In this document: piece by piece, positions 1 to 64,000 of the stretch | Layout of the letters: each line of letters begins with the position of its first letter | How positions within the stretch are numbered: position 1 is the first letter of the stretch | Source of the DNA: Patescibacteria group bacterium | GTDB lineage: Bacteria > Patescibacteriota > JACPGU01 | Direction: 5' to 3' | NCBI GenBank assembly: GCA_022703645.1 | Contig: JAKLDG010000001.1 | Location: 669,254-733,253, forward strand | DNA length: 64,000 nt | Translations under genes and position numbers: made by a program | The notes under the pieces: generated by a model | Seen by the model: only the letters and a program-made list of their open reading frames with translations | The model's database searches: none | What the model was told of the DNA's origin: nothing

Positions 1-96
1 CAATAGAACCGCTAAAAAATAAATATTGTAATCCAACTACATAGGTAATTAATACTAAGAACCAAAAATATAAAATTGTTCTTGCTAATGATTTTC

Positions 97-1503
97 TCAT
101 TTATTAACAATTGATTGATAGTCGTCACCAATTATTATTTCAATGTCATAATTTTTATCTTTTTCATTCAATACAATAACTGGCATATCTTTGCCAAAAT
201 AAGCCTTCAAATAATCCATTGTCGCTGGCTTACTTCCATTTGAATAGTCATAAATAAATGATTTTGGATATTTTTTGTCCTCAGTACTATTTGTTTGTGT
301 ATTTGTAGTGGTGTCTGATATGCTTGGGCTACTCACTAAGTTATAACCCAAACCACTAAGCTCTTTAATTACCGCGTTTTCTTTATAAACATTTTTCACT
401 GAACCAGAAACCAATACTTTTGCTTTTTCCTCAGCAAATAATGGGTCTTTAAAATATTGACGAATAAAGCTATGCACTTCTTTTAATGTACTATCCTTAG
501 GAACCAAAACATACATTTCTTCATATTTATCAGCATATAAAACTCCGTCAGCGGAATCATCTAAAACTTTGTTTTGAATTTTACTAGAGCTAATCTGTTT
601 TCCTATTTGCACTAATCCGTTGATTTCTGAAAGCTGTAAATCCGTTTTAATATTATCGGCTAAAACGCTTAAAATCTGAGAAATCTTTGTCGGACTAACA
701 AGATTTTCTCTCTGCTTTACCTTTTCTTTTAATGCAATAATAATTTCTTGCTGTCTCCTAGCTCTATCAAAATCACTTGTAGTTTCACGAGATCTCGCGT
801 ATTTTAAAGCCATCTCCCCATCTAAATGATGCTCGCCTTTCTTTAAATAAAAGGCTTCATAACCGGCTACATATTTATCTGGATAAAGCGGGTCATAAAG
901 ATCCTCCTTGACATTTACATCAACCCCGCCAACAATATCTATAATTTTCTTAAAAGCATCGAAATTTACAAGCACGCAATAATGAATTGGGACCCCAAGA
1001 AAATCACCAACTGTACTTTTTACCAGACTAAAGTCCATTTCCTTATTTATATTTTTTGCCGAACCAGTTGAAGCATAATCAGAATTATTCAAGCTCAATA
1101 CGGCATTAATCTTTGTACCGCCATAATTTTTCACTTTTACATACAGATCGCGCGGAACCGATAACATTGCCGCTTCTTTGTTTTTCGGATCAATACTAAT
1201 TACCTGCATTGTATCAGTAAGGTTTCCACCTGGATGATTATCTCCGCCAATACCCATCAAAAGTACGTTGATTCTTCGATCGCCATATTCCAATTTTGAT
1301 ATAGCCGCATTGTTATTCCATATATCACCATCTCCGGAAAGAAGCGGCGATGCATTTGATGATTTGGAAACAATCATTTTTTTTGTTAAACCATATGCGC
1401 GAAAACCAAAAAATAAAACACAGGCTAATAAAAATATAAATATAAAAAATATTATATATTTTCTACTCTTATTTGGTTTTATATACTCTAAACTTTCTTC
1501 CAT
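97..1503 (-). CDS. LytR-CpsA-Psr (LCP) family cell-envelope phosphotransferase, N-terminal TM anchor
   Basis: Translation has LCP core (INVLLMGIGGDNHPGGNLTDTMQVISIDP...SVPRDLYV) and a LytR_C-like tail; single N-terminal TM segment. Confidence 0.8.
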   Translation of the reverse strand: MEESLEYIKPNKSRKYIIFFIFIFLLACVLFFGFRAYGLTKKMIVSKSSNASPLLSGDGDIWNNNAAISKLEYGDRRINVLLMGIGGDNHPGGNLTDTMQVISIDPKNKEAAMLSVPRDLYVKVKNYGGTKINAVLSLNNSDYASTGSAKNINKEMDFSLVKSTVGDFLGVPIHYCVLVNFDAFKKIIDIVGGVDVNVKEDLYDPLYPDKYVAGYEAFYLKKGEHHLDGEMALKYARSRETTSDFDRARRQQEIIIALKEKVKQRENLVSPTKISQILSVLADNIKTDLQLSEINGLVQIGKQISSSKIQNKVLDDSADGVLYADKYEEMYVLVPKDSTLKEVHSFIRQYFKDPLFAEEKAKVLVSGSVKNVYKENAVIKELSGLGYNLVSSPSISDTTTNTQTNSTEDKKYPKSFIYDYSNGSKPATMDYLKAYFGKDMPVIVLNEKDKNYDIEIIIGDDYQSIVNK

Positions 1504-1685
1504 TTTGTGTTACTACCCCCCAGATTAATTATATTTTTGAAGCATAAAAATAAACATTCATCATAAATATGATGTGGTTTGTATTTATATATACATTATA
1601 TCACAAATCCCAAATCAATCAAAAACCCTTTAATAAAAAACATATTTCTGATAATATATTTGTAATATATAAAAACAAATGAATA

Positions 1686-2462
1686 ATGGCCAAGGAAAAT
1701 GGTGGGGAAAAAATAATAGAAGAAATTGGTAATGAGATTAAGAAAATTGAAGAGAGTGGCTTATATCGAGAGGCAAAAGAAACTAGTTCTTTTGTCTGGG
1801 ATATAGCAAAAACGCTCTTTTTTGTTGTTGCAATAGCTTTTTTAATTAGGTTTTACTTGGTACAACCTTTTTATGTTGAGGGTAAATCCATGGAACCAAG
1901 CTTTAAAGATGGTGAATATCTTTTAATCGACGAGATCAGCTATAAATTTCGACTACCCACCAGAGGTGATGTAATAGTTTTCAAACCACCAGTCTCGCAA
2001 AATGTTTATCAGAACTATATAAAAAGAATAGTTGCCCTTCCCGGAGAAACAATAGAATACAAAACTGAATCAGCTGGTGGTGGATATTCAGTCACAAAAG
2101 ACGAAAAAACTGCGCAGCTCGAAGAGCCGTATTTAAGTCCAGACACACCTACTATCGGAAACGGCAGTGTAAAACTAAAAAGTAATGAATATTGGGCTAT
2201 GGGAGATAATCGAACTAATAGCTCTGATTCAAGGGTTTTTGGTCCAATAAATAAGAATAATATAACCGGACATGCTTGGTTTTATATGAAAATAAAGCCA
2301 TGGAAAACAATTAATTTTTTTGGTATCAAAATTAATATACCAGGAATTGAATCAATGGGAAGAATAAAAAAGCCAAATTATAGTATTGATAATAAATTAT
2401 CGCTCTCTTTCTCTAACTTTAATAAATATAGGGACTCCGAAAAGATCGTATTTTTCTCTTAA
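1686..2462 (+). CDS. lepB: signal peptidase I
   Basis: S26 motifs GKSMEPSFKDGEYLL, GDVIVFKPP, YIKRIVALPGETIE, GDNRTNSSDSR; C-terminal ~60 aa may be read-through overlapping convergent der. Confidence 0.8.
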   Translation: MAKENGGEKIIEEIGNEIKKIEESGLYREAKETSSFVWDIAKTLFFVVAIAFLIRFYLVQPFYVEGKSMEPSFKDGEYLLIDEISYKFRLPTRGDVIVFKPPVSQNVYQNYIKRIVALPGETIEYKTESAGGGYSVTKDEKTAQLEEPYLSPDTPTIGNGSVKLKSNEYWAMGDNRTNSSDSRVFGPINKNNITGHAWFYMKIKPWKTINFFGIKINIPGIESMGRIKKPNYSIDNKLSLSFSNFNKYRDSEKIVFFS

Positions 2463-3698
2463 TTCTTTCTCAATATAATCAATATATCTTTTTTGAAAGA
2501 ATTTTTTATTATTAATAAAAAACAGAAATTCTAATGGTTTTGTTCCAACTTGTGTAGCATAGAAAAGCTTTGCGCCATAACTGCTATATTTATTTATAAT
2601 CCTGGTAACTTCACGGTTTAATACGGAAGTTTTTACTTTTATCTCGGAAGCTTTTTCTAATTTCTGGATTTGTGCAACCATTTTATCAATACCAAAACCT
2701 TTTACTGCTGAGACGAAAACAAAAGGAAAGTTTTTGAATATATTATTATCGGCTATTAAAATATTTTTAAATTTGCTCTCCGTCATATCTGGTGCCTTTA
2801 TATCCCATTTATTTACTACGATAATTATGCTTTTCCCTTTTTTCCAGGCGTAACTCAAAAGTTTCACATCGTAATCTGTAGCATATGAATTTGAATCTAC
2901 TATATATAATACTATATCGCAGCGATCTATCGTATTGATTGATTTATATGAAGAAGCTTTATCTAATATCCCGGAAATTTTCCCTTTTCTGCGCAATCCT
3001 GCCGTATCAATAAAAAGATATTCCTTTCCTTCGATTTTTATTTCTGCATCCACCGCGTCACGTGTAGTACCGGCAATATCTGTGACTATACTGCGTTCGC
3101 TACCGTATATGGAATTAAATAGCGATGATTTACCAACATTTGGTTTCCCTATTAACGCGATTTTTGTAATATCCTTAATCTTTTTAGATAAACTTTTTGC
3201 TTTCCGGATTTTTATTTTTTTTGCAATTAATTCTTTTAACTCATCGATTCCTCTATTATTAGCCGCCGAAATAGCAATGAGGTCAGAAAAACCAAATTGG
3301 TAAAAGTCAAAAACATTCGCCTCGAGTTTTGCACTTTCTATTTTGTTAACAACTAAGATGATTTGTTTCTTTGACTTTCTCAAAACTTCAGCTATTTTTT
3401 CATCCTCCGCGCTGATATCACATTTACCATCAACCAAAAAAAGAATCAAATCTAGATCCTTAATATTTTTTAAAATATTTTCTTGGACACTTTTTTCAAT
3501 CTTTTCATTAACGTTAAAGTCAAAGCCGCCAAAATCAACTAATTTTAGCCTTTGACCACCAATCTCTATATCGCCTACCATAAAATCGCGCGTAGTCCCA
3601 GCTACTTCAGAAACAATAGATTTCTTCTCACGAATCAAAAGATTAAAAAGAGTAGATTTACCAACATTGGTGCGACCCAAAATTCCTATTTTTTTCAT
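2397..3698 (-). CDS. der: ribosome-associated GTPase Der/EngA (tandem GTPase domains + KH-like)
   Basis: Two P-loops GRTNVGKSTLFN and GKPNVGKSSLFN, each followed by a DxxG box. Confidence 0.9.
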   Translation of the reverse strand: MKKIGILGRTNVGKSTLFNLLIREKKSIVSEVAGTTRDFMVGDIEIGGQRLKLVDFGGFDFNVNEKIEKSVQENILKNIKDLDLILFLVDGKCDISAEDEKIAEVLRKSKKQIILVVNKIESAKLEANVFDFYQFGFSDLIAISAANNRGIDELKELIAKKIKIRKAKSLSKKIKDITKIALIGKPNVGKSSLFNSIYGSERSIVTDIAGTTRDAVDAEIKIEGKEYLFIDTAGLRRKGKISGILDKASSYKSINTIDRCDIVLYIVDSNSYATDYDVKLLSYAWKKGKSIIIVVNKWDIKAPDMTESKFKNILIADNNIFKNFPFVFVSAVKGFGIDKMVAQIQKLEKASEIKVKTSVLNREVTRIINKYSSYGAKLFYATQVGTKPLEFLFFINNKKFFQKRYIDYIEKELREKYDLFGVPIFIKVRERER

Positions 3699-3727
3699 AA
3701 GCCCATATTAAAAATAATGACAAAAAA

Positions 3728-5737
3728 CTATTCTATTTTTATTAGTTCTTTTTGGACTTTTTCTTTTTTTGTTTCAACTAAAGTATCGCCCTCAACTATT
3801 ATAACTTTTTCATCTTCTGTAATATGAAAAAATATATTCATTCCACATTCAATTCCTTTTGCAACTTCATTTACTGTTTTATCAACTATCCTCAAAGACC
3901 CGACTCTGCCTTCAGCAATAAAACTTTCGCCATGAAAGAATCTAGCCATACCATCCTTTTCCAATTTACCATTCGTAACCCTTACACCAATAATTTTATC
4001 TTTCTTACCATCTTTAAAAACCTTTAGAACTTGCGCTTTACCAATTTCTTTTTCTATCTCTTCTGGTTCCAGCAATCCAGAGAGTGATAAAGTTACTTTA
4101 TCAATTAATTCATAAATAATATCAAATATCTCTGCCTTCATATTATTGTTTTCCAACATCTTCTTTGCCTGTGCTGTAACTCCTACACGAAAACCCAAAA
4201 CTAAAGCTTGAGTTGCAATTGCCATCTTCACATCCGAATCATTTATATCACCAATTCCGTCATTAATTATTTTTATACTTACCTCTTCGAATTTAAAAGA
4301 TTCAAGTGAGTCACGGATCGCTTTGAGAGATCCTGTTACGTCCGCTTTGATGATTAATCTTAGCTCTCTTAACTCCCCCGATTTCAAAGCGCTGGAAACT
4401 GTCGATAAACTAAAAACACCCTGAGATATTTTTTTAATCGAAGATTCTTTTTTATATTTTGCAATTTTATCTTTCGCAAAGGAAAAAGAATTCTCTACCT
4501 CCATAACCTCCCCAAAATTTGGAACATTTGATAGCCCCGTAATTCTTACCGGGTCAGACGGTTTGGCTTCTTTTACTTTTTTTCCTTTGTAATCAGTCAT
4601 CGAGCGGATTCTACCAAATACGTTTCTACCGATAGTAACAGCATCACCAATTTTCAATGTTCCTTCGCGAATCAATACCGTGGCGATCGGTCCTTTACTC
4701 GTCGACATTTTTGATTCAATTACAAATCCATTGCCAGGAATATCGACATAACTTTCAATCTTTTTCATATCAGCCACCAGTAGTATCAAATCAAGAAGTT
4801 CGTCAACACCAGTCCCAACTTTTGCAGAAACGTTTCCCATGACAGTATTGCCTCCCCATTCTTCTGGAATTAGTCCTATGTCTGCTAACTCTCTTTTTGT
4901 TTTTTCAATATTTGCTTCTGGCTTATCAATTTTATTTATTGCAACAACGATTGGCACACCTGCTTCCTGCGCAAAGCGAACTGATTCTTTTGTTTGCGGT
5001 TTTACACCATCATCTGCAGCTACAACCAAAACAGCAACATCAGTGATGCGGACTCCGTGTTCTCGCATTGCAGAAAATGCTGCATGACCCGGCGTATCCA
5101 AAAATGTAACTTTTCTTCCTTTTTTCTCAATTTGATATGCACCAATATGCTGTGTAATACCACCGGACTCAGTATCAATAACATTCGTTTTGCGAATATA
5201 ATCAAGTAGTTTTGTCTTACCATGATCAACATGACCGATAATTGTGATGACTGGTGGTCGAGTAATTTTTTTTAAACCGATATTCTTATTAATATCGCCA
5301 TTTATTTTTTTATTAGAAGACTCCTCTTGTTTTTTTACCACAAAGCCGAGGATTGAACCAACTATTTCTGCAGTTTCAAAATCAATATTTTCATTCAATG
5401 ATGCCATAACACCATTTTTCATAAGTTCAGTAATGACCTTGGTAACTGGCAATCCTAATTTTTCACTGAAATTTTTAACCGATATTACTTCTGGTATTTC
5501 AATTGCATTTTGATCATTTACTCCAACCTCTTTTACTTCTTCCTGATTTTCTTCTTCTTTAATCTCTTGTTTTTTTGCTTTCTTATTTTCTTGATTAACT
5601 GCTTCAATAAACTCTTTTGCTTTTTTATCACCCATCGTATTTGATTTCTGCGCAATTACAAAATTGAGATCCTTCGCTTTATCACGAACGTCCTTAATTG
5701 AAACTCCAAGTTTTCTTGCAATATCAGAAATTTTCAT
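3728..5737 (-). CDS. infB: translation initiation factor IF-2
   Basis: GTPase domain IGHVDHGKTKLLD...DTPGHAAF...NKIDK; IF-2 C-terminal beta-barrels. Confidence 0.9.
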   Translation of the reverse strand: MKISDIARKLGVSIKDVRDKAKDLNFVIAQKSNTMGDKKAKEFIEAVNQENKKAKKQEIKEEENQEEVKEVGVNDQNAIEIPEVISVKNFSEKLGLPVTKVITELMKNGVMASLNENIDFETAEIVGSILGFVVKKQEESSNKKINGDINKNIGLKKITRPPVITIIGHVDHGKTKLLDYIRKTNVIDTESGGITQHIGAYQIEKKGRKVTFLDTPGHAAFSAMREHGVRITDVAVLVVAADDGVKPQTKESVRFAQEAGVPIVVAINKIDKPEANIEKTKRELADIGLIPEEWGGNTVMGNVSAKVGTGVDELLDLILLVADMKKIESYVDIPGNGFVIESKMSTSKGPIATVLIREGTLKIGDAVTIGRNVFGRIRSMTDYKGKKVKEAKPSDPVRITGLSNVPNFGEVMEVENSFSFAKDKIAKYKKESSIKKISQGVFSLSTVSSALKSGELRELRLIIKADVTGSLKAIRDSLESFKFEEVSIKIINDGIGDINDSDVKMAIATQALVLGFRVGVTAQAKKMLENNNMKAEIFDIIYELIDKVTLSLSGLLEPEEIEKEIGKAQVLKVFKDGKKDKIIGVRVTNGKLEKDGMARFFHGESFIAEGRVGSLRIVDKTVNEVAKGIECGMNIFFHITEDEKVIIVEGDTLVETKKEKVQKELIKIE

Positions 5738-5813
5738 AAATAAAAATATATAAACATCAATTTGATATTAATCCTATTATATCATAAAAAACTAACCTTT
5801 ACAAAAAACAAGT

Positions 5814-5850
5814 AAAAAATTCCCCCAATATGATATCGGGGGAATTTTTT
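5814..5850 (-). terminator. intrinsic terminator immediately 3' of gyrA
   Basis: aaaaaattcccccaatatgatatcgggggaatttttt: GC stem flanked by A/T runs, directly after the gyrA stop. Confidence 0.5.
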
Positions 5851-5851
5851 A

Positions 5852-8800
5852 CTAAAGCCTTGTTCTCTTAAATGTATTTGCTGAAAAGAAGTCTATTGCC
5901 TCTGGTTTTTTTGGCACTTGTTTTGCAACTATCTTTGGTTTTTTTATCTTAACAACCTTCAACTGTTTCTTTACAACTGTCTTAACTTTTTTAACTGGTT
6001 TTTTAATGGTTTTCTTTGCAATCTTTTTCGCCGGTTTTTTAGTCGCGATTTTTTTCACTGGCTTTTTAATTGCTTTAACTTTTTTAATTTTAGCAATTGG
6101 TTTGATTTTCTTAACAGACTTTCCTTTTTTTGCTGTTTTTTCTTTAACAGCTTTTTTGCTTTCTTTTTTCTTTGTCTTACTATCATTCTTGTGATATTTT
6201 TCTTCTTGGATCATCCCCTCAATTTCTAATTCTTCATCGATCTTTTCTAATTCACTAATCTTTTTTGCATCTTCCATTTCTTCTAAATTTTCTTCTAATT
6301 TCTTTTTAATTTCCTTTTGTGATTTTACGTTTTCAACCTTCTTTTCACCCGCATCACTTTTACTCGCTTCATCATTTTCTTCATTTGATATTATACTCAT
6401 AGAAGCAATCTTATCTCCATCATGCATTTTCATTATTTTTACTCCCTGAGTTGAGCGGCCGATCGTTCGGATATCTTTGAGCGGTGTACGAATAACTTGG
6501 CCTTCTTTTGACATACATATTAGATCGGCATCTTTTGAATCATCAACAATCTTGGTACCAATTAGTTTTCCAGTCTTATCAGTAACATTAGCAGTCTTAA
6601 CTCCTGATCCTCCACGATTTTGAACGTTATATTCTTCGATTGGAGTTTTCTTACCAAGACCGTTTTCGGATAGAACTAAAAGTTTCAATCCTTTTTCTCC
6701 CTCAGTAATAACATCGGCGCCAACTACATAATCATCACCTTTCATTTTCATACCTCTTACACCGCGGCTAGCGCGACCCATAGGACGGGCATCAGATTCT
6801 GAAAAACGAATAGACTGACCATGAGAGCTTACCATCATTATTTCGTCTTTTCCACTAGTTACCTTTATCCAATGCAATTCATCGCCAGTATCTAGTTTGA
6901 TCGCGATAATACCAGACTTGCGAACATTTTTATAATCAGCTATCTTGGTTTTCTTGATCGTGCCACGTTTTGTAATCATAAACATATACCCTTCTTGTTC
7001 TGGGTTTTTGAGAGTAATCATGGAAGTCACTTTTTCATCACTACCAATTTGAATTATGTTTACTACAGCCTGTCCTTTTGCAATTCTAGAACTAACTGGG
7101 ATTTCAAAAGTTCGCGTTTGGAAAACTCTACCTTTATTTGTAAAGAATAAAAGGTAATCATGATTCATGGTTGTAGTAATATGCGCAATACTATCTTCTT
7201 CTTTCATTGTTGCGCCAATCACGCCCTTACCTCCACGCGATTGTGTGCGGTAAGTATTTATCGGCATTCTTTTTATATATCCACCTTCGGATAACGTTAC
7301 AATAACTTCTTCATTTGGTACGAGGTCTTCATCCCGGAATTGACCAATGGCTTTCTTAACAATTCTTGTCCTCCTGTTGTCTCCGTATTTTTCTTTCATT
7401 TCATCCATTTCACCCTTTATAATCCCCATGATTCTCTTCTCGCTTGCTAATATTGCCTCAAGCTCTTTTATTAAAGCTAATTTTTCTTTATATTCGTCTT
7501 CAATTTTCTTGCGTTCAAGTGCTGCCAAAGCAGAGAGTCTCATATCCAAAATTGCTTGAGCTTGAATTTCAGAAAGCTTAAATTTCTTCATCAAGTTTGC
7601 TTTCGCTTCATCTTTGTCCGCTGATTTTCGGATCGTTGCAATCACTTCGTCAAGATGATCTAGAGCAATTTTTAGACCTTCCAAAATATGTAATCGATCT
7701 TTTGCCCTCTTTAATTCAAATTGAGTTCTCCTGGTGACAACCTCTTTTCTATGTTTTATATAATATTCTAATACTTCTTTAAGATTTAAAACCCTTGGCT
7801 GAATACCATCAACGAGTGCCAACATATTTATTGAAAAAGTATCCTGCAGAGAAGTCATTTTATACAATGAATTTAAAATCTTTTGCGGATAGGCGTCCTT
7901 TTTTAACTCAACCACAATGCGGACTCCGTCTCTGTCTGATTCATCGCGAAGATCGGAAATCCCTACAATCTTTTTTTCTTTATGTAGTGTCGCGATCTTT
8001 TCAACTAAGGTGGATTTATTTACTTGGTATGGAATTTCAGAAATTATAATTTTGAAATCACCCTTTTTGCCCTCTTCGATTTTTGCTTCACCGCGCATTA
8101 CCACTCTTCCTTTTCCAGTTGTATATGCTTGTTTAATTTCCTCTGCATTATAAATTGATCCCCCAGTTGGAAAATCCGGTCCTGGAACAAATTGCATTAA
8201 GTCTTCGTTTGTCGCTTCTTTATTATCGATCAAATGGTTAATCGCGTCACAAAGTTCCCCAAGATTGTGTGGCGGAATTTTGGTTGCCATACCAACAGCA
8301 ATACCCTCTGAACCATTAAGAAGCAATCCTGGAACTTTTGCAGGAAGTACTTGTGGTTCTTTACGCGTTGCATCAAAGTTATCCACGAAATCAACTGTAT
8401 CCATATCAAGATCCGCAAGAATTTCTTCTGAGATTGCTTTCATTCTCGCTTCGGTATAACGATACGCCGCTGCACCATCTCCATCCATTGAACCAAAGTT
8501 TCCCTGACCATCGATTAATTGATAGCGCATCGAGAAATCTTGAGCCATACGAACTAATGATTCATACACAGCAGAATCACCATGCGGGTGATATTTACCA
8601 AGAACATCCCCCACCACGGTAGCACATTTTCTGTATTTTACGTTATGACGAAGACCAAGTTCGTTCATTGAATATAAAATTCTGCGGTGCACCGGCTTCA
8701 TCCCATCACGGACATCAGGCAAAGCTCTTTGAACAATAACGCTCATCGCATAATCAAGAAAGCTGGTTTGCATTTCTTCAACCAATTCCCTTGGTTTGAT

Positions 8801-8899
8801 ATAACCGTACTTCAAATCATCAACTGTTGGTTCAACAGCTTTTAAATTCTTTTCTTTTGGTTCTTCGTTCAAATTTTGTTGATCTTTTTCTTCTGGCAT
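5852..8899 (-). CDS. gyrA: DNA gyrase subunit A with ~170-aa lysine-rich histone-H1-like C-terminal extension
   Basis: Canonical GyrA N-terminus, catalytic region and beta-pinwheel; C-terminus (coords ~5852-6360) is acidic then KKPVKK/AKKIAKK repeats. Confidence 0.9.
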
Positions 8900-8917
8900 A
8901 TTTTATGTATAAAATTT

Positions 8918-11011
8918 TTATATATCCAAATTCTTTACCGTTTTTGCATGCGCCTGGATAAAACGTTTGCGGGGCGGAACTTCATCACCCATTAATGTTG
9001 TGAAAACTTCATCGGCTTTGGCTGCATCCTCAACTGTAACTTGCAAAAGAATTCTGTTCTTTGGCTCCATGGTGGTTTCCCAAAGCTGTTGCGGGTTCAT
9101 TTCACCCAAGCCTTTATAACGTTGAATATTTGGTTTTGAAAGTTTCTTTGATTTTTTAATGCCCTTCTCTTCAGTAATATTTTCGCCCTCGATTTCTTCA
9201 ACTTCAACTTCCGCACTTTCAGTCTCGGAAGTTTCGTCAACAACCTGGATTTGTTCAGCCGTTACACCCATTTCTTGCATGATTGATTCTTTCTCATCAT
9301 CGCTATATGCGTATTTTGATTCTTTTCCTTTGGTGATTTTGTAAAGTGGTGGCTGTGCAATATAAATATTTCCATTTTCCACCAGCGGCATCATGTTGCG
9401 GTAAAAGAAAGTTAAAAGCAATGTCCGAATGTGCGCACCATCTACATCGGCATCTGTCATAATAATAATTCGGCTGTATCGAAGACGGGTGGCATCAAAT
9501 GTATCACCGATTCCGGTTCCCAATGCAACAATCAAAGCACGAATTTCAGCTGAAGCCAACATGCGATCAAGACGGGCTCTTTCTACGTTTAATATTTTCC
9601 CGCGAAGTGGAAGTATCGCTTGGAAATTTCGATCTCTGCCTTGTTTTGCCGATCCACCAGCTGAGTCACCCTCTACTATATATAATTCACATTCTTCCAT
9701 TTTCTTTGAAGAACAGTCAGCTAGTTTTCCAGGTAATGTCATTCCTTCCAAAGCACCTTTGCGAATAACTGTATCACGAGCCGCTTTAGCTGCAAGACGG
9801 GCTCTGGCTGCTAAAACATTTTTCTCGATCATTTTCTTAGCTTCGCTCGGATTTTCTTCTAGATAAATCGTAAGTCCTTCAGCAACCACAGAATCAACAG
9901 CAGTCCGAGCTTCCGGATTTCCGAGTTTGGCTTTTGTTTGTCCTTCAAATTGAGGATTAGGATGTTTTAGAGAAACGATAGCAGTTAAGCCTTCGCGCAC
10001 ATCATCGCCGGAAAGATTATCATCATTATCTTTGAGTAAGCCTGATTTTCGAGCATAATCATTTAACGCGCGCGTTAAAGCGGTTCGAAAACCAGTCAGA
10101 TGCATTCCGCCATCTGGTGTATAAATACCATTAGCAAAAGTTAAAACATTTTCATTAAAAGCGTCTGTATATTGGATGGCCACTTCGATAGTCATACTAT
10201 CAACATTTTTTATTACATAAAATGGCGGGTAATTTAATTGATCCTTGTTCTTATTAATATGAAGAACGTAAGAAGAAACTCCACCTTCAAAATAATATGT
10301 CTCTTTTCTTTTTGGATATTTTACTTTACCTTTCTTGCCAAATTCATTTTCGCCTTCCGATTCAATTTCCTCACGTAAATCTAGAACCGTAATATTTAAT
10401 CCCCTATTCAAATATGCGGTCTGACGACAATGCTCGGCAATAGTTTTGAATGAAAACTTTGTCGTTTCAAATATTGAAGCATCTGGTTCAAAAGTAATTT
10501 TTGTTCCTGTCCAAGATGTTTTTTCTTCTTCTTTTAATCTACCAGTAGCATGGCCAACCTTGTATTCTTGAGAATAGCGCTTACCATCACGTCCAACTTC
10601 TGCGCGCATGAAGGTTGACAGGGCATTAACTACGGAAACACCCACACCATGCAAACCACCAGAAACTTTATATCCTTCGCCACCAAATTTACCCCCGGCA
10701 TGAAGAACGGTAAGAACAGTTTCAAGAGTTGACTTTTTTGTTTGAGGATGGATCTCCACCGGAATACCTCGCCCGTTATCAGTAACAGCAACCCGATCAC
10801 CTGGTAATATTTCAACCAAAACCTCGGTGGCATATCCTGCCATTGCTTCATCAACCGCATTGTCCAGTACTTCCCATACCATATGGTGAAGTCCTGCAAT
10901 ACCAGTAGAACCGATATACATCCCGGGACGAAGCCGTACTGGCTCGAGCCCTTCTAGAACCTGAATCGACTCCGCAGTATATTTTTTTGCTCCTTCTTTT
11001 GCGCTGACCAT
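8918..11011 (-). CDS. gyrB: DNA gyrase subunit B
   Basis: GHKL ATPase, TOPRIM, C-terminal ...[18 protein letters not shown]; gyrB-gyrA in tandem. Confidence 0.95.
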
Positions 11012-11267
11012 AAGAAATAAATTAAAGTTAAAAAATCAAAAATAAAAATGACAATGTAAAATTCAAAAATATCAGATCGAGACATTTTAAATTTTGAACT
11101 GTCATTTTGATTTTTAATCTTTGATTTTTACATTAAAAGTCAAAGAAACAAACCAAGAACTTAAACAGCTCTTACCCAACCATTATACTTCAAAACGCCC
11201 CTCAAGGCAACAACAAAATATTAGCGACGGTTCGCGAAATTAGTAATTATTTAGAGAAATTAGCGAT

Positions 11268-12341
11268 TTATTTTTCTACAATAACTTTTGTCCCAACTTC
11301 AGCCCAATCATATAAAATCTTTGAATTCTCCAAACTCACTCTAATACAACCATGAGAAACAGGAGTACCGAGATGCCCTTCTCCCTCATAAACATGGGCT
11401 CCATTTTTGTAAACCCAATACGGCAAAGAATGAATTCCATGGGAACCCGAAGGAGTAAAAGCCATCCAATTATCCATATATAACTGATATTCAGGGCTGT
11501 ATTGTACCGGGAATTTGTTATAGATTTGGAAATTACCAGTAGGCGTATCCATTCCTGACATCCCCGTAGAGGTAATAAAAACATAACGCGCTACTCCATT
11601 TTCATAAGCATATAATCTTTGCTGTGATAAATTAACTTTTATATATTTTACAGGATTCCCATCAACTGTTATAACCAATTGCTCATTCTTATTCTTTGGA
11701 TCACGAACTGTTATATCCCAAAAAATATTTTTATCATCTAACCACTTAAATCCTTCTACTAATGGTTTAAAAAACTCCCGATAAATACCACTTTTATTTG
11801 GCGCGGTGATTTCAAAAGTAAAGCTTGCTGTCTGACCAGGTTTTACAACGGGTTTATCCATCATTATCCGATTTGCGCCAACCCAGCCCTTTTCACCATC
11901 TTTAAAAAATACGCTTTTCCTGTCATCTTCATGGCTTGTTCCCAAAAAAAACATTCCCTCATCATTTGATATCCAAGAAACATTTCCCGTATTACGCAAA
12001 CTTAATGACAAAGTTGTTTTTTCACCGATATTTAGCGTCGGTGATTTGCTTTTTGAATCGAACTGATAAGAAAATGTCTTTCCTCTTACTTCCTCTTTTG
12101 AAGGCAACAAATTTGAAATTTTTGTTCCTTGGTTTGCTTGCCTTGTACCGTTATCGATGATTTTATTATCTTCCTGAGTAGGTACAGAAACTGGTGCGGT
12201 AGTGTTTGTAGTCAAGTTCTGAAAGAAAAAACCTAAGGCTGCTATTGCTACAACAAAAAGAAATACAGCTGTATTTATTTTTATGGTTATTATTTTTGAA
12301 TTTTTACCAGACTTCTTATTTATTGTTGATCTTTTTACCAC
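11268..12341 (-). CDS. L,D-transpeptidase (YkuD domain) with N-terminal TM and a ~110-aa beta-sandwich-like domain
   Basis: Catalytic motif HGIHSL...GTPVSHGCIRV; N-terminal domain homologous to the two C-terminal repeats of the glycoside hydrolase at 29307-31406. Confidence 0.8.
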   Translation of the reverse strand: MVKRSTINKKSGKNSKIITIKINTAVFLFVVAIAALGFFFQNLTTNTTAPVSVPTQEDNKIIDNGTRQANQGTKISNLLPSKEEVRGKTFSYQFDSKSKSPTLNIGEKTTLSLSLRNTGNVSWISNDEGMFFLGTSHEDDRKSVFFKDGEKGWVGANRIMMDKPVVKPGQTASFTFEITAPNKSGIYREFFKPLVEGFKWLDDKNIFWDITVRDPKNKNEQLVITVDGNPVKYIKVNLSQQRLYAYENGVARYVFITSTGMSGMDTPTGNFQIYNKFPVQYSPEYQLYMDNWMAFTPSGSHGIHSLPYWVYKNGAHVYEGEGHLGTPVSHGCIRVSLENSKILYDWAEVGTKVIVEK

Positions 12342-12363
12342 TTATCTAATTTAATGATACTTT

Positions 12364-14049
12364 TTATGTTTTCAGAACTGATTTCAATGAAGAAATATGA
12401 TATCTTTTGACCTTTTCTAAACTTTTTTTCTTTGAATTAATACTTTTTAATATATATGAAACATGCTCACCGCTTATATAATGCGGGACAATCACATAAT
12501 CTGCTCCTGCATCATAAAGACTTAGCGCCTCATGAATATGATCGGCAGTAGTAATGATTTTAATTTTTTTATTTATATCCCGAGCTTTTTTTATTAAAAA
12601 TAAATTACTTTTCAAACCTCCAAAAGTTATTACTATCATTTTTGCTTTACTAATATTTAATTGCTCGATTAATTCTAGATTATATGCATCACCGTAAATG
12701 CACTTTCTACCTTTACATCTTAAATCCTCTATTACATCAGGATTAATATCTACTATTATGATTTTTTTAGAAATTTTTTCCAATGTATTTAATATTTGTC
12801 TGCCCAAACGATGATAACCAAACATAATTACATGATCTTTTAATTTTAGTACATTTTGCTTCTTCTCTACTACACCATTTTTTTCGAACAATCCTAACTG
12901 TTTTTGTAGTACATTATAAATATTACCTAAGAATGTTATTAAATAAGAAGAAGTTAGGATTGTTATTATTGTTACTAAAATAATTAAAGATACGATACTG
13001 CTATCAAAATGACCAAGAGATAAACCTATGCCAGCAATTATTAAAGAAAATTCACTGACTTGTGATAATGATACCGCAGTGTAAAAACTTGTCCTTCGTG
13101 TATAACCCAATGAACCCATAGTAATCAATGTAATTAACGATTTAATAAGGATAACAAAGATAACTAAGAATATTAATGGGGTCACATAACCGCTAACCCC
13201 CGACCAATCAACACGCATGCCAAGCGTAATAAAAAATAATATCAAGAAAAAATCGCGTAGTGGCGAAAGCCTGAGAGTAATATCTTCTGCATAAGGAAGA
13301 TTTGCAAGACTCATACCGGCAAGAAATGCCCCCATTTCGATTGAAAAACCTAATAGTACTGAAAGTCCTGCAATAGCAAAACACCAAGCAATACTAGCGA
13401 GAAAAAGCAGTTCCGGTGAATGAGCAAGGTATTTAAAAACTCTCGCAATTATGTAATGACTTATTAGATAAACTATACCTGCCGCTAAAGCCCCCTTTAA
13501 AATAATTTCTCCGAAAGTAAGAATTGATAAACCATCGCCACCTTTTAAACCGGACAAAAACATTAACACAAGAAGAGCAACAATATCCTGCAAAACTAAT
13601 ATACCAACTACCATTTTCCCATATACCGTCGATATTGATTTTTTTTCTGTTAAAAGATTTACTACTATTACTGTACTACTAAATGCTAAAATTATTCCTA
13701 TATATACACTTGGTGTATTTTCAAATCCAAGAAATAACGAAAGAATATATCCAAGAAAAGCCGTTACAACCATCTGTATCAAACCAATTATGATAGTATT
13801 CCTTCCTAAATCAGTCAATTTCTCTTTGTTTAATTCCATTCCAACGATAAAAAGAAGGAATGCTATACCTATAGTAGAAAAAAGATTAATAACCTCGGAA
13901 TTTTGGGCAATTCCAAATAGAGAGGGGCCAAGAATAAAGCCGGTTAAAATATATGCTATGATCAATGGCTGCCTTAATACTTTGGCTATAATACCAAAAG
14001 CAGCGGCAAAAAATATCTCGCAACCTAATTGGATAAAAATGTTTTCCAT
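12364..14049 (-). CDS. CPA2-family cation/proton antiporter with C-terminal TrkA-N/RCK domain (KefB-like)
   Basis: ~12 TM helices followed by Rossmann-like VIMFGYHRLGRQIL...IIVDINPD. Confidence 0.8.
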   Translation of the reverse strand: MENIFIQLGCEIFFAAAFGIIAKVLRQPLIIAYILTGFILGPSLFGIAQNSEVINLFSTIGIAFLLFIVGMELNKEKLTDLGRNTIIIGLIQMVVTAFLGYILSLFLGFENTPSVYIGIILAFSSTVIVVNLLTEKKSISTVYGKMVVGILVLQDIVALLVLMFLSGLKGGDGLSILTFGEIILKGALAAGIVYLISHYIIARVFKYLAHSPELLFLASIAWCFAIAGLSVLLGFSIEMGAFLAGMSLANLPYAEDITLRLSPLRDFFLILFFITLGMRVDWSGVSGYVTPLIFLVIFVILIKSLITLITMGSLGYTRRTSFYTAVSLSQVSEFSLIIAGIGLSLGHFDSSIVSLIILVTIITILTSSYLITFLGNIYNVLQKQLGLFEKNGVVEKKQNVLKLKDHVIMFGYHRLGRQILNTLEKISKKIIIVDINPDVIEDLRCKGRKCIYGDAYNLELIEQLNISKAKMIVITFGGLKSNLFLIKKARDINKKIKIITTADHIHEALSLYDAGADYVIVPHYISGEHVSYILKSINSKKKSLEKVKRYHISSLKSVLKT

Positions 14050-14176
14050 CTTTTTTATTTTAGTTTATTTCAATATAACACACCTTTCTAACCCTGTAAA
14101 TTTAAAAATGTTTTGACTTATTAAAAAATATAGTAAAATAGAAGCAGGAGATATAATATCAACTAAAGATACATAT

Positions 14177-14587
14177 ATGGAAAAAGCATCTTTAGCCAAA
14201 ATAAAGAAGGCGCTCCAAGAAGAAAAAATAAGGTTGGAGAAGGAACTAAGCAATGTTGCTGAAAAGAAAGGGAAAAAATTTAATCCCGTTTACCCTGAAT
14301 ATGGCTCAAAGGACGAAGAAAACGCAGCCGAGCTTCAGGAATACGAGATACATTTTGCATTAGATAGGAATATTGAAAAGCTTCTTACTCAAGTCATTAA
14401 GGCCTTAGCCAAAATTGAATCTGGTGATTATGGAAAATGCGAAATTTGCGGGGCTGATATAGGAGATGAAAGGCTTGCGGTTTCTCCTTCTTCAACACTT
14501 TGTATTGCATGCCAATCAAAGAAAGATAATAAAATCACAAAATTCTTTTCTCGATTCAAAAATATAAAAAATAAAGGAAGAAAATAA
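14177..14587 (+). CDS. DksA/TraR-family C4 zinc-finger protein
   Basis: Coiled-coil N-terminus and CEICGADIG...LCIACQ zinc finger. Confidence 0.7.
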   Translation: MEKASLAKIKKALQEEKIRLEKELSNVAEKKGKKFNPVYPEYGSKDEENAAELQEYEIHFALDRNIEKLLTQVIKALAKIESGDYGKCEICGADIGDERLAVSPSSTLCIACQSKKDNKITKFFSRFKNIKNKGRK

Positions 14588-14590
14588 AAA

Positions 14591-15034
14591 GTGTCAAAGA
14601 ATAAGTTGAATGCGTTTCTATATATAATACCATCTATTTTAATAGCAACTGCAGATCAAATAATAAAAAACCTCTTTTATACTAACCCGACAACAAATAA
14701 AGAGGTTCTTTTATTTGATTTTTATTTATCGAAGAATTTTGGCATTATAACTGGAATCCCTTTTAATTATTCTGAAATTGTGGTAATATTTATCTCAGTT
14801 ATCCTTGCGATAATCTTACTTCAAAACAAATCATATGATTTGTTAGTTTATTTTTTTCTTGTTTTAATAGGTGTAGTTTCAAACTTGATTGATAAAATAC
14901 GTTTTGGTTGCGTGTTAGATTATATTAACATTTTCAACTTTTCACACCTTAATCTTTCTGACCTTCTTATATGTATAGGCTGTATATTAATAGTTTGGAA
15001 ATTATTAAATAAGTCCGCGAAGCGGATAATTTGA
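14591..15034 (+). CDS. lspA: lipoprotein signal peptidase (signal peptidase II)
   Basis: 4 TM helices; LspA-like SNLIDKIRFGCVLDYINIF and NLSDLLICIG boxes. Confidence 0.65.
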   Translation: MSKNKLNAFLYIIPSILIATADQIIKNLFYTNPTTNKEVLLFDFYLSKNFGIITGIPFNYSEIVVIFISVILAIILLQNKSYDLLVYFFLVLIGVVSNLIDKIRFGCVLDYINIFNFSHLNLSDLLICIGCILIVWKLLNKSAKRII

Positions 15035-15073
15035 TTGTTTGTTTTCTTGCTTTATTGTTTTTTAATTTATTAT

Positions 15074-15144
15074 TGCGGGATCGTCTAGCGGTAGGACACA
15101 AGCCTTTGAAGCTTGGTACCCTGGTTCGAATCCAGGTCCCGCAG
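15074..15144 (+). tRNA. tRNA-Gln (anticodon UUG)
   Basis: Cloverleaf read by eye: acceptor UGCGGGA/UCCCGCA (U1-A72 typical of bacterial tRNA-Gln), discriminator G, anticodon loop CUUUGAA, T-arm CCUGG-UUCGAAU-CCAGG; no encoded CCA. Confidence 0.85.
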
Positions 15145-15215
15145 TTTTAAAACGAATTCGCGATTTTTGGGAATTTTCCGGCCGAATTTCTGAAATTCCG
15201 AATTAAAATTATATT

Positions 15216-15749
15216 ATGCAAAAACTTCTCCTCCATACCTGCTGTGCTCCTTGTTCAGCATACGTACTTAAGTTATTAGAAACATTTGATGTTTCTGTTT
15301 TTTATTACAATCCAAATATTGACACTGCCGATGAATATGAGAAAAGAAAAAATGAATGTCAGAAATATTGTGAAAAAAATGGAATAAAATTTATTGAAAT
15401 CACGTATCAACCAAAAGAATGGCAATTATATATAGAAGGACTGGAAAGCGAACCAGAAGGCGGGAAAAGATGCGAGAAGTGTTTTGAGCTGAGATTAACC
15501 AAAACTGCCGAATTCGCTTTGAAGAATGGATTTGATTATTTTGCCACTACCCTCTCTATTAGCCCTCATAAAAATTCTAAACTAATAAATGAGATTGGTA
15601 ATAAAATTGCAAATCAATTCGGACTAAAATTTTTAGAAGCCGATTGGAAAAAAGAAGATGGTTATAAGAAATCATGCGAGATTTCTAGGAATGAAGGGTT
15701 TTATCGCCAAAACTATTGCGGATGCAAGTATTCAAACTGGAAAAAGTGA
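15216..15749 (+). CDS. queH: epoxyqueuosine reductase QueH (DUF208)
   Basis: N-terminal LLLHTCCAPCS, YNPNI, CEKC and YCGC cysteine clusters typical of QueH. Confidence 0.8.
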   Translation: MQKLLLHTCCAPCSAYVLKLLETFDVSVFYYNPNIDTADEYEKRKNECQKYCEKNGIKFIEITYQPKEWQLYIEGLESEPEGGKRCEKCFELRLTKTAEFALKNGFDYFATTLSISPHKNSKLINEIGNKIANQFGLKFLEADWKKEDGYKKSCEISRNEGFYRQNYCGCKYSNWKK

Positions 15750-15822
15750 TATCTTGAAAAAAATTGAGTTACGTAGTAGAATGAAAAATGTTAATATATA
15801 ATTAATTTTAAGAAAGGATCAC

Positions 15823-16557
15823 ATGAAAGACCTTAAGAAGTACCTGCCCGTAATTATTTTCCTAGTCGTAATCGTAGTTGCTGCGATTATTCTTTTCGTT
15901 GTTACCGGAAAAAAGACAAATACAGTCGCAAGCAACAACCAAACACAAGAAAGCGAGCAAACTCCTGTACCGAAAGAAACTTCTGACGCGATACCAAACC
16001 TTGATCAAAAATGGGTAAAAGGAAACCCAAATGGCAAGGTCCAGATAATTGAATATTCGGATTTTCAATGTCCATATTGCAAGAAAGGAAATGACACAAT
16101 CGAAGAAATGTATAATAAATACAAAGATGATATGCAGGTTACTTTTGTTCACTTTCCTTTGACTTCTATTCACCCATACGCGCTCCCTGCTGCCAGAGCC
16201 GCAGAAGCTGCTGGAGTTATGGGGAAGTTTTGGGAAATGCATGAACTGCTTTTTGCTAACCAAAATAACTTGAAAGACGAAGATTTTTATTCTTATGCAA
16301 AGAAATTGGGGTTAGACTTAGATCAATTCAAAAAAATATATGTTAATAAAAACATATTGGATAAAATCAATAAACAAGTTGCTGACTTGCAAGGAAAACA
16401 GTTTGACGAAATAGCTCTTGATGACAGCGGAAAAATCATAGAAAAAGGAAAGACGACAATCCAGGGCACTCCGGCATTTCTAATAAATGGCAAATTAGTC
16501 GTAGGCGCATATCCGGCTGAAGAATTTGAAAAATTCATTCAAAACGCGATGAAATAA
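15823..16557 (+). CDS. DsbA-like thiol:disulfide oxidoreductase, membrane-anchored
   Basis: N-terminal TM; CxxC active site in YSDFQCPYCKK; thioredoxin-fold length. Confidence 0.75.
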   Translation: MKDLKKYLPVIIFLVVIVVAAIILFVVTGKKTNTVASNNQTQESEQTPVPKETSDAIPNLDQKWVKGNPNGKVQIIEYSDFQCPYCKKGNDTIEEMYNKYKDDMQVTFVHFPLTSIHPYALPAARAAEAAGVMGKFWEMHELLFANQNNLKDEDFYSYAKKLGLDLDQFKKIYVNKNILDKINKQVADLQGKQFDEIALDDSGKIIEKGKTTIQGTPAFLINGKLVVGAYPAEEFEKFIQNAMK

Positions 16558-16564
16558 AGATTCA

Positions 16565-16590
16565 AAACCCCGAGAAATCGGGGTTTTTTA
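16565..16590 (+). terminator. intrinsic terminator after dsbA-like gene
   Basis: aaaaccccgagaaatcggggtttttta. Confidence 0.6.
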
Positions 16591-16608
16591 GTACCTTAAG
16601 CCAAAAAT

Positions 16609-16637
16609 TGACTGTTATTCTTTTTTATTGTATAATT
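16609..16637 (+). promoter_or_regulatory. sigma70-like promoter of RNase P RNA
   Basis: TTGACT - 17 bp - TATAAT ending 6-7 nt before the predicted rnpB 5' end. Confidence 0.5.
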
Positions 16638-16643
16638 AGCTTA

Positions 16644-17053
16644 GGTTTTGAGTAAATTGGATGATCGCTCCTAATTTAAAGTTAGGAGAGGAAAGTCCGG
16701 GCACCTCAAGAAAATAGTGATGGCTAACGGCCACCTAAAGTAAATATTGAAGCTATTTCCCCCGGGAAAAATCTCTTTAATATGAAGTTAAGGGAATAGT
16801 GCCACAGAAACAAATGCTTCCGTAAGGATGAATGAAAAGTTGGGAGTAGAACCCCATTTACTTCAATGGTGACATTGAAGAAGGCAAACCCCACCTGGTG
16901 CAAGAAGGGAAAGTTTTTTATAATCAACAGTTTTCTTGCTGGATTATAGAAAATACCTTCGCTCGATTCTTATAGTAATATAAGAACAAGATAGATGACC
17001 ATCGTCTCGATTTATCGAGATACAGAACCCGGCTTATAGATTTGCTCAAAACC
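16644..17053 (+). ncRNA. rnpB: RNase P RNA, bacterial type A
   Basis: P4 strands GAGGAAAGUCCGGGC (16688-) and ACAGAACCCGGCUUAUAG (17023-); P1 pairing ggttttgagtaaat / atttgctcaaaacc; GUGCCACAGAAA and AACCCCACCUGGUGCAAG boxes; no ORF explains the region. Confidence 0.85.
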
Positions 17054-17114
17054 TTCGCTTCGGCGAGAATATATGCCTAATTATTTGCCTGCTTAATACT
17101 TACCTGAATATTTA

Positions 17115-18515
17115 ATGAAAAGATCTGAACTTTTTTTTACAATAATTACTATACCACTTGACCTTTTTGCAGCAGTTTTTGGTTTTGTGGTTGCATACTA
17201 TATCCGTAAACATCTTGACCCATTCAATATTATTTATATTCCACCTCTTAAGGAATACCTTGCATTTCTGTATTATTTCCTACCAATATGGGTTTTAGTT
17301 TTTTCTTTTTTTGGTTTATATAATGTAAAAATCAATAAAAAATTTGGCCCAACTTTTTATCGAATATTATTTGCTACTCCAACTGCTTTAATGCTTTTCG
17401 TTACAATCATATTTTTTACCAAAGAAGCATTTTTCTCGCGTCTCGTTATATTATATTCTTTGGTCTTGATAATTTTGATAACAACATTTTTACGTACTTT
17501 GGTTTTGATAACACGTAGGATTCTTTTTCGTTTTGGTGTAGGGATAAAAAGAGTTTTAATCATTGGAACCAATAAAACATCGAAAGATATAATAGATGAC
17601 ATCGAAAAACATCCTGGTAAGGGATTTAAAATTATTGGTATAGTAAAAACTGATAACAAAATGGAATCGCTTGATTGCAAGGCAACTATTGTAGGTTTTA
17701 TGAAAGAACTTGGCAGTATCGTTACAAAATTAAAACCTGATGAGATAATCCAAACAGAACCCTTTGGGCCACAAGAAAATCTAAACATCATTCATCTTTG
17801 CGAAGATAAAAGAATAACCTTTCGATATGTTCCTTCTCTGTTCGCTCTTTACTCAAAGAATAACGATACAGATACTTTTGGAAAAATACCCGTCTTCGAA
17901 ATCAAAAGAAGCAACCTTGATGGCTGGGGTAGAGTTTTTAAAAGAATGATTGATATTTTTGGTGCATTAGTTGGAATTATACTTTCATTTCCACTTCAGG
18001 TTTTAATTGCTATATTAATAAAAACAACTTCCAAAGGTCCAGTAATTTTTAAACAGGAAAGAGTGGGAAGAGACAAAAATTATAAAGTTTATAAATTTCG
18101 AACCATGTATGCCGATGCTGAAGCGCGTCATGCACAATTTATCAGACAATACGGCAACATGTTTAAATTGAAAGACGACCCTAGAGTAACAAAAATTGGT
18201 AAGTTCCTAAGAAAAACTTCCATGGATGAAATACCTCAATTCTACAACGTCTTAAAGGGTGAGATGAGTTTGGTTGGTCCACGTCCCCCAATGCCCGTAG
18301 AAGTAGCACGATATACAAGAGAAGAAAAGAAAAGAGTCGGCGGGGTAAAGCCAGGGCTTACAGGTCTTTGGCAAGTTTCAGGACGTTCTGATGTAGACTT
18401 TGAACAATGGGTAGAGCTTGATGTTTATTATATCGAAAACTGGTCACTATTCTTAGATATTATAATAATCCTAAAAACTATTTGGGTTGTTCTCTTCCGC
18501 AAAGGAGCATATTAG
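17115..18515 (+). CDS. undecaprenyl-phosphate sugar phosphotransferase (WbaP/EpsL-like initiating transferase)
   Basis: N-terminal TMs; C-terminal bacterial sugar transferase domain (KGPVIFKQERVGRDKN...FRTM...SLVGPRP). Confidence 0.85.
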   Translation: MKRSELFFTIITIPLDLFAAVFGFVVAYYIRKHLDPFNIIYIPPLKEYLAFLYYFLPIWVLVFSFFGLYNVKINKKFGPTFYRILFATPTALMLFVTIIFFTKEAFFSRLVILYSLVLIILITTFLRTLVLITRRILFRFGVGIKRVLIIGTNKTSKDIIDDIEKHPGKGFKIIGIVKTDNKMESLDCKATIVGFMKELGSIVTKLKPDEIIQTEPFGPQENLNIIHLCEDKRITFRYVPSLFALYSKNNDTDTFGKIPVFEIKRSNLDGWGRVFKRMIDIFGALVGIILSFPLQVLIAILIKTTSKGPVIFKQERVGRDKNYKVYKFRTMYADAEARHAQFIRQYGNMFKLKDDPRVTKIGKFLRKTSMDEIPQFYNVLKGEMSLVGPRPPMPVEVARYTREEKKRVGGVKPGLTGLWQVSGRSDVDFEQWVELDVYYIENWSLFLDIIIILKTIWVVLFRKGAY

Positions 18516-18591
18516 ACTTTTTGTAGGGGCGGGTTTTAAACCCACCCCTAATTTATTTGGCAAAAAGGCTATTTTTTGCTATAATTCATAT

Positions 18592-19749
18592 ATGGAACAA
18601 AAGGAGAAAAAACAACCGAAAATTGCAATCGTTTGCGATTGGCTCACGAATTGGGGCGGTGCTGAACGCTGCATAATGGAGTTTCATAAAATATGGCCGG
18701 AAGCACCGATCTATACTTTGATTTTCAATGAGAAAAAAATGTGGGAGTTTAAAGATGTTAAAATTCATACTTCATATTTACAAAAAATGCCTTTGGCAAA
18801 AAGAAAATGGCAATTTTATCTAAATCAAATGCCTCATGCCATAGAACAGTTCGATCTATCAGAATACGATATTGTTTTTTCAAATAGCCATGTTGTTGCG
18901 AAAGGTGCTATTACCAAACCGGCAACATTACATATATGCTACCTTGATTCGCCTACACGTTATCTATGGGATTACATGTATTTATATATAAAAGAAATGC
19001 GGATAACAAAGGTGGGTATTATTGATAGCGTTTTAAAAAAATATATTAAGCGAAGATTTCATGCCATAAGAATTTGGGATTTTAATGCTGGACAACGTCC
19101 TGATAAAATTATCGCTATTTCAAACTACATACGTAATCGAACAAAAAAATACTACCGTCGAGACACAGACGTTATCTATCCCCCAGTGGATGCTGGTCTT
19201 TATCAACCCGTTGATGAAAGCGAAATTGAAGATTACTACCTAGTAGTTGGACGACAAGTTGATTATAAAAAAACAGACATCGTTATTGAAGCATTCAACA
19301 AATTGGATTTGCCACTTGTTATTATTGGCGAAGGATCAGCTTTGAAAAAATTAAAAAAACTGGCGAAAAATAAAAAAATTAAATTTACTGGGAGGATTCC
19401 TGATGCCGATGTAAAAAGATATTATGCCCACTGTCGCGCTTTTATTTTTCCGCAAGAAGAAGATTTTGGAATCACTCCTCTTGAGGCGCAATCGGCCGGC
19501 CGGCCAGTTATCGCATATCGCGCTGGAGGCGCCTGCGAGACAGTAATAGAAAATGAAACGGGAGTTTTCTTTGACGAGCAAACACCGGATGCGATTATTA
19601 AGGCAGTACAAAATTTTGACCACAAAAAATTTGATTCTGTAAAAATCCGCGAACATGCATTAAGGTTTGACACTGAAATTTTTAAGAAAAATATCAAAGA
19701 ATATGTTGAGAAAGCCTGGGAAGAACACTTAGAAAAAATTAAATATTAA
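18592..19749 (+). CDS. glycosyltransferase family 4 (GT-B)
   Basis: ORF track starts 18487 but the first residues overlap a hairpin/intergenic stretch; M at 18592 (MEQKEKKQPKIAIV) is the likely start; C-terminal GT4 E-x7-E-like region (PQEEDFGITPLEAQSAGRPVIA). Confidence 0.75.
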   Translation: MEQKEKKQPKIAIVCDWLTNWGGAERCIMEFHKIWPEAPIYTLIFNEKKMWEFKDVKIHTSYLQKMPLAKRKWQFYLNQMPHAIEQFDLSEYDIVFSNSHVVAKGAITKPATLHICYLDSPTRYLWDYMYLYIKEMRITKVGIIDSVLKKYIKRRFHAIRIWDFNAGQRPDKIIAISNYIRNRTKKYYRRDTDVIYPPVDAGLYQPVDESEIEDYYLVVGRQVDYKKTDIVIEAFNKLDLPLVIIGEGSALKKLKKLAKNKKIKFTGRIPDADVKRYYAHCRAFIFPQEEDFGITPLEAQSAGRPVIAYRAGGACETVIENETGVFFDEQTPDAIIKAVQNFDHKKFDSVKIREHALRFDTEIFKKNIKEYVEKAWEEHLEKIKY

Positions 19750-19785
19750 AAATAATTAAAGTAATATAGAAAGGGATTTAATTTT

Positions 19786-21057
19786 ATGGAACTAAAAGAT
19801 ATAATGCAAATTATCAAAAAGAGAATTATTTTGATGATAATTATCGTAGTGATTTTTATTGTTGGCGCGTATTTATTGACAAAAAAATCTAAAGCAAATT
19901 TTGAAACTTCATCTGTTCTAACGGTACAAGCAATGAAAGAAAGCTCTGATCAATATCAATACGGTGGATATTATTCTATTCAAGCTTCAGATTTATTTAT
20001 CAATACTATACTTGGTTGGATCAAAAGTTCAAATATAGTTGCCGAAATATATCAAAAAACCGGCATTAGCTATGATATTAATGAGACAAACAAACTTGGA
20101 GGAAATATTTATGCGCGCAAGGTTCCACCACAAAACATTGAATTAATTATTAGTGATCACAATGAGGAGGTATCGAAAAAATTAACTGATGGTGTTATTG
20201 CAATGATTAAAGATAAAACCAACCAGCTTGGAATGGTTACAAACTCAGCAGCGAATTTTGAAATTGTAAGCTCACAGCCAATCACTACACCGATAAAACA
20301 AAACTTACCACTGAACCTAATGATTGCTTTCATACTTTCTTTAGTACTGGGAATTACATGTGTATTTATTGTTGAATATTTGAGTCCAAAAATTAATAAC
20401 GGACAAAGAGTACGCGCTATATTTGGCAAAGACTTTATTTCAATGCGCTCCCTAAAAACAAAAGGACTGATCAACCCCGACACAAAGGCCGCAGAAAAGT
20501 TTCGTTTTTTACGTGCTAATATGTTAATTGATGACACAAAAGGCAAACTATCTGCGATAATTGCCGGTATCAACGAACAGAAAATAACACCTCTTTTGTC
20601 TGCAAACTTAGCGCTTTCATTTGCTCGTTCTGGTAAGTTGACAATATTGGTTGACACTAATTTTGACAATCCATCAATCCATGAATATTTCGATAAACAA
20701 AATCAATATGGTTTTTCGGAGTTTCTTTTTGATGAAGGTAATATAGATAAATATCTTCAAAAAACTGATGAGGCAAATCTACGTATAATGTCATCGGGAA
20801 TTAAACTTTCTTATGCTTCCGATACTATTGAACGAGCAAATATAAAAAAGGTTTTAAGTGAATTAGAAAAAGAGGCAGATGTGGTTTTAATTAGTGTTCC
20901 TTCACTTAATGTATCTTCTGAAGCATTCCCATTATTTTCAATAATAAAAAATTCGATTCTTGTCGTTAAATATGGGAAAACAACGATAACAGCTGCATCA
21001 TATATAAATGATTTTCTTGACAAGAAGGATGTTGAGAAAACTATCATTGTAGTATAG
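19786..21057 (+). CDS. Wzz/Wzc-like polysaccharide co-polymerase with degenerate C-terminal P-loop ATPase-like domain
   Basis: N-terminal TM and Wzz-like periplasmic region, second TM, then CpsD/CapB-like region lacking an intact Walker A. Confidence 0.5.
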   Translation: MELKDIMQIIKKRIILMIIIVVIFIVGAYLLTKKSKANFETSSVLTVQAMKESSDQYQYGGYYSIQASDLFINTILGWIKSSNIVAEIYQKTGISYDINETNKLGGNIYARKVPPQNIELIISDHNEEVSKKLTDGVIAMIKDKTNQLGMVTNSAANFEIVSSQPITTPIKQNLPLNLMIAFILSLVLGITCVFIVEYLSPKINNGQRVRAIFGKDFISMRSLKTKGLINPDTKAAEKFRFLRANMLIDDTKGKLSAIIAGINEQKITPLLSANLALSFARSGKLTILVDTNFDNPSIHEYFDKQNQYGFSEFLFDEGNIDKYLQKTDEANLRIMSSGIKLSYASDTIERANIKKVLSELEKEADVVLISVPSLNVSSEAFPLFSIIKNSILVVKYGKTTITAASYINDFLDKKDVEKTIIVV

Positions 21058-21083
21058 TTTTCAAGTATATCAGAATTACAAAT

Positions 21084-22220
21084 ATGAATAAAAATGGAAC
21101 ACTTCGCATCGGTATCGACGGAAGAGTACTACAAGATGCACAAAGATCCGGAATACCATCCTATGCTTATCACATAGTTCATGAAATCATAAATAACGAT
21201 TCATTAAACCACTATGTAATTTTTTTTAATTCTTTTAGAAGAATTGATTATACCATTCTAAAATTTAATCAAAAAAACGTTGAAATAAAGATTTACCATT
21301 TTCCAAATAAAATTTTGGAATGGGTCTGGAAGATTTTCCCCTTCCCAAAAATTGATCGTATATTAAACTTAGACGTTTTCTTTTCACCTCACTTTCTGAA
21401 TATACCGCTTTCAAAAAAAGTAAAAAAGATCGTAACCATTCATGACTTATCATTTGAGAAAAATAAGAAATATTTTTCTTTGAAAAAAAATCTTTGGCAT
21501 TGGCAAATGAACCCTCGGCGTGTTTGTAAATATTATGATAAGATAATTGCCGTATCAGAATCAACAAAAAATGATTTAGAGAATATTTACGGAATTAAAA
21601 AAGAAAAAATAAAAGTCATATACAATGGTGCATCATTCGAAAAAGAAATAAATGAACATTTAACCAACGAAGTATTTTTAAAATATGGTGTTCAAAAGGA
21701 TAAATATATATTGTTTATTTCTACTCTGGAACCAAGAAAAAACATTGAAGGTATCATTGACGCATATAGCTTAATCCAAAAAAATTCCGATATGAAATTG
21801 GTAATTGCCGGGAAAAAAGGTTGGGCCTACAAAAAAATATTTAAAAAAATAAATAAGAATGACTTATACTCAAAAATATCATTTACCGGTTTTATAAATG
21901 ACAAAGAAAAACAAATTTTATATAGCAATGCAAAATGTTTTATTTATCCGTCATTTTATGAGGGGTTTGGAATACCTGTGCTGGAGGCAAAGCACCATTT
22001 TCTTCCTACTGTTACTTCATTTACATCATCTTTACCTGAGATTGTTAAGAATTCAGCTATTTTAGTTAATCCTCATAGTATTTATGATATTGCTCAGTCG
22101 ATACAATTCATTAAATCAAATTTGCAACTTAGTTTTATTTTAAAAAAGAAAATGGCATTGATTGCAAAAAATGAATGGGATCATTCTGGCAAAGAGACAT
22201 TAAATTATATTCTGAATTAA
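21084..22220 (+). CDS. glycosyltransferase family 4
   Basis: FISTLEPRKNIEGII...YPSFYEGFGIPVLEA. Confidence 0.8.
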   Translation: MNKNGTLRIGIDGRVLQDAQRSGIPSYAYHIVHEIINNDSLNHYVIFFNSFRRIDYTILKFNQKNVEIKIYHFPNKILEWVWKIFPFPKIDRILNLDVFFSPHFLNIPLSKKVKKIVTIHDLSFEKNKKYFSLKKNLWHWQMNPRRVCKYYDKIIAVSESTKNDLENIYGIKKEKIKVIYNGASFEKEINEHLTNEVFLKYGVQKDKYILFISTLEPRKNIEGIIDAYSLIQKNSDMKLVIAGKKGWAYKKIFKKINKNDLYSKISFTGFINDKEKQILYSNAKCFIYPSFYEGFGIPVLEAKHHFLPTVTSFTSSLPEIVKNSAILVNPHSIYDIAQSIQFIKSNLQLSFILKKKMALIAKNEWDHSGKETLNYILN

Positions 22221-22271
22221 TTATAAAAATCGTCTACAACTTTTATTACAAACAGAGTATAATTTCTAATA

Positions 22272-24374
22272 ATGCTAAAGGAAAGTGAAAACAACAATTT
22301 TTATTTAAACAATAACCATGATATAAAAAATAAAATAATTGATGGAATTTTTTTGAATACGCCGAAAAAAATTTATACGCCTGACTATAATATCGATCTT
22401 AAAGAATTAACTAATAGTAAGCCTGATATACTTTCAAAAAAATTCTATGATATTGATAAGTTAGAAGATATCGATGGTATAGCAAAAACAAAAAACTACA
22501 GTAAAGCAGCAAAAATCATTATTAGCCTTATAATGATTTTCCTTTTTTCGATTGTACCGATAAAAATTATAAATACTACATCCAACCTCAAAGCACAGAC
22601 TCAGAGAACTATTAATGATTTAGAAATGGTATATCCGCTTATTCAAAGTGGTGATTACGATCAAACAAAAGAAAGGTTATTGATTATTCAGAAAAACATT
22701 GAAGTAATTAAAAAAAGCCTATCTGATCTTGGACAAGATAATTTATTTCTTGATGAATTTTCGCAATTTCAAGATGACACTGCAAACAACTCAAACTTAC
22801 TAGATATTGTTTACTCAATGTCGAAAATCGGAAACGTACTAATAACAGACCTGGAGTTTTCAAAGAATTTAAATTTTTCTGATATCAATACTAGTTCAAC
22901 TAACAGTGATGTATTCGCAAGAATGAAAAAATTAAATTCTGATTTAGAAAAGCTTGAACCCGAAATTTTATCAATTAAGAATAAGGTCAATAATCTCGAT
23001 GAATCAAAATTTGATCTAAATAATCAAAAATACATTCTAACTCTCAAGGAAAACGCGGACAAGATATTAAATTATTATAACTCCGGATTGATTGCTAGCA
23101 AAAATGCTAACTCCCTTCTCGGTGAGGATTATGATAGAAAATATCTTATACTTTTTCAAAATAATACGGAACTACGCCCAACTGGTGGGTTTATCGGAAC
23201 TTACGGAATTATTACAGTTCGGGATGCTAAGATAAAAAAAATATATATTGATAGCATTTACAATGCTGATGGGCAACAAACAAAAAATTTCACGCCTCCT
23301 GAACCTTTATCAAAAATGGATCCGGGACATTACATGCGGAACGCAAACTGGGATCCTGATTTTCTAACTTCTGCTAGCGATATTATAAATATGTACGAAA
23401 CTGAGGGCGGCTTTACACCTGACGGCGTTATTGCAATAGATACTAAACCTTTTTTGGACTTACTTGCAATAACAGGACCGATTAAAATATCTAAATATAA
23501 TACATTGATAGATAAAGATAATTTTCTAGCAGTTACTCAATACAAAACTAGCATTGACTACAACCCTCAAGATGGTAATCCGAAAAAATTTTTGGGAGAA
23601 TTTGCTCCCCTTTTCTTAGATAAGATTTTTTCAATCGAAAAAAATAACAAGGGCAAGATTACAAAAATATTATTAGATAATATCAAAGAAAAGCATATTC
23701 AGTTTTATTCCCCAAATACAGATATACAAAGTATTTTTTCTAGTATAGACATTGATGGAGCAATAAAAAATTCTGACAGCGACTATTTTGCCTATATTAA
23801 TGCAAACATCGGTGGCCAAAAAACGAATGGACTAATCGAGGAAGTAATAAATCATCAGGTAAATATCAGTAATGATGGAAAAATAACTCATAAGGTAACA
23901 TTAACCAGAAAACATAATGGCACTTATGACTGGCCAAGCGGAATAAATTATAGCTATGTGCGCTTCTATCTTCCTCAAGGTTCGAAGGTTATTGATATAA
24001 AAAACTTCGAAAAAAATGATTCTATTAAACGGGATGGTAAAACGGGCATGATCTATCTGGAAGAAAGGTCAAGCGAATATCTCGGTAAGGCAGAAATTAA
24101 GGATTTAGACATTTCTATTGAACACGGAAAAACAGTGGTTGGTGCTTGGCAAAGAATAAAACCCGGAGAAGAAGTGGTTTCAGAGATTTTTTATGAATTA
24201 CCAAGGTTGCCAGGAATGAAAAAACCGTCCCAAGATTATTCTATTCTTATCCAAAAACAGGCCGGGATAATAAAACAGCAAACCTCAATAGAAATAAAAG
24301 ATAATGGGAAAACGATATTCTCTAAAAACTTTAATCTTATAAAAGACACCACGATCAATTTGAACTCAAAATAA
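22272..24374 (+). CDS. large membrane-anchored extracytoplasmic protein, possibly DUF4012 family
   Basis: Single TM near residue 80; conserved block YLILFQNNTELRPTGGFIGTYGII recalled as DUF4012-like; located in a polysaccharide locus. Confidence 0.4.
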   Translation: MLKESENNNFYLNNNHDIKNKIIDGIFLNTPKKIYTPDYNIDLKELTNSKPDILSKKFYDIDKLEDIDGIAKTKNYSKAAKIIISLIMIFLFSIVPIKIINTTSNLKAQTQRTINDLEMVYPLIQSGDYDQTKERLLIIQKNIEVIKKSLSDLGQDNLFLDEFSQFQDDTANNSNLLDIVYSMSKIGNVLITDLEFSKNLNFSDINTSSTNSDVFARMKKLNSDLEKLEPEILSIKNKVNNLDESKFDLNNQKYILTLKENADKILNYYNSGLIASKNANSLLGEDYDRKYLILFQNNTELRPTGGFIGTYGIITVRDAKIKKIYIDSIYNADGQQTKNFTPPEPLSKMDPGHYMRNANWDPDFLTSASDIINMYETEGGFTPDGVIAIDTKPFLDLLAITGPIKISKYNTLIDKDNFLAVTQYKTSIDYNPQDGNPKKFLGEFAPLFLDKIFSIEKNNKGKITKILLDNIKEKHIQFYSPNTDIQSIFSSIDIDGAIKNSDSDYFAYINANIGGQKTNGLIEEVINHQVNISNDGKITHKVTLTRKHNGTYDWPSGINYSYVRFYLPQGSKVIDIKNFEKNDSIKRDGKTGMIYLEERSSEYLGKAEIKDLDISIEHGKTVVGAWQRIKPGEEVVSEIFYELPRLPGMKKPSQDYSILIQKQAGIIKQQTSIEIKDNGKTIFSKNFNLIKDTTINLNSK

Positions 24375-24496
24375 ACTACCCGAAATTATGTAGAAAGCAT
24401 CAAAAAAACTACGAAAATTGTTTTTTTGTAATTTTTATTTATTGGCTTAATTAAGCAAATTTATTAATTTTACAGGTTAATAATATGTAAATAACC

Positions 24497-24525
24497 TTGA
24501 CAATTATCTGTTTCTATGATACAAT
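24497..24525 (+). promoter_or_regulatory. canonical sigma70 promoter upstream of the 24537 ORF
   Basis: TTGACA - 17 bp - TACAAT, 11 nt upstream of the ATG. Confidence 0.45.
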
Positions 24526-24536
24526 GATATAATTTT

Positions 24537-24938
24537 ATGAAATCAAGTAACAACCAAACAACTAAATATCAAGCCTTAAGAGAACACAAGAATAACATGT
24601 CTGAGCTTATTTTCCAAAGGATAATTAGACTCTTATCTTCTGGTGAATTTGAGATAGCTATTTCAAATAGAACTGGAAAAGAAGCTGGGTATATTGATTA
24701 TGAAAATGACATTATATATATTAACCCAAGAATTTTTCCTGCTGAAGAAACGTTGATTCATGAAGCATTACACATCCTTAAACCTGATCTTGATGAAAAC
24801 ACTATCATTGAAATAAGTTCTCTTCTTTATGAAAAACTCAATAACTCAAAACGTGATAGATTAGTAGCATATATCAAAGCACTCGCAACGAAATATACTG
24901 GTTTTACGCAAAAAGATCTTCGTCCAACTTATGTGTAA
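24537..24938 (+). CDS. small hypothetical protein with HExxH motif (IHEALH), possible minimal metallopeptidase-like fold
   Basis: ORF with strong upstream promoter and downstream terminator; single HEALH motif; no other recognisable domain. Confidence 0.4.
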   Translation: MKSSNNQTTKYQALREHKNNMSELIFQRIIRLLSSGEFEIAISNRTGKEAGYIDYENDIIYINPRIFPAEETLIHEALHILKPDLDENTIIEISSLLYEKLNNSKRDRLVAYIKALATKYTGFTQKDLRPTYV

Positions 24939-24963
24939 ATTAATAAGAAAAATATAAAACAAA

Positions 24964-25001
24964 AATAGCGAACCTGTAAAAACGGTTCGCTATTTATTTT
25001 T
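24964..25001 (+). terminator. intrinsic terminator
   Basis: aatagcgaacc-tgtaaaaac-ggttcgctatt followed by tattttt. Confidence 0.55.
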
Positions 25002-25728
25002 ACCAAATTTAAAAGGCGTCTGAGCTATAGTAGCTATGTTTTGCTTAAAAGGAGTATAAAAAGCAAAATCGACGCCTTTTTTGAGGATTGGCGCCGAGGT
25101 ATATAACTTCAAAAGAAGATAAAGTGACTATTGGCGCCACAAGGAGAAAGAACTGTCATATTGCCATGCTTTATTTACCTTCTTATATAACTAACACTAA
25201 GACCTTTACAAGAAGGGTGTCGCGCAGATAACCCTTTCACAGGTATCAATTGCGCATTTATAACCTTTGAGAACAAAGGTTTGATGTAATTCGACTTTCA
25301 TCGAATTGTTCTACTTATATTACAGACCGAAGATGTACCTTCAGTCTAATTGTCTAATTCAAGGTACGATTGCCCTCCTTATAAATCTTAATGATAGATT
25401 TAAAAGGTATTGGACTTTAAAAAATCCTAAAGCATAACATGACATCCCCATCAAAAACGAATTCTTGATAGGAAGAAATATCAATAAATCGGAGAACTTA
25501 CAGGCATTTCTTCCTATCAAATCTTCTGTTCCTTTTTTAAGGTCCTTTTTCTTCTTCTTTTATGTTTTGTACATTACATATTACTATTTTTTTTCTTATT
25601 TGTCAATAATTTTCTTGACTAATTACCATCCTTTTTCAGGTTCAAATGCAAAATTTCTAAAATAACAAATCATTCCCGCATCTTATTGCTAATAAACCAG
25701 AACATTTATCCACAGATTATCCACAATA

Positions 25729-26370
25729 TTAAATTTCTTTCTTTACTGCCTTTCTTTTCGTTCGAGATTCAATAAATATAATTGAAAGAGTAATAAAAAA
25801 GGCTAAAGCGAAGATAATAAATACTATTACGAGAATAATCCTGATTATTAGATGGATTTTATCAATAATTGAATCAAAAAGGTTCTTCCCTAATTGAGTA
25901 TCAGCAATAAACAATAAAAACAATATTAGAAAAATAAAATAGACAAGCCCGCGATAGATACTTTTCTTATTAGAATAAAATAGAAAATATGGCTTCCAAA
26001 AACGATATTTTAAAGACTGATATTTTTTCCCATCAATAACGCCAAATAAAAGATCTTCTATTCCCTGCTTATAAGTCTCAATTATTTCTCCTCCGGTATA
26101 TGGATCTTCGAGATCAAAACCTAATTCATTCCTGAACTTTAATACTTTATCACGCGCTTTAAGAAATGAATCGGGATTTTTCATCTCCTTAACTGCTAGA
26201 AATATCTTATCTTCTAATGAAACAACTTTATAACCTTTTTTTCTTACTGTATCGATAAAAACCTTATCAGCTTCTAATACCGCAAGTTTCGTGCCATCAG
26301 CAGTTTCTTTTTTTAAATAATCATCAACGATCTTCCAATTAGCGCCTAATAATTTGCTTTTTTCTATCAT
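25729..26370 (-). CDS. hypothetical membrane protein (soluble N-domain + 2 C-terminal TM helices)
   Basis: ORF immediately downstream of dnaB on the same strand; no recognised motif. Confidence 0.45.
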   Translation of the reverse strand: MIEKSKLLGANWKIVDDYLKKETADGTKLAVLEADKVFIDTVRKKGYKVVSLEDKIFLAVKEMKNPDSFLKARDKVLKFRNELGFDLEDPYTGGEIIETYKQGIEDLLFGVIDGKKYQSLKYRFWKPYFLFYSNKKSIYRGLVYFIFLILFLLFIADTQLGKNLFDSIIDKIHLIIRIILVIVFIIFALAFFITLSIIFIESRTKRKAVKKEI

Positions 26371-26385
26371 GTTTACCTTTTATTT

Positions 26386-27732
26386 TTATGTGTGTTTTTT
26401 ATCTAGATTTGCAAATCTCATTTGATCACTCACAAAGTAAAGCGAAACTTCACCGGTAGGACCATTACGATGTTTTCTAATTAAAATATCAGCAATATTT
26501 TTTCTATTTGTATCGCGATCATAATAGTCTTCTCTAAATACGAACATTACAACGTCTGCATCCTGTTCTATAGAACCTGATTCACGAAGATCTGAAAGTA
26601 TCGGCCTTTTATCTGGTCTTGCCTCAAGTGCACGATTCAACTGTGATAAAGCTATGACTGGAACATTCAGCTCACGAGCAAGACCTTTGAGTGATCGGGA
26701 AATTTCCGAAATCTCCTGAACTCTATTTTCAGATCCTCCACCCATTAATTGCAGATAATCGACAATAATCATATCCAAACCCTGCTCCGCTTTCAATCTT
26801 CTTGCCTTCGCCCTCATCTCCATGACAGTCAAACCGGGAGTGTCGTCAATATATATTTTCGCCTCGTTGAGCTGCGACATTGCTTCACCAATTCTTGGAA
26901 AATCTTCTTCAGCCAGATTGCCAGTTCGCAGTTTCCATGCATCCACGCGGGCAGTAGAAGAAATAAGTCTATCAACTAATTGATCCTTGCTCATTTCCAA
27001 AGAGAATATTCCAACGCTTGCCTTGTTTTTAATTGATGAATTCAATGCCATATTTAGAGCTAAACTCGTTTTTCCCATAGAAGGACGTGCAGCCAATATA
27101 ACTAAATCGCTTTTTTGTAAACCACCAAGGATATCGTCAAGATCATCAAATCCAGTCGGTACACCTCGTAACTGACCTTTGTTCTTATGAATATCATCAA
27201 TTCTTTCAAATGTTTCGGAAAGCATTGACTGTAAAGAAATAAAATTTTTCCTCAAGCTTTTCTGTGAAATTCCAAAAAGCAACTGTTCTGCATTGTCCAA
27301 AACTATATCTATTTTTTCATCTTCATTGTAACCCAAAGCAGATATTTCACTTGCAGTTACAATTAAGTCTCTCAATATCTTCTTCTCTCTTACAATTGAA
27401 GCGTATTGAACGATATGTGAAGCTGTCGGAACACTGTTTACTATTCGTGATAAATATGTCACTCCACCGATACTATCGAGCTGCCCTCTTCTTTCTAAAA
27501 TTTCCGTAACAGTCACGAGATCAATTGGACTTTTTTCATTGAATAAAGTAAGTATAGCATCATAAATCTCTTTGTTTGCAATACTGTAAAAATCTTCCGG
27601 AGAAACAACATCAATAATTTTGTAGAGGCCTTCATTATTAATAAAAATAGAACCAAGAACAGCTTCCTCAGCATCTGTATTATGTGGAAGAATTTTGTCA
27701 AGAGACGATCTTGACTCTTTTTTTGCTGTCAT
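26386..27732 (-). CDS. dnaB: replicative DNA helicase
   Basis: DnaB N-domain and RecA-like core with Walker A ARPSMGKTSLALN. Confidence 0.9.
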   Translation of the reverse strand: MTAKKESRSSLDKILPHNTDAEEAVLGSIFINNEGLYKIIDVVSPEDFYSIANKEIYDAILTLFNEKSPIDLVTVTEILERRGQLDSIGGVTYLSRIVNSVPTASHIVQYASIVREKKILRDLIVTASEISALGYNEDEKIDIVLDNAEQLLFGISQKSLRKNFISLQSMLSETFERIDDIHKNKGQLRGVPTGFDDLDDILGGLQKSDLVILAARPSMGKTSLALNMALNSSIKNKASVGIFSLEMSKDQLVDRLISSTARVDAWKLRTGNLAEEDFPRIGEAMSQLNEAKIYIDDTPGLTVMEMRAKARRLKAEQGLDMIIVDYLQLMGGGSENRVQEISEISRSLKGLARELNVPVIALSQLNRALEARPDKRPILSDLRESGSIEQDADVVMFVFREDYYDRDTNRKNIADILIRKHRNGPTGEVSLYFVSDQMRFANLDKKHT

Positions 27733-27748
27733 CTTTCACCCCTTTTCT

Positions 27749-29260
27749 TTACTCTATAATCTCCCCTCCAAAGACTGACAGAGCTTCACTAATAAGATCT
27801 TGTTTTGTTTCTGTTTTTTTATCGGATCTAATTATCGCAATTTTTTTATCAACTCCAAATGTTTCTTGGGCAATTTTGTTTAAAATTTCACTGTTTCCTC
27901 TCTCTGAAATTCTATCGAAATAAAATGGGTTGCAAACTAAAAGTCTAATTGTTGAACCATCCTCCTCCATACTGCAGCCTTGCAAAGCCATATACAAAAT
28001 CATTTTTGTTTTTTTTACATTATCCAAAAATAATTTCCAAGCGCTGTTTTCGGATTTAATATTTTGAGAAATATCTTTTTCAGCAACAAAGTCTTCTACA
28101 TCTATTAATTCTTCCTCGACAATAGATTGAACTCGTTTTATTTCACTTCTGTCTTCCCTGACTTCATTTTCTTTTTGCGTGTTCACAGATTCGCCACCTT
28201 TTAAAAATCTGACCATTTCTAGTTCAAGAGGAAGTTGCGGAATAAAAGAAAATTTTCCCCCCTTTAAGACTCTGTTCATTGATTCGATTAATTCTAATAC
28301 AAATGAAAATGAAACTTCTGCTGCAATATCTGAAACTTTTTTCTCATCAATAAAAACATTGAATCCATTTTTGTCAATTTTTGCAATTAGAATGTTGCGT
28401 AAAAATTTTATAAAATCTTTTACAAAGTTTTCTATATCTCTTCCTTCCTCCTCAATCATATTAATAAACTCTATAATACTTTGGATATTACCTGATTTAA
28501 TTAGATCGAGAATTTTAATCATATTCTCTTCTCGTGAGTAACCTAAAATATTTTCAATCAAATCAATTGTAATCTCGCCACCAGAAGAGAAAGAACTAAC
28601 CTGGTCAAGATATGAAAGCGCATCTCTCACGGATCCTTCGGAAATAGCAACAATTTTTTTCAAACTTTTTTCATCAATTTTTATTCCTTCTTTTTCCGCA
28701 ATTTTCTTTATTCCTTCAATTAATTTCCCATTTTCTATCTTATGAAAATCTAATCTTTGACAACGAGAAAGAATAGTTGCTGGAATTTTGTGAATTTCCG
28801 TAGTAGCAAGAATAAATACAGCGTGAGCCGGCGGCTCTTCAAGAGTTTTGAGCAGTGCATTAAAAGCCGGCTCAGTTAACATGTGGGCCTCGTCAATAAT
28901 ATAAACCTTGTACTTACCCATATTTGGGGAAAATTTTACCTTTTCTCTTAAATCCCGGATATCATCAATACCGCGGTTACTTGCAGCATCTATCTCAATC
29001 AAATCAAGGAAACTTCCACCATTTACTTCCTGACAAATCTTGCATTTATCACAAGGTTCTCCGTTTTGGGCATCAAGACAATTAATGGATTTCGCAAAAA
29101 TTCGAGCTATTGTAGTTTTACCAGTCCCTCTGATACCAGCAAATATATAAGCATGCCCAATCTGATTGGACGTAACCGCACCAAGAACTGTCTTAACAAC
29201 ATACTCCTGGCCAATGATTTCACTAAATTTTTGCGGTCTGTATTTCCTATATAGGCTCAT
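27749..29260 (-). CDS. dnaX: DNA polymerase III subunit gamma/tau
   Basis: MSLYRKYRPQKFSEIIGQ...GIRGTGKTTIARIFAKSINC zinc module... Confidence 0.9.
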   Translation of the reverse strand: MSLYRKYRPQKFSEIIGQEYVVKTVLGAVTSNQIGHAYIFAGIRGTGKTTIARIFAKSINCLDAQNGEPCDKCKICQEVNGGSFLDLIEIDAASNRGIDDIRDLREKVKFSPNMGKYKVYIIDEAHMLTEPAFNALLKTLEEPPAHAVFILATTEIHKIPATILSRCQRLDFHKIENGKLIEGIKKIAEKEGIKIDEKSLKKIVAISEGSVRDALSYLDQVSSFSSGGEITIDLIENILGYSREENMIKILDLIKSGNIQSIIEFINMIEEEGRDIENFVKDFIKFLRNILIAKIDKNGFNVFIDEKKVSDIAAEVSFSFVLELIESMNRVLKGGKFSFIPQLPLELEMVRFLKGGESVNTQKENEVREDRSEIKRVQSIVEEELIDVEDFVAEKDISQNIKSENSAWKLFLDNVKKTKMILYMALQGCSMEEDGSTIRLLVCNPFYFDRISERGNSEILNKIAQETFGVDKKIAIIRSDKKTETKQDLISEALSVFGGEIIE

Positions 29261-29306
29261 TTTATGAAATTTATATCATAGCTTAATCATTATATTCCAA
29301 CTTGGC

Positions 29307-31406
29307 TCAAGAATCTACTCTAATTTTCCAATATATTCCTATATCTCTCATCCAACCGACTCCTTCAACGACCGGCCTAAAATATTCCTTAAATACGCCA
29401 TTTTTATCATTTGCGGATAAATTTACCGTAAATGTACCAATCTCCCCAGGTTTAACTAAACTCTGATCAAGCAATATTCGGTTCGGATAACCCCAATTAT
29501 TAGAAAGTTCGCTCACTCGGTCTTTATTTCTCGAGGTCCCGAGATTAAAACTACCTTTTTCCCAATTTCTTGAACCAGTATTTTTAAGTTTTAAGACAAG
29601 TTGTGTTTTTTCTCCATTTTTTAAAACAGGATTTGTAGATTGGCCAATATAGGTATAGCTATATCCAAATTGATCGCCTGTTTTATCTTCTTGATCTATA
29701 TTACTAACCTCTATATCCCAATATACTCCTTTATCCTCCATCCAAGCAAACCCTTCAATTAATGGACAAAAATATTCTCGATAAGTGCCATCCATTAACC
29801 CATTGCTCTTTACCCTAAAACGAAATGTTGCTGTTTCGCCATTTTTTACAGTTAGTTCCTCCATTCTCGCAGGCCTACTAATTGCAAGCCAATTGCCATC
29901 AACAAAAAAACCAGATCCTCTATCTATATTTCTACATGTACCCAAAACTACCTGATCATTATTCCATACCATATCACCAGTATTTTTAATTTTCAACCAT
30001 ACTTGCCTTTCCTCTTCGCTTTTCAGGCTAATATGCGGTGACTGGGCTATGTATTCATAGGAATTTTTTTGGCTAAAACTAATACTACTTTCAATGCTCG
30101 TCTTATTACCGCTAATAATAAAAATAGGAAAATCGCTTATGGTTAGATTCTTCACTCCATGATCATTTTGAATATTCAACTCTTTACCAATATAGTCAAA
30201 TATTTTAATGTTATTATTTGGATCGTCTATTACCATCTGGCTGTTGCCATTAATTTTCCAAACAGCTCTTATATTCTCCTCATTTTTTGAAAAAGAATAA
30301 TCGAATATACCACCTTCACCGTTCCTATTAATTTTTCCAAACTGGCTATACTGAAGAATTTTTACTAGATTTTGAAAAGCATAAAAAGATTTTTTTGGAG
30401 AATAATCTCTTTTTATAATACCAAAATTGTGCTCCCGATAGTTTTTATCATTCCCATCATCTCTCAAATCATACCAAAATATTTTTTTGATATCTGGAAA
30501 TGCAAAGCTCATTAAATAAGTACGCACTAGATAACTTGCTTGAATGTCTTCGCTCACACCCTCAGTAGAATCTGTCGGCCAGCCAAGTTCAGTAAACCAG
30601 ATAGGTTTATTGTTAAATTCTTCCGCGATTTTCTCTGCTTTTATAATATCTTGAATCAACCCGCTTTCAGGAGGAGATTTGAAATCGAGTCTATATGGAT
30701 GAACAGCTAAGATATCGATATAATTATACCCACCCAAATCTCTTAGCGCTTTTAGATACCCGACATCAACGCCTGATGTACCGCCCAAGACCACATTTGC
30801 GCTTGAATCTTTTGACTTTATCACCTCATAAGCATTTTTGAGTAAAGAATAATAATCAGAAACACCTTGATCCGTTTTTAAAAAAATTGAAATATTTTCT
30901 TCATTCCATATCTGCCAATATTTAATTTTTCCTCCATAACGGTCAACTATTTTGCCAACATAATTTCTCCAGTCATCTATATTGGACATGTATTTGTCCG
31001 CATCTGCCCTTTTTGGGTCAGAAGTTGCCCAAGGAGCGCTATAATCTAGAATCGCTAAAACATTGATATTTGATTCTGATATTTTACTATATGCTCTATC
31101 ATAAAAGGCCCAGTCGTAAACTCCTTTACTCGGTTCTATTTGAGACCAAACAAATTCTTCCCGAGCCCAGCCAACATTGAGATTTTTTAAAGATTGTATT
31201 GGCTTATCCCATTCTTCCCAGTTATAACGATTTAATATGAAAGCGTTTACTGCAAAACGCGAATCTGGTTCTTGCATAGCCGCGCTGGATGGATTCAGTA
31301 ATAAAAAAGTAGCCATCGATAAAGACCCAATAGAAAACAAACACAGAACTAAAACTAATTTTTTTAGTCTTTTCGAACTATTTTTCATATCTCCATCCCA
31401 ATCCAA
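29307..31406 (-). CDS. secreted clan GH-A (GH5-like TIM-barrel) glycoside hydrolase with two C-terminal ~110-aa beta-sandwich repeats
   Basis: Signal/TM N-terminus; acid/base-like WQIWNEEN and nucleophile-like IWFTELGW motifs; two C-terminal repeats homologous to each other and to the L,D-transpeptidase N-domain. Confidence 0.6.
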   Translation of the reverse strand: MDWDGDMKNSSKRLKKLVLVLCLFSIGSLSMATFLLLNPSSAAMQEPDSRFAVNAFILNRYNWEEWDKPIQSLKNLNVGWAREEFVWSQIEPSKGVYDWAFYDRAYSKISESNINVLAILDYSAPWATSDPKRADADKYMSNIDDWRNYVGKIVDRYGGKIKYWQIWNEENISIFLKTDQGVSDYYSLLKNAYEVIKSKDSSANVVLGGTSGVDVGYLKALRDLGGYNYIDILAVHPYRLDFKSPPESGLIQDIIKAEKIAEEFNNKPIWFTELGWPTDSTEGVSEDIQASYLVRTYLMSFAFPDIKKIFWYDLRDDGNDKNYREHNFGIIKRDYSPKKSFYAFQNLVKILQYSQFGKINRNGEGGIFDYSFSKNEENIRAVWKINGNSQMVIDDPNNNIKIFDYIGKELNIQNDHGVKNLTISDFPIFIISGNKTSIESSISFSQKNSYEYIAQSPHISLKSEEERQVWLKIKNTGDMVWNNDQVVLGTCRNIDRGSGFFVDGNWLAISRPARMEELTVKNGETATFRFRVKSNGLMDGTYREYFCPLIEGFAWMEDKGVYWDIEVSNIDQEDKTGDQFGYSYTYIGQSTNPVLKNGEKTQLVLKLKNTGSRNWEKGSFNLGTSRNKDRVSELSNNWGYPNRILLDQSLVKPGEIGTFTVNLSANDKNGVFKEYFRPVVEGVGWMRDIGIYWKIRVDS

Positions 31407-31509
31407 AAACCTACTATATATAGTAGTATTCTCTCATAAATAGATCGATTAAATCAATATTGAAAAATAGCAAAATCGGGTTCAAATATAGATTAACGAA
31501 GGCATTTAA

Positions 31510-31581
31510 CAGCCCCAATGGGAGTCGAACCCATGTTACCAGATTGAGAATCTGGCGTCCTAACCACTAGACGATGAGGCC
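31510..31581 (-). tRNA. tRNA-Glu (anticodon CUC)
   Basis: Reverse complement folds as acceptor GGCCUCA/UGGGGCU (two G-U), D-arm UCGUCUAGUGGUUAGGAC, anticodon loop UUCUCAA, T-arm AUGGG-UUCGACU-CCCAU. Confidence 0.8.
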
Positions 31582-31586
31582 AAAGC

Positions 31587-32129
31587 TTATAAATAAGGGT
31601 TATCAGTCGATAATAACTCTCGAATTCTATCCGGAATACCACACTTATTGAGATACGTATATGTTGATAAAGGAACTAATGCTTCCCAATTCTTATGCTT
31701 TAATATTCTATTTCTTATCTCGGTCCCTGAATACTTTTTTCTTTGATACAAGGAGTGTTCGGAAACACGATACCCACTATCCATAAAAAGTAATTTAGTG
31801 AAAGGACTAGCAGTAACTACTTCGTCAAATTTTCCAACTCTTTTTGCCACATAGTCTGCCCAGAGAGAATTGGTAGCTATATCGGGAAGAGAAATAATAG
31901 AATACCGTGTCTTTTTTATTTTATGAGAAGAAAAAAATCTTTCTATCATTTCTTCCCTTTCATAGAAAGTCATCGGATTTTTCAAAGTATAATCATCTTG
32001 TGAACTTCCTACTCCAATTATTACTTTTTTAAAATTTTCTAAACATTTCTGAACAACATAGAGATGACCATTATGAAACGGCTGAAAACGACCGACTATA
32101 AGGCATTTTTTGTTTTTGTTTGCTTTCAC
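31587..32129 (-). CDS. nicotinamide-nucleotide adenylyltransferase, archaeal NadM-like cytidylyltransferase fold
   Basis: GRFQPFHNGH (HxGH) motif and ~180-aa length. Confidence 0.7.
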   Translation of the reverse strand: MKANKNKKCLIVGRFQPFHNGHLYVVQKCLENFKKVIIGVGSSQDDYTLKNPMTFYEREEMIERFFSSHKIKKTRYSIISLPDIATNSLWADYVAKRVGKFDEVVTASPFTKLLFMDSGYRVSEHSLYQRKKYSGTEIRNRILKHKNWEALVPLSTYTYLNKCGIPDRIRELLSTDNPYL

Positions 32130-32141
32130 TATGTCATTATT

Positions 32142-32861
32142 TTACCACATATTTACCAAATATCCAAGAGATACAATACAAGCAGTTTCTGCTCTTAAGA
32201 CATTTTGATTTAATGAACAAAAGAAGAAGCTATTCTTATGCATCAGATCTAACTCATGATCACTAAAACCACCTTCTGGCCCAATATAAATATTAATATT
32301 TTTATCTTTATTAAATTTTAATTCACTAATGCTCGGACTTAAAGGACCTTCACATACTATATTTATATCTTTTGATACAGCATCAAAAATATTCTTGAGA
32401 TTCTGCGGATCTTTAATCTGAGGCAATGTATTTCTTCCACACTGTTCACTTGCTTCGCGTACAATACTTTTCCAACGCTCTTTTACTCCAGAAGCTTTTA
32501 TCACACTGTTCTGATAAAGAATCGGGCAAAATGCATCCACCCCTATTTCAGTACATTTTTCTAGAATAAGATCGATATTCTTGCCTTTAAGCAATGGCAT
32601 ATAGAGCACAATTTTCCTATTATTATTTGTTTTATTAAGCATTTTTTCGATAACTTTCCCCTGAATCATATTTTTCCCCAGTTCTTCTATTTGAACCTGA
32701 TATTCATACCCACTATTATCTAAGACACTAATAGTACCGCCTTTTTTCAATCTAAAAACTTTTCTTACTTGATTAATTAGATCTTTATTCTCATTTACAA
32801 AAATATCCCCGATAATGTTTTCAGGATGCACAAAGAATCTATAGTGGTGTTCTCTACTCAT
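32142..32861 (-). CDS. rsmE: 16S rRNA (uracil1498-N3)-methyltransferase RsmE (SPOUT)
   Basis: N-terminal RFFV PUA-like start, C-terminal GPEGGFSDHE SPOUT motif. Confidence 0.7.
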   Translation of the reverse strand: MSREHHYRFFVHPENIIGDIFVNENKDLINQVRKVFRLKKGGTISVLDNSGYEYQVQIEELGKNMIQGKVIEKMLNKTNNNRKIVLYMPLLKGKNIDLILEKCTEIGVDAFCPILYQNSVIKASGVKERWKSIVREASEQCGRNTLPQIKDPQNLKNIFDAVSKDINIVCEGPLSPSISELKFNKDKNINIYIGPEGGFSDHELDLMHKNSFFFCSLNQNVLRAETACIVSLGYLVNMW

Positions 32862-32990
32862 AAAAACGTTTTTTAATATTAAGACCCTACAAATATATTA
32901 TATATCAATCTGAAAAAATCCGCATATTTTATAAACTTAAAAGAGCTCCTTAAAACTAAGTAGCTCCTTTAAGCTTCCATCCTAATAAAA

Positions 32991-33200
32991 CTATTTCTTC
33001 TTAACCATTGGAAGACCAGTTCTTGCGTTCTCAATAACTTTCATTCCTGCTGGTAGATCATCAAGAGCGAATTTTGGGTTCATTTTGTCTTTTCCAGAAA
33101 ACCAGAAAATTACTTGTTTTCTGCCACCCTTTAAGGTAACTTCCTTTGAGTGTAGGAAATAATCCTTTCCACTCTTTTTGCTCTTTACAGAATAAGCCAT
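32991..33200 (-). CDS. small basic hypothetical protein (69 aa)
   Basis: Strong SD (caggaggtcaaaATG); no recognised domain. Confidence 0.4.
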   Translation of the reverse strand: MAYSVKSKKSGKDYFLHSKEVTLKGGRKQVIFWFSGKDKMNPKFALDDLPAGMKVIENARTGLPMVKKK

Positions 33201-33593
33201 TTTGACCTCCTGCTTGTCTCTCTTAAGAGAGACTTACTGTTATTTTATTAATAAACTAAACCATATTGCAACTTTGGTTTTCCCCAAATCAAACCTGTTG
33301 CTAACCTTATTATACCTGTAGCAAACCTGTAAGTCAAAGTATTTACAGGTTAAATATTTTTTGACCATACTAATACCTAACTATTAATTACGGAATTAAA
33401 AAGACCATAAAAAAATAGCTTTTTGAAGCTATTTTTAAATCCTATCTCTTATGGCTAAAAAATATACCAGAATTTTCGCATTATGTGAGCTGCTATTCGA
33501 TCCTTAATGTTTACTGCTTATTTTATTATTAATTCTATGAATCTGATAAAAGATATCCCCAAGTCTATCCCCCCTGAAAAAAACGTTTTAATA

Positions 33594-34715
33594 TTAGTAA
33601 CTATAAATATCTACTGTTCTGCCGGCCGAATCTTTTAGTGTTGCAGGCTCTCCAACTCTATTCCAAACACTATCTGTTGTATTAAATGAAAAACCACCTT
33701 TCCCTGTGTTTACTCGGACAGTAGCTCCAGCGTTTAGAATAAAGGAAGGAAATATAAAACCATGTCCATCCGAATCAGAAACAGACCATCCAGTTAGGTC
33801 TTTACTCTCATCTCCAGTATTTCGGATTTCAATGAATTCATCACCTCCGTCATTTCCAACATCGGCAGCATATTTTAGATAGCTAATTATAACTTTTGAT
33901 GGATAAATTGTTATTGGCTGTGAAGGTTCTTCTGAACTCTGACCACCATTTGATGGCAAATTATCTGATGAATTATTATCCCCGCTTGAAGCACCATTTT
34001 GAGTAGAATTATTATTGGTACTACTTGATAAATTATCAGAATTACTCGAGCTTGGACTATTTCTTGCACTACTGCTACCATTTGCATCCTCATCATATTT
34101 AATTTCAATCTCTTTCTCTGTTTGTTTCATACCATTATCCGCAACTACTTTTATCGTATTGTCTTCCTCTGTTAATGAGACAGTCGTTTCAAAAAATCCT
34201 TCTTTAACAGGAACTTCTTTATCATTAACAAAAATTTTTGTCCCGCCATCATCTGTTTTACCCTTGACTAAGATCTCATTTTTATTTACTGTCTCACCAC
34301 TACTTGGTGAAATTATATCAAGATTTGGAGCAGGAGACACATATGAAATAACTTCTCTATATATAACACTACCAGCCGAATTGGTAACCTCCACAGTATT
34401 TTTCCCATCATTTAGAGCAATAGTAAAAGAAAACCTTCCCGATCCGTCGCTGGTAATATCTTTTATTTTTATCTTATTTACAAAAACAGAAAGATTCTCA
34501 CTATCTTTCGCGCCAGTACCAACGATATCAACTGTTGAAGTAGTAGCTGTTCTTTCTTTTGCAATAAGGCCCCCGCTTCGTCCACCTATCATAGGTGCGA
34601 TAACCGCCGAAGCAAACAAAATTATTAATAAAAATAAAATTAATAATAATATCTTTTTCCATTTCCCACTTTTCTTTTTTTCAAAAATCGTGTCGAGGTT
34701 TCTATCTTCTACCAT
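33594..34715 (-). CDS. membrane-anchored surface protein: Ig-like domains, S/N-rich linker, C-terminal lamin-tail domain (LTD)
   Basis: N-terminal TM; low-complexity SSSNSDNLSSSTNNNS linker; LTD-like EFIEIRNTGDESKDLTGWSV. Confidence 0.55.
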   Translation of the reverse strand: MVEDRNLDTIFEKKKSGKWKKILLLILFLLIILFASAVIAPMIGGRSGGLIAKERTATTSTVDIVGTGAKDSENLSVFVNKIKIKDITSDGSGRFSFTIALNDGKNTVEVTNSAGSVIYREVISYVSPAPNLDIISPSSGETVNKNEILVKGKTDDGGTKIFVNDKEVPVKEGFFETTVSLTEEDNTIKVVADNGMKQTEKEIEIKYDEDANGSSSARNSPSSSNSDNLSSSTNNNSTQNGASSGDNNSSDNLPSNGGQSSEEPSQPITIYPSKVIISYLKYAADVGNDGGDEFIEIRNTGDESKDLTGWSVSDSDGHGFIFPSFILNAGATVRVNTGKGGFSFNTTDSVWNRVGEPATLKDSAGRTVDIYSY

Positions 34716-34782
34716 ATTTCTAAATTAAAATATTTATTTATTATATTTTATAACCAAGCACAAAATAACTCAAGACAAATGG

Positions 34783-36600
34783 TTATTTAATCTTACTAAG
34801 TTTTCGGGCAAGCTTTTCAGTTTCTTCTAAAAGATTTTCCATTTCATCCAACCCTTCGTTCCAAAATTCTTTTTTTGTTATATCAATACCAATTGTTTTG
34901 AAAATATTTTTGGGCGAATCAGAATTTCCAGCTGAAAGAAAATATTTTACTTTTTCAATTTCATTTGGATCTTTCTTCACACGATTTTGCAATGATTTGG
35001 AAATTAAAATACCGCTCACGTATGAATACACATAAAAATAATATCGAATGTGACTCCAATACACCCACCAATTCTGTGAACCAGATAACTGCTCGACAAA
35101 TGACCCCATGTACGCTTTCATATTTTTTTGGAAAATCCTTCCAATGTCTTTTTTTGTCAAATATCCAGTCTTGCGGTATTGCATATGAAGATCTTTTTCC
35201 AAAATATAACAAGCCGTTTGTCTTTGAATCGTTGAAACATCATCATTAAGCCTTGTCATTAGAAGACTAAAACGTCCTTCATCATTTATACCAGATAATA
35301 ACCTGTGAAAAATAAAATCTTCCATAAAGGTACTAGCGACTTCGGCAACTGCCATCGATATTCCATAGTGGAGCGCGTTGGTTTTTTTCGCCATTTTCAT
35401 AAACTTATCATTAATCGCATGCCCGATTTCATGAGCCATAGTTGTGACATCATTTAATCTTCCGGTAAAATTCATAGAAATAAATGTTGGTAAATTTATA
35501 CCATTGTCGGAACAATATGCCCCTCCTCTTTTTCCTTTCTTTGGCAAAAAATCTATTCTTCCGTTTTCAACAAAATCTTTAAAGATACTACCAAACTGTT
35601 TATCGAGACCATTCAAAACTTTATAATTCAATTCAATCGCTTCAGAAATACTATATTTTTTATCCAATTCTCCAATTGGGACGTTTCTTTCATGATATTT
35701 TAATTTCTTAACACCAAGAAGTTTGGCTTTTAATTTATAAAACCTCTTTGATATATCAAATCTTCTTTCGATTGTTTCGATTAAAACGTCAACAACCTCA
35801 CTCTCAATATCATCAGAAATATGGCGAGCAAGATCAGGTCTATCACGACCGCGCAATTCATCTTCGACTTTCAGATCTTGTAAAATTGAATTAATTTCCC
35901 ACTCAGCAACATCAGAATTTTTTTCTAAAATATCATTTACATTTTTTGCAGCCTCATTACGAACCTTTTTGCTCTTACTGCTTACTAACGCAAGTAACTC
36001 TTCAAATCCTCTTATTTTCTTTTTTCCATCTTCACCAATGCAGTTTCTTTGTTCCTTAGAAATAAATGAGGAACGCATATTTTTCCAATTGCTATACGCG
36101 GTTTGAGATTTAAGATTATCTATTTTTTCTTGCGCTTCACTCAGATAATACTTCGCCTCACGAAAAATCATTTCCAGAAAATGCCTGTATTTTTGCAACT
36201 CTTTATTTTTTAAAAAAACATTTTGGTTTTTCAAATCAATCTTTCCTATATCAAGAATAAAAAAATTCATTTTATTAATTAGTTCCACCATCAAATCATC
36301 GGCTTTTTGCATTTTTGCCTTTACTTTGCCATCAAGCTGATTGTCACTATTTCTTAAGAAAAAATAAAAAGACTCCCGCGAGTTAGCCCCATAGTTCCGC
36401 ATCCAAAGTTCGTAATCATCCAGAGCCTCTCTCAGTTTTTTTGGGTCTGTAAGATATCTTTTATTCTCTTTCCATTTTTTTACAAAACCATCAACTACCT
36501 TCTCGCACTTTTTTCTTTCCACTTCAATATTTGGATCATTATCGCTTTTGAAAAGTGGCGAAAGATCCCAAGAGGTTTTAAATGAGGTAATTTCTTTCAT
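34783..36600 (-). CDS. oligoendopeptidase F (M3B family)
   Basis: HEIGH zinc motif (MAHEIGHAIND) and M3B length; ORF track starts at a TTG (36618), first ATG at 36600. Confidence 0.85.
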   Translation of the reverse strand: MKEITSFKTSWDLSPLFKSDNDPNIEVERKKCEKVVDGFVKKWKENKRYLTDPKKLREALDDYELWMRNYGANSRESFYFFLRNSDNQLDGKVKAKMQKADDLMVELINKMNFFILDIGKIDLKNQNVFLKNKELQKYRHFLEMIFREAKYYLSEAQEKIDNLKSQTAYSNWKNMRSSFISKEQRNCIGEDGKKKIRGFEELLALVSSKSKKVRNEAAKNVNDILEKNSDVAEWEINSILQDLKVEDELRGRDRPDLARHISDDIESEVVDVLIETIERRFDISKRFYKLKAKLLGVKKLKYHERNVPIGELDKKYSISEAIELNYKVLNGLDKQFGSIFKDFVENGRIDFLPKKGKRGGAYCSDNGINLPTFISMNFTGRLNDVTTMAHEIGHAINDKFMKMAKKTNALHYGISMAVAEVASTFMEDFIFHRLLSGINDEGRFSLLMTRLNDDVSTIQRQTACYILEKDLHMQYRKTGYLTKKDIGRIFQKNMKAYMGSFVEQLSGSQNWWVYWSHIRYYFYVYSYVSGILISKSLQNRVKKDPNEIEKVKYFLSAGNSDSPKNIFKTIGIDITKKEFWNEGLDEMENLLEETEKLARKLSKIK

Positions 36601-36616
36601 TAGAATTTTTTTATTC

Positions 36617-36757
36617 AAACTGGATTTAATGGACGAAATCCGAACTTTTTTTCAAAATAATCCGGATTCCGAATGAATGAATTTGCGGGGCGTCCTGTGG
36701 GGGGGGCAGGATCGCCCCGCCTGAATCCCAAAATCCAAAATTTCCGCCGCCGCTTTT
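36617..36757. repeat. IR-A, 141-bp arm of a perfect inverted repeat (partner 39007-39147)
   Basis: Exact reverse complement of 39007-39147 on base-by-base reading; contains GC-rich hairpin gcggggcgtcctg-tggggggg-caggatcgccccgc. Confidence 0.85.
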
Positions 36758-36808
36758 ATTGTTTTATTTTATTATAACAAAAAACAATAAGAGAACAAAG
36801 CGATTCGA

Positions 36809-37561
36809 TTATTTCTTTTTGAGAGCATCCCAGAGAAGATTAAATACTATTCTTTGGTTGCTTGCGATTTCTTCGGATTCTATAATGATTCCGATCTTAT
36901 CTTTTTGAAAAGACATAATTGCAACCTTATTCTGATAAATATTAATTTCATTAGTCATCGGAAATTGATCAGCAGGCAAGGCAATGGTTTTGCGCAATTC
37001 CTTTTTGTTTTCTTTAATATGTATTTTTGAATAACTATCAAATGGTAATAAACCTCGCGCACTAATCTTCTTTTTAACCCTTCTCTTTACATATGACTTC
37101 AAAAAACTTTCCGGGATGATTCTATATGCTTCTTCAAAACCAGCATAAGCTAGAATCTCAGAACCGCTGGGCTGATTAAGCGTGTCTTCGTAAACTTTTT
37201 TGATTCCTTCAACCCCTTCGTAGAATCTAACCTTTGGTTTTGACTTATCTTCTCTTTGACCAAGAATATTATTGAGATCAGGTGTAATTTGATTCACAAT
37301 ATCTTTTTGTTTTTCAATAACTCGTTCTAATTCCTTGGGGTCAGCTACATCATATAGCTTTCTTCCGCCTACGGCAGTTTCAATAATAAAACTTCGATTC
37401 TTTAGAGTATCTAGAAATGAATATACTGTAGTTCTCTTAATACCTGATTTTAAAGCAATTTGAGTAATGTTTGCAGGACCAAATTCTAACAGAGATAAAT
37501 AGATTTTTGACTCTTTATCATTAAGGCCGAGTTGTTCTAATAGCGGAACTATTGTTCTCAT
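36809..37561 (-). CDS. TrmB-family transcriptional regulator (wHTH + TrmB C-domain)
   Basis: N-terminal LSLLEFGPANITQIALKSGIKRTTVYSFLDTL. Confidence 0.7.
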   Translation of the reverse strand: MRTIVPLLEQLGLNDKESKIYLSLLEFGPANITQIALKSGIKRTTVYSFLDTLKNRSFIIETAVGGRKLYDVADPKELERVIEKQKDIVNQITPDLNNILGQREDKSKPKVRFYEGVEGIKKVYEDTLNQPSGSEILAYAGFEEAYRIIPESFLKSYVKRRVKKKISARGLLPFDSYSKIHIKENKKELRKTIALPADQFPMTNEINIYQNKVAIMSFQKDKIGIIIESEEIASNQRIVFNLLWDALKKK

Positions 37562-37690
37562 AGTGTTGACATTATTTTCGTCACTAGCATTATATTTTGT
37601 ATTTAACCTGATGTCAACAGTGTATTTTTACAGGGTAATTGACGGAATATATTGAATTGGCAGTGTGTAAAATCAGTGACAAAAGTATTG

Positions 37691-37719
37691 ACAACGTCTT
37701 TGATTTGTGCTATAATGTA
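37691..37719 (+). promoter_or_regulatory. canonical sigma70 promoter with ~120-nt GC-rich leader upstream of the 37847 ORF
   Basis: TTGACA - 17 bp - TATAAT; leader ...ccctcgtaccgcctatcgcggacgaaatctacgccggcgggctaaaaacgcggagaaactaaaATG. Confidence 0.45.
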
Positions 37720-37846
37720 TTCGTAAAGATGAGAGATGGAAATAACGGTTGCAAGACGAACCTTCACAATAGCAAACAAAAAACCCTCGTACCGCCTATC
37801 GCGGACGAAATCTACGCCGGCGGGCTAAAAACGCGGAGAAACTAAA

Positions 37847-38149
37847 ATGAACAAGAAACTAGCTCTGATTGTAGATTTTATCACAGAAGTACACTCGAAA
37901 GAGATAGGTTGTATGTGCTGTGCTGATACTAATGAGGGAAATGACATGGTGGGACGCCTTAACAAGGCTATCGTGGCTATGCTCAATGCATTGTTAAGTG
38001 AGGAAGAGAAGTTGAAGTATGCAACAAAATTTCAAAGTTGCTATGAGCACGACGGTAGTGGCAAGGGCATTGTTATAAAAACGGTTGTTGGGGGCCATTG
38101 TATTTCAAAGTCAGGGTTTATCGCAACTTTGAAAGAAATTATGACCTAA
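37847..38149 (+). CDS. small Cys-rich hypothetical protein (100 aa)
   Basis: SD ggag 8 nt before ATG; CMCC...C...H...GGHC residues suggest metal binding. Confidence 0.45.
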   Translation: MNKKLALIVDFITEVHSKEIGCMCCADTNEGNDMVGRLNKAIVAMLNALLSEEEKLKYATKFQSCYEHDGSGKGIVIKTVVGGHCISKSGFIATLKEIMT

Positions 38150-38258
38150 TAATTTACTGGTTTAACGGTTTTCCTTAAAAACCGTTTCCATTTAATTACA
38201 AGTTCCCGGTTTCAGAAGCTGTACCATAAACAGCTTCTTTTCTTTATTTCTATTTTTT

Positions 38259-38654
38259 TTAAAGTAGTTCTTTCCCATGTAATATCTCAATTACTTCATG
38301 CCAATCAAAAGCTAATTTAAGATTGATGGCTTCCTCATAAGAAAACCAATTCCAATCATCCGCTTCTTCTTTTTGGATCTTAATATCTCCAGACCAATTT
38401 CCATAAAAACGATATAGAATCATTTCATTTGTTCCCACCATATATGGACCTGTCTTAACAAGTTCCGTTGGTTCAAAATCAAGACCAACTTCTTCTTTGG
38501 TCTCTCGAATGGCGGTTTGCTCAGGAGTTTCTCCTTCGTCGGCCTTACCGCCAGGGCTTGCCCAACAATCTGGAAATACCCTTTCTCGACCTGACCTCTT
38601 AATAAGAAGGATTTTTTTATCTTTAATAATAATTGATGCTGATGCTATTTTCAT
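38259..38654 (-). CDS. NUDIX hydrolase
   Basis: Nudix box GGKADEGETPEQTAIRETKEEVGL. Confidence 0.8.
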   Translation of the reverse strand: MKIASASIIIKDKKILLIKRSGRERVFPDCWASPGGKADEGETPEQTAIRETKEEVGLDFEPTELVKTGPYMVGTNEMILYRFYGNWSGDIKIQKEEADDWNWFSYEEAINLKLAFDWHEVIEILHGKELL

Positions 38655-38658
38655 TTTA

Positions 38659-38865
38659 TTATTTTATTAAATCATCTACTTGTACTTTTAATGCATTTGC
38701 AATCTTTTGCAGAGTTTCAATAGTGGGATTAGTTATGGCGCTGTTTTCAATTTTGATAATTGAATTATAAGAAACCCCCGCTAGCTTCGAAAGACGATCC
38801 TGAGACAAATCTTGGGTCTTTCTGAGCCTTTTAATGTTCTTGCTTATTTTGTTTTCTTTTTTCAT
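38659..38865 (-). CDS. XRE-family helix-turn-helix transcriptional regulator
   Basis: LRKTQDLSQDRLSKLAGVSYNSIIKIENS HTH_3; 4-nt gap to the NUDIX gene on the same strand. Confidence 0.75.
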   Translation of the reverse strand: MKKENKISKNIKRLRKTQDLSQDRLSKLAGVSYNSIIKIENSAITNPTIETLQKIANALKVQVDDLIK

Positions 38866-39006
38866 ACTTGTATTATAATAATAGTATGCTATTATTGTAT
38901 TGAATAAGTTATCTTATAGTAAAATCCTATTATTAAAATACATTATCTCCCCTGTTTTTGCAAGGGAGTCCTTATCACACGCGCACGGGTTGGGTGGGGC
39001 AAGTGT

Positions 39007-39147
39007 GAAAAGCGGCGGCGGAAATTTTGGATTTTGGGATTCAGGCGGGGCGATCCTGCCCCCCCACAGGACGCCCCGCAAATTCATTCATTCGGAATCC
39101 GGATTATTTTGAAAAAAAGTTCGGATTTCGTCCATTAAATCCAGTTT
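39007..39147. repeat. IR-B, inverted partner of IR-A
   Basis: Exact reverse complement of 36617-36757; overlaps repeat R by the 7 bp CCAGTTT. Confidence 0.85.
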
Positions 39148-39226
39148 CCGCTGAAAAATTAAATTCCGAGGGATTTTTTGGCCGAATTTCTGAAATTCCG
39201 AATTAAATTTTTCCAGTATTTTCCAC
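39141..39226. repeat. repeat R, 86-bp arm of a perfect inverted repeat (partner 40675-40760) upstream of the recombinase
   Basis: ccagtttccgctgaaaaattaaattccgagggattttttggccgaatttctgaaattccgaattaaatttttccagtattttccac; a ~38-bp core also occurs 3' of tRNA-Gln(UUG) at 15170-15207. Confidence 0.85.
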
Positions 39227-39280
39227 GAATTTTTTCGAGCCGATCTTTTGCCCAAAAGCGATTAAACAAAAGGAGGAAAT

Positions 39281-40786
39281 ATGAAATATTTTATCTACGC
39301 AAGAAAATCAACAGACGAACCGGAAAGACAAGTTCTTTCTATTGAAGCTCAAATCACAGAGTTGAAAGAACTTGCGGAGCGAGAGCATATTGAAATTGTA
39401 AATACATTTATAGAATCCCAAACGGCCAAAGAACCCGGCAGACCTATTTTCAATAATATGCTCTCGCGAATGGAAAAAGGAGAAGCTCAGGGAATTTTAG
39501 CGTGGCATCCTGATCGTCTTGCTCGCAACTCTGTAGATGGTGGCAGAGTTATCTATCTCATTGATACAGGACATATCACAGCGCTAAAATTTCCGACTTT
39601 CTGGTTCGATCCCACACCGCAAGGAAAGTTTATGTTATCAATCGCTTTTGGGCAATCAAAGTATTACATTGATAATCTTTCGGAGAATGTCAAAAGAGGC
39701 CTAAGACAAAAAGTAAGACACGGAGAACAAGTCGGAGTAGCTCCCACAGGCTATCTCAATGACAAGCTAAATCACAAAATAATTCCCGACCCAGCAAAAA
39801 TTATTTTAATTCAAAAACTTTTTGAAATGTACTCCACAGGAAACCATTCTCTGAAATCTCTCCGAAAGATTATCAATGATCTTGGCTTGACTTCTCGCAA
39901 TAATAAACCGCTTTCAGTTTCCAATGTTCAGTTTATTTTAAGTTCACCTTTTTACTACGGAGCATTTATGTTCAAGGGTGAACTACATCAAGGAAAGCAT
40001 GAGCCAGCAATTTCAAAGAAACTTTTTGATAGATGCCAAGAGATTATGCAAACCAAATCACACAAAGTTACGAAAAGCGTGATAGAATATCCATTTCGCA
40101 AATTGCTTCAATGTGGCGAGTGCGGATGTTCTATAACCAGTGAAATACAAAAAGGTCACAATTATTATCATTGCACCAAGAAGCGCGAAAAGTGTTTTCA
40201 ACCCTACATCCGCGAAGAATCTCTCGCCACAAACATTTGCGAAACACTTCAAAAAGTTTCTTTGAATCCAGATTGGGCTGACGACATGATTCAAACATTA
40301 AATAACGAAAAACAGGACACCGCCCAATCTGATGCCCTTTTTGCTCAAAAGATGAAAAACGAAATCGCAGGACACGACGAGAAACTTCAAGATCTACTTG
40401 ACCTCATGTTGGAGAAAGTAATTTCTAAAGACGAATACACTGCTAAAAAGCAAACCGTGCTCAACCAAAAAATAGACATTCAAGAAAAATTGAAGGTTTT
40501 TGAGCAAAAGGGCAATTGCTGGCTCGAACGTGCGAGAACTTATATTTTAGACGCTAAACAAGCCAAGATTATATCTTTGAATAAGAATTTTTCAGAAATG
40601 AAAAATTTCTTAAAAAAGATCGGCTCGAACCCGCTCCTGCGGGATAGAGAAATTACCATTTCTCTCAAAAATGAGTGGAAAATACTGGAAAAATTTAATT
40701 CGGAATTTCAGAAATTCGGCCAAAAAATCCCTCGGAATTTAATTTTTCAGCGGAAACTGGGAGGCCTGGATTCGAACCAGGGTTAA
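39281..40786 (+). CDS. large serine recombinase (resolvase N-domain + recombinase domain + zinc ribbon)
   Basis: MKYFIYARKSTDEPERQVLSIEAQ... catalytic Ser region; CGECGC...HYYHC zinc ribbon; last ~35 codons lie inside repeat R' and tRNA-Gln(CUG). Confidence 0.85.
   Translation: MKYFIYARKSTDEPERQVLSIEAQITELKELAEREHIEIVNTFIESQTAKEPGRPIFNNMLSRMEKGEAQGILAWHPDRLARNSVDGGRVIYLIDTGHITALKFPTFWFDPTPQGKFMLSIAFGQSKYYIDNLSENVKRGLRQKVRHGEQVGVAPTGYLNDKLNHKIIPDPAKIILIQKLFEMYSTGNHSLKSLRKIINDLGLTSRNNKPLSVSNVQFILSSPFYYGAFMFKGELHQGKHEPAISKKLFDRCQEIMQTKSHKVTKSVIEYPFRKLLQCGECGCSITSEIQKGHNYYHCTKKREKCFQPYIREESLATNICETLQKVSLNPDWADDMIQTLNNEKQDTAQSDALFAQKMKNEIAGHDEKLQDLLDLMLEKVISKDEYTAKKQTVLNQKIDIQEKLKVFEQKGNCWLERARTYILDAKQAKIISLNKNFSEMKNFLKKIGSNPLLRDREITISLKNEWKILEKFNSEFQKFGQKIPRNLIFQRKLGGLDSNQG
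40675..40760. repeat. repeat R', inverted partner of R, abutting and including the 3' CCAG of tRNA-Gln(CUG)
   Basis: Exact reverse complement of 39141-39226. Confidence 0.85.
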
Positions 40787-40827
40787 CGGCTTCAGAGGCC
40801 GCTGTCCTACCACTAGACGATCTCCCA
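40757..40827 (-). tRNA. tRNA-Gln (anticodon CUG)
   Basis: Reverse complement: UGGGAGA-UC-GUCU..GGAC-A-GCGGC-CUCUGAA-GCCGU-UAAC-CCUGG-UUCGAAU-CCAGG-CCUCCCA-G; paralogous to the tRNA at 15074; A7:C66 mismatch in acceptor stem. Confidence 0.75.
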
Positions 40828-40886
40828 TTAAACAAATAAACAATGAATCAAAAAGCAATTAAACAAAAAATTCGATGATTATTTAA

Positions 40887-41132
40887 TTATTCTTTTTGTT
40901 TTGTTGATTCTTTGTTTTCTTGATAGTTTATCTTTGGTTTTCTAATCCATGCATAATAAATTAACAAAATAGCAACAATAAACTCAGTCAAAATCGAAAT
41001 CATTATGGGTGTAAAATTCCAATCTAAACCTAAAAACTGTATTGGAAGCATATTTGCGGCAATCAACCAAATTAAAAAGCACATTTTCGTAATAAGTGCC
41101 CCAACTAATACTTTCGCGATGTCTTTTAACAT
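40887..41132 (-). CDS. small 2-TM membrane protein, hypothetical
   Basis: ORF abutting gltX start; two hydrophobic helices. Confidence 0.3.
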   Translation of the reverse strand: MLKDIAKVLVGALITKMCFLIWLIAANMLPIQFLGLDWNFTPIMISILTEFIVAILLIYYAWIRKPKINYQENKESTKQKE

Positions 41133-41134
41133 AT

Positions 41135-42571
41135 TTATTTAATTATTACTAAACATTTCTTAAGCCGATTCAATGATAATTCTTTACCCAAAACCCAAAG
41201 AAGTTCCGTAGGAGATGGTGAAGCTGACTCAGCCGAAAGCGAAGCGCGGATGGGCCAAAAAACATCTCCATTTTTCAATCCATTTTCTGTAACCACACTC
41301 AGCAATACTTCGTTCAATTTTTCGATCGTATTCCAATCATCTAGATTCTCTAATTTTTCTATTGCTTTTTCAAATCCCAAAATAGTATTTTGCCAATCAC
41401 TTTTGGCAAATTTTATCATATCTTTTTTAGGTGGCTGCCATGTGAAAAAAAAGTGTGAGTAGACGTCAAAATCTTTCAATGTCACCATGCGCGTTTTAAC
41501 CACCGAAATCACTTTTTGTAGGAACTCATTGGCATATTTTGAAAAATCTATTTCTGAAAATGGTTTTATTTTTTTTAGCAATTCCACATCATTCATTTCG
41601 TGAATATAATGGGCATTGAAATGATTAAATTTTTCCATATCAAACATTGCTGGTGATTTTTGAACCCTTTTAATATTAAATTCTTTTTCTAATTCAGCCA
41701 GAGTAAAAAATTCTCTTTCTGTTCCCGGATTCCATCCAAGTAGCGCTATATAATTGATTATTGCCTCTACAAGATACCCCTGAGTACGAAATGCTTCGAC
41801 TGATACTGCACCATCGCGTTTACTGAGCTTCTTCTTTTTATCGCTTCCAAGAATTACTGAAAGGTGACCATATTTAGTTGGCTCCCATCCAAAACATTGA
41901 TATAAATATATATGTTTTGGGATCGAAGAAACCCATTCATCTCCGCGAATCACATGAGTAATTCCTGTCATATGGTCGTCAACCACAACAGCTAAATGAT
42001 ATGTAGGAAAACCATCGGCTTTTAATAAAACTTGATCATCGACAAGCGATAGATCAAATTCAATTTCCCCTCGAATCATATCACTAAGGACTATTTTACC
42101 AGTTTCCGGCATTTTTAGTCTAATAACATGCGACTCGCCATTTTTGATTTTCTCCAAAACTTCATCTGCATGTAAATCCCTGCACTTCCTATCATAACCA
42201 GTCGGCTGATGATTTTTTTCTTGTTCTTCACGAAGCTGCGAGAGTCTTTCTTCTGAGCAAAAACAAAAATAGGCATTTCCTTGTTCTACCAATTTCCGAG
42301 CATAATCTTTATATATTGAAAGACGTGAAGATTGCTTAATTACTTCGCCATCCCACTTTAGACCAAGAAAATTAAATGTGTCATATACAACTTGTTCTGC
42401 TCCTTCAACATATCTTTTTTGATCAGTATCCTCAATACGAAGATGAAATTCTCCTCCAACACTTTTTGCAAATAAATATTCAAATAAAAAAGTTCTAGCA
42501 TTCCCAACATGCATAAAGCCTGTAGGGCTAGGTGCCGCACGAGTACGAATTGTATTTCCAGAATTTTGCAT
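41135..42571 (-). CDS. gltX: glutamate--tRNA ligase
   Basis: RTRAAPSPTGFMHVGNARTFLF (HIGH region), KLSKR (KMSKS). Confidence 0.9.
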   Translation of the reverse strand: MQNSGNTIRTRAAPSPTGFMHVGNARTFLFEYLFAKSVGGEFHLRIEDTDQKRYVEGAEQVVYDTFNFLGLKWDGEVIKQSSRLSIYKDYARKLVEQGNAYFCFCSEERLSQLREEQEKNHQPTGYDRKCRDLHADEVLEKIKNGESHVIRLKMPETGKIVLSDMIRGEIEFDLSLVDDQVLLKADGFPTYHLAVVVDDHMTGITHVIRGDEWVSSIPKHIYLYQCFGWEPTKYGHLSVILGSDKKKKLSKRDGAVSVEAFRTQGYLVEAIINYIALLGWNPGTEREFFTLAELEKEFNIKRVQKSPAMFDMEKFNHFNAHYIHEMNDVELLKKIKPFSEIDFSKYANEFLQKVISVVKTRMVTLKDFDVYSHFFFTWQPPKKDMIKFAKSDWQNTILGFEKAIEKLENLDDWNTIEKLNEVLLSVVTENGLKNGDVFWPIRASLSAESASPSPTELLWVLGKELSLNRLKKCLVIIK

Positions 42572-42595
42572 ATATTCTATTTTAACACTTTTTTT

Positions 42596-42985
42596 CTAAT
42601 TATTAAAGTCTTCTATATGGTTAAGCTTATATTTATCACCACTCTCATCAAAAAGTATTTCCACCACATCTATCCTCAAAATATAGTCTTCCGGCACATC
42701 GTATTCATTTATAAAAAAATCTATGGCCATATTCATTTTTTCTAATTTTTGAAAATTAACAAATTCTTGCGGTTCACCAAAATAATTTCCAGTTCTTGTT
42801 TTAACTTCGACGAAAATAAGATTTTTTTCTTTTCGCGCGATGATATCAATTTCACCAAATTTACAGTTGTAGTTGCGCTTTAGTATATCATAGCCATGAT
42901 TTCGCAAATAGCCGCACGCAATACTTTCTCCTCGATCACCAAAAATTCTTTTTTGTGTTTTATTTTTTGATTTTTGAATTGTCAT
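42596..42985 (-). CDS. YraN-family (UPF0102) endonuclease-like protein
   Basis: GEIDIIARKEKNLIFVEVKTR core. Confidence 0.7.
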   Translation of the reverse strand: MTIQKSKNKTQKRIFGDRGESIACGYLRNHGYDILKRNYNCKFGEIDIIARKEKNLIFVEVKTRTGNYFGEPQEFVNFQKLEKMNMAIDFFINEYDVPEDYILRIDVVEILFDESGDKYKLNHIEDFNN

Positions 42986-43700
42986 TTTGATTTTTGATTT
43001 TTGAATTTTGAATTATTTGTGAAATTGGTTTAAATGACTTTCTATGTTCGGAGCAAATTCCATATTTTTTAATCATTGTTTGATGTTCTTTAGTCCCATA
43101 TCCTTTATGTTTATCGAATCCATAACACGGATATTTTTTTGCTAGCTCTTTCATATGTCTATCGCGTGAAACCTTAGCAATTATTGACGCTGCTGCAATT
43201 GTTAAAATCTTTCTATCACCTTTTATAACTTTGTCTTTTTTCAATCCTAACTTTTTGACGATAAAGCCATCACTCAAGACATAATCAGGCTTGGTTTTTA
43301 ATCCTTTGATTGCCCTCTTGAAAATCAAATTGTTTGCTTCAGACATCCCGAGCCTATCAATTTCTTTTGCACTGGCCCATCCCAAAGCAAAATCGATTCC
43401 CGAATCGGAGGTTAAAATCTCATAAAACTTTTCCCTTCTTTCTTCATCTAATTTTTTCGAATCTCTGATGCCAAGTTTTTTTAATTTTGTAAACTTATAA
43501 TCATTTCTTTCAATTATAACGGCTGCTGCAGTAATCGGTCCAGCCCAAGGACCACGTCCCACCTCATCAACACCGCAAACAAAAGAGAAACCCTTTTTAT
43601 TTAGGGTTTCCTCATGTCTAACAAAGTTTATCTTTTTTAATCCTTTTCCTTTTTTTGAAATAGATTTATTCAGTTTTTTCTTCAACATTGTTATTTTCAA
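42960..43700 (-). CDS. rnhB: ribonuclease HII with K-rich N- and C-terminal extensions
   Basis: FVCGVDEVGRGPWAGPITAAAV catalytic motif. Confidence 0.85.
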   Translation of the reverse strand: MKITMLKKKLNKSISKKGKGLKKINFVRHEETLNKKGFSFVCGVDEVGRGPWAGPITAAAVIIERNDYKFTKLKKLGIRDSKKLDEERREKFYEILTSDSGIDFALGWASAKEIDRLGMSEANNLIFKRAIKGLKTKPDYVLSDGFIVKKLGLKKDKVIKGDRKILTIAAASIIAKVSRDRHMKELAKKYPCYGFDKHKGYGTKEHQTMIKKYGICSEHRKSFKPISQIIQNSKIKNQNDNSKIKK

Positions 43701-44229
43701 CTACTGGTTCTTCGATAGGCGCTTCCACTTCTGCAATCTCTTCCACTTTTTGTTCAACTGCCTCATCACTAACCGCTTCATTATTTTCCTGTTCTTCAAC
43801 AACTGGTTGTGCTAAGTCTTCAGTGGTCTCCGCATTCTCAACCACTTCATCCTCTTTCAAACCAATTTCTTGCATCATCTTTCTTTGCTTTTCTTTGATC
43901 TTTGCAGCCTTACCAGTTAATTCCCGCATGAAAAATATTTTCTTACGTCTGACTTTTGAACTTCTTAAAACTTTTATACCCTCGATGTTTGGACTATTTA
44001 ATAAAAACTTTTTTTCAACTCCTACTCCGCTCGCAATTTTACGAACAGTAATAGAAGCAGTAATGCTATTACCGCCACTTCTTTCAATAACCATACCTTC
44101 AAATACCTGGGAACGAGTTTTTGCGCCTTCTCGGATTTTCTGAGAAACACGAACTACATCACCTGTTGTAACATCGGGAATGGATTTCTTAAGTGATTTT
44201 TTGTCTACTAATGCAATTGTTGGATTCAT
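43666..44229 (-). CDS. rplS: 50S ribosomal protein L19 with ~75-aa acidic C-terminal extension
   Basis: Conserved L19 core (DVTTGDVVRV...FEGMVIE...ITVRKIASGVGVEKKF); E/V-rich tail. Confidence 0.9.
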   Translation of the reverse strand: MNPTIALVDKKSLKKSIPDVTTGDVVRVSQKIREGAKTRSQVFEGMVIERSGGNSITASITVRKIASGVGVEKKFLLNSPNIEGIKVLRSSKVRRKKIFFMRELTGKAAKIKEKQRKMMQEIGLKEDEVVENAETTEDLAQPVVEEQENNEAVSDEAVEQKVEEIAEVEAPIEEPVVENNNVEEKTE

Positions 44230-44318
44230 TTTCTACCTCTTTTCAAAATTAATAAAATAGGGCTAAAAAACCAAGTACTTATAGATTTTAACACAGATTT
44301 GAGTTTTTTACAATATTT

Positions 44319-47300
44319 TTAACCTCTCACTTCAATTTTTGGCTCATAACCTAAAATCATAGTTAAAGTCCTCTTCATTGTTTCATCATTTCTGATTTTA
44401 AATGATGTAAGAATTTTGCGTTCTTTACCGTCAGCATCTTTGAGTACTAAAACTAATGGCGTACGTCCTTCATATTTATACAAAATCCTTTTAATGCGGT
44501 TAAATAATTCAATATCCACTATTGAATCAAAACTAATATAAAGTTTTTCGTTGGAATTAAAATTCTCGTCAGGAAATTGTTCTTCAACTTTTTCTGCGAC
44601 CTTCTCTGCAGGATGATTATTAGAATTATTCTCGTTCTTATTTTTCCAAAAGGCTGATCTATCGGGTGTCTGAGGAACTGGTTTTTCGTAATCGCTAATT
44701 AACTGCGAGTTAAATTCCTCATATTTATTTATCAAAATCTTAATAGCTCCATCTTTTGTCGAAACTTTTCCCATTACAACCAATATTTTACCTTCTGCCC
44801 AAAATCCAGGATTTTCACTATATACTTTTGGAAAAATTAGAAGCTCAGTCTGATTCATAAAATCTTCAAAAGTTACAAAAAGCATTGGTTCATTATTACG
44901 AGTTGTAATTTTCTGTATTTTTGCCGTAACACCAAGAAGACGAACATCTTTCCCTTCATCACTTTCTTTCAAATCCCCAATCGCGCGAAAAGTAGTACCG
45001 ATAAAACCTTTGTATTGAGATAAAGGATGCGAAGAAATATAAATTCCCAATAATTCTTTCTCCCAATCGAGTTTTTCTTTTTCCGTCGCAGCTGGCGCAT
45101 CGACTAATGTAATTTTATTTATTTCATTCACTCCCACAGAATTACCAAAAATATCAATCTGCATCGAATCTTTTTCTTTTCGTATATTTTGAGCAAACCC
45201 CAGTATATTATCAAGAGATTGAAGCATTTTGTTTCTTTCGCCAAATTGGTCTAATGCTCCACATTTGATAAGTGATTCTAAAGATTTTTTATTTATTTCA
45301 TTGCTCGCAGTTCTTTTTACAAAATCTTCGAGACTCGTAAACTTTCCGCCTTCCTTTCTCGCATTTTCTATTACCTCAATCGGACCTTCACCAACATTTT
45401 TTATAGCTGATAGCGCATAACGGATTTTCTTTTCATTAGGCACAACAGCAAATGTCATAAAGCTTTCATTTACATCCGGAGAACTGACTTCAATCCCCAT
45501 ACTTCGACATTCATCAATTTCCTTTGCTATTCGATCAAGATCGCTCTTATCTGAAGTCATAAGAGCCGCCATAAAAGCTTCCGGATAATGAGCTTTTAGA
45601 TACGCTGTTTGATAAGCAATCATTGCGTAGCAAGCAGCGTGTGATTTATTGAAACAATATTCGGCAAAAGCTTCCCAGGTTCTCCAAACGTTTTCGGCAA
45701 TTTCCTTTTCTATAGAATTTTTTACACAGCCATTTATAAATTCATCTTTCATTTTCGCCATGAGCGAAGCATTTTTTTTACCAATAGCTTTTCTGAGAGT
45801 GTCTGCTTGACCACCCGTGAGTCCTGCCATGTCTTTTGAAAGACGAATTACTTGCTCTTGATATATTGTAACCCCGTAAGTATCTTTGAGGGCTGCTTCC
45901 ATACTTGGATGTTCATATGTAATTTTTTCTTTTCCTTTTTTACGATTAATAAAAGATTCAATAAACTGCATTGGGCCCGGACGATACATGGCTACCATAG
46001 CGATGATATCTTCAAAAACAGTTGGTTTCAAATCTCTAATGTGTTTTTTCATTCCATCACTTTCCAGCTGAAATACACCTGTAGTTTCACCATTTTGTAA
46101 TAATCGGAATGTTTGTTCATCATTCATCGGAAGATTCCCAATGTCAATTTCTTCTCCGTGAACTTTACGAATTATGCGTAACGCATTTCCGATGATAGTT
46201 AAGTTAGCTAATCCTAGAAAATCCATTTTTAGAAGTCCAACATCTTCAAGATGATTCATTGTATACTGCGTAACTGCGGATATGTCTCCTTTTTGTGCTT
46301 TTTGAACCGGTGCATAATCAGTGACTGGATCACGCGAAATAACTACTCCCGCCGCATGCATAGAGGCATGACGCGCAACACCTTCCAATTTTAAAGTTAG
46401 ATCTAACATTTCATGAATCTTTGCATCATTTTTATATAGATCGCCTAATTCTTTTACGCTTTCAATTGAATCTTTGAGATTCATTTTTTCTGGAATCATT
46501 TTTGCAATTTTATCAACTTCGGTATAACTAAAACCAAGAACGCGTCCAACATCACGCACAGCCATTCGCGCTGCCATAGTACCAAAAGTAATTATTTGCG
46601 CAACATGGTCAGCGCCATATTTCTGGGTCACATATTCAATCACCTTTCCTCTTTTCTCATCTGCAAAGTCCATATCAATATCGGGAGCAGATATTCTATC
46701 TGGATTGAGGAATCTTTCAAAAAGCAGATCATAATCGAGCGGATTCAGATCTGTAATATTGAGCACGTAAGAAACTATCGCTCCGGCTGCAGACCCACGT
46801 CCTGGTCCTACCAAAACACCATTATTTTTTGCCCATTGAATGAAATCCGCAGTCACAAGAAAATATCCGGCATAACCTGAATTTTTTATAACACTTAATT
46901 CATAATCAAGTCTTTCGACTTTTTCTTTTTCAATTTTCTCTTCTAGCACTTTGCGGAGATTTTCATCACTAAGGTTTTTCCAGTTTTCTTTTTCTTTTGT
47001 AAATCTTTCTAACATTCCAATGTAACATTCTCTTTCCAAATAACTTTCAATTGTATAACCTTCGGGAATTGGAAAATTTGGCAAAAATAATTCTCCCATT
47101 TTTATTTCGAGATTGCACATATCTGCAATTTTTCGTGTATTATCAATAGCTTCGGGAATATATGAAAAATCTTCTCGCATAATACTTTCAGACGGCAGCG
47201 ATAGATCCGCGTCGATTTCCATTCGGGTTGGATCATCCATTGTTTTACCGGTTTGTAAACAAAGTAAAACTTCTTGGGCTTTGCGATCTTGCGGATTTAT

Positions 47301-47954
47301 ATAGTGAGAGTCTTTTGTAGCAATCAATCCAATACCTGTTTTCTTTGAAATTTCAATTAAACCTTCGTTAACTTTTTGTTGCTCTGTTAATGTAGGATGA
47401 TGCTGCAACTCCAAATAGAAATGATCTTTTCCGAAAATCTCTTCATATTCCAATGCAATTTTGGCCGCTCTTTCAGGATTTCCGGATAATATCGAACGTG
47501 GAACCTCACCACCCATGCACGCAGAAGACGCAATTAACCCTTCAGAGTATTTACGTAGTAATTGTTTATCAACTCTTGGCTTATAATAAAATCCATCCAT
47601 ATGCGCAATGGAAACTAATTTAATTAGATTTTTATAACCTTGCTCGTTTTTTGCTAATAATATTAAATGATAGATTTCATTATCTATCCCGGGTGTTTTG
47701 TCGAGATGACCTCTGGCAGCTACATATACTTCGCAACCTATAATCGGTTTAATACCCTTCTTTTTTGCGGTCTTATAAAATTCAATAACTCCATACATTG
47801 TGCCATGATCGGTAATAGCAAGAGCATCCATTCCATACTCGATTGCCTTATCCAATACATCCGGAATTTTACTCAAACCGTCAAGTAAGCTATAATGAGT
47901 ATGTAGGTGTAAGTGAATAAACCCTGATTTTTTAGTTATAATTTCTTCGCTCAT
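44319..47954 (-). CDS. dnaE: DNA polymerase III alpha subunit
   Basis: PHP domain HLHLHTHYSLLDG, polymerase core, OB fold; 1211 aa. Confidence 0.95.
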   Translation of the reverse strand: MSEEIITKKSGFIHLHLHTHYSLLDGLSKIPDVLDKAIEYGMDALAITDHGTMYGVIEFYKTAKKKGIKPIIGCEVYVAARGHLDKTPGIDNEIYHLILLAKNEQGYKNLIKLVSIAHMDGFYYKPRVDKQLLRKYSEGLIASSACMGGEVPRSILSGNPERAAKIALEYEEIFGKDHFYLELQHHPTLTEQQKVNEGLIEISKKTGIGLIATKDSHYINPQDRKAQEVLLCLQTGKTMDDPTRMEIDADLSLPSESIMREDFSYIPEAIDNTRKIADMCNLEIKMGELFLPNFPIPEGYTIESYLERECYIGMLERFTKEKENWKNLSDENLRKVLEEKIEKEKVERLDYELSVIKNSGYAGYFLVTADFIQWAKNNGVLVGPGRGSAAGAIVSYVLNITDLNPLDYDLLFERFLNPDRISAPDIDMDFADEKRGKVIEYVTQKYGADHVAQIITFGTMAARMAVRDVGRVLGFSYTEVDKIAKMIPEKMNLKDSIESVKELGDLYKNDAKIHEMLDLTLKLEGVARHASMHAAGVVISRDPVTDYAPVQKAQKGDISAVTQYTMNHLEDVGLLKMDFLGLANLTIIGNALRIIRKVHGEEIDIGNLPMNDEQTFRLLQNGETTGVFQLESDGMKKHIRDLKPTVFEDIIAMVAMYRPGPMQFIESFINRKKGKEKITYEHPSMEAALKDTYGVTIYQEQVIRLSKDMAGLTGGQADTLRKAIGKKNASLMAKMKDEFINGCVKNSIEKEIAENVWRTWEAFAEYCFNKSHAACYAMIAYQTAYLKAHYPEAFMAALMTSDKSDLDRIAKEIDECRSMGIEVSSPDVNESFMTFAVVPNEKKIRYALSAIKNVGEGPIEVIENARKEGGKFTSLEDFVKRTASNEINKKSLESLIKCGALDQFGERNKMLQSLDNILGFAQNIRKEKDSMQIDIFGNSVGVNEINKITLVDAPAATEKEKLDWEKELLGIYISSHPLSQYKGFIGTTFRAIGDLKESDEGKDVRLLGVTAKIQKITTRNNEPMLFVTFEDFMNQTELLIFPKVYSENPGFWAEGKILVVMGKVSTKDGAIKILINKYEEFNSQLISDYEKPVPQTPDRSAFWKNKNENNSNNHPAEKVAEKVEEQFPDENFNSNEKLYISFDSIVDIELFNRIKRILYKYEGRTPLVLVLKDADGKERKILTSFKIRNDETMKRTLTMILGYEPKIEVRG

Positions 47955-47988
47955 TTTTTTGTATTAAAAATATCAATGTCAAAAAACT

Positions 47989-49209
47989 ATGCTTTACGCA
48001 TTCATCTTGGGGAAAAACCCAACCCTATCAATCGCTGAAATCGTCTCTGTTTTAAAACGAGATCGTTTTGTTTTTGTTATCACCAGCATATCAACAAAAA
48101 CCCTTATAATCAAGATTGACAAAGAAATAGAAAATGTCCAAAATTTCTTAGATAAATTAGGCGGAACCGTAAAAATTGCGCGGGTATTTGGAACATCAAA
48201 AGAAAGTGAAATTGCTGGACCTATGATTGGTTATATATCAAATAGCTTTAAAGGGTCAAAATTTGCATATGGAATTTCATTTTATGGAATAAAAAATAAA
48301 AATATCGGATTTGAAATAAAAAAATACCTGAAAACGATCGGGATAAACTCTCGGTTTGTTTTGGGAAAAGAAGAGTCGCTCTCTGCGCCTGAAATAAAAA
48401 ATAATGGTATTATCGAAAAAGGCGCAGACTTTGTAGTTATCAGAAATGGTAAAGATATTTATGTGGGGAAAACTATCGCAATTCAAGATTATGAGTCATA
48501 CTCTCATCGCGATTATGACCGACCTCGCAGGAATGCAAAGTCAGGAATGTTGCCACCAAAGATAGCACAAATAATGATTAACCTTATTCCTTTAAAATCT
48601 AATCAAGCCAAAAGCTGCAAGCCAATTATTTATGATCCTTTTTGTGGTAATGGCACAATTCTACAGGAAGCTGCCTTAATGGGCTTTGAAATTCTGGGTT
48701 CAGATTTATCGAGAGATAGAATTTATGATACGCAACAAAACCTATGTTGGCTAAAGAAAGAATATAATTTAGATATTAATACAAAAGAATTGTTATTTCA
48801 GTCGGATGCACTTAAATTGAAAAAAGAAGACTTTCCAAAAACTCCTGATGCAATAGTTTCTGAAGTTTATCTCGGACCACCATTAACAGAAAGAGTGACA
48901 GAAAAGGAAATTTTCGTTATTACGAAAGAATTAGAAGATGAATATTTATCTTTTTTGAAAAATATTCATCTTATCAATATTTCATATCTTGTTCTGGCCT
49001 TACCTTTTTATATTTTAAGAAAAAAGCACTATCATCTAAACGTAATTGACGAAGCCAAAAAAATAGGCTATAATAGCTTAAGTCCTATACAAAATTTGGA
49101 TTTTGATTTAAATTTGCTACCGGAATATAACGGCAAAATAAATTCAATAATTTACTCAAGACCGGAACAAATTGTAGGACGTGAAATCATAGTTTTTGAA
49201 AGAAAATAA
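47989..49209 (+). CDS. putative RNA methyltransferase (UPF0020/Trm14-like class I MTase)
   Basis: SAM-binding motif I PIIYDPFCGNGTILQEAA; N-terminal domain of THUMP-like size. Confidence 0.45.
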   Translation: MLYAFILGKNPTLSIAEIVSVLKRDRFVFVITSISTKTLIIKIDKEIENVQNFLDKLGGTVKIARVFGTSKESEIAGPMIGYISNSFKGSKFAYGISFYGIKNKNIGFEIKKYLKTIGINSRFVLGKEESLSAPEIKNNGIIEKGADFVVIRNGKDIYVGKTIAIQDYESYSHRDYDRPRRNAKSGMLPPKIAQIMINLIPLKSNQAKSCKPIIYDPFCGNGTILQEAALMGFEILGSDLSRDRIYDTQQNLCWLKKEYNLDINTKELLFQSDALKLKKEDFPKTPDAIVSEVYLGPPLTERVTEKEIFVITKELEDEYLSFLKNIHLINISYLVLALPFYILRKKHYHLNVIDEAKKIGYNSLSPIQNLDFDLNLLPEYNGKINSIIYSRPEQIVGREIIVFERK

Positions 49210-49252
49210 TTAAAAGGAGAAACTTCACGAAATGTAAGTGAAGTTTAGACGT

Positions 49253-49531
49253 ATGGCACATAAGAAAGCACTCGGAAGCGCTAAGAAAAATAAAGATAGT
49301 ATTGCAAAACGCCTTGGCGTCAAAGTTTATGGTGGTCAAAGTGTAAAAAAAGGCGGAATAATTATCCGTCAACGTGGCACAAGATACAGAGCTGGAGACA
49401 ATACAGATTATGGAAAAGATTTTACAATATTTTCTAAGATAGATGGCGTAGTAGAATTTAAATTAAAAAAAGCAAAAGCCTTTACATCAAAGGTTAAACA
49501 ATATCAATTGGTAAATGTTCTGACTAAATAG
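49253..49531 (+). CDS. rpmA: 50S ribosomal protein L27
   Basis: [16 protein letters not shown]...IIIRQRGT; ORF track begins 15 nt earlier (49238) at a non-ATG codon. Confidence 0.85.
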
Positions 49532-50110
49532 TTATTCCTCTTTTACTGCCTTCTTAATCATCTCCACCATTTTTTCCATTAATTTATTATCCTCAGCGGT
49601 TTTTTCATTGTTTTTATTTTCTTTCTGTTTAATAAGATCAAAAATTATTTTTTGAACTTTCTCTGGTCGATGCACATCATCGAGAGTTAGTGAATTATCG
49701 CTAGCAGTTTTTATTAAAACATTTCCATATTTAAATAGAGATCCTGATACCCCAGTAATCTCCATTGTAACATCTTGAATTTTATTGAGAAAAGCTTCTT
49801 TCTGAGTTTTAGCAAAAAGCGTTTTTTGGTCAACATCAACGATTCTACGGTCTGTAATAATATAAACGTCTTTTTCCCATGTAAAGTAATGATAGAATAT
49901 CGATATAACACAGAAGAAAAAAACGAGAAAGGCGATAACAAACACAACCCAAATATTATATCTGAAATACATCGCCATTACTATAAAAGAGATCATCAAA
50001 AGCAACATTGTAATTGCATTTTCTTTAAACAGAACGAAAAGATGCCGGCGGATAATTTTTAAAACTTTTTCATCGTCTTCTTGATTGATAAACTTTTTTT
50101 TCTTTTCCAT
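49532..50110 (-). CDS. membrane protein with bacterial PH-like domain (bPH_2/DUF304, YdbS-like)
   Basis: Two N-terminal TM helices, then ...YIITDRRIVDV...GNVLIKTAS. Confidence 0.5.
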   Translation of the reverse strand: MEKKKKFINQEDDEKVLKIIRRHLFVLFKENAITMLLLMISFIVMAMYFRYNIWVVFVIAFLVFFFCVISIFYHYFTWEKDVYIITDRRIVDVDQKTLFAKTQKEAFLNKIQDVTMEITGVSGSLFKYGNVLIKTASDNSLTLDDVHRPEKVQKIIFDLIKQKENKNNEKTAEDNKLMEKMVEMIKKAVKEE

Positions 50111-50113
50111 ATT

Positions 50114-50803
50114 TTAGAAGTTAGTAATCTTTGCATAGCGGAAAGAAATGTTTTTGTCGTACGGAGCTAGTTCTATAACATCTTTTACGTCAACTTGAAA
50201 ATCTAATTTGCCAAAAGAATTTTTCTTTAGAATATCTAGGATGCCACCATTTCTATCAAGCGATTCCTTTAATGCGCCAGAATCTCCGACTATTTGAATT
50301 GTAAAAGGTAAATTAAACTTATTATTATCAAACTCCAGTTGTTTGCCATTTACAATAAATGAAGAACGGTTAAGAACTCTTTTCCCGCTTATTGCAATAG
50401 CCTGTGGCTTCGAGTTTCTGATACCATTTATTAAATCTACCATTTCTTCGGTTACAATATCCCCCTTAACTGTTATCTCCACTCCTCTTCCTTTTATTTT
50501 TTCCAAACCATTAAGCAGGCGATAATTTTGATTTTTTTCTTGAAGATCGGCCTTGGCTTTTTCTCTATCTTTTATATCAATTGAAAAACTATCGTTCTCC
50601 GCTTTTAGAGAGATAAGTTCATCTTGAAGATCGAAGATTTTGTTTGAGTTTTCTATAATTTCGTAAGAAAGTGCCATAACGTTTTCTTGTTTTGTCATGC
50701 CATTACTACTTTTTACTGCTCGAACTTGTTTGACAATTAAAACACCCAGCAGCAATGCTACTACAATCATTAACCATTGAATTTTATTTATTTTTTGCAC
50801 CAT
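50114..50803 (-). CDS. DUF881-family protein (YlxW-like), N-terminal TM
   Basis: GVEITVKGDIV...DLINGIRNSKPQAIAISGKRV block. Confidence 0.55.
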   Translation of the reverse strand: MVQKINKIQWLMIVVALLLGVLIVKQVRAVKSSNGMTKQENVMALSYEIIENSNKIFDLQDELISLKAENDSFSIDIKDREKAKADLQEKNQNYRLLNGLEKIKGRGVEITVKGDIVTEEMVDLINGIRNSKPQAIAISGKRVLNRSSFIVNGKQLEFDNNKFNLPFTIQIVGDSGALKESLDRNGGILDILKKNSFGKLDFQVDVKDVIELAPYDKNISFRYAKITNF

Positions 50804-50805
50804 AA

Positions 50806-51606
50806 TTAATTAATTTTTGGGATAGCACCTGAATATTTTTCAATTTTAATATCATTTTGCATTTGTAAATCAAAATTGATTTGTTTTTTATCGGCACGCT
50901 TTTTTATATCTATCAGTTTACGAGAATTATTTAATGTATCATAAAGATCCTTTTTATTTCCAATAGCTTTGATTGTAAAGGGTGGAACATAATTACCATC
51001 ATTGATCATTATTGTGCTGACAACGCAATCAATAGAAGTATCATAGATAATCCTTTCACCATTAATTGATATTCCTTCAGAGCCCGCATACCAAAGCAAA
51101 TTCACTATGTCGCGTAGGTCAGCAGCATGAGTCAGTGATTTACTAAAATCATCTTTAATTTGATTAGGACCATCTGAAATAGTGACTATCACACCTTCTC
51201 CATTTATTGAATTAGCGCCAAAAATCAATTCTTGTTCGTTAATACTATTAAAAAGAACTACTGTATTTTTATCTGACAAAGAATTTTGTTTATCATTTAT
51301 TTGTTTTTGTAGTTCTTTGACTTGTTTGCTAAGAGATTCCTTTTTCGTGCTATACTCATTTTTTACATCGGATAGTTGATTATAAAATGCAATTGGATTC
51401 AAAGGCCTGGAAGCTTGCGTTCTAAATTGTACTGTAATAAGTAAACCAATAAAAAGACCAAGCACAAGATAAAAATATGGCGAATACAAAGCCTTACGGA
51501 ACTTTCTTTCGATTTCCTCTTTCTTGATATCTTTTAAATTTATTTTTCTAATTTTACTAAAATCAATTTTTCTTACCATAGATATATTATAGATAAAAAA
51601 ACTCAT
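50806..51606 (-). CDS. DUF881-family protein, paralog of the preceding gene
   Basis: GEGVIVTISDGP...DLRDIVNLLWYAGSEGISINGERI block; 3-nt gap to neighbour. Confidence 0.55.
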   Translation of the reverse strand: MSFFIYNISMVRKIDFSKIRKINLKDIKKEEIERKFRKALYSPYFYLVLGLFIGLLITVQFRTQASRPLNPIAFYNQLSDVKNEYSTKKESLSKQVKELQKQINDKQNSLSDKNTVVLFNSINEQELIFGANSINGEGVIVTISDGPNQIKDDFSKSLTHAADLRDIVNLLWYAGSEGISINGERIIYDTSIDCVVSTIMINDGNYVPPFTIKAIGNKKDLYDTLNNSRKLIDIKKRADKKQINFDLQMQNDIKIEKYSGAIPKIN

Positions 51607-51662
51607 TTTTAAAAGGGTAAAAGTTTACTTTGAGCAAATAATAGGTTAAAATAGACAGTGTT

Positions 51663-51734
51663 GTCCTCATAGTTCAACGGATAGAACAAGAGACTCCTAA
51701 GCTCTAGATCCAAGTTCGATTCTTGGTGAGGACG
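51663..51734 (+). tRNA. tRNA-Arg (anticodon CCU)
   Basis: GUCCUCA-UA-GUUC..GAAC-A-AGAGA-CUCCUAA-GCUCU-AGA-UCCAAG-UUCGAUU-CUUGG-UGAGGAC-G. Confidence 0.85.
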
Positions 51735-51741
51735 TTAAATA

Positions 51742-51799
51742 AAAAACTCTCTTGGTTTTAATTCTCGATTATTCGAGAATTAAAACCAAGAGAGTTTTT
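51742..51799. terminator. long bidirectional intrinsic terminator between tRNA-Arg (+) and hup (-)
   Basis: aaaaactctcttggttttaattctcg-att-attcgagaattaaaaccaagagagttttt, ~26-bp perfect stem flanked by A/T runs on both strands. Confidence 0.7.
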
Positions 51800-51832
51800 A
51801 TATAGAATGAATGTTTGATAGTTTATTAAAAA

Positions 51833-52111
51833 TTATCTAACTGCTGATTTCAAAACTTTTCCAGCTCTGAATCTTGCAACTTTTACAGCTGGGATTTTGA
51901 TCTTTTCAGTTGTTTTTCTTGGGCTGACACCCATTCTTGCAGCTCTCTTTTTTACTTCGAATTTGCCAAATCCTGCAATATTAACAGTATCACCACCTGC
52001 TAAAGCTTTCGTGATCGTAGCAAAAATCGTATTGAAAGCTACTCCAGATGTGCTCTTTGACAAACCAGTTGACTGAGCTACCTTTTCGATTAGTCCTGCC
52101 TTATTGATCAT
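51833..52111 (-). CDS. hup: DNA-binding protein HU
   Basis: MINKAGLIEKVA...GFGKFEVKKRAAR...PRK. Confidence 0.9.
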   Translation of the reverse strand: MINKAGLIEKVAQSTGLSKSTSGVAFNTIFATITKALAGGDTVNIAGFGKFEVKKRAARMGVSPRKTTEKIKIPAVKVARFRAGKVLKSAVR

Positions 52112-52265
52112 GTTTTCCTCCCCTTATTTCAAACGTACTTTTAATAGAACCGTTTGAAACCCTTAATATTATTTTTTATTTTTAAACAATTTATGTATGT
52201 TTAAAAATTCTGTATACTAACCATTATAACAAAGTTACAAAGATGTGACAACTGTTTTTTTGCCT

Positions 52266-53783
52266 TTATTTAGCATATTCCACGGCTCTTGTTTCACGAA
52301 TCACATTTACCTTGATCTGACCAGGATAAAACATCTCTTTCTCAATCTTTGCTGCAATATTGTTTGCAAGCTTTATTGAAGCAAGATCATCGATTTCTTC
52401 CGGCCTTACAATAATTCTTACCTCACGCCCCGCCTGAATCGCATAAGATTTTTCTACACCCTCAAATGAGTTTGCAATATTTTCAAGTTCTGTTAATCTC
52501 TTGACATAATTCTCCAAACTTTCACGTCTTGCCCCTGGACGTGCAGCAGAAATAGCATCAGCAGCTTTCACGATGACAGCTTCAACTGTTTTCGGTTCTA
52601 CGCCTTCATGATGAGCCTCAATAGCATGAATGATCTCTGGACTAAAACCAAATTTTCTTGCAATATCACAACCGATCTCAATATGTGATCCTTCCATATC
52701 CTGATCAAGAGCTTTACCAATATCATGGAAAAGGCCGGCTTTCTTTGCAATTCCTACGTCAGCACCAAGTTCCGCCGCCAACATTGCTGAAATCTTTGCG
52801 ACTTCCAATGAATGATTTAAAACATTTTGGCCATAACTCGTTCTATATCTTAGCCTTCCCAAAACACGTACTAAATCTGGTGGAATACCAGTAAGTCCAA
52901 GATCGAGAATTGCTGCTTCGCCCGCCTCTTTTACTTTTGCTGCAACCTCTTTCTTTGCTTTTTCAACTACCTCTTCAATTCTTGCCGGATGGATCCTGCC
53001 GTCATAAATTAATTTCTCTAAAGCTATTTTTGCAACTTGACGTCTGATTGGATCGAAAGAAGAAATCACTACTGCTTCCGGAGTATCATCAACAATTAAA
53101 TCTACTCCCGTAGCCTTTTCAAAAGCCTGAATGTTTCTACCTTCTCGCCCAATAATTCTTCCTTTCATTTCATCACTTGGAATTAAAACTGTATTTACAG
53201 TAGTTTCGGTTGTATAATCCGCTGCATATCTTTCAATTACACTACTAATTATATCTCTTGCTTTTTCGTCACCTTGTTCTTTCGCATCCTCTTCCATAGC
53301 TTTAATCTTTTTTACAAGTTCTGGACCAATTTCTTTCTCTGTTTTTTCCAATAAAATATCCTTTGCTTCTTCTTTTGTTATCTTTGAAATTTGAAGCAAT
53401 TTTTCTTCTTCACTTTTGTATACTTCGTCGAGATCTTCTTTTAATTTTTTAATTTCTTCTTTCTTTGCAACAACATCTTTTATTTGTTGCTCGAGCTCTT
53501 GTGACTTTCTTTCGATATTTTCTTCCTTTTTTAGAATTTTTTGCTCAAGGGTTGTTAAATATTCTCTTCTTTTGTTCTCTTCTTCCTTTGCTTGAGTAAT
53601 AATTTTTATTGATTCGTCTTTCGCATTTAATAAGATTTCTTTCTTTTCACTATTTGCGTCTTCCAGAATTTTATTAGCCGATTCTTCTGCTAATTTGGTT
53701 TTCTTTGATACGAGGCTTTTCCTTAATTGATATCCTACTAGTGCACCAACTAATATGCCTAAAACCGCATAAATTATTTCCAT
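52266..53783 (-). CDS. rny: ribonuclease Y
   Basis: N-terminal TM, coiled coil, KH ([18 protein letters not shown]), HD (HSLEVA...LFHDIGK). Confidence 0.9.
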
Positions 53784-53985
53784 GGTTTTTCTCCCTTTTC
53801 AATTTTATTATTAAGAAACTACATTTTCTATTATATATTATTTAAAATATTTTATCAATAAAATTACTTTTTTAGCCATTTTCGCTTTGTCTTGGCGATG
53901 TTCATGCAAAGACGCGAAGTTGCATATCTGGTTTTTTTATGATAAAATGAGTAATAACTAAAAACAATGAGAGGGGGTGATTTCC

Positions 53986-54189
53986 TTGGCTCAGCTAAAA
54001 AGAAAAGAAAAAGAGTCTTTTGAAAGTTTAATGAGAAGATTCAATAAAATCCTCCAACAAGAAGGGGTGCTGACGCGTGCCCGCGAAGAAATGTTTCGCA
54101 TAAAAGATGTCCCAAAATTGAAGCGTAGGAATTCGGCAATTCGAAAAAGAATCCGCAAACAAGAAAAAATAAAAAAATTAATGTATTAA
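53986..54189 (+). CDS. rpsU: 30S ribosomal protein S21
   Basis: ...AQLKRKEKESFESLMRRFNK... matches S21; start probably TTG at 53986, 9 nt after SD gaggggg (ORF track starts 53977). Confidence 0.75.
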   Translation: MAQLKRKEKESFESLMRRFNKILQQEGVLTRAREEMFRIKDVPKLKRRNSAIRKRIRKQEKIKKLMY

Positions 54190-54190
54190 T

Positions 54191-54637
54191 ATGAATTTAA
54201 AAGAGCAAATTGAAAAGGATTTTATTGAAGCTTTCAAGGCAAAGGATGATTTGAAAAAAAACTTACTAAGCATGATAAAATCAGTTTTCAAAAATAAAGA
54301 AATCGAAATTCAAAAACCTCTTGAAGAAGGTGATGTTACTGATATACTTACTAAGGAGGTGAAAAAGAGAAAAGAATCAGCAATGGTTTATGAACAAGGT
54401 GGCAGACCGGAGTTAGTGGAAAAAGAAAATGCTGAAGCTGCGATATTATCAAAATATCTTCCGGAACAGATGGATGAGCCCGCTGTCCGCGAAGTCGTTA
54501 AGGCTACAATTACAGAGATTGGCGCATTATCACCCGCTGATATGGGCAAAGCAATCGGAGCTGTTATGGCAAAGATAAAAGGCCAAGCCGACGGTGGGTT
54601 AGTCAGTAAAATAGTTAAAGAAGAATTATCTAAATAA
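54191..54637 (+). CDS. GatB/YqeY domain protein
   Basis: MNLKEQIEKDFIEAFKAKDDLKKNLL... typical YqeY start. Confidence 0.8.
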   Translation: MNLKEQIEKDFIEAFKAKDDLKKNLLSMIKSVFKNKEIEIQKPLEEGDVTDILTKEVKKRKESAMVYEQGGRPELVEKENAEAAILSKYLPEQMDEPAVREVVKATITEIGALSPADMGKAIGAVMAKIKGQADGGLVSKIVKEELSK

Positions 54638-55041
54638 TGAATAACCATTTTTCTTTCATAAACAAGACAAAACAAAAAATACCATCTCGGTATTTTTTGT
54701 TTACTTTGGAAAATTTTTTAAAAAAGATGAAAATCAAAAATCCGGTTGAGGTAAATTTGATTCTCGTCGGCAGAGCACGTATCCAAAGACTTAACTATAT
54801 ATATAGAAAGAAAAACAAACCAACGAATGTTTTATCTTTTCCAATTGATATTACAGATTCTAAACAGCTAAAAGCCAAAAGCCAAAAACTAATCTTAGGC
54901 GATATCTACATCTGCCCGCAAGAGGTTCCCGACAGAGAATTGCAAAATACTTTTTTGCATGGACTTATACATCTAATTGGTTATGATCATGAGAAGAATG
55001 AGAAAGAATGGGAAAAAGTTTTGAAGAAAATAAATACTTAG
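54637..55041 (+). CDS. ybeY: rRNA maturation endoribonuclease YbeY
   Basis: HGLIHLIGYDHE metal-binding motif. Confidence 0.85.
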   Translation: MNNHFSFINKTKQKIPSRYFLFTLENFLKKMKIKNPVEVNLILVGRARIQRLNYIYRKKNKPTNVLSFPIDITDSKQLKAKSQKLILGDIYICPQEVPDRELQNTFLHGLIHLIGYDHEKNEKEWEKVLKKINT

Positions 55042-55064
55042 CGTTATTACCATCAGCGTATCTT

Positions 55065-56232
<1,168 letters not shown>

Positions 56233-56593
56233 AAAATGATGATTTTTTATAAGGATATTTATACTATGTGCAAGAAATTACCAAAGCACGATCGTTTTGG
56301 AGTCGGCAAAAATATTGAGGATGAATCCCTTGGATGTTTAAAAAAAATGATTGAAGCTGCCCTAACGCCTAAGGGATTAAAAAGAGATATAATTCAAAAG
56401 GCAAGAATAAAAATAGAGATTTTAAAAAAGCTGATTACACTGTTGGAAGAATTAAAAATAATTGATTACAAGAAATGCATGGATTTACAAAATCAGTTAC
56501 AGGTGATTTCGAAAATGACTTACAAGTGGATCGTCTCGATCTCGCCTCAAAAAGAACAAGAAGCCCCAGAATAAAACGAGACTTCTCAATTCC

Positions 56594-56719
56594 AGAAACT
56601 TCGGAGCGGGGACGCAGATTGTCATTGTCATTATCGGCACTCGTGTTGTTCACGTTGAGCTTGTCATTGGAGTTCCAGTTGACGATCACAGCATTACCGT
56701 CGAGATAGCGCGAACCCGA
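56594..56719 (-). repeat. DGR template repeat (TR)
   Basis: 126 bp ~86% identical to 57064-57189; 16 of 17 mismatches are A (minus strand) in this copy; minus-strand frame reads GNAVIVNWNSNDKLNVNNTSADNDNDNL (Asn AAY-rich). Confidence 0.85.
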
Positions 56720-57035
56720 AATATATCTGATTCCTTCTGTAAATCACCGGCTTTCTTGACTCGAGCTTAGTCGAGAGTTTTTTCAAGATTCCTGCGTTCT
56801 CTTCAAACCATTTTGAAGATCTAAGTTTCCGACCAATATCTTTAGAAAAATATATGTCGCGCAGAATCAGATAAGCAGTTTCTTTTTTACGGCAAATCGA
56901 TATTTGATCTCAGTTTGAAAAACTAAAATCAAACCGATTGTATTAGCCAAAATAACTATACAAAAAAAGAACCCTTTCGTCAAAAAACGATTGGGTTCAA
57001 TTTAATTCAGGAATTCAGGATTCAGGATTCAGGGA

Positions 57036-57860
57036 TTAAGCTGCCTCAGGCAGCTTTTCAAAAGAAACTACGGAGCGGGGACGCAGAGAGCCATTGCCAT
57101 TATCGGCACTCGTGCAGAACACGCTGAGCTCGTCATCGGAGTACCAGTGGACGAGAACAGCATAACCGTCGAGATAGCGCGAACCCGAACAGAGCGTCCA
57201 ACTATTAATGTCCAGATGCTTTCCGGTTTCCCACCAGTAGAAGAGCTCAAGCACGAGTCGCTCTTCGAGGGTGATGCCTTCCCGTATTCGGACGTCATCG
57301 CTTTTCTGGCAAGCGTCGAGCGAGATACCTTTATTTTCCTCGTCTGCTTCCACTCGATCGCGCGCTCGGATCGCATAGGTTTCTTCGGTGGTGCGGATTG
57401 AGGTAACTTCTCGATCCAGATCATCTTTCCAGCGCCATGCGCCGAATTTTTCTTTGCATTTGGCGAAGAGCTCGTTGCGAGTGAGCCCTTTCAGAACGAC
57501 AATGAGCCAGCGGAAGTCCTCGGGGTCATCTGGAATCTCAAGATTAGATAAGTCAATTTCTTTCCCGAAGATCTTGCGATAGAAACGCTGCCACTTTTCC
57601 AGCAGCTTTTCCCTTTCGATAAAACTCTCAATTGTTCCATTTTGGTACGCGCCCAGAACCTTGATTGCCAACTCAGGTTTCATACCTTCAGGAACGGTGA
57701 TGTCTCCATGTTTGGCAAAGGGATTTTGCCGTTTTAAAAAAAGTTTAAGCTCATCCCAAAACCCCTTGCGTTTGGACTTAGTCCAAAAATCATTTTGCAA
57801 GTCAGCTACTTCTTCAGCCGAAATGCCACCGATCTTGGCTATTTTTTCTTTCTTCGCCAT
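57036..57860 (-). CDS. DGR variable (target) protein, no signal peptide, C-terminal variable-region ligand-binding fold
   Basis: VR encodes the C-terminal ~42 aa (...GYAVLVHWYSDDELSVFCTSADNGNGSL...); likely start M5 (57860) after AGGTGG; ORF track 57036-57872. Confidence 0.75.
   Translation of the reverse strand: MAKKEKIAKIGGISAEEVADLQNDFWTKSKRKGFWDELKLFLKRQNPFAKHGDITVPEGMKPELAIKVLGAYQNGTIESFIEREKLLEKWQRFYRKIFGKEIDLSNLEIPDDPEDFRWLIVVLKGLTRNELFAKCKEKFGAWRWKDDLDREVTSIRTTEETYAIRARDRVEADEENKGISLDACQKSDDVRIREGITLEERLVLELFYWWETGKHLDINSWTLCSGSRYLDGYAVLVHWYSDDELSVFCTSADNGNGSLRPRSVVSFEKLPEAA
57038..57056. promoter_or_regulatory. perfect palindromic hairpin 8 nt downstream of VR, spanning the target gene stop codon (DGR homing cruciform-like element)
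   Basis: aagctgcc-tca-ggcagctt; position relative to the VR/IMH mirrors the BPP-1 DGR hairpin. Confidence 0.6.
57064..57189 (-). repeat. DGR variable repeat (VR) with GC-rich IMH-like 3' end
   Basis: Partner of TR with substitutions at TR adenines; 3' end (minus strand) ctgcgtccccgctccg is retained with one change in TR. Confidence 0.85.
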
Positions 57861-57987
57861 GATCAGCACCACCTTTCTCCCATTTAGGGGATAGATTTGT
57901 AATGTTCAAACTGCGAACATTTTCAAGCTAAATTATACCACAAAATTAAAATATTGTAAATATATTTGTTATTAGAGCCAAAAAAGT

Positions 57988-59421
57988 CTAGGGGTTTACT
58001 AGAGTTGTGTCAGGAGAATTATTTGAGTTTGGGCTCTCCGGTGGTGTTACCTCCGGTGTTTTTGGTTCTTCTTTTCCTACTAGAAACTTTGCTCTCCAAG
58101 GAATATAGTGTGAATCAAACCGATCATCTTTTACAGTTCCGTCGGAATATGTAATTTTGCGAGTGAAGTAAGCATCGGCACCAGTATGTGCTGTGTCTGT
58201 TTGTTTTTTCTCACCTGGTTTTAACTCCGTCGTTTCAATCATGATTGGATCACCCGGAGGAACTAAATTATAAACAGTTGATTTACTAACCTCAACTTTG
58301 CGCCCATCGTTAGTTCCATAAAAATCAACAAATAAATCATTACCAGAAATTCTTGTTTGAATTAAAATATAGTTTTTTGTATCGTTAGTAAAAACTAAAT
58401 CCGGCTTTGGCTGATAGATGGTTGAATCAAATCCAGCTGGTTCATAATAAACTACACGGTAAGCGTGAGCGCTTCTCTCAACGATTGGAAAACCGGCATT
58501 TATTGCAGCGCGGAAAAAAGTTGTACTAACCTGGCAAAGACCACCACCATATTCAGGGATAGTTTTATCTTCTTTAATAACTAGCTCTGGCAGATATCCA
58601 GTTTTAGCGCTCACTTCGCCAAGATAAGTAATGAAAGAAAAATTTTCACCTGGCTTAATTAATATGCCGTTAAATACTTGCGCACCAACGTCAATATTAT
58701 GAATTCTGTTTGGAGGAGAATATGCAAAACTGCTCTGACCAGTAGCTACCAATTCTTTAATACCCATTTTATTCATGTCATCTACATTTTGCGCTTTAAC
58801 CTCCTGGATATTTAATTTAACCGTACCCTTTTGAGTAATAACAGCATTTTTTATTTCTTCAACATTTTCGTCGATCAAAAGTTTTTTTCCGTTTGAACCA
58901 ATAACAAAATCTGCAACTTTATTATTTTTTATTTCAAATTTTCCATCAACAGATTCTTTATCTATTGATGTGGCTAATTCTTTTAAATATTGACTGAGCA
59001 CATCGGAATCAAATTCATATGCCATTTCAATATCTCTCTTAAGTACAAAAGAACTTGCCCAGACCTCAAGATTTGTTAAATAGTTTCCCTCTCTCCCAAC
59101 ATACAAAATATCTCTCGCTGTCTTACTGTCATTCCAAGAAAAACCAATATCGCTGATTTTTACATTAATGCTTTTATCCTCGTATCCCAAGATGATCTGA
59201 TTTTGTAACTCTGCTTTTTTTGCGCTAACTGTTTTATATACCTCTTCTCCGGTCTTCCCTGTCATCTTTGTGCCATAAAAAAATACATTCGGAATAACAC
59301 GGTCTTTAAATCCCATTCTAAAATAAATTAGAGAAAAAAGAGATAATAATATGCAAACCAAAACAACAACCAATACAGCCTTCGATAAAAACTTTATCAA
59401 ATTTTTTATTTTTTTTAACAT
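57988..59421 (-). CDS. VanW-family protein with N-terminal TM and G5/PG-binding-like region
   Basis: VanW domain block ...GGGLCQVSTTFFRAAINAGFPIVERSAHAYRVVYYEP... Confidence 0.7.
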   Translation of the reverse strand: MLKKIKNLIKFLSKAVLVVVLVCILLSLFSLIYFRMGFKDRVIPNVFFYGTKMTGKTGEEVYKTVSAKKAELQNQIILGYEDKSINVKISDIGFSWNDSKTARDILYVGREGNYLTNLEVWASSFVLKRDIEMAYEFDSDVLSQYLKELATSIDKESVDGKFEIKNNKVADFVIGSNGKKLLIDENVEEIKNAVITQKGTVKLNIQEVKAQNVDDMNKMGIKELVATGQSSFAYSPPNRIHNIDVGAQVFNGILIKPGENFSFITYLGEVSAKTGYLPELVIKEDKTIPEYGGGLCQVSTTFFRAAINAGFPIVERSAHAYRVVYYEPAGFDSTIYQPKPDLVFTNDTKNYILIQTRISGNDLFVDFYGTNDGRKVEVSKSTVYNLVPPGDPIMIETTELKPGEKKQTDTAHTGADAYFTRKITYSDGTVKDDRFDSHYIPWRAKFLVGKEEPKTPEVTPPESPNSNNSPDTTLVNP

Positions 59422-59424
59422 GAA

Positions 59425-60594
59425 TTATTTTTTATTCTTTTCTAATATCTTTAAATAAATATCTCGTGTCTCTTCAGCCATTTTATCCCAAGAAAACTTT
59501 TTAATATGGTTCAGCCCTAATTCGATAAATTCTTTGCGCATCTTATGATCTTCTAAAATCATCTTCATTTTTTCTGCAATGCTTTCCGGTAAATATGGAT
59601 TAAAATATATTGCTGCATTTTCACAAACCTCCGGAAGACAAGAAGTTGCCGAAGTCAAAATCGGTACTCCCGAAGCCATTGCCTCTAGCGGTGGAATTCC
59701 AAATCCTTCTGCGAAAGATGGGAATGTACATGCATAGGAGTTTGCCAATAGTGCCTGAAGCTCATCATCTGTAACAATACCCGTAAAAATAATCCTCCCG
59801 TCTCCGATATTATCTTTTCTAACCCAATCTTCAAGTGCCGCATAAAATTTTTCTCGCTTTCCAGCCAAAACCAACTTAATATCTTTTTTTTCTTTACTCA
59901 AAATATCAAAACCCTGAATCAATCGTTTAAGATTTTTATGTGGAGAAGCATTCCCAACGTAAACAAAATATCCTTGTCTTTTCAGACTGAATTTTTCTGA
60001 CAATATTTTGAATACCTCAGCCTTCTCAGCGACGGAGAAGCTTTTATCGACTGACTCGTAAGTAACTTCTACTTTATCATTCTTGATTTTATAAGCTATT
60101 GATATATCTTTTTTGGAATTATACGAAGGAACAATTACTCTCGTCGCTTTTTTTATCACATCTTTTATCACCCTCTCATATACAAATTGTTTAACTTCAT
60201 AAATAAAAGGTGGAAGCTTTGAGATTTTTATTCCCTCCTTCGCAGTAATCGAATAGGTAAGATCGTGAATTGTAACGACATATGGTCTACGGTAAAAAAT
60301 AGATTTGTTAAAGTGGGTAAAGTGCATTAAATCGGGTTTTACACTTTTCCAAATTCTTGGCATCTTAAGTTGTTCGCGAAACCCATACCAGCCAACGTTC
60401 GCAAGTACTTTATGAAAATTTGGGTGTTTTGGCTTATATAGATCATAGCCTTCTTTGTATAAGAAAACGTAGTATTCATTCTCTCGATCAACATTTTCAA
60501 GACCAGTGATTAATTCTCTACTATAACGCCCAATGCCTCCAGGTATCTGATAAAGACGCGCATCTATGCCGATAATATATTTGCTATTCTCCAT
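59425..60594 (-). CDS. glycosyltransferase family 4
   Basis: ...FPSFAEGFGIPPLEAMASGVP... Confidence 0.8.
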   Translation of the reverse strand: MENSKYIIGIDARLYQIPGGIGRYSRELITGLENVDRENEYYVFLYKEGYDLYKPKHPNFHKVLANVGWYGFREQLKMPRIWKSVKPDLMHFTHFNKSIFYRRPYVVTIHDLTYSITAKEGIKISKLPPFIYEVKQFVYERVIKDVIKKATRVIVPSYNSKKDISIAYKIKNDKVEVTYESVDKSFSVAEKAEVFKILSEKFSLKRQGYFVYVGNASPHKNLKRLIQGFDILSKEKKDIKLVLAGKREKFYAALEDWVRKDNIGDGRIIFTGIVTDDELQALLANSYACTFPSFAEGFGIPPLEAMASGVPILTSATSCLPEVCENAAIYFNPYLPESIAEKMKMILEDHKMRKEFIELGLNHIKKFSWDKMAEETRDIYLKILEKNKK

Positions 60595-61846
60595 TTTTTT
60601 CTCCTTTTCTATTTATTATATAAGCCGAACAAACTAAAAACCAAAACATTAATATTAGGTCATTCTTCCAAATTGAACTATCTACCAAGCCTTGACCTAT
60701 TATTGCTATCATTGAAGACATTAAAACCAGATTAATAACAGCTTCTTTTTTTACGCCTTGTAAACATCTCAGAAAAAATATTGCTAAGATACATAGCAAT
60801 CCCAATAGTCCCAATAGTCCTGTCTGTAACCAAATATTTAGAAATATATTATGTGGCGTTACTGCATTGGGCGTAATATATTCCGGATAATTTATTCTCG
60901 TTTTTGTATACTCGCTAAAATAATTTTGAAAGTTGCCCAGACCAACTCCCAACCATTTATGCTGCAAACCAATATCAAGTGATGTTGTCCAGATTTCCTT
61001 ACGAATATTATCTGATTGTTCTACACGACTGTTCGGAACTAAACCAAATGAATATGAACCTTTGATTATAAAAAAGAAAGAAGCTAGAAAGCCAATAAGA
61101 AACAATGATGGAATAACAAACCTTGATTTCATTTTTATTTTTAAAGAAAGAGAATAGATAGTAATAAAAACTATCCCCAAAATTAATCCGAGCCACGCTC
61201 CACGCGAAAAAGTTAAATAAATTGTTGCTAAAAACAGCATCGATAGCAGTATCATTTTTTTATTTTCTTTCCTTGATACTTTTTGAAATGAGAGTGCCAA
61301 AATATATATTGGCATTATATATAGGGATAAATAGTTCGGTGATGCAAAGATCGATCTAATTCTGCCGTCCTGAAGCATGCTAGGAAAGAAAAAATATTGT
61401 ACTAGTCCAACCAAACATAAAACTACCGCCGAAAGTATTAAAGGCTTAAAGCATTTAATTATTTCTGCTTTGGTTTTTATAACCGAACACACTACAAAAA
61501 ATAATAGTGCTGCATCAAAAAAATATGCTTTAAAGATTCCTAAAGAAATTCTTCTATCAGGCGAAATAAACACTGATGTCGCCCCCCCAATAAAAAATAT
61601 CAGCCAAGAAATAAAAAAAGGATTCTTAATAAAATCTTTTATAGATTTTTTAATATTTTTGTTTTTTAAAGCGCTAATAAGAAAACAAAATGCCAGTAAA
61701 TATATTTCCAGCTCTAAGATTGTCGTGGGAACACTAAAAATATTAAATTTAATTAAATAGAGTGGCAAAGAAAATAATACTAAATAAATTAAATTATTTA
61801 GGTTAAAGAATCTTGATATTTGATTTTTCAGAATTAATTTTTTCAT
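60584..61846 (-). CDS. O-antigen ligase/polymerase-like (Wzy_C) polytopic membrane protein
   Basis: ~10-12 TM helices with a larger loop; in a glycosyltransferase cluster. Confidence 0.5.
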   Translation of the reverse strand: MKKLILKNQISRFFNLNNLIYLVLFSLPLYLIKFNIFSVPTTILELEIYLLAFCFLISALKNKNIKKSIKDFIKNPFFISWLIFFIGGATSVFISPDRRISLGIFKAYFFDAALLFFVVCSVIKTKAEIIKCFKPLILSAVVLCLVGLVQYFFFPSMLQDGRIRSIFASPNYLSLYIMPIYILALSFQKVSRKENKKMILLSMLFLATIYLTFSRGAWLGLILGIVFITIYSLSLKIKMKSRFVIPSLFLIGFLASFFFIIKGSYSFGLVPNSRVEQSDNIRKEIWTTSLDIGLQHKWLGVGLGNFQNYFSEYTKTRINYPEYITPNAVTPHNIFLNIWLQTGLLGLLGLLCILAIFFLRCLQGVKKEAVINLVLMSSMIAIIGQGLVDSSIWKNDLILMFWFLVCSAYIINRKGEKNGE

Positions 61847-61862
61847 TTGATATTGCTGTCGC

Positions 61863-63173
61863 TTAATTACTTATTTTACTGGATTGTTTAAAAACTATTT
61901 GCTGCGTCGCAAGTATGAGCCCTATTAAAACCCATATATGCATAATATACAAAGTGGAAAATGTTAGGTATTGAATCATTATTCCTATAAAAGCAAAATT
62001 TAATGCTAATAATGTTGTTCGTAAAAACAAATCTTTCGTCTTCTTATAAGCTTTCCACGAATAATAAAATATTGAGAGAATAAAAATAAAAAATACCATA
62101 AAACCTGTCAGGCCAAGCTCGGCCAATATTTCCAGGTATTGATTATTTACTATAGCCCAGCCATAATCTGGTGCACTCGTAGGATAACCAGCAAAATATG
62201 GACCAAAATTTCCTACACCAATTCCTATGAGCTTGTTATCATTAAAAGCTTCAAGTGCCACGTCATATGCTTCCTGCCGCTCAGTGATTGAACCACCCGT
62301 TAAAACATCGTAAACTTTTTTATAATTTTTTTCAAAATCTATGGAGCTTTGTAGCACAGCGTACATCCCTCCCGTGACTATAACAAGAAATGTAATAATG
62401 CCCAACAAGTAAGGTATATTCGTACGACTGAATATCGATCTAATTTGAAATATAAAAATTAACACCAACACAACCGCAAGAGAAGCTATTGCGCCTTTTG
62501 AGATCGTCAAAACCATAACTCCAATAAATAATAAGAAAAGTAAAACAAAATACCAGCTCTTTTTCTTTTCAACTTTTTTCATCAAAAAGAAAAGTGCAAC
62601 CATTATTGGTACCATTAGATAATTAGCAAAATATAATGGTTCAATAAAAGTAGATTGAATTCTTGGAAAACCAAGGACTAATTTATCATATCTTTCTGAT
62701 AATCCTGTTATTGCATTCGGTAGACCAAACATACCGCCAACAAATTGGAATAAACCAAAAATGGAAAAAACAACGGCAGAAGATAACAACACCTTAATTG
62801 TTTTCTGTAATTTTAGTTTATTATCTATTACAAATACGGTCATATACGGCACAACAGTCATAAATGCGAGAAAACAAATCACAACTACACCTCTCATTCT
62901 GTCGCGAGCAAAATATAATGAGAAAAGGCAAACGCATAGAAACAAAGTGTAATAAAATAATGGGATAGGTAAATTTATATTAAATTTCTTTTTATATAAT
63001 GAGTAAAAAATGTAAATTATAAATATTAATATAACCAATATCTGGCTTAGCCGAATATTCATGCTGCCAAAAGCAAAGCTACCAATACGTTCAAGTGGTA
63101 AGAAAAAAATAGCAGTTAAGAATAATATGTATGCGGATTCAATTATCCCCTTATATTTAATTTTTGATATCAT
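61863..63173 (-). CDS. O-antigen ligase/polymerase-like (Wzy_C) polytopic membrane protein, paralog
   Basis: Same architecture as the preceding gene. Confidence 0.5.
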   Translation of the reverse strand: MISKIKYKGIIESAYILFLTAIFFLPLERIGSFAFGSMNIRLSQILVILIFIIYIFYSLYKKKFNINLPIPLFYYTLFLCVCLFSLYFARDRMRGVVVICFLAFMTVVPYMTVFVIDNKLKLQKTIKVLLSSAVVFSIFGLFQFVGGMFGLPNAITGLSERYDKLVLGFPRIQSTFIEPLYFANYLMVPIMVALFFLMKKVEKKKSWYFVLLFLLFIGVMVLTISKGAIASLAVVLVLIFIFQIRSIFSRTNIPYLLGIITFLVIVTGGMYAVLQSSIDFEKNYKKVYDVLTGGSITERQEAYDVALEAFNDNKLIGIGVGNFGPYFAGYPTSAPDYGWAIVNNQYLEILAELGLTGFMVFFIFILSIFYYSWKAYKKTKDLFLRTTLLALNFAFIGIMIQYLTFSTLYIMHIWVLIGLILATQQIVFKQSSKISN

Positions 63174-64000
63174 TTTTTCCTCCTAATTCATTAAAACATT
63201 CGACCAAGCTATTTGCTGCCAAAAACCAACTGAACTTTTTTACTTGGCTAAAGCCTTTTTCAATAAGTTCATCTTTCAAGCCTTCATTTTCCAATACCTT
63301 TCTTATCTGCTCACTCATCTTCGCAACGTCAAAGGGATCAGTATATAATGCTGCTTCTCCGCCTACCTCAGGAAGTGAGGCTGTGTTTGAACTGACAACA
63401 GGAACACCGCAAGCCATAGCTTCTAGAATAGGTATACCAAATCCTTCATAGAAGGATGGCTGTACATAAACACTTGCCGCGCTATAAATATATGGCAGTT
63501 CTGATTCATCAACATAACCCGTAAAAGTAACGTTGGGTTCTATTGAATATTTTTTGATTAATTGTCTAACTCCTTCACTGTATCTCTCGTCCTCTTTACC
63601 AACTAAAACTAATTTATACTCTTCTCTTAGATATTCTGACAATTTTACATAAGCCAATACTAAAGCTTTTATATTTTTGTGCGGTTCGTTGCGACCAACA
63701 TATAATATATATTTTTTATTAACTCCGTATTTTTCTTTTAAAAGCCTTTTGGCGCTTCGTGAATCAATTTTACGAAAACTCTTTGATACTCCCATATAAA
63801 TCATTTTTATTTTCCTTGACGGAACATGAAACATCTTTATTAGATCGCGTGAAGTATTAATTGATATAGTAACAATCTTGTCAGCCCTTCTTAGGACAAT
63901 TCTTGGCGCAAGACGAATTTTATGATAAAGCTTTCGTGTAAGGCTCATTTTAAAATATGGATAAAAGAAATGCATCAAATCAAAAACAGTCAAGATAACT
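63157..64000 (-). CDS. glycosyltransferase family 4, N-terminus truncated by window edge
   Basis: C-terminal GT4 region ...QPSFYEGFGIPILEAMACGVPVV...; first residues correspond to mid-protein. Confidence 0.7.
   Translation of the reverse strand, partial: VILTVFDLMHFFYPYFKMSLTRKLYHKIRLAPRIVLRRADKIVTISINTSRDLIKMFHVPSRKIKMIYMGVSKSFRKIDSRSAKRLLKEKYGVNKKYILYVGRNEPHKNIKALVLAYVKLSEYLREEYKLVLVGKEDERYSEGVRQLIKKYSIEPNVTFTGYVDESELPYIYSAASVYVQPSFYEGFGIPILEAMACGVPVVSSNTASLPEVGGEAALYTDPFDVAKMSEQIRKVLENEGLKDELIEKGFSQVKKFSWFLAANSLVECFNELGGKNDIKN

Follow-up and report, generated by a model that had tools for sequence, protein, structure and literature searches.

In Escherichia coli, efficient supercoiling requires the acidic tail of GyrA, which is believed to control how DNA is wrapped on the C-terminal domain (CTD) and released from it (PMC11626157), and acidic C-terminal tails of GyrA have been described both in E. 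coli and in B. subtilis (Tretter & Berger 2012 and Lanz et al. 2014, as cited in PMC11626157). [quoted passage not shown]

The GyrA considered here is encoded by a Patescibacteria genome, within a 64 kb stretch of DNA that was analysed as a whole (hereafter, the window). As in E. coli and B. subtilis, its sixth CTD blade is followed by a non-conserved extension, predicted to be disordered, the first 60 residues of which have a net charge of -11. The canonical tail, however, is short, purely acidic and C-terminal, whereas the Patescibacteria tail adds a block of charge +41 and a phenylalanine motif; the D/E-rich segment lies straight after the last CTD blade (aa 841-900), but the C-terminus is not acidic and the tail as a whole is not net-negative (about +32). 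A preliminary description of this locus had proposed that a basic tail could take the place of the acidic one; this does not hold, as the CTD is still directly followed by an acidic segment, to which the basic block has been added.

With actinobacterial TopA the GyrA tail shares a long K-rich disordered C-terminal region on a bacterial topoisomerase, together with an acidic element, but gyrase is a type IIA and not a type IA enzyme, the phylum is another one and there is no sequence homology, so that the likeness is functional only; moreover, the TopA repeats end acidic, whereas the GyrA tail is acidic first and has an aromatic-basic end. Like Top2-alpha, it belongs to a type IIA enzyme whose C-terminal region is long, disordered and charged and has a distinct element in its last tens of residues. 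The sequences are nevertheless unrelated, the ChT of Top2-alpha has histone H3 as its ligand, for which there is no counterpart here, and any function of the GyrA motif is hypothetical.

A lysine content of about 40-45%, disorder and a repeated KK-x-x spacing are also found in H1 C-tails, Hc1, AlgP and mycobacterial HupB, and a non-specific polyanion-binding chemistry is therefore probable. The comparison with H1, Hc1 and AlgP had already been drawn and it stands for composition but not for homology: no Pfam or PDB family matches the tail (no meaningful Pfam match at E<=10), and the resemblance is thus compositional. Unlike H1, the protein has no globular winged-helix domain, its tail contains no SPKK/TPKK, V and I replace A and P (A 8%, P 7%) and the coding DNA is not built of tandem repeats; unlike AlgP, it has no KPAA units, and it is carried by an enzyme, not by a dedicated architectural protein. 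Full-text searches of the literature gave no account of a basic GyrA tail, and the present case extends polybasic disordered topoisomerase tails from actinobacterial type IA enzymes and eukaryotic Top2 to a bacterial gyrase.

The gyrA gene and its reading frame

According to the ORF list, the gyrA CDS lies at 5852-8899 on the minus strand and encodes 1015 aa plus a stop codon (5852-5854). The protein is a 100% match to NCBI HRY59831.1, "DNA gyrase subunit A [Patescibacteria group bacterium]", and the exact sequence was found in NCBI, JGI, ENA and Logan assemblies. In the public annotation, this tail-bearing protein is plainly called "DNA gyrase subunit A". The product is GyrA, as had been proposed, with a Pfam core and a full-length match to curated gyrA equivalogs above their cutoffs (NCBIfam NF004043, 1190 bits for a cutoff of 902; TIGR01063, 1144 for a cutoff of 877), and every ParC model stays under its cutoff on this protein.

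The GyrA core spans residues ~34-840 (Pfam, NCBIfam). Its N-terminal breakage-reunion domain (7406-8728, minus strand; aa 58-498; PF00521, E=3e-169) contains the catalytic Tyr148 within AAAYRYTEA, with the RYTE motif at residue 147, and Y148 is invariant across 40 homologues (alignment A1). The C-terminal beta-pinwheel (6386-7309, minus strand; aa 531-838; net charge +13) comprises six PF03989 blades, the sixth at residues 792-838, the strands and blades being predicted by AF2 with a pLDDT of 80-90; the GyrA box, QSRGGKG at residues 553-559, has a single substitution compared with the consensus Q-(R/K)-R-G-G-(R/K)-G. Upstream of gyrA by 18 nt, gyrB (8918-11011, minus strand; 697 aa; ORF list) forms with it a gyrB-gyrA operon, and an identical gyrB-gyrA-infB-der order is found in a relative (L019). 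The adjoining gyrB supports the view that this GyrA would carry out ATP-dependent negative supercoiling together with GyrB.

After this complete core, the frame continues for 175 residues (841-1015), and the region 5852-6360 singled out by the preliminary description corresponds to residues ~847-1015. The succession that had been noted there, an acidic stretch after the beta-pinwheel and then about 100 residues of KKxVKK type, is present and in frame. The tail is genuine, neither a frameshift nor a read-through product. A frameshift, read-through or misassembly fusing GyrA to A-rich non-coding DNA might be suspected from the twelve A-runs of 6-7 nt in the 528 nt of tail DNA, such homopolymers being indel-prone, but more than 20 independent assemblies have the identical in-frame layout with a shared terminal motif, and an intrinsic terminator adjoins the gyrA stop codon (hairpin and T-run at 5811-5853, minus strand). 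This terminator, a 20-pair stem followed by TGTTTTTTGT, is the 1 site observed where shuffles give 0.1 expected. An open frame of 175 codons is also improbable at about 33% GC: we estimate from base composition, with ~7% stops among random codons, a probability of ~1e-6, which excludes a chance origin of the tail. An artefact is therefore effectively refuted, with a probability that we regard as negligible. Absence of the tail from relatives, with a stop codon lost to read-through, had been named as what would speak against a real extension; instead, relatives share both the tail and its end motif, and the terminator is in place.

The K/R density of the tail reaches 20 per 40 residues, for a maximum of 15/40 in the other ORFs of the window. 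On the opposite strand, two poly-Phe ORFs (5918-6229, plus strand, 103 aa, and 6006-6194, plus strand; ORF list) had been called spurious, and rightly so, because they are the complement of the AAA/AAG (Lys) codons of the tail coding sequence; relatives conserve the GyrA frame, not the antisense poly-Phe frame.

Architecture of the tail and its distribution

Three segments can be distinguished by composition and conservation. The proximal one (6200-6379, minus strand; aa 841-900) is acidic to mixed in charge, with a net charge of -11, and disordered according to AF2. It overlaps a clade-conserved acidic stretch (6191-6277, minus strand; aa 875-903) that is found in P0001-P0004, L001, L015, L017 and L018 and for which two AF2 runs predicted a helix (875-903; 864-904) at a pLDDT of just ~40-54. 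Then follows the lysine-rich block (5900-6199, minus strand; aa 901-1000), with 45% K, 13% V, 9% I, 8% A and 7% P, a net charge of +41 and a pLDDT of ~30; the terminal motif (see below) completes the 115 residues beyond the acidic segment. The genome is AT-rich (~33% GC), which favours lysine enrichment and counts against a functional reading of the tail.

The whole tail is predicted to be intrinsically disordered, as the pLDDT is below 50 for nearly all of 841-1015 in both AF2 runs (one of the full-length protein with 40 sequences, the other of the CTD and tail with 16 tail-bearing sequences); in neither run did the tail or its motif dock to the N-terminal domain or to the CTD (pLDDT ~30-40). 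A Pfam scan of the full protein returned nothing besides PF00521 and PF03989. The same scan at E<=10, made with the tail of the query and with the tail ends of nine homologues, gave nothing meaningful and no PF03989, the sole matches for the tail ends being BKRF4 and Asp f 4, which are sub-threshold and due to chance. A PDB sequence search with the tail gave no relevant match, and a comparison of residues 881-1015 with 5.8 billion proteins yielded 4415 word candidates, none at E<=1, probably as a result of the low-complexity correction. A tandem-repeat origin of the tail was considered and rejected: TRF detected merely 2-4 copies of weak, A/T-rich units of 9-12 nt (scores 31-47). The autocorrelation of K/R is also weak, with a peak of 0.17 at lag 4.

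An internal start close to the boundary between the acidic and lysine-rich segments was also considered. The GyrA CTD of Borrelia is expressed on its own, as Gac, and an H1-like protein could similarly be made from Met896, whose ATG follows GAGGGG and which most close relatives share. We consider this extremely improbable, since GAGGGG directly abuts the ATG with zero spacer, one relative (P0004) has no Met896 and the LEIIGM/LEVMGM of the relatives need not preserve the purine run.

Of the 120 nearest homologues of this GyrA, at least 19 share the layout; the tails counted are 60 aa or longer and contain 18-41% K. The tail-bearing relatives belong to several Patescibacteria clades and have cores ~60-89% identical to the query; five independent assemblies (L001, L015, L016, L017 and L018) have the same tail layout. 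By contrast, 99 of the 120 nearest Patescibacteria GyrAs, including that of the sister lineage P0009, in which the gene order is the same, have no tail, which is therefore dispensable for gyrase function as such. In a tree of the core domains, the tail-bearers fall into several adjacent clades that also enclose tail-less members, a pattern suggestive of an old trait with losses. It evolves faster than the core (36-73% identity, compared with 72-89%) and, despite this fast divergence, keeps its length, its charge order and one invariant Phe. In the tails examined, the order is acidic then basic: 19 of 20 start net-negative, and the first block of the remaining one (P0007) has a net charge of 0.

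Neutral expansion, i.e. a tolerated and functionless Lys-rich linker extended by AT-biased mutation and slippage, would be in keeping with the AT-rich genome, with the quick divergence and many indels of the tail, with its absence from most relatives and with the lack of a match to any known family. We regard it as quite improbable, however, because the Phe motif is retained beyond 85-200 low-complexity residues, even where cores are just ~60% identical to the query, and the frame must therefore have been maintained throughout the tail; the conserved charge order and the absence of recent tandem DNA repeats also stand against it.

An acidic insertion in GyrB was considered as a possible correlate of the GyrA tail. 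This idea was rejected, since the insertion is present in tail-bearing lineages (the window, L001, L018 and L020) and in tail-less ones (L019 and L021).

The terminal phenylalanine motif

The tail ends with an aromatic-basic motif at 5855-5899 on the minus strand (aa 1001-1015). It includes F1009, the sole invariant tail residue among 18 tail-bearing GyrAs (MAFFT alignment A2, column F221). This most conserved element of the tail had been missed by the preliminary description. The pattern can be written G-F-[K/T]-x-[K/R]-x-[I/L/V] and two copies are common; in the query, it reads TFKRTRL, after IDFFSA. The motif was found in 7 semi-independent lineages, and composition-preserving shuffles gave p ~0.003-0.008 for each of them; these values are optimistic because the regular expression was built from sequences later tested with it. 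The K-rich tails of two relatives (P0010 and P0011) lack the motif, and another group of GyrA tails has a different aromatic-basic ending, N-[Y/W]-W-G-[G/K]-x-K-K.

Among the proteins of the 52 ORFs of the window, the motif was found in no other, and a metagenome scan with FFSA[SNG]TFK gave 4 confirmed loci, all 4 of them GyrA ends, while the other 438 matches failed tblastn; in these searches, the motif is specific to GyrA tails. The idea that G-F-x-K-R-x-I might be a relic of strand 1 of a CTD blade was dropped because the Pfam scan of tail ends gave no PF03989.

Such an ending could serve as a docking site that recruits gyrase to one particular partner, for instance the replisome, RNA polymerase, GyrB or a nucleoid scaffold, the K-rich linker being mainly a spacer or a driver of co-condensation with nucleic acid. 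The motif has the traits of a short linear motif, as it is short, terminal, often doubled and outlasts the rest of the tail in conservation, and the aromatic-basic ending of the second tail group points in the same direction. We nevertheless hold this distinctly unlikely, since the candidate partners stay hypothetical, the acidic insertion of GyrB and the tail show no co-variation and no other protein of the window carries the motif.

Polybasic and aromatic sequences, such as the MARCKS effector domain and the membrane-targeting sequence of MinD (KKGFLKRLF), bind anionic phospholipids. The GyrA tail might likewise bring gyrase to the membrane in these tiny cells, as terminal strings such as KGFTKRKL and SGFKKRGI combine Phe with Lys/Arg and the tail is predicted to be disordered. 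This appears very improbable: F at position i with I/L/V at i+5 fits no amphipathic helix or strand, AF2 predicts no helix at the end motif, and long K-rich tails of DNA enzymes are documented DNA binders (PMC5714199, PMC3824022).

Proposed function of the tail

On balance, we favour as the probable explanation a vertically inherited, disordered, three-module GyrA extension, present in some Patescibacteria, that acts as a DNA tether with an anchoring motif. The first module, the acidic segment after blade 6, would correspond to the regulatory acidic tail known from the GyrAs of E. coli and B. subtilis. The second, the ~100-residue block of charge +41, is most likely a non-specific electrostatic DNA tether that would keep gyrase bound to DNA or touch the DNA flanking the CTD wrap, and such a tether could give greater affinity, residence time or processivity. 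An interplay of the basic block with the acidic segment might tune the ease with which the CTD wraps and releases DNA. The third module, the terminal motif, would be a short linear anchor, with DNA itself or a protein as candidate partner.

By analogy with the lysine repeats of actinobacterial TopA and the C-terminal region of Top2, an electrostatic DNA tether is the most likely role of the tail. The suggestion that it binds DNA and alters wrapping is plausible; we infer from the above an effect on wrapping or processivity, and a role for the motif. A more far-reaching reading makes the gyrase of several Patescibacteria lineages a chromatin-tethered enzyme and GyrA a nucleoid-associated protein in itself, docking via a new short linear motif to a specific partner or DNA feature in a manner like the Top2-alpha tether and with a shifted set-point or processivity; this we consider unlikely. 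If it were true, the tails ending in N-[Y/W]-W-G-[G/K]-x-K-K would represent an alternative answer to the same problem as the Phe-motif tails.

To our knowledge, Patescibacteria (CPR) are not culturable alone, and the tail adds to the sparse knowledge of the organisation of their chromosomes. The tail of GyrA is a known control point of gyrase, and one that joins an acidic segment to 41 net positive charges and a conserved end motif provides a natural test of how tail electrostatics determine wrapping, set-point and processivity, for which the tail-less sister lineage with the same gene order offers a natural control.

The gyrase A subunit and its C-terminal tail

The gyrA ORF (5852-8899, minus strand; 1015 residues) encodes a bona fide gyrase A subunit, since it carries a PF00521 type IIA breakage-reunion domain at residues 58-498 and six PF03989 beta-pinwheel repeats, of which the last spans residues 792-838, scores above the cutoffs of both NCBIfam gyrA equivalog models (1190 against 902 and 1144 against 877), possesses the catalytic tyrosine Tyr148 and the GyrA box QSRGGKG (residues 553-559), and lies 18 nt downstream of gyrB; all NCBIfam ParC models score below their own cutoffs. 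The recognisable GyrA core stops at about residue 840 and the remaining 175 residues comprise an acidic or mixed-charge segment (residues 841-900, net charge -11), a lysine-rich block (residues 901-1000, 45% lysine, net charge +41) and a terminal segment of 15 residues (1001-1015). The ORF, its residue composition and its charge bear out the lysine-rich tail of the preliminary description, as well as the poly-F ORFs reported on the opposite strand (5918-6229 and 6006-6194, plus strand), which are simply the complement of the tail lysine codons. By contrast, the suggestion that the basic tail substitutes for the canonical acidic GyrA tail does not hold: the acidic segment is retained and the basic block is appended to it.

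Within the window, the polybasic tail belongs to gyrase and not to the classical nucleoid protein HU, the homologue of which (PF00216, 51833-52111, minus strand) is a plain 92-residue protein with no lysine-rich tail. The second-highest K/R density of the window (15 per 40) lies in the roughly 70 residues that ribosomal protein L19 (43666-44229, minus strand, 187 aa) carries beyond its Pfam domain, which covers residues 5-114 only; this C-terminal extension has an acidic end.

Conserved tail anatomy and terminal motif

Identity to relatives is 36-73% in the tail versus 72-89% in the core, and indels are frequent among tails. The order of charges is kept, 20 of 20 tails beginning at a net charge of zero or below (net-negative in 19) and then becoming strongly basic, as is a length range of 85-200 residues. 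The sole invariant column of a MAFFT alignment of 18 tails is a phenylalanine near the tail end (F1009 of the query), set in the pattern G/S/T-F-[K/T]-x-[K/R]-x-[I/L/V], which reads TFKRTRL in the query and GFTKRKL, GFKKRGI, GFTTRKI or GFKVKKI elsewhere. This terminal motif, a candidate new short linear motif, accounts for nearly all phenylalanines of these tails and is present in many of them as two copies, 15-25 residues apart; the immediate clade of the query also keeps I-[D/N]-F-F-S-A-x-T-F-K and a conserved acidic stretch. In each of seven semi-independent lineages the motif appears in 0.3-0.8% of composition-preserving shuffles, figures that are optimistic because the pattern was defined from the same sequences. 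The motif is missing from the K-rich tails of two homologues, P0010 and P0011. An exhaustive HMM search of 1.84 billion cluster representatives recovered six more GyrA C-terminal fragments with a K-rich tail and the same motif (P0121, P0122, P0128, P0161, P0230 and P0262), and a homology search with the tail only (residues 881-1015, a low-complexity query) gave no match. The retention of the motif is hard to reconcile with an origin of the tail by neutral AT-driven expansion.

The tail DNA contains twelve A6-A7 runs, so homopolymer errors are conceivable in any single assembly and could have created the tail, by a frameshift for instance. Such an artefact is effectively excluded: more than 20 assemblies retain the motif right where the frame ends, which rules out a frameshift origin, and a strong intrinsic terminator (5853-5811, minus strand), in which a T-run follows a 20-pair stem, begins at the gyrA stop codon, one site of this type being found against 0.1 expected in shuffles. 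The identical protein is recorded in NCBI (HRY59831.1, "Patescibacteria group bacterium"), JGI, ENA and Logan assemblies. Comparison with related GyrAs found tails of like kind in the nearest homologues (P0001-P0008, 921-1024 aa), in the closest genome of the GTDB species set (L001, 1041 aa, ending in ...GGIDFFSASTFKKGPLKIEGFKRKRIG) and in all four metagenomic loci retrieved via the terminal peptide (L015-L018).

Predicted disorder and possible roles

Two AlphaFold2 runs, the first of the full-length protein (40 sequences) and the second of the CTD and tail (16 sequences, all tail-bearing), model the pinwheel well (pLDDT 80-90) and give the tail pLDDT <50 over essentially its full length. The sole secondary structure predicted in the tail is a low-confidence helix on the acidic stretch (residues 875-903 and 864-904, respectively), and neither run docks the terminal motif anywhere. 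The tail had no Pfam match at E<=10 and no relevant one in a PDB sequence search, and its DNA is free of meaningful tandem repeats. The resemblance to H1, Hc1 and AlgP tails noted in the preliminary description therefore stands for lysine content and disorder and fails for family membership; moreover, the tail has no linker-histone globular domain and contains valine and isoleucine where H1 typically has alanine and proline. The possibility that the terminal motif is a vestigial blade strand was unsupported by the Pfam scan.

The lysine repeats at the C-terminus of Streptomyces topoisomerase I stabilise its complex with DNA and make it highly processive (PMC5714199, PMC7398561). In E. coli, the acidic GyrA tail is needed for efficient supercoiling and is a proposed controller of DNA wrapping and release by the CTD (PMC11626157). 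In human Top2-alpha, how long the enzyme stays on chromatin and DNA is controlled by the final 31 residues of its disordered C-terminal region (PMC3824022). By analogy with these published topoisomerase tails, the +41 block is probably a non-specific electrostatic DNA tether that would prolong residence on DNA or touch DNA on either side of the wrap. The acidic segment would still regulate the enzyme as the canonical tail does, perhaps by vying with DNA for binding to the basic block and the CTD rim, and the Phe motif would anchor the tail as a short linear motif. The combination of a polybasic stretch and aromatic residues makes a membrane tether chemically plausible, although the hydrophobic spacing is unfit for an amphipathic helix and no such helix is predicted. 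The tail could also act in protein docking or condensates, a role for which the analysis turned up no partner. Translation of a separate H1-like product from Met896 is unlikely: its ATG opens the conserved MIQEEKYH (6212-6239, minus strand), just ahead of the K-rich block, and is directly preceded by GAGGGG, which is readable as an internal ribosome-binding site but abuts the ATG without a spacer; Met896 is conserved in most, not all, close relatives.

Polybasic disordered topoisomerase tails are already known, as is a lineage-specific GyrA tail; full-text literature searches on gyrase and Patescibacteria found no account of a GyrA with a basic tail, and public records name the query protein just gyrase subunit A. 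The tail, as a putative DNA tether behind an acidic segment, offers a natural experiment on the control of gyrase by tail charge.

Distribution and gyrB-gyrA surroundings

Among the best 120 GyrA matches, of which every named one is from Patescibacteria (CPR), 19 extend at least 60 residues beyond the CTD (18-41% lysine) and 99 extend less than 30. On a neighbour-joining tree of GyrA core domains, tail-bearers are spread over several neighbouring clades, namely the query clade, P0010/P0011, P0014/P0045/P0048/P0084, P0016/P0104/P0113/P0097 and P0108. Tail-less proteins are nested among them (P0009, sister of the query clade; P0052/P0054; P0040), and a large Moranbacteria-like group is tail-less throughout. 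The simplest reading of this tree is that the tail would be an old trait lost repeatedly. P0009 can be considered a natural tail-less control because it shares the gene order of the window, gyrB-gyrA-infB-der.

The GyrB of the window (8918-11011) contains a largely acidic insertion of about 40 residues (~9128-9244, minus strand), also present at L001, L018, L019, L020 and L021 and absent from the Bacilli GyrBs of L010-L014. Co-variation of this insertion with the GyrA tail was rejected, since the insertion is shared by Patescibacteria with and without the tail. Two loci have a small gene between gyrB and gyrA with no Pfam match on record, at 5598-5999 of L020 (133 aa, P0104 lineage) and 5376-5999 of L021 (207 aa, P0054 lineage), and the two products seem to be unrelated.

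A second class of long GyrA tails (P0059, P0163, P0164, P0174, P0203, P0235, P0238, P0241 and P0250) ends in a different conserved aromatic-basic motif, N/P-[Y/W]-W-G-[G/K]-x-K-K (for example VNYWGGNKK, PNYWGKK and NWWGKA), which may be an alternative terminal anchor in other uncultured lineages. Other GyrA C-terminal fragments (P0200, P0236/P0277, P0259, P0214 and P0153) bear a basic tail dominated by A, P, R and K, such as ...KKTPAKPASAKAPAGKKAPAKKAKTTTKK, and seem to derive from organisms of high GC content; basic GyrA tails may therefore have had more than one origin outside Patescibacteria. Elsewhere in the window, a large serine recombinase of 501 aa (Resolvase, Recombinase and Zn-ribbon domains; 39281-40786, plus strand) lies among housekeeping genes and may mark an integrated mobile element.

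Follow-up and report, generated by a model that had tools for sequence, protein, structure and literature searches.

Why should an L,D-transpeptidase (Ldt) and a glycosidase of one bacterium share an accessory domain, and what might that domain do for two such different enzymes? The question is raised by a stretch of 64,000 nucleotides from a Patescibacteria group bacterium (contig JAKLDG010000001.1, positions 669,254 to 733,253), hereafter the window, in which a sequence-only reading had noticed that a segment of a YkuD transpeptidase resembles two tandem C-terminal segments of a glycoside hydrolase. Both ORFs are present as claimed, and the peptide strings quoted in that reading are found in their translations. 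The transpeptidase is organized as follows.

11268..12341, minus strand: L,D-transpeptidase ORF, 357 aa, consisting of anchor, linker, FW and YkuD domains (PF03734 and PF16158)
12222..12278, minus strand: hydrophobic N-terminal segment, a putative signal anchor, aa ~22-40, INTAVFLFVVAIAALGFFF (read from the sequence)
11688..12083, minus strand: FW/NBR1-type Ig-like domain, aa 87-218 (PF16158 at 32.3 bits, AF2, Foldseek)
11277..11648, minus strand: YkuD catalytic domain, aa 232-355, with His304 and SHGC332IR (PF03734, E 1.8e-22)

The YkuD domain scores 80.9 bits against PF03734 (cut-off 23.4), and the catalytic His304 and Cys332 (SHGCIR) line up with those of solved Ldts. The best 15-mer of the N-terminal segment has a Kyte-Doolittle mean of 2.9, and a polar linker of ~45 aa separates this anchor from the FW domain. 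The module, which had been described as N-terminal, does precede YkuD, but the membrane anchor and the linker come first. An identical protein is present in a public collection (P0001), where it had been tagged with PF03734 and PF16158 beforehand. The layout of anchor, FW and YkuD is common to ~24 Ldt orthologues, and paralogous YkuD proteins carry PG_binding_4, SH3_3, Big_5, FG-GAP or TPR in place of FW. The Pfam scan gave no Big_5 match in the Ldt of the window.

The second carrier is encoded on the same strand.

29307..31406, minus strand: glycosidase ORF, 699 aa, an exported GH39/PslG-like enzyme with a pair of FW domains at its C-terminus; translation more likely begins at the ATG at 31388
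31296..31358, minus strand: hydrophobic segment resembling a signal peptide, aa 17-37 (from the sequence itself; Kyte-Doolittle mean 2.4)
30387..31259, minus strand: clan GH-A (beta/alpha)8 catalytic domain (5jvk and PslG alignments)
30087..30386, minus strand: beta-rich region, aa 341-440, leading from the barrel to the FW domains (inside the 5jvk alignment)
29691..30086, minus strand: FW copy 1, aa 441-572 (BLASTP to the Ldt copy and to copy 2)
29310..29672, minus strand: FW copy 2, aa 579-699 (BLASTP to the Ldt copy; PF16158 below threshold)

PslG is the GH39 exopolysaccharide endoglycosidase of Pseudomonas. The barrel of the window enzyme aligns with PDB 5jvk at E 5.7e-30 and with PslG at E 3.2e-16, and both catalytic motifs are included, WNE169EN and FTE273LGW being aligned with WNEPN and STEWGW of PslG. 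The predicted catalytic residues are accordingly E169 (WNEEN) as acid/base and E273 (FTELGW) as nucleophile. The Pfam matches were to GH42, GH39 and Glyco_hydro_cc; the same scan returned no GH5 match. Judged by these alignments, the enzyme has a clan GH-A barrel and is nearest to GH39/PslG. Since the similarity to 5jvk and PslG extends to both glutamates, the earlier label ‘GH5-like’ holds at the level of the clan only and not for the family. Both FW copies are kept in eight glycosidase orthologues and are entirely missing from several close ones (P0234, P0232), which shows that the module is an optional cassette.

The similarity of the three copies themselves was examined by BLASTP with compositional matrix adjustment. 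The Ldt module (aa 87-218) is 41% identical to aa 582-697 of the glycosidase (E 1e-30) and 40% identical to aa 449-567 (E 6e-25), the two glycosidase copies are 42% identical to each other (E 9e-28), and 33 positions are the same in all three. When a profile built from these copies was run by hmmsearch on the six-frame translation of the window, no fourth copy appeared, and the runner-up scored only 3.7 bits. Given these E values and the lone three matches in the six-frame search, the similarity lies far above chance or composition. A compositional resemblance without a genuine common domain has in its favour only the AT-rich, Lys/Asn-rich character of the genome (34% GC). It is refuted by the composition-adjusted E values of 1e-30 to 6e-25, by the 3,761 related clusters described below and by the concordance of Pfam, hhalign and fold search; low complexity is excluded as well, and the probability of such a resemblance is practically nil. 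The homology of the Ldt segment to the tandem glycosidase segments therefore stands as it had been read, although the module is of ~120–130 aa and not of ~110 aa. Recent duplication or shuffling inside this genome was considered and rejected: the paralogous copies are ~40% identical, against 52–53% identity to their own orthologues.

What, then, is this module? It is a divergent bacterial member of the FW/NBR1-like Ig-fold family, Pfam PF16158 (N_BRCA1_IG, ‘Ig-like domain from next to BRCA1 gene’, alias FW or NBR1 domain). The Ldt copy alone matches PF16158 with 32.3 bits (gathering score 28, E 1.5e-7), or with 29.7 bits within the whole protein. Copy 2 of the glycosidase remains under the cut-off of 28 (23.6 bits, E 7.8e-5), and copy 1 searched alone against Pfam had no match. 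At the level of the family, PF16158 is matched by 121 of the 129 representatives scanned (best E 7.8e-71). When 413 family instances were compared by hhalign with eukaryotic FW sequences (human NBR1, human ILRUN and Chaetomium Nbr1, all checked against PDB entries), the probability was 95.8% and the E value 7e-9 over 81 columns. Direct sequence searches of the PDB with 3- and 51-copy profiles reached NBR1 (4OLE) only at E 0.54, antibody light chains scoring similarly. The profile comparison thus leads to a domain that is already catalogued and that the sequence-only reading had overlooked.

Structure prediction is in agreement. The AF2 domain model, for which 51 domain sequences were used, is all-beta and confident (pLDDT 95.1, pTM 0.87), as expected from the beta-sandwich proposed earlier, and its nearest structure is the FW domain of human NBR1: the three chains of 4OLE occupy ranks 1–3 of the Foldseek search (TM 0.70/0.76, rmsd 2.8 Å), and ranks 4 and 6 are the FW domains of ILRUN (6VHI) and Nbr1 (7VQO). 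Below the FW domains the matches are generic Ig/Fn3-like folds, among them Fn3-like domains of GH3 enzymes, CARDB and PapD-like domains, and none of the Foldseek matches is a characterised carbohydrate-binding module (CBM) or peptidoglycan (PG)-binding domain. A relation to LysM, SH3b, SLH, PG_binding_1/4 or CWB2 was found neither by Pfam in either protein nor by fold, and no CBM family was matched in Pfam or in the fold search; weak matches to NPCBM_assoc/NEW3 were seen in the Pfam scans.

Conservation, counted over 318 non-redundant FW instances, sets the module apart from its eukaryotic relatives. The near-invariant positions are N31-T-G33, W37, L47-G-T49, D54-R55-x-S57-x-F59, W67, N71-R72, P82-G83, F88, F90, G99, Y101, E103, F105, W114 and D117, and the stretch D54-R55-x-S57-x-F59 is an insertion relative to NBR1. 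Canonical FW domains have four conserved tryptophans, located in beta2, in the beta2-beta3 linker, in beta5 and in beta6. The linker tryptophan is kept (W37, 99%) and the beta6 tryptophan (W122) is present in all three window copies and in 47% of the family; that of beta2 is replaced by Leu, Val or Ile (in ungapped register from the NTG motif) and that of beta5 by Phe (86%). By its residues the window module is thus a divergent subfamily and not a canonical four-Trp FW domain. E103 lies in the core-facing register of beta5, at the position of the third eukaryotic tryptophan. The conserved polar residues could therefore be structural, with a buried E103-R55/R72 salt bridge stapling the long beta3-beta4 loop.

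These replacements bear on the suggestion that the module recognizes peptides or proteins in the eukaryotic manner, through the pocket between beta1 and beta6. The FW domains of CtNbr1 and human NBR1 bind an N-terminal Gly-Gly peptide, and the pocket, formed in CtNbr1 by F651, D654, D658, W672 and W763, is reported to be a conserved feature of such domains (PMC9233695). Candidate ligands in the envelope would be a glycine-ended peptidoglycan bridge, the amine of a stem peptide, or a partner or S-layer protein; the acceptor of an Ldt is a free amine, and the homology to FW is established by Foldseek and hhalign. The pocket, however, is mostly lost. With the CtNbr1 numbering confirmed on the 7VQO sequence, the F651 equivalent is still aromatic (Tyr in 67%), but those of D654 and D658 are variable and non-acidic, W672 corresponds to Leu, Val or Ile, and the W763 position is Trp in 47% of the 318 instances. 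The beta1 region moreover stays unaligned in the hhalign profile comparison. As both aspartates and W672 are lost, the eukaryotic mechanism is not transferable. Such recognition is unlikely, and the specific link between an N-terminal-glycine pocket and Ldt acceptor amines was rejected on residue conservation.

The distribution of the module was established by an exhaustive HMMER search over 1.84 billion cluster representatives (clusters at 50% identity), which yielded 3,761 proteins at E <=1e-3, 1,945 at E <=1e-10 and 475 at E <=1e-30. Almost all of the best 150 of the 3,761 FW proteins contain tandem arrays of 2–14 copies. An N-terminal hydrophobic segment is present in 82–89% of complete-looking (Met-starting) representatives, the exceptions being fragment-like, and both window carriers have one. 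Among 129 representatives, the partner domains are Peptidase_S8 (15), DUF4832 (15), Amidase_2 (14) and SpoIID (12), more rarely CHAP (at least 3), GSDH (3) and Peptidase_M23 (2); GH39, GH42, Glyco_hydro_cc, GH6, dehydrogenases and phosphatases also occur, as do proteins without any payload that consist of a signal and two FW domains (P0193, P0153). The residues N31, W37, D54-R55-x-S57, W67, N71-R72, E103, W114 and D117 are conserved irrespective of the catalytic partner. The 72 FW loci found in species-representative genomes belong about half to Patescibacteria (Saccharibacteria, Kazan, Peregrinibacteria, Peribacteria) and about half to Chloroflexota (mostly Limnocylindria), with a few strays, a taxonomic spread biased by the two motifs of the 3-copy alignment that seeded the scan. 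Named homologues of both window proteins likewise come from the ‘Patescibacteria group’, which places the window in a CPR (Patescibacteria) genome. The module is consequently a non-catalytic, mobile, exported beta-sandwich cassette found on many envelope enzymes, above all on those acting on peptidoglycan.

The window is rich in wall-polymer genes (LCP, Bac_transf, GT4, Wzy_C), which lie in three places.

97-1503: LCP ligase
17115-24374: polysaccharide biosynthesis cluster with a priming sugar transferase, GT4 enzymes, a kinase-like protein and DUF4012
57988-63173: VanW + PG_binding_4 protein, a GT4 enzyme and two Wzy_C proteins

The PG_binding_4 protein (57988-59421) is of the classical type, in the same genome as the two FW carriers. 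The immediate neighbours of the Ldt and glycosidase genes are gyrB, a Kef-type antiporter gene, dnaX and a small NMN adenylyltransferase-like gene. An operon link between the two carriers was rejected, as they are 17 kb apart and have housekeeping neighbours.

We consider that the FW module may serve quite generally to retain or position enzymes in the envelope by binding a common component of the wall, and give this reading a probability of about 0.5. The repeats sit outside the cytoplasmic membrane and would keep exported enzymes at the wall. Their putative ligand would be peptidoglycan or a wall-linked secondary polymer, and they would neither read the substrate of each carrier enzyme nor employ the N-terminal-glycine pocket of eukaryotic FW domains; their role would parallel that of the LysM, SH3b, SLH and CWB2 repeats of Gram-positive autolysins. 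Several observations suggest this: repeat arrays are found on diverse secreted enzymes, with peptidoglycan hydrolases enriched among the partners; in YkuD paralogues the slot of FW is held by PG-binding domains; and proteins exist that have a signal and two FW domains and no payload. The stronger conservation of FW domains than of linkers among orthologues and the wealth of wall-polymer genes in the window count in its favour too. A single common role is indicated by the conservation of identical positions whatever the partner. The partner census and the equivalence of domain slots in YkuD proteins thus make the envelope targeting proposed by the sequence-only reading plausible. On the other side, the fold matches that follow the FW domains are generic Ig/Fn3-like and include no CBM or PG-binding domain, the conserved polar residues are possibly structural, as the core-facing E103 suggests, and the Ldt, being anchored in the membrane already, needs no retention. 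PG-binding domains, furthermore, generally do not raise Ldt activity according to a recent review (PMC12729407). An FW-bearing phage lysin was not found either: no match came from GenBank phages or IMG/VR, and those from BFVD were only generic Ig-like ones, a negative result that counts weakly because CPR phages are scarce.

The main competitor of envelope retention, a serious though less probable one, is that the module is a passive spacer or pedestal, an Ig-like domain that does no more than hold the catalytic domain at a given distance and angle from the membrane or wall and that would form stalks when arrayed. In the Ldt, FW is placed between anchor and catalytic domain, and the first matches of a two-domain FW+YkuD AF2 model (pTM 0.67) are mycobacterial Ldts, which align over the two domains in matching order (E 2e-8, 280–360 aligned columns). 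All mycobacterial Ldts have BIg domains ahead of YkuD, and a review terms these ‘structural’ (PMC12729407). The match has nevertheless a global TM of only 0.33, and confidence is low in the YkuD half (pLDDT 42–70). The Fn3-like, CARDB and PapD-like domains that follow FW among the fold neighbours would suit a spacer, as would the conserved charged residues if they formed a buried staple. Against it, the FW domains are 52–53% identical among orthologues, well above the linkers (17%); the corresponding values are 73% for the YkuD domain, 61% for the glycosidase barrel and 38% for the glycosidase beta-region. Some 20 near-invariant positions are retained across hundreds of paralogues, more than spacers usually keep, C-terminal arrays on secreted enzymes have nothing to space, and the payload-free proteins have no catalytic domain to present. 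For the Ldt considered by itself, an Ig-like structural role would fit equally well as envelope targeting. The glycosidase invites yet another explanation, in which the module is a CBM specific for the polysaccharide of the GH39-like enzyme and was borrowed by the Ldt. C-terminal tandem beta-sandwiches are in the usual location of CBMs, a polysaccharide biosynthesis cluster lies at 17115-24374, and the weak NPCBM_assoc/NEW3 matches point the same way. But the module, its conserved positions unchanged, is found on proteases, amidases, SpoIID and CHAP proteins, dehydrogenases and phosphatases, close glycosidase orthologues manage without FW, and CBM families remain unmatched; this explanation is the most improbable of those that accept a common domain, below even peptide recognition.

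Envelope retention can be extended into a more far-reaching and distinctly tentative proposal, namely that FW repeats constitute an unrecognised class of non-covalent wall anchors and that the FW domain by which NBR1, an autophagy receptor of eukaryotes, binds its cargo descended from a bacterial wall-binding module. FW would then replace LysM, SLH or CWB2 in Patescibacteria and Chloroflexota, and binding would run through the subfamily-specific D-R-x-S / W / N-R loop. If the repeats are wall anchors, the way in which CPR bacteria and Chloroflexota keep their secreted wall enzymes on the cell surface would be explained, a tag for surface-proteome prediction in uncultured lineages would be at hand, and a domain familiar chiefly from selective autophagy in eukaryotes would gain a functional context in bacteria.

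Neither the domain itself nor its presence in bacteria or its automatic annotation is new. Bacterial FW domains were reported in 2012 by Marchbank et al. in very diverse architectures, often near the C-terminus, from gamma-proteobacteria, Chloroflexi and Actinobacteria; the set included XRE-FW regulators, tandem-FW and transmembrane FW proteins, and no function was assigned (PMC3357945). Later reviews restate this occurrence (PMC9582228; PMC9233695). Whereas cytoplasmic XRE-FW regulators were discussed there, the module of the window is carried by exported enzymes. Fusions of FW to YkuD, GH39, amidase, SpoIID, CHAP or S8 domains and an FW expansion in Patescibacteria were not found in the searchable literature, where nothing relevant linked NBR1 or PF16158 to Patescibacteria or transpeptidase either. 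Both these fusions and the extent of the extracellular subfamily thus appear to be undescribed in that literature. Our analysis improves the annotation of the two genes, which encode an FW-YkuD L,D-transpeptidase and a GH39/PslG-like glycosidase with two FW domains, and brings to light a large extracellular bacterial branch of the FW/NBR1 family with ~3,760 clusters at 50% identity, mostly from Patescibacteria and Chloroflexota.

Comparison with known systems shows how far the likenesses extend. With the eukaryotic FW domains (4OLE, 6VHI, 7VQO) the module has in common its fold and topology (TM 0.70–0.76 to 4OLE), the K-N-T-G-x-x-x-W motif and the strands P-G-E...F-x-F and G-x-Y. The eukaryotic domains, however, are cytosolic and the module is extracytoplasmic, tandem arrays are frequent in its subfamily, and W67, W114 and the inserted loop L-G-T-x4-D-R-x-S-x-F distinguish it from NBR1. 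PslG and 5jvk share with the window glycosidase a clan GH-A barrel with an NE acid/base and a TE nucleophile motif, and some homologues of the glycosidase carry the JGI name PslG; the similarity to PslG is nevertheless just ~E 3e-16, and PslG is devoid of FW domains. LdtMt1, LdtMt2 and other mycobacterial Ldts show the same order of membrane or lipid anchor, Ig-like beta-sandwich and YkuD, but no sequence relation between BIg and FW was found, their superposition is poor (TM 0.33), and FW is also present on many enzymes other than Ldts. The wall-binding repeats LysM, SH3b, SLH, CWB2 and PG_binding_1/4 are unrelated to FW in fold and in sequence, and the likeness is one of architecture only: like FW, they are repeated accessory modules of diverse exported enzymes, and both favour amidases, CHAP proteins and M23 peptidases.

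The two genes that carry FW domains (NBR1-type Ig-like beta-sandwich, PF16158), an L,D-transpeptidase and a PslG-like glycosidase, lie on either side of a polysaccharide-biosynthesis cluster, and further envelope genes occur towards both ends of the window:

97-1503, minus strand: LytR-CpsA-Psr ligase
17115-24374, plus strand: polysaccharide-biosynthesis cluster
57988-63173, minus strand: VanW and PG_binding_4 protein, a further GT4 enzyme and two Wzy_C (O-antigen-ligase-like) proteins

In the central cluster, a Bac_transf priming transferase is encoded together with two glycosyltransferases of the GT4 family, a kinase-like AAA_31 protein and a DUF4012 protein of 700 aa; the glycosidase may act on the product of this cluster. 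From the genes at 97-1503 and 57988-63173, it follows that a classical peptidoglycan-binding domain is also in use in this FW-carrying genome and that a secondary polymer is probably attached to the wall.

The glycosidase ORF is listed with a TTG start at 31406 (minus strand). An ATG at 31388, six codons 3' of it and immediately before a basic and hydrophobic signal-like segment, is the likelier start.

Ig-like modules also make up a protein other than the FW carriers, and a recombinase gene lies beyond it:

33594-34715, minus strand: Glucodextran_B and lamin-tail domain protein, 373 aa
within 39281-40827: large serine recombinase, 501 aa (Resolvase, Recombinase, Zn ribbon)
40757-40827, strand opposite to the recombinase: tRNA-Gln(ctg)

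The 3' end of the recombinase gene overlaps the tRNA gene, and small unassigned ORFs lie upstream (~37.6-39.2 kb). The recombinase region with these ORFs may represent a small integrated element.

In a two-motif-seeded, and hence biased, scan of species-representative genomes, Chloroflexota (Limnocylindria), not Patescibacteria, supplied about half of the FW-subfamily loci. Bacillota, Udaeobacter and Terracidiphilus MAGs gave one match each, which may reflect binning contamination or gene transfer. Among cluster representatives searched with HMMER, some proteins (P0193, P0153) have little beyond two FW domains and a signal peptide or anchor, so the module can stand alone on the cell surface.

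Follow-up and report, generated by a model that had tools for sequence, protein, structure and literature searches.

Hin/Gin-type switches use a small serine recombinase with a C-terminal HTH, which is encoded beside or outside the invertible segment and acts on inverted sites of about 26 bp together with an enhancer. The yeast 2-micron plasmid replicates autonomously, and its tyrosine recombinase Flp itself recombines two identical FRT sites, an inversion that serves copy-number amplification. In Myxococcus phage Mx8 (intP/intX) and in the SSV1-type archaeal integrases, attP lies within the integrase gene; these enzymes are tyrosine recombinases, and the elements are not known to carry a spare copy of the gene's 3' end in inverted orientation. 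For large serine integrases, PMC3783163 describes a zinc-ribbon-domain motif that is shifted by 5 bp between attP and attB, and states that phage-type enzymes do not recombine attP with attL or attR.

Here we describe a locus at 36617-40760 of a 64-kb window (the whole stretch of DNA that was analysed; 34% G+C). The locus is probably an integrated 4.14-kb cargo island of a large-serine-integrase (LSR) family of Patescibacteria that targets the 3' ends of tRNA genes. This family is widespread in these ultra-small bacteria and apparently undescribed.

Organization of the island and its repeats

Host half-sites are designated B and B', element half-sites P and P', and the common core O. From left to right, the island consists of B-O-P' (attL, 36617), the cargo with the XRE gene, an inverted P-O-P' copy, int, and P-O-B' (attR, 40754) (Table 1). 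The initial annotation had proposed a tRNA-Gln-adjacent insertion by a large serine recombinase with a 7-bp direct repeat at its borders, and our analysis agreed: AAACTGG was seen again at both positions, the right copy is the 3' end of tRNA-Gln(CUG) plus TTT, and the core direct repeat at both ends includes the tRNA 3' end and leaves tRNA-Gln intact. The attL core connects the host flank B (the pepF upstream region, with TTAGAA at -12 to -17) to the element arm P'. The tRNA carries its T-arm TTCGAAC at attB-type spacing, 10 nt from the core.

Table 1. Coordinates of the features in the window.
Feature	Position	Strand	Basis or remark
Core O of attL, AAACTGG	36617-36623	+	direct copy of 40754-40760; three-site comparison
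IR1 left arm, O + P'	36617-36757	+	
TrmB-family transcription regulator, 250 aa, cargo	36809-37561	-	Pfam PF01978, 9e-14; NCBIfam weak
Divergent sigma-70-like promoters within cargo	37589-37716		TTGACA-17-TATAAT on both strands, each 12/12
100-aa cargo protein	37847-38149	+	no family match
NUDIX hydrolase, 131 aa, cargo	38259-38654	-	Pfam PF00293, 2e-25
XRE-family HTH protein, 68 aa	38659-38865	-	Pfam HTH_3, 5e-16
IR1 right arm, reverse complement of O + P'; P' half of internal attP copy	39008-39147	-	
IR2 left arm, reverse complement of P + O; P half of internal attP copy	39141-39226	-	
int, large serine integrase, 501 aa as integrated	39281-40786	+	identical to GenBank HRY59857.1
IR2 right arm, P + O; P half of attR, int codons 465-494	40675-40760	+	
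Core O of attR, AAACTGG	40754-40760	+	last 4 nt of the tRNA plus TTT
tRNA-Gln(CUG), B' target half-site	40757-40827	-	ARAGORN; Rfam 58.9 bits

The internal copy between the XRE gene and int is one complete inverted unit of int 3' end, attP and terminator (39008-39226). Because this single copy matches attL as well as attR, it accounts for both inverted repeats, IR1 with attL and IR2 with attR; what had been read as two separate repeat systems is one feature. When the arms were recompared, IR2 was again an exact 86-bp reverse complement (39141-39226 and 40675-40760, 86/86), and the 7-nt overlap CCAGTTT of the two repeats was found at 39141-39147. IR1 had been given as an exact 141-bp match to 39007-39147. 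The long repeat stands, but its right arm starts at 39008 (140 nt, against 141 nt on the left) and the arms differ by one homopolymer base (G8 at 36699-36706 versus C7 at 39059-39065), with exact blocks of 89 and 51 nt. The difference in the G run may be genuine or may reflect a sequencing error in the homopolymer.

Within the IR1 left arm are an orphaned native int 3' end (17 tail codons and a stop, 36623-36676), a GC-rich hairpin at 36685-36720 and, 15 nt past the core, a TCCGAAC motif of the attP type. The IR1 right arm likewise includes the codons of the native tail together with the terminator hairpin. The IR2 left arm is a non-expressed copy of int codons 465-494 with a degenerate extension to 39249. 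An additional 16-nt inverted match (39234-39249 and 40614-40629) indicates that IR2 was formerly about 147 nt long; 38 nt have since been lost from its left arm. Repeats of such length and identity cannot have arisen by chance in a window of this size and base composition. Within the window, the element DNA has no further long match apart from a short remnant at 15169-15207, a P arm that follows the window's second tRNA-Gln.

The reality of a 68-aa ORF at 37639-37845, ahead of the gene for the 100-aa cargo protein, is uncertain. The XRE gene and int are divergently oriented, and the internal attP copy borders the region upstream of the XRE gene. A homologue is found at the matching position in 21 related loci, as a conserved int partner, and the gene is absent from about one-third of the loci with a long upstream flank; this conserved neighbour is a candidate regulator only. 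We rejected a prophage, as the element has no structural, packaging or lysis genes and its cargo consists of a TrmB-like regulator, a NUDIX hydrolase, an XRE protein and small ORFs; among 2.9 million viral contigs, two held family members. An IS or transposon with terminal inverted repeats, which would be expected to have a flanking target-site duplication and a DDE- or IS607-type transposase, was also rejected: O-P' at one end of the island and P-O at the other do not form an inverted pair, each end is instead paired with the internal copy by the inverted repeats, and the sequence duplicated at the borders is the recombination core. Int matched the IS607 model over 80 catalytic-domain residues only (24.8 bits, cutoff 110). 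No replication gene was found in the element, which was seen integrated. For an empty site, host flank plus core had no exact match among metagenome contigs, and no excised circle was found for the lineage; among pepF relatives at about 60% identity, synteny is lost.

Attachment sites and the C-terminal tail of Int

In 42 of the 47 scorable loci, the window included, the distance from the junction to TYCGAAC in P' exceeds that to the T-arm TTCGAAC in the tRNA by exactly 5 nt (14-16 nt in P' versus 9-11 nt in the tRNA, right half-sites only). The left half-sites (P and B) showed no clear symmetric motif. The 5-nt shift in the island family corresponds to the attP/attB signature of large serine integrases given in PMC3783163. 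The island ends are canonical attL and attR with the half-site geometry of a phage-type serine integrase. The earlier view that the layout is neither that of a plain serine-integrase prophage nor that of a Hin/Gin switch is supported.

Int contains Resolvase (PF00239, 1.5e-20), Recombinase (PF07508, 1.7e-15) and Zn_ribbon_recom (PF13408, 3.7e-6) domains, and its best profile match is the phage integrase family phrog_95 (2.7e-76). Hits in the PDB are to the catalytic domain only. A coiled coil within the zinc-ribbon domain (helices 331-379, 384-411 and 414-434) was predicted by AlphaFold for the homologue P0012 with medium confidence.

The recombinase had been described as a 501-aa protein whose C-terminal 30 or so codons lie in the repeat, and codons 465-494 were indeed located in the IR2 right arm. 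The last eight codons of the integrated int (GGLDSNQG) are antisense tRNA-Gln; the native form would have 510 aa, with a tail of 17 codons, DLMDEIRTFFQNNPDSE, located in P'. In the P-O-P' register, the int ORF runs about 17-20 codons further to a conserved stop, and the consensus of the native tail is xxL(N/D)(E/K)(I/V)RTFFx(E/Q)NP(D/E)x(E/D)F. All four codons are used for the conserved Pro (CCG 9, CCC 6, CCT 5, CCA 4), and the tail is under selection at the protein level. The tail is predicted to form a C-terminal helix after a disordered linker (AlphaFold, pLDDT about 66 and pTM 0.37, medium confidence), and conservation and model suggest that it is functionally important. Among 182 full-length database proteins, 14 had the native tail and 138 had tRNA-type tails, and the two kinds co-occur in single 90%-identity clusters. 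The short contigs with a native tail may have arisen where the assembler traversed the repeat.

The native int spans attP, with its final 17 codons and terminator in P'. Since the int 3' end lies in P', integration via attP has probably swapped a conserved C-terminal helix for the eight antisense-tRNA codons and left the true int 3' end at the opposite border of the island. The excised form would be a 4137-bp circle with two 234-bp inverted attP repeats between an int arc and a cargo arc. Flip-flop between these repeats would give two circle isomers, and either attP would be usable for integration, so that four integrated arrangements are predicted. Excision and re-integration probably occur, whereas single-module inversions and arm homogenisation would be the work of homologous recombination or gene conversion, not of Int. 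Loss of the native tail may alter Int activity and lock the common isomer, and the spare copy may let the element recover a full-length int, or integrate without breaking int.

Arrangements among related loci and alternative explanations

The search found 7977 Int homologues and 585 genome loci, almost all labelled Patescibacteria/CPR, and 80 related genome loci were used for locus comparison. An int-flanking inverted repeat of at least 70 bp was present in 63 of the 80 (identity at least 97% in 44 of these and 100% in 27) and terminates a few nt within a tRNA (Gln, Asn, Ser or Trp). A second inverted repeat was seen in 13 loci with sufficient flank; as in the window, it either abuts the first or shares 4-18 nt with it. 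Median arm identity was 0.99 inside an element versus 0.85 to the nearest other element, and within-element identity exceeded between-element identity in 55 of the 63 loci; the repeat arms thus evolve in concert. Perfect identity had been taken as a sign of recent formation or ongoing recombination; it does not imply recent formation, since the layout is ancient and family-wide and concerted evolution maintains the likeness of its arms. In some lineages (L001, L094 and L051) the internal P arm has diverged, and the spare copy in perfect form is therefore dispensable. Consistent with mobility, inverted repeat arms are identical between MAGs from different CPR classes, the same Int is found at different tRNAs, some insertions lie between neighbouring tRNA genes (L025 and L033), and the window has the remnant P arm at its second tRNA-Gln.

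Each of the four arrangements that a circle carrying two inverted attPs should give is found among the relatives. The canonical one is seen in the window and most loci; the cargo is flipped in L001, L090 and L017, the first two of which have the window's backbone (int 87% nt, XRE 89%); the int module is flipped in L105; and both modules are flipped in L104 and L071, where int is native and intact and lies downstream of the tRNA. The expectation that modules occur in both orientations was thereby confirmed among relatives. About 90% of the related loci share one arrangement, so inversion is rare or counter-selected, and the dominance of one isomer among genomes gives no indication of a fast programmed switch.

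Accordingly, the single prevailing arrangement speaks against a programmed invertible switch, in which Int would invert the int and/or cargo module between the three cores in a Hin/Gin- or shufflon-like manner, with high-frequency toggling of the Int C-terminus or of cargo expression. We consider this unlikely, although core orientation alternates, each inversion recreates the same junction types, and relatives carry the modules in either orientation. Inversion of the int module would also exchange the C-terminal tail: it had been thought to leave the ORF intact, but it would replace GGLDSNQG with the native 17 codons. However, the sites show attL/attP/attR geometry, and recombination of attP with attL or attR is not performed by phage-type serine integrases according to PMC3783163. 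Int is no small invertase, its match to the DNA invertase phrog_125 being confined to the catalytic domain, and identity extends 80-300 bp past any plausible binding site, a better fit to homologous recombination. A Hin/Gin-type switch in the strict sense was rejected, given a 501-aa integrase-type Int inside the segment, repeats of 86-141 nt and the attP/attL/attR geometry.

It is distinctly unlikely that the internal attP copy is mainly a high-affinity Int site that autoregulates int and the XRE gene in a res-like manner (Tn3/gamma-delta resolvase), with the rc-P' hairpin insulating int from cargo transcription and the inversions incidental. About 50 bp would be enough for such a site, whereas 230-450 bp are held identical to distant copies; moreover, the coding integrity of the detached tail is preserved and all four arrangements are found. 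The position of the copy, always 55-120 nt upstream of the int start and between int and the divergent XRE gene, would suit a regulatory site, as would the strong GC-rich hairpin in the P' arm and the lack of a strong predicted promoter from the copy to the ATG. An operator role is compatible with the integrated tRNA-targeting island and does not exclude it.

Very improbable is a pair of nested or independent elements, namely an IS-like transposon (int with 86-bp terminal inverted repeats) beside a separate cargo cassette. Int-only units between inverted tRNA-Ser genes (L047 and L079), two-int-module arrays (L050) and numerous int-only short contigs would fit it, but breaks in assembly at the repeat account for the short contigs, and the supposed terminal repeats consist of the core and the 3' part of the int coding sequence, not of transposon ends. 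Beyond the left arm, the sequence is in every case P' at attP-type spacing, and the 7-bp direct repeat borders the whole island, not single modules.

It is scarcely credible that an assembler, given integrated and excised forms together, followed the repeat into a chimeric inverted junction. De Bruijn assembly does suffer breaks or errors at inverted repeats longer than the k-mer, contigs end no more than about 500 bp from int at about 55 of the 80 related loci, and many 1.6-2-kb contigs contain int and both arms only. But reads from attL, attR, attP and attB alone cannot yield the junctions 39007/39008 and 39226/39227, the layout recurs in dozens of independent assemblies from different groups, in a complete chromosome (L029, CP174360.1) and in contigs of 100-800 kb, the arms at some loci are diverged copies, which collapse would not be expected to produce, and the window is part of an 867-kb contig.

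Comparison with known systems

The island Int shares with phage-type LSRs (Listeria A118/LI, phiC31, Bxb1, SPbeta) the catalytic, recombinase and zinc-ribbon domains with a long coiled coil, and a short core common to all sites. The outer motif of the element half-site also lies 5 bp farther from the crossover than that of the host half-site, as in PMC3783163. Unlike in those systems, Int is very distant in sequence, the target half-site is a tRNA acceptor/T-arm, attP lies inside the int ORF, and the integrated element retains an additional, inverted attP with long flanking identity. Non-phage genes over a few kb make up the cargo, and viral contigs are almost devoid of the family. Phage-type LSRs recombine attP with attB unidirectionally and need a recombination directionality factor for excision; no such factor was identified here.

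Hin/Gin/Cin segments and gene-altering programmed inversions have in common with the island that inverted repeats bound a segment whose inversion would swap a coding 3' end. The island differs in its large, integrase-type recombinase inside the segment, its repeats of 86-140 bp versus about 26-34 bp, its attP/attL/attR-type sites and the predominance of one orientation. To our knowledge, an internal inverted attP architecture and an attP-spanning integrase gene have not been described for Prochlorococcus tycheposons; these and other small tRNA-targeting cargo islands resemble the present one as small integrative elements at tRNA genes of streamlined genomes, with variable cargo that includes defence and metabolic genes.

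In Mx8 and the SSV1-type systems, as in the island, integration alters or splits the integrase gene, and integrated and free forms encode different proteins. The 2-micron plasmid replicates autonomously and inverts via Flp, whereas the island lacks a replication gene and is seen integrated. Nevertheless, the predicted excised island would resemble this plasmid and other circles with two large inverted repeats: two inverted repeats with the recombination site divide two unique arcs, the recombinase lies on one arc, and the isomers differ in relative arc orientation.

Repeats and attachment sites of the island

The initial annotation described the mobile element at 36617-40760 (the island) as two perfect long inverted-repeat modules. 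The repeat called IR2 was exact as claimed, 39141-39226 and 40675-40760 forming an 86-nt inverted repeat without mismatch. IR1 was likewise a long inverted repeat, but its arms (36617-36757, 141 nt, versus 39008-39147, 140 nt) were not identical; the sole difference was a G-run of 8 on the left (36699-36706) and 7 on the right (39059-39065). The overlap of the two repeats, CCAGTTT, was located at 39141-39147, and AAACTGG was present in direct orientation at 36617 and 40754, both as annotated. An additional inverted match of 16 nt (39234-39249/40614-40629) showed that IR2 once measured ~147 nt and that its left arm has since been shortened by 38 nt.

The division into two repeat systems did not hold. 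Both reduce to a single feature, one complete inverted P-O-P' joint inside the island (P and P', element half-sites; B and B', host half-sites; O, the shared core AAACTGG): IR1 is this internal copy against attL, and IR2 is the same copy against attR. Codons 465-494 of int, the integrase gene, lie inside the right arm of IR2, and the last 8 codons are antisense tRNA. The encoded integrase (Int; HRY59857.1 in GenBank) and the product of pepF, the gene beside the left end (P0222 in the protein collection), each had a GenBank counterpart of identical sequence from a Patescibacteria MAG, on contigs of 867 kb and 866 kb. At 37589-37716 in the cargo, between a TrmB-like gene and the 68/100-aa ORFs, two perfect TTGACA-17-TATAAT promoters stand back to back, consensus matches of unusual strength for this AT-rich genome.

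Features of the island and of a related remnant in the window
Feature	Position	Description
Host flank-O-P'	36617	attL-like left end
Cargo		between the left end and the internal P-O-P' copy
P' hairpin, window version	36685-36720 / 39045-39079	
Reverse complement of P-O-P'	39008-39226	internal inverted joint
int	39281-40786	501-aa large serine recombinase
P-O-tRNA	40754	attR-like right end
tRNA-Gln(CUG)	40757-40827	minus strand
P-arm remnant	15146-15207	next host gene, 15216-15749, immediately after

At the tRNA half-site, the T-arm motif TTCGAAC begins 9–11 nt past the end of the shared identity, and in the P' arm the motif TCCGAAC/TTCGAAC begins at 14–16 nt. The difference between the two offsets was exactly 5 nt in 42 of the 47 scorable loci, the window offsets being 10 (tRNA) and 15 (P'). 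Because a 5-bp motif shift of this kind distinguishes attB from attP half-sites in large serine integrases (PMC3783163), we assigned 36617 to attL, 40754 to attR, and 39141-39147 to the centre of a bona fide attP retained within the integrated element. The element arm thus imitates the T-arm of the tRNA, displaced by half a helical turn. Only the right half-sites were clear; a symmetric motif sought in the logo of the left half-sites (P, B) gave no clear signal.

An exact search of metagenome contigs for the pepF flank plus core, as an empty site, gave no match, and no excised circle junction of the window lineage was found in metagenome contig searches. A search with core plus P' returned one 1.9-kb contig (L090), which merely repeated the arrangement of the related locus L001. 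The nearest other pepF genes (~60% identity) had different neighbours. No directionality factor was identified for the island integrase.

Distribution, homogenisation and mobility of the family

There were 7977 detectable homologues of Int and 585 confirmed loci in the genome scan, and the 80 loci fetched for comparison were almost all labelled Patescibacteria/CPR. The family was nearly absent from viral contigs. Solved-structure matches to Int covered the catalytic domains only, and its best profile match was the phage integrase phrog_95. In self-comparisons of the 80 fetched loci, int was flanked by an inverted repeat of 70 bp or longer in 63, with an identity of 97% or more in 44 and of 100% in 27. 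In the family, this repeat begins at the 3' end of int and stops a few nt inside a tRNA gene (Gln, Asn, Ser or Trp) encoded on the opposite strand. A second repeat abutting or overlapping the first by 4–18 nt, as in the window, was present in 13 loci with enough upstream sequence. An XRE gene (65–71 aa), divergent from and 400–900 nt upstream of int, was shared by 21 loci and the window, and the remaining cargo was variable (including GmrSD, Mrr, EcoRI-type and N6 methylases, Schlafen/AlbA, RelA/SpoT, DHDPS, multicopper oxidase).

Repeat identity had initially been taken to imply recent formation or ongoing recombination. The median arm identity was 0.99 within an element versus 0.85 to the nearest other element, the within-element value was the higher one in 55 of 63 loci, and the inner repeat boundary fell at a conserved KKIGSNPLL motif in diverged members, indicating that the duplication is old rather than recently formed and was later homogenised. 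Homogenisation is incomplete, as L001, L094 and L051 have a diverged internal P arm, often in the 30–40 nt beside the core. The integrase P0184 was observed at tRNA-Gln(UUG)-dnaX in eight samples (L093 versus L094-L100), in an element with EcoRV-type restriction-modification/DUF3800/DUF2130 cargo; its left flank (L093 4242-4555 versus L094-L100) was a convergent tRNA-Gln(CUG) in one sample and a SurA-like gene in the others. In this lineage the internal P arm was diverged, and the 195-bp P' repeat was 97–99% identical in most samples and 94% in L095.

Signs of mobility included arms identical across MAGs of different CPR classes. One Int (at least 90% identity) was found at different tRNAs, and certain insertions lay between adjacent tRNA genes. 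Furthermore, a ~60-nt remnant P arm (inverted, with int C-terminal codons) directly followed the second tRNA-Gln gene of the window, tRNA-Gln(UUG) (15073-15145, plus strand). Identity of this remnant was 92% to island IR2 (39 nt) and 96% to the L001 left arm (48 nt). It appears to be a scar left by a related element that once occupied the other tRNA-Gln. For L036/L057 and L046/L049/L051/L052, IR2 arms were 97–100% identical across MAGs of different candidate phyla or classes, some of them evident binning errors under archaea or Elusimicrobiota, which suggests that single element lineages have recently spread horizontally. Public databases hold hundreds of 1.6–2-kb contigs made up solely of int with both repeat arms at the ends (clusters of P0002, P0054 and P0060; loci L015, L059 and L064), the element being a systematic breakpoint in CPR metagenome assemblies.

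The native tail of int and the isomers in relatives

In the P-O-P' register, the int ORF continues for ~17–20 further codons to a stop at a conserved place. The consensus of this native tail is xxL(N/D)(E/K)(I/V)RTFFx(E/Q)NP(D/E)x(E/D)F; the window version, DLMDEIRTFFQNNPDSE, results in a protein of 510 aa. Outside the DNA motif, the conserved Pro is encoded by each of the four possible codons (CCG 9, CCC 6, CCT 5, CCA 4), and the tail is therefore under protein-level selection. The tail is intact even where detached from int, implying that the elements regularly pass through the P-O-P' configuration. In an AlphaFold model of a native-tail homologue, the tail was predicted as a C-terminal helix (residues 492-506, medium confidence) after a zinc-ribbon and coiled-coil domain and a disordered linker; the model was used for secondary structure alone, its pTM of 0.37 being insufficient for docking or a fold search. 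Among 182 full-length family proteins, 138 had tRNA-derived tails and 14 the native tail, and both kinds occurred within single 90%-identity clusters. Variants of Int with 496 aa were first taken as a free or flipped state, but their loci were ordinary insertions at tRNA-Gln(UUG), the antisense of which gives an early stop. A second tail type, CAFE(K/N)IRT(D/E)F..., was also observed, and in L011, L023 and L048 the int 3' end was joined to a P'-type arm unlike the upstream one.

Most P' arms contained a GC-rich hairpin 3' of the native stop codon. This hairpin recurs as a module whose loops are G-runs or C-runs (GGGGGTTGGGGGG / CCCCCCAACCCCC), in one orientation or the other depending on the element (e.g., L017, L024, L025, L038, L043 and L055 versus L048; L016, L023, L068 and L071). 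A known RNA was discarded as an identity for this arm, Rfam matches being sub-threshold only (IMPDH RNA, 24 bits versus a cutoff of 95), and, compared with shuffled sequences, the P' arm did not fold unusually (z = -0.8).

A circular form carrying a pair of inverted attP repeats would exist as two isomers, each able to integrate via either attP. All four predicted arrangements were present among the loci. In the first, seen in the window and most loci (~90% of those scorable), int reads into the tRNA and XRE lies beside the int 5' end. The second (L001, L090 and L017) has the same int orientation and a flipped cargo; the backbone of L001 and L090 is that of the window (int 87%, XRE 89% and P' 90–93% nt identity), but their XRE segment is inverted. 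In the other two, an intact native int lies downstream of the tRNA, and XRE is located directly after the int 3' end (L105) or at the far end (L104 and L071). Flipped-int isomers were counted from L071, L104 and L105 only. Three other loci with the tRNA upstream of int (L006, L020 and L026) were rejected as such isomers; they end at the repeat and are indistinguishable from the two-tRNA loci L047 and L079. Contig ends at int were also set aside as a sign of orientation heterogeneity, since the inverted repeat alone accounts for the breaks.

In L047 (5634-7569) and L079 (53-2044), int-only units with no cargo nearby lay between inverted tRNA-Ser genes (two gga copies in L047; gct and gga in L079), and both junctions were attR-type. 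Two tRNA sites may have exchanged cassettes or undergone inversion to produce them, or gene conversion may have spread across the core. L050 (232-7701) was an array of two int genes around one cargo, with attP-type sites in alternating orientation.

Proposed integration, possible control of mobility and significance

The region 36617-40760 is a real and in principle ordinary serine-integrase island. Int would integrate a ~4.1-kb circle at the tRNA 3' end. Integration via the attP inside int would strip the native C-terminal helix and give the common, stable form, and use of the second attP would leave int intact. Single-module inversions and arm homogenisation would proceed by homologous recombination across the 86–300-bp arms; we favoured this route because phage-type serine integrases do not recombine attP with attL or attR (PMC3783163).

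An operator role of the internal attP is compatible with such integration, yet it leaves the long identical arms and the maintained tail unexplained. A phase switch driven by Int itself is disfavoured, as both the site types and the dominance of one isomer speak against it. Reading the unit as an IS-like element fails on the nature of the repeats and on where the direct repeat lies. Recurrence of the layout in dozens of separate assemblies, one of them a complete chromosome, together with the diverged arms in some loci, excludes an assembly artefact.

For the integrated serine-integrase island, a possible but rather doubtful extension is that the spare inverted int 3' end serves as a built-in, factor-independent lock-and-re-arm control of mobility. 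Loss of the conserved C-terminal helix on integration would lock the island, and a rare inversion across the 86–147-bp P arms would rejoin int to its native 3' end and re-arm the element; integration by the second attP would be expected to have the same outcome. With a double-attP circle, tRNA genes could also exchange cassettes naturally or become endpoints of chromosomal inversions, as the int-only units with two inverted tRNA-Ser genes (L047 and L079) hint.

Patescibacteria (CPR) have tiny genomes and poorly described mobile elements. The Int family is abundant there, its integrase homologues numbering in the thousands and its genome loci in the hundreds. It carries genes for defence and metabolism from one lineage to another, and its repeats systematically break metagenome assemblies. 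No paper returned by searches of the open-access literature had a title or abstract on such an architecture, and this unusual, family-wide organisation is apparently undescribed. The serine integrase reads the universal tRNA T-arm as an attB half-site, and its own attP mimics the motif 5 bp out of register. That attP is located inside the integrase gene, and the integrated element keeps an intact attP; none of these features, the T-arm mimicry included, is described in the papers returned by the same searches. Genome engineering could draw on the family's many natural attP/attB pairs, which follow a simple, readable rule, and on its natural double-attP layout, of a kind in use for cassette exchange. 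If the C-terminal helix controls activity or direction, it would be a new handle on integrase directionality. Lock-and-re-arm control, if true, would represent a novel means by which a serine-integrase element regulates directionality, and a natural precedent for two-site integrase cassette exchange.
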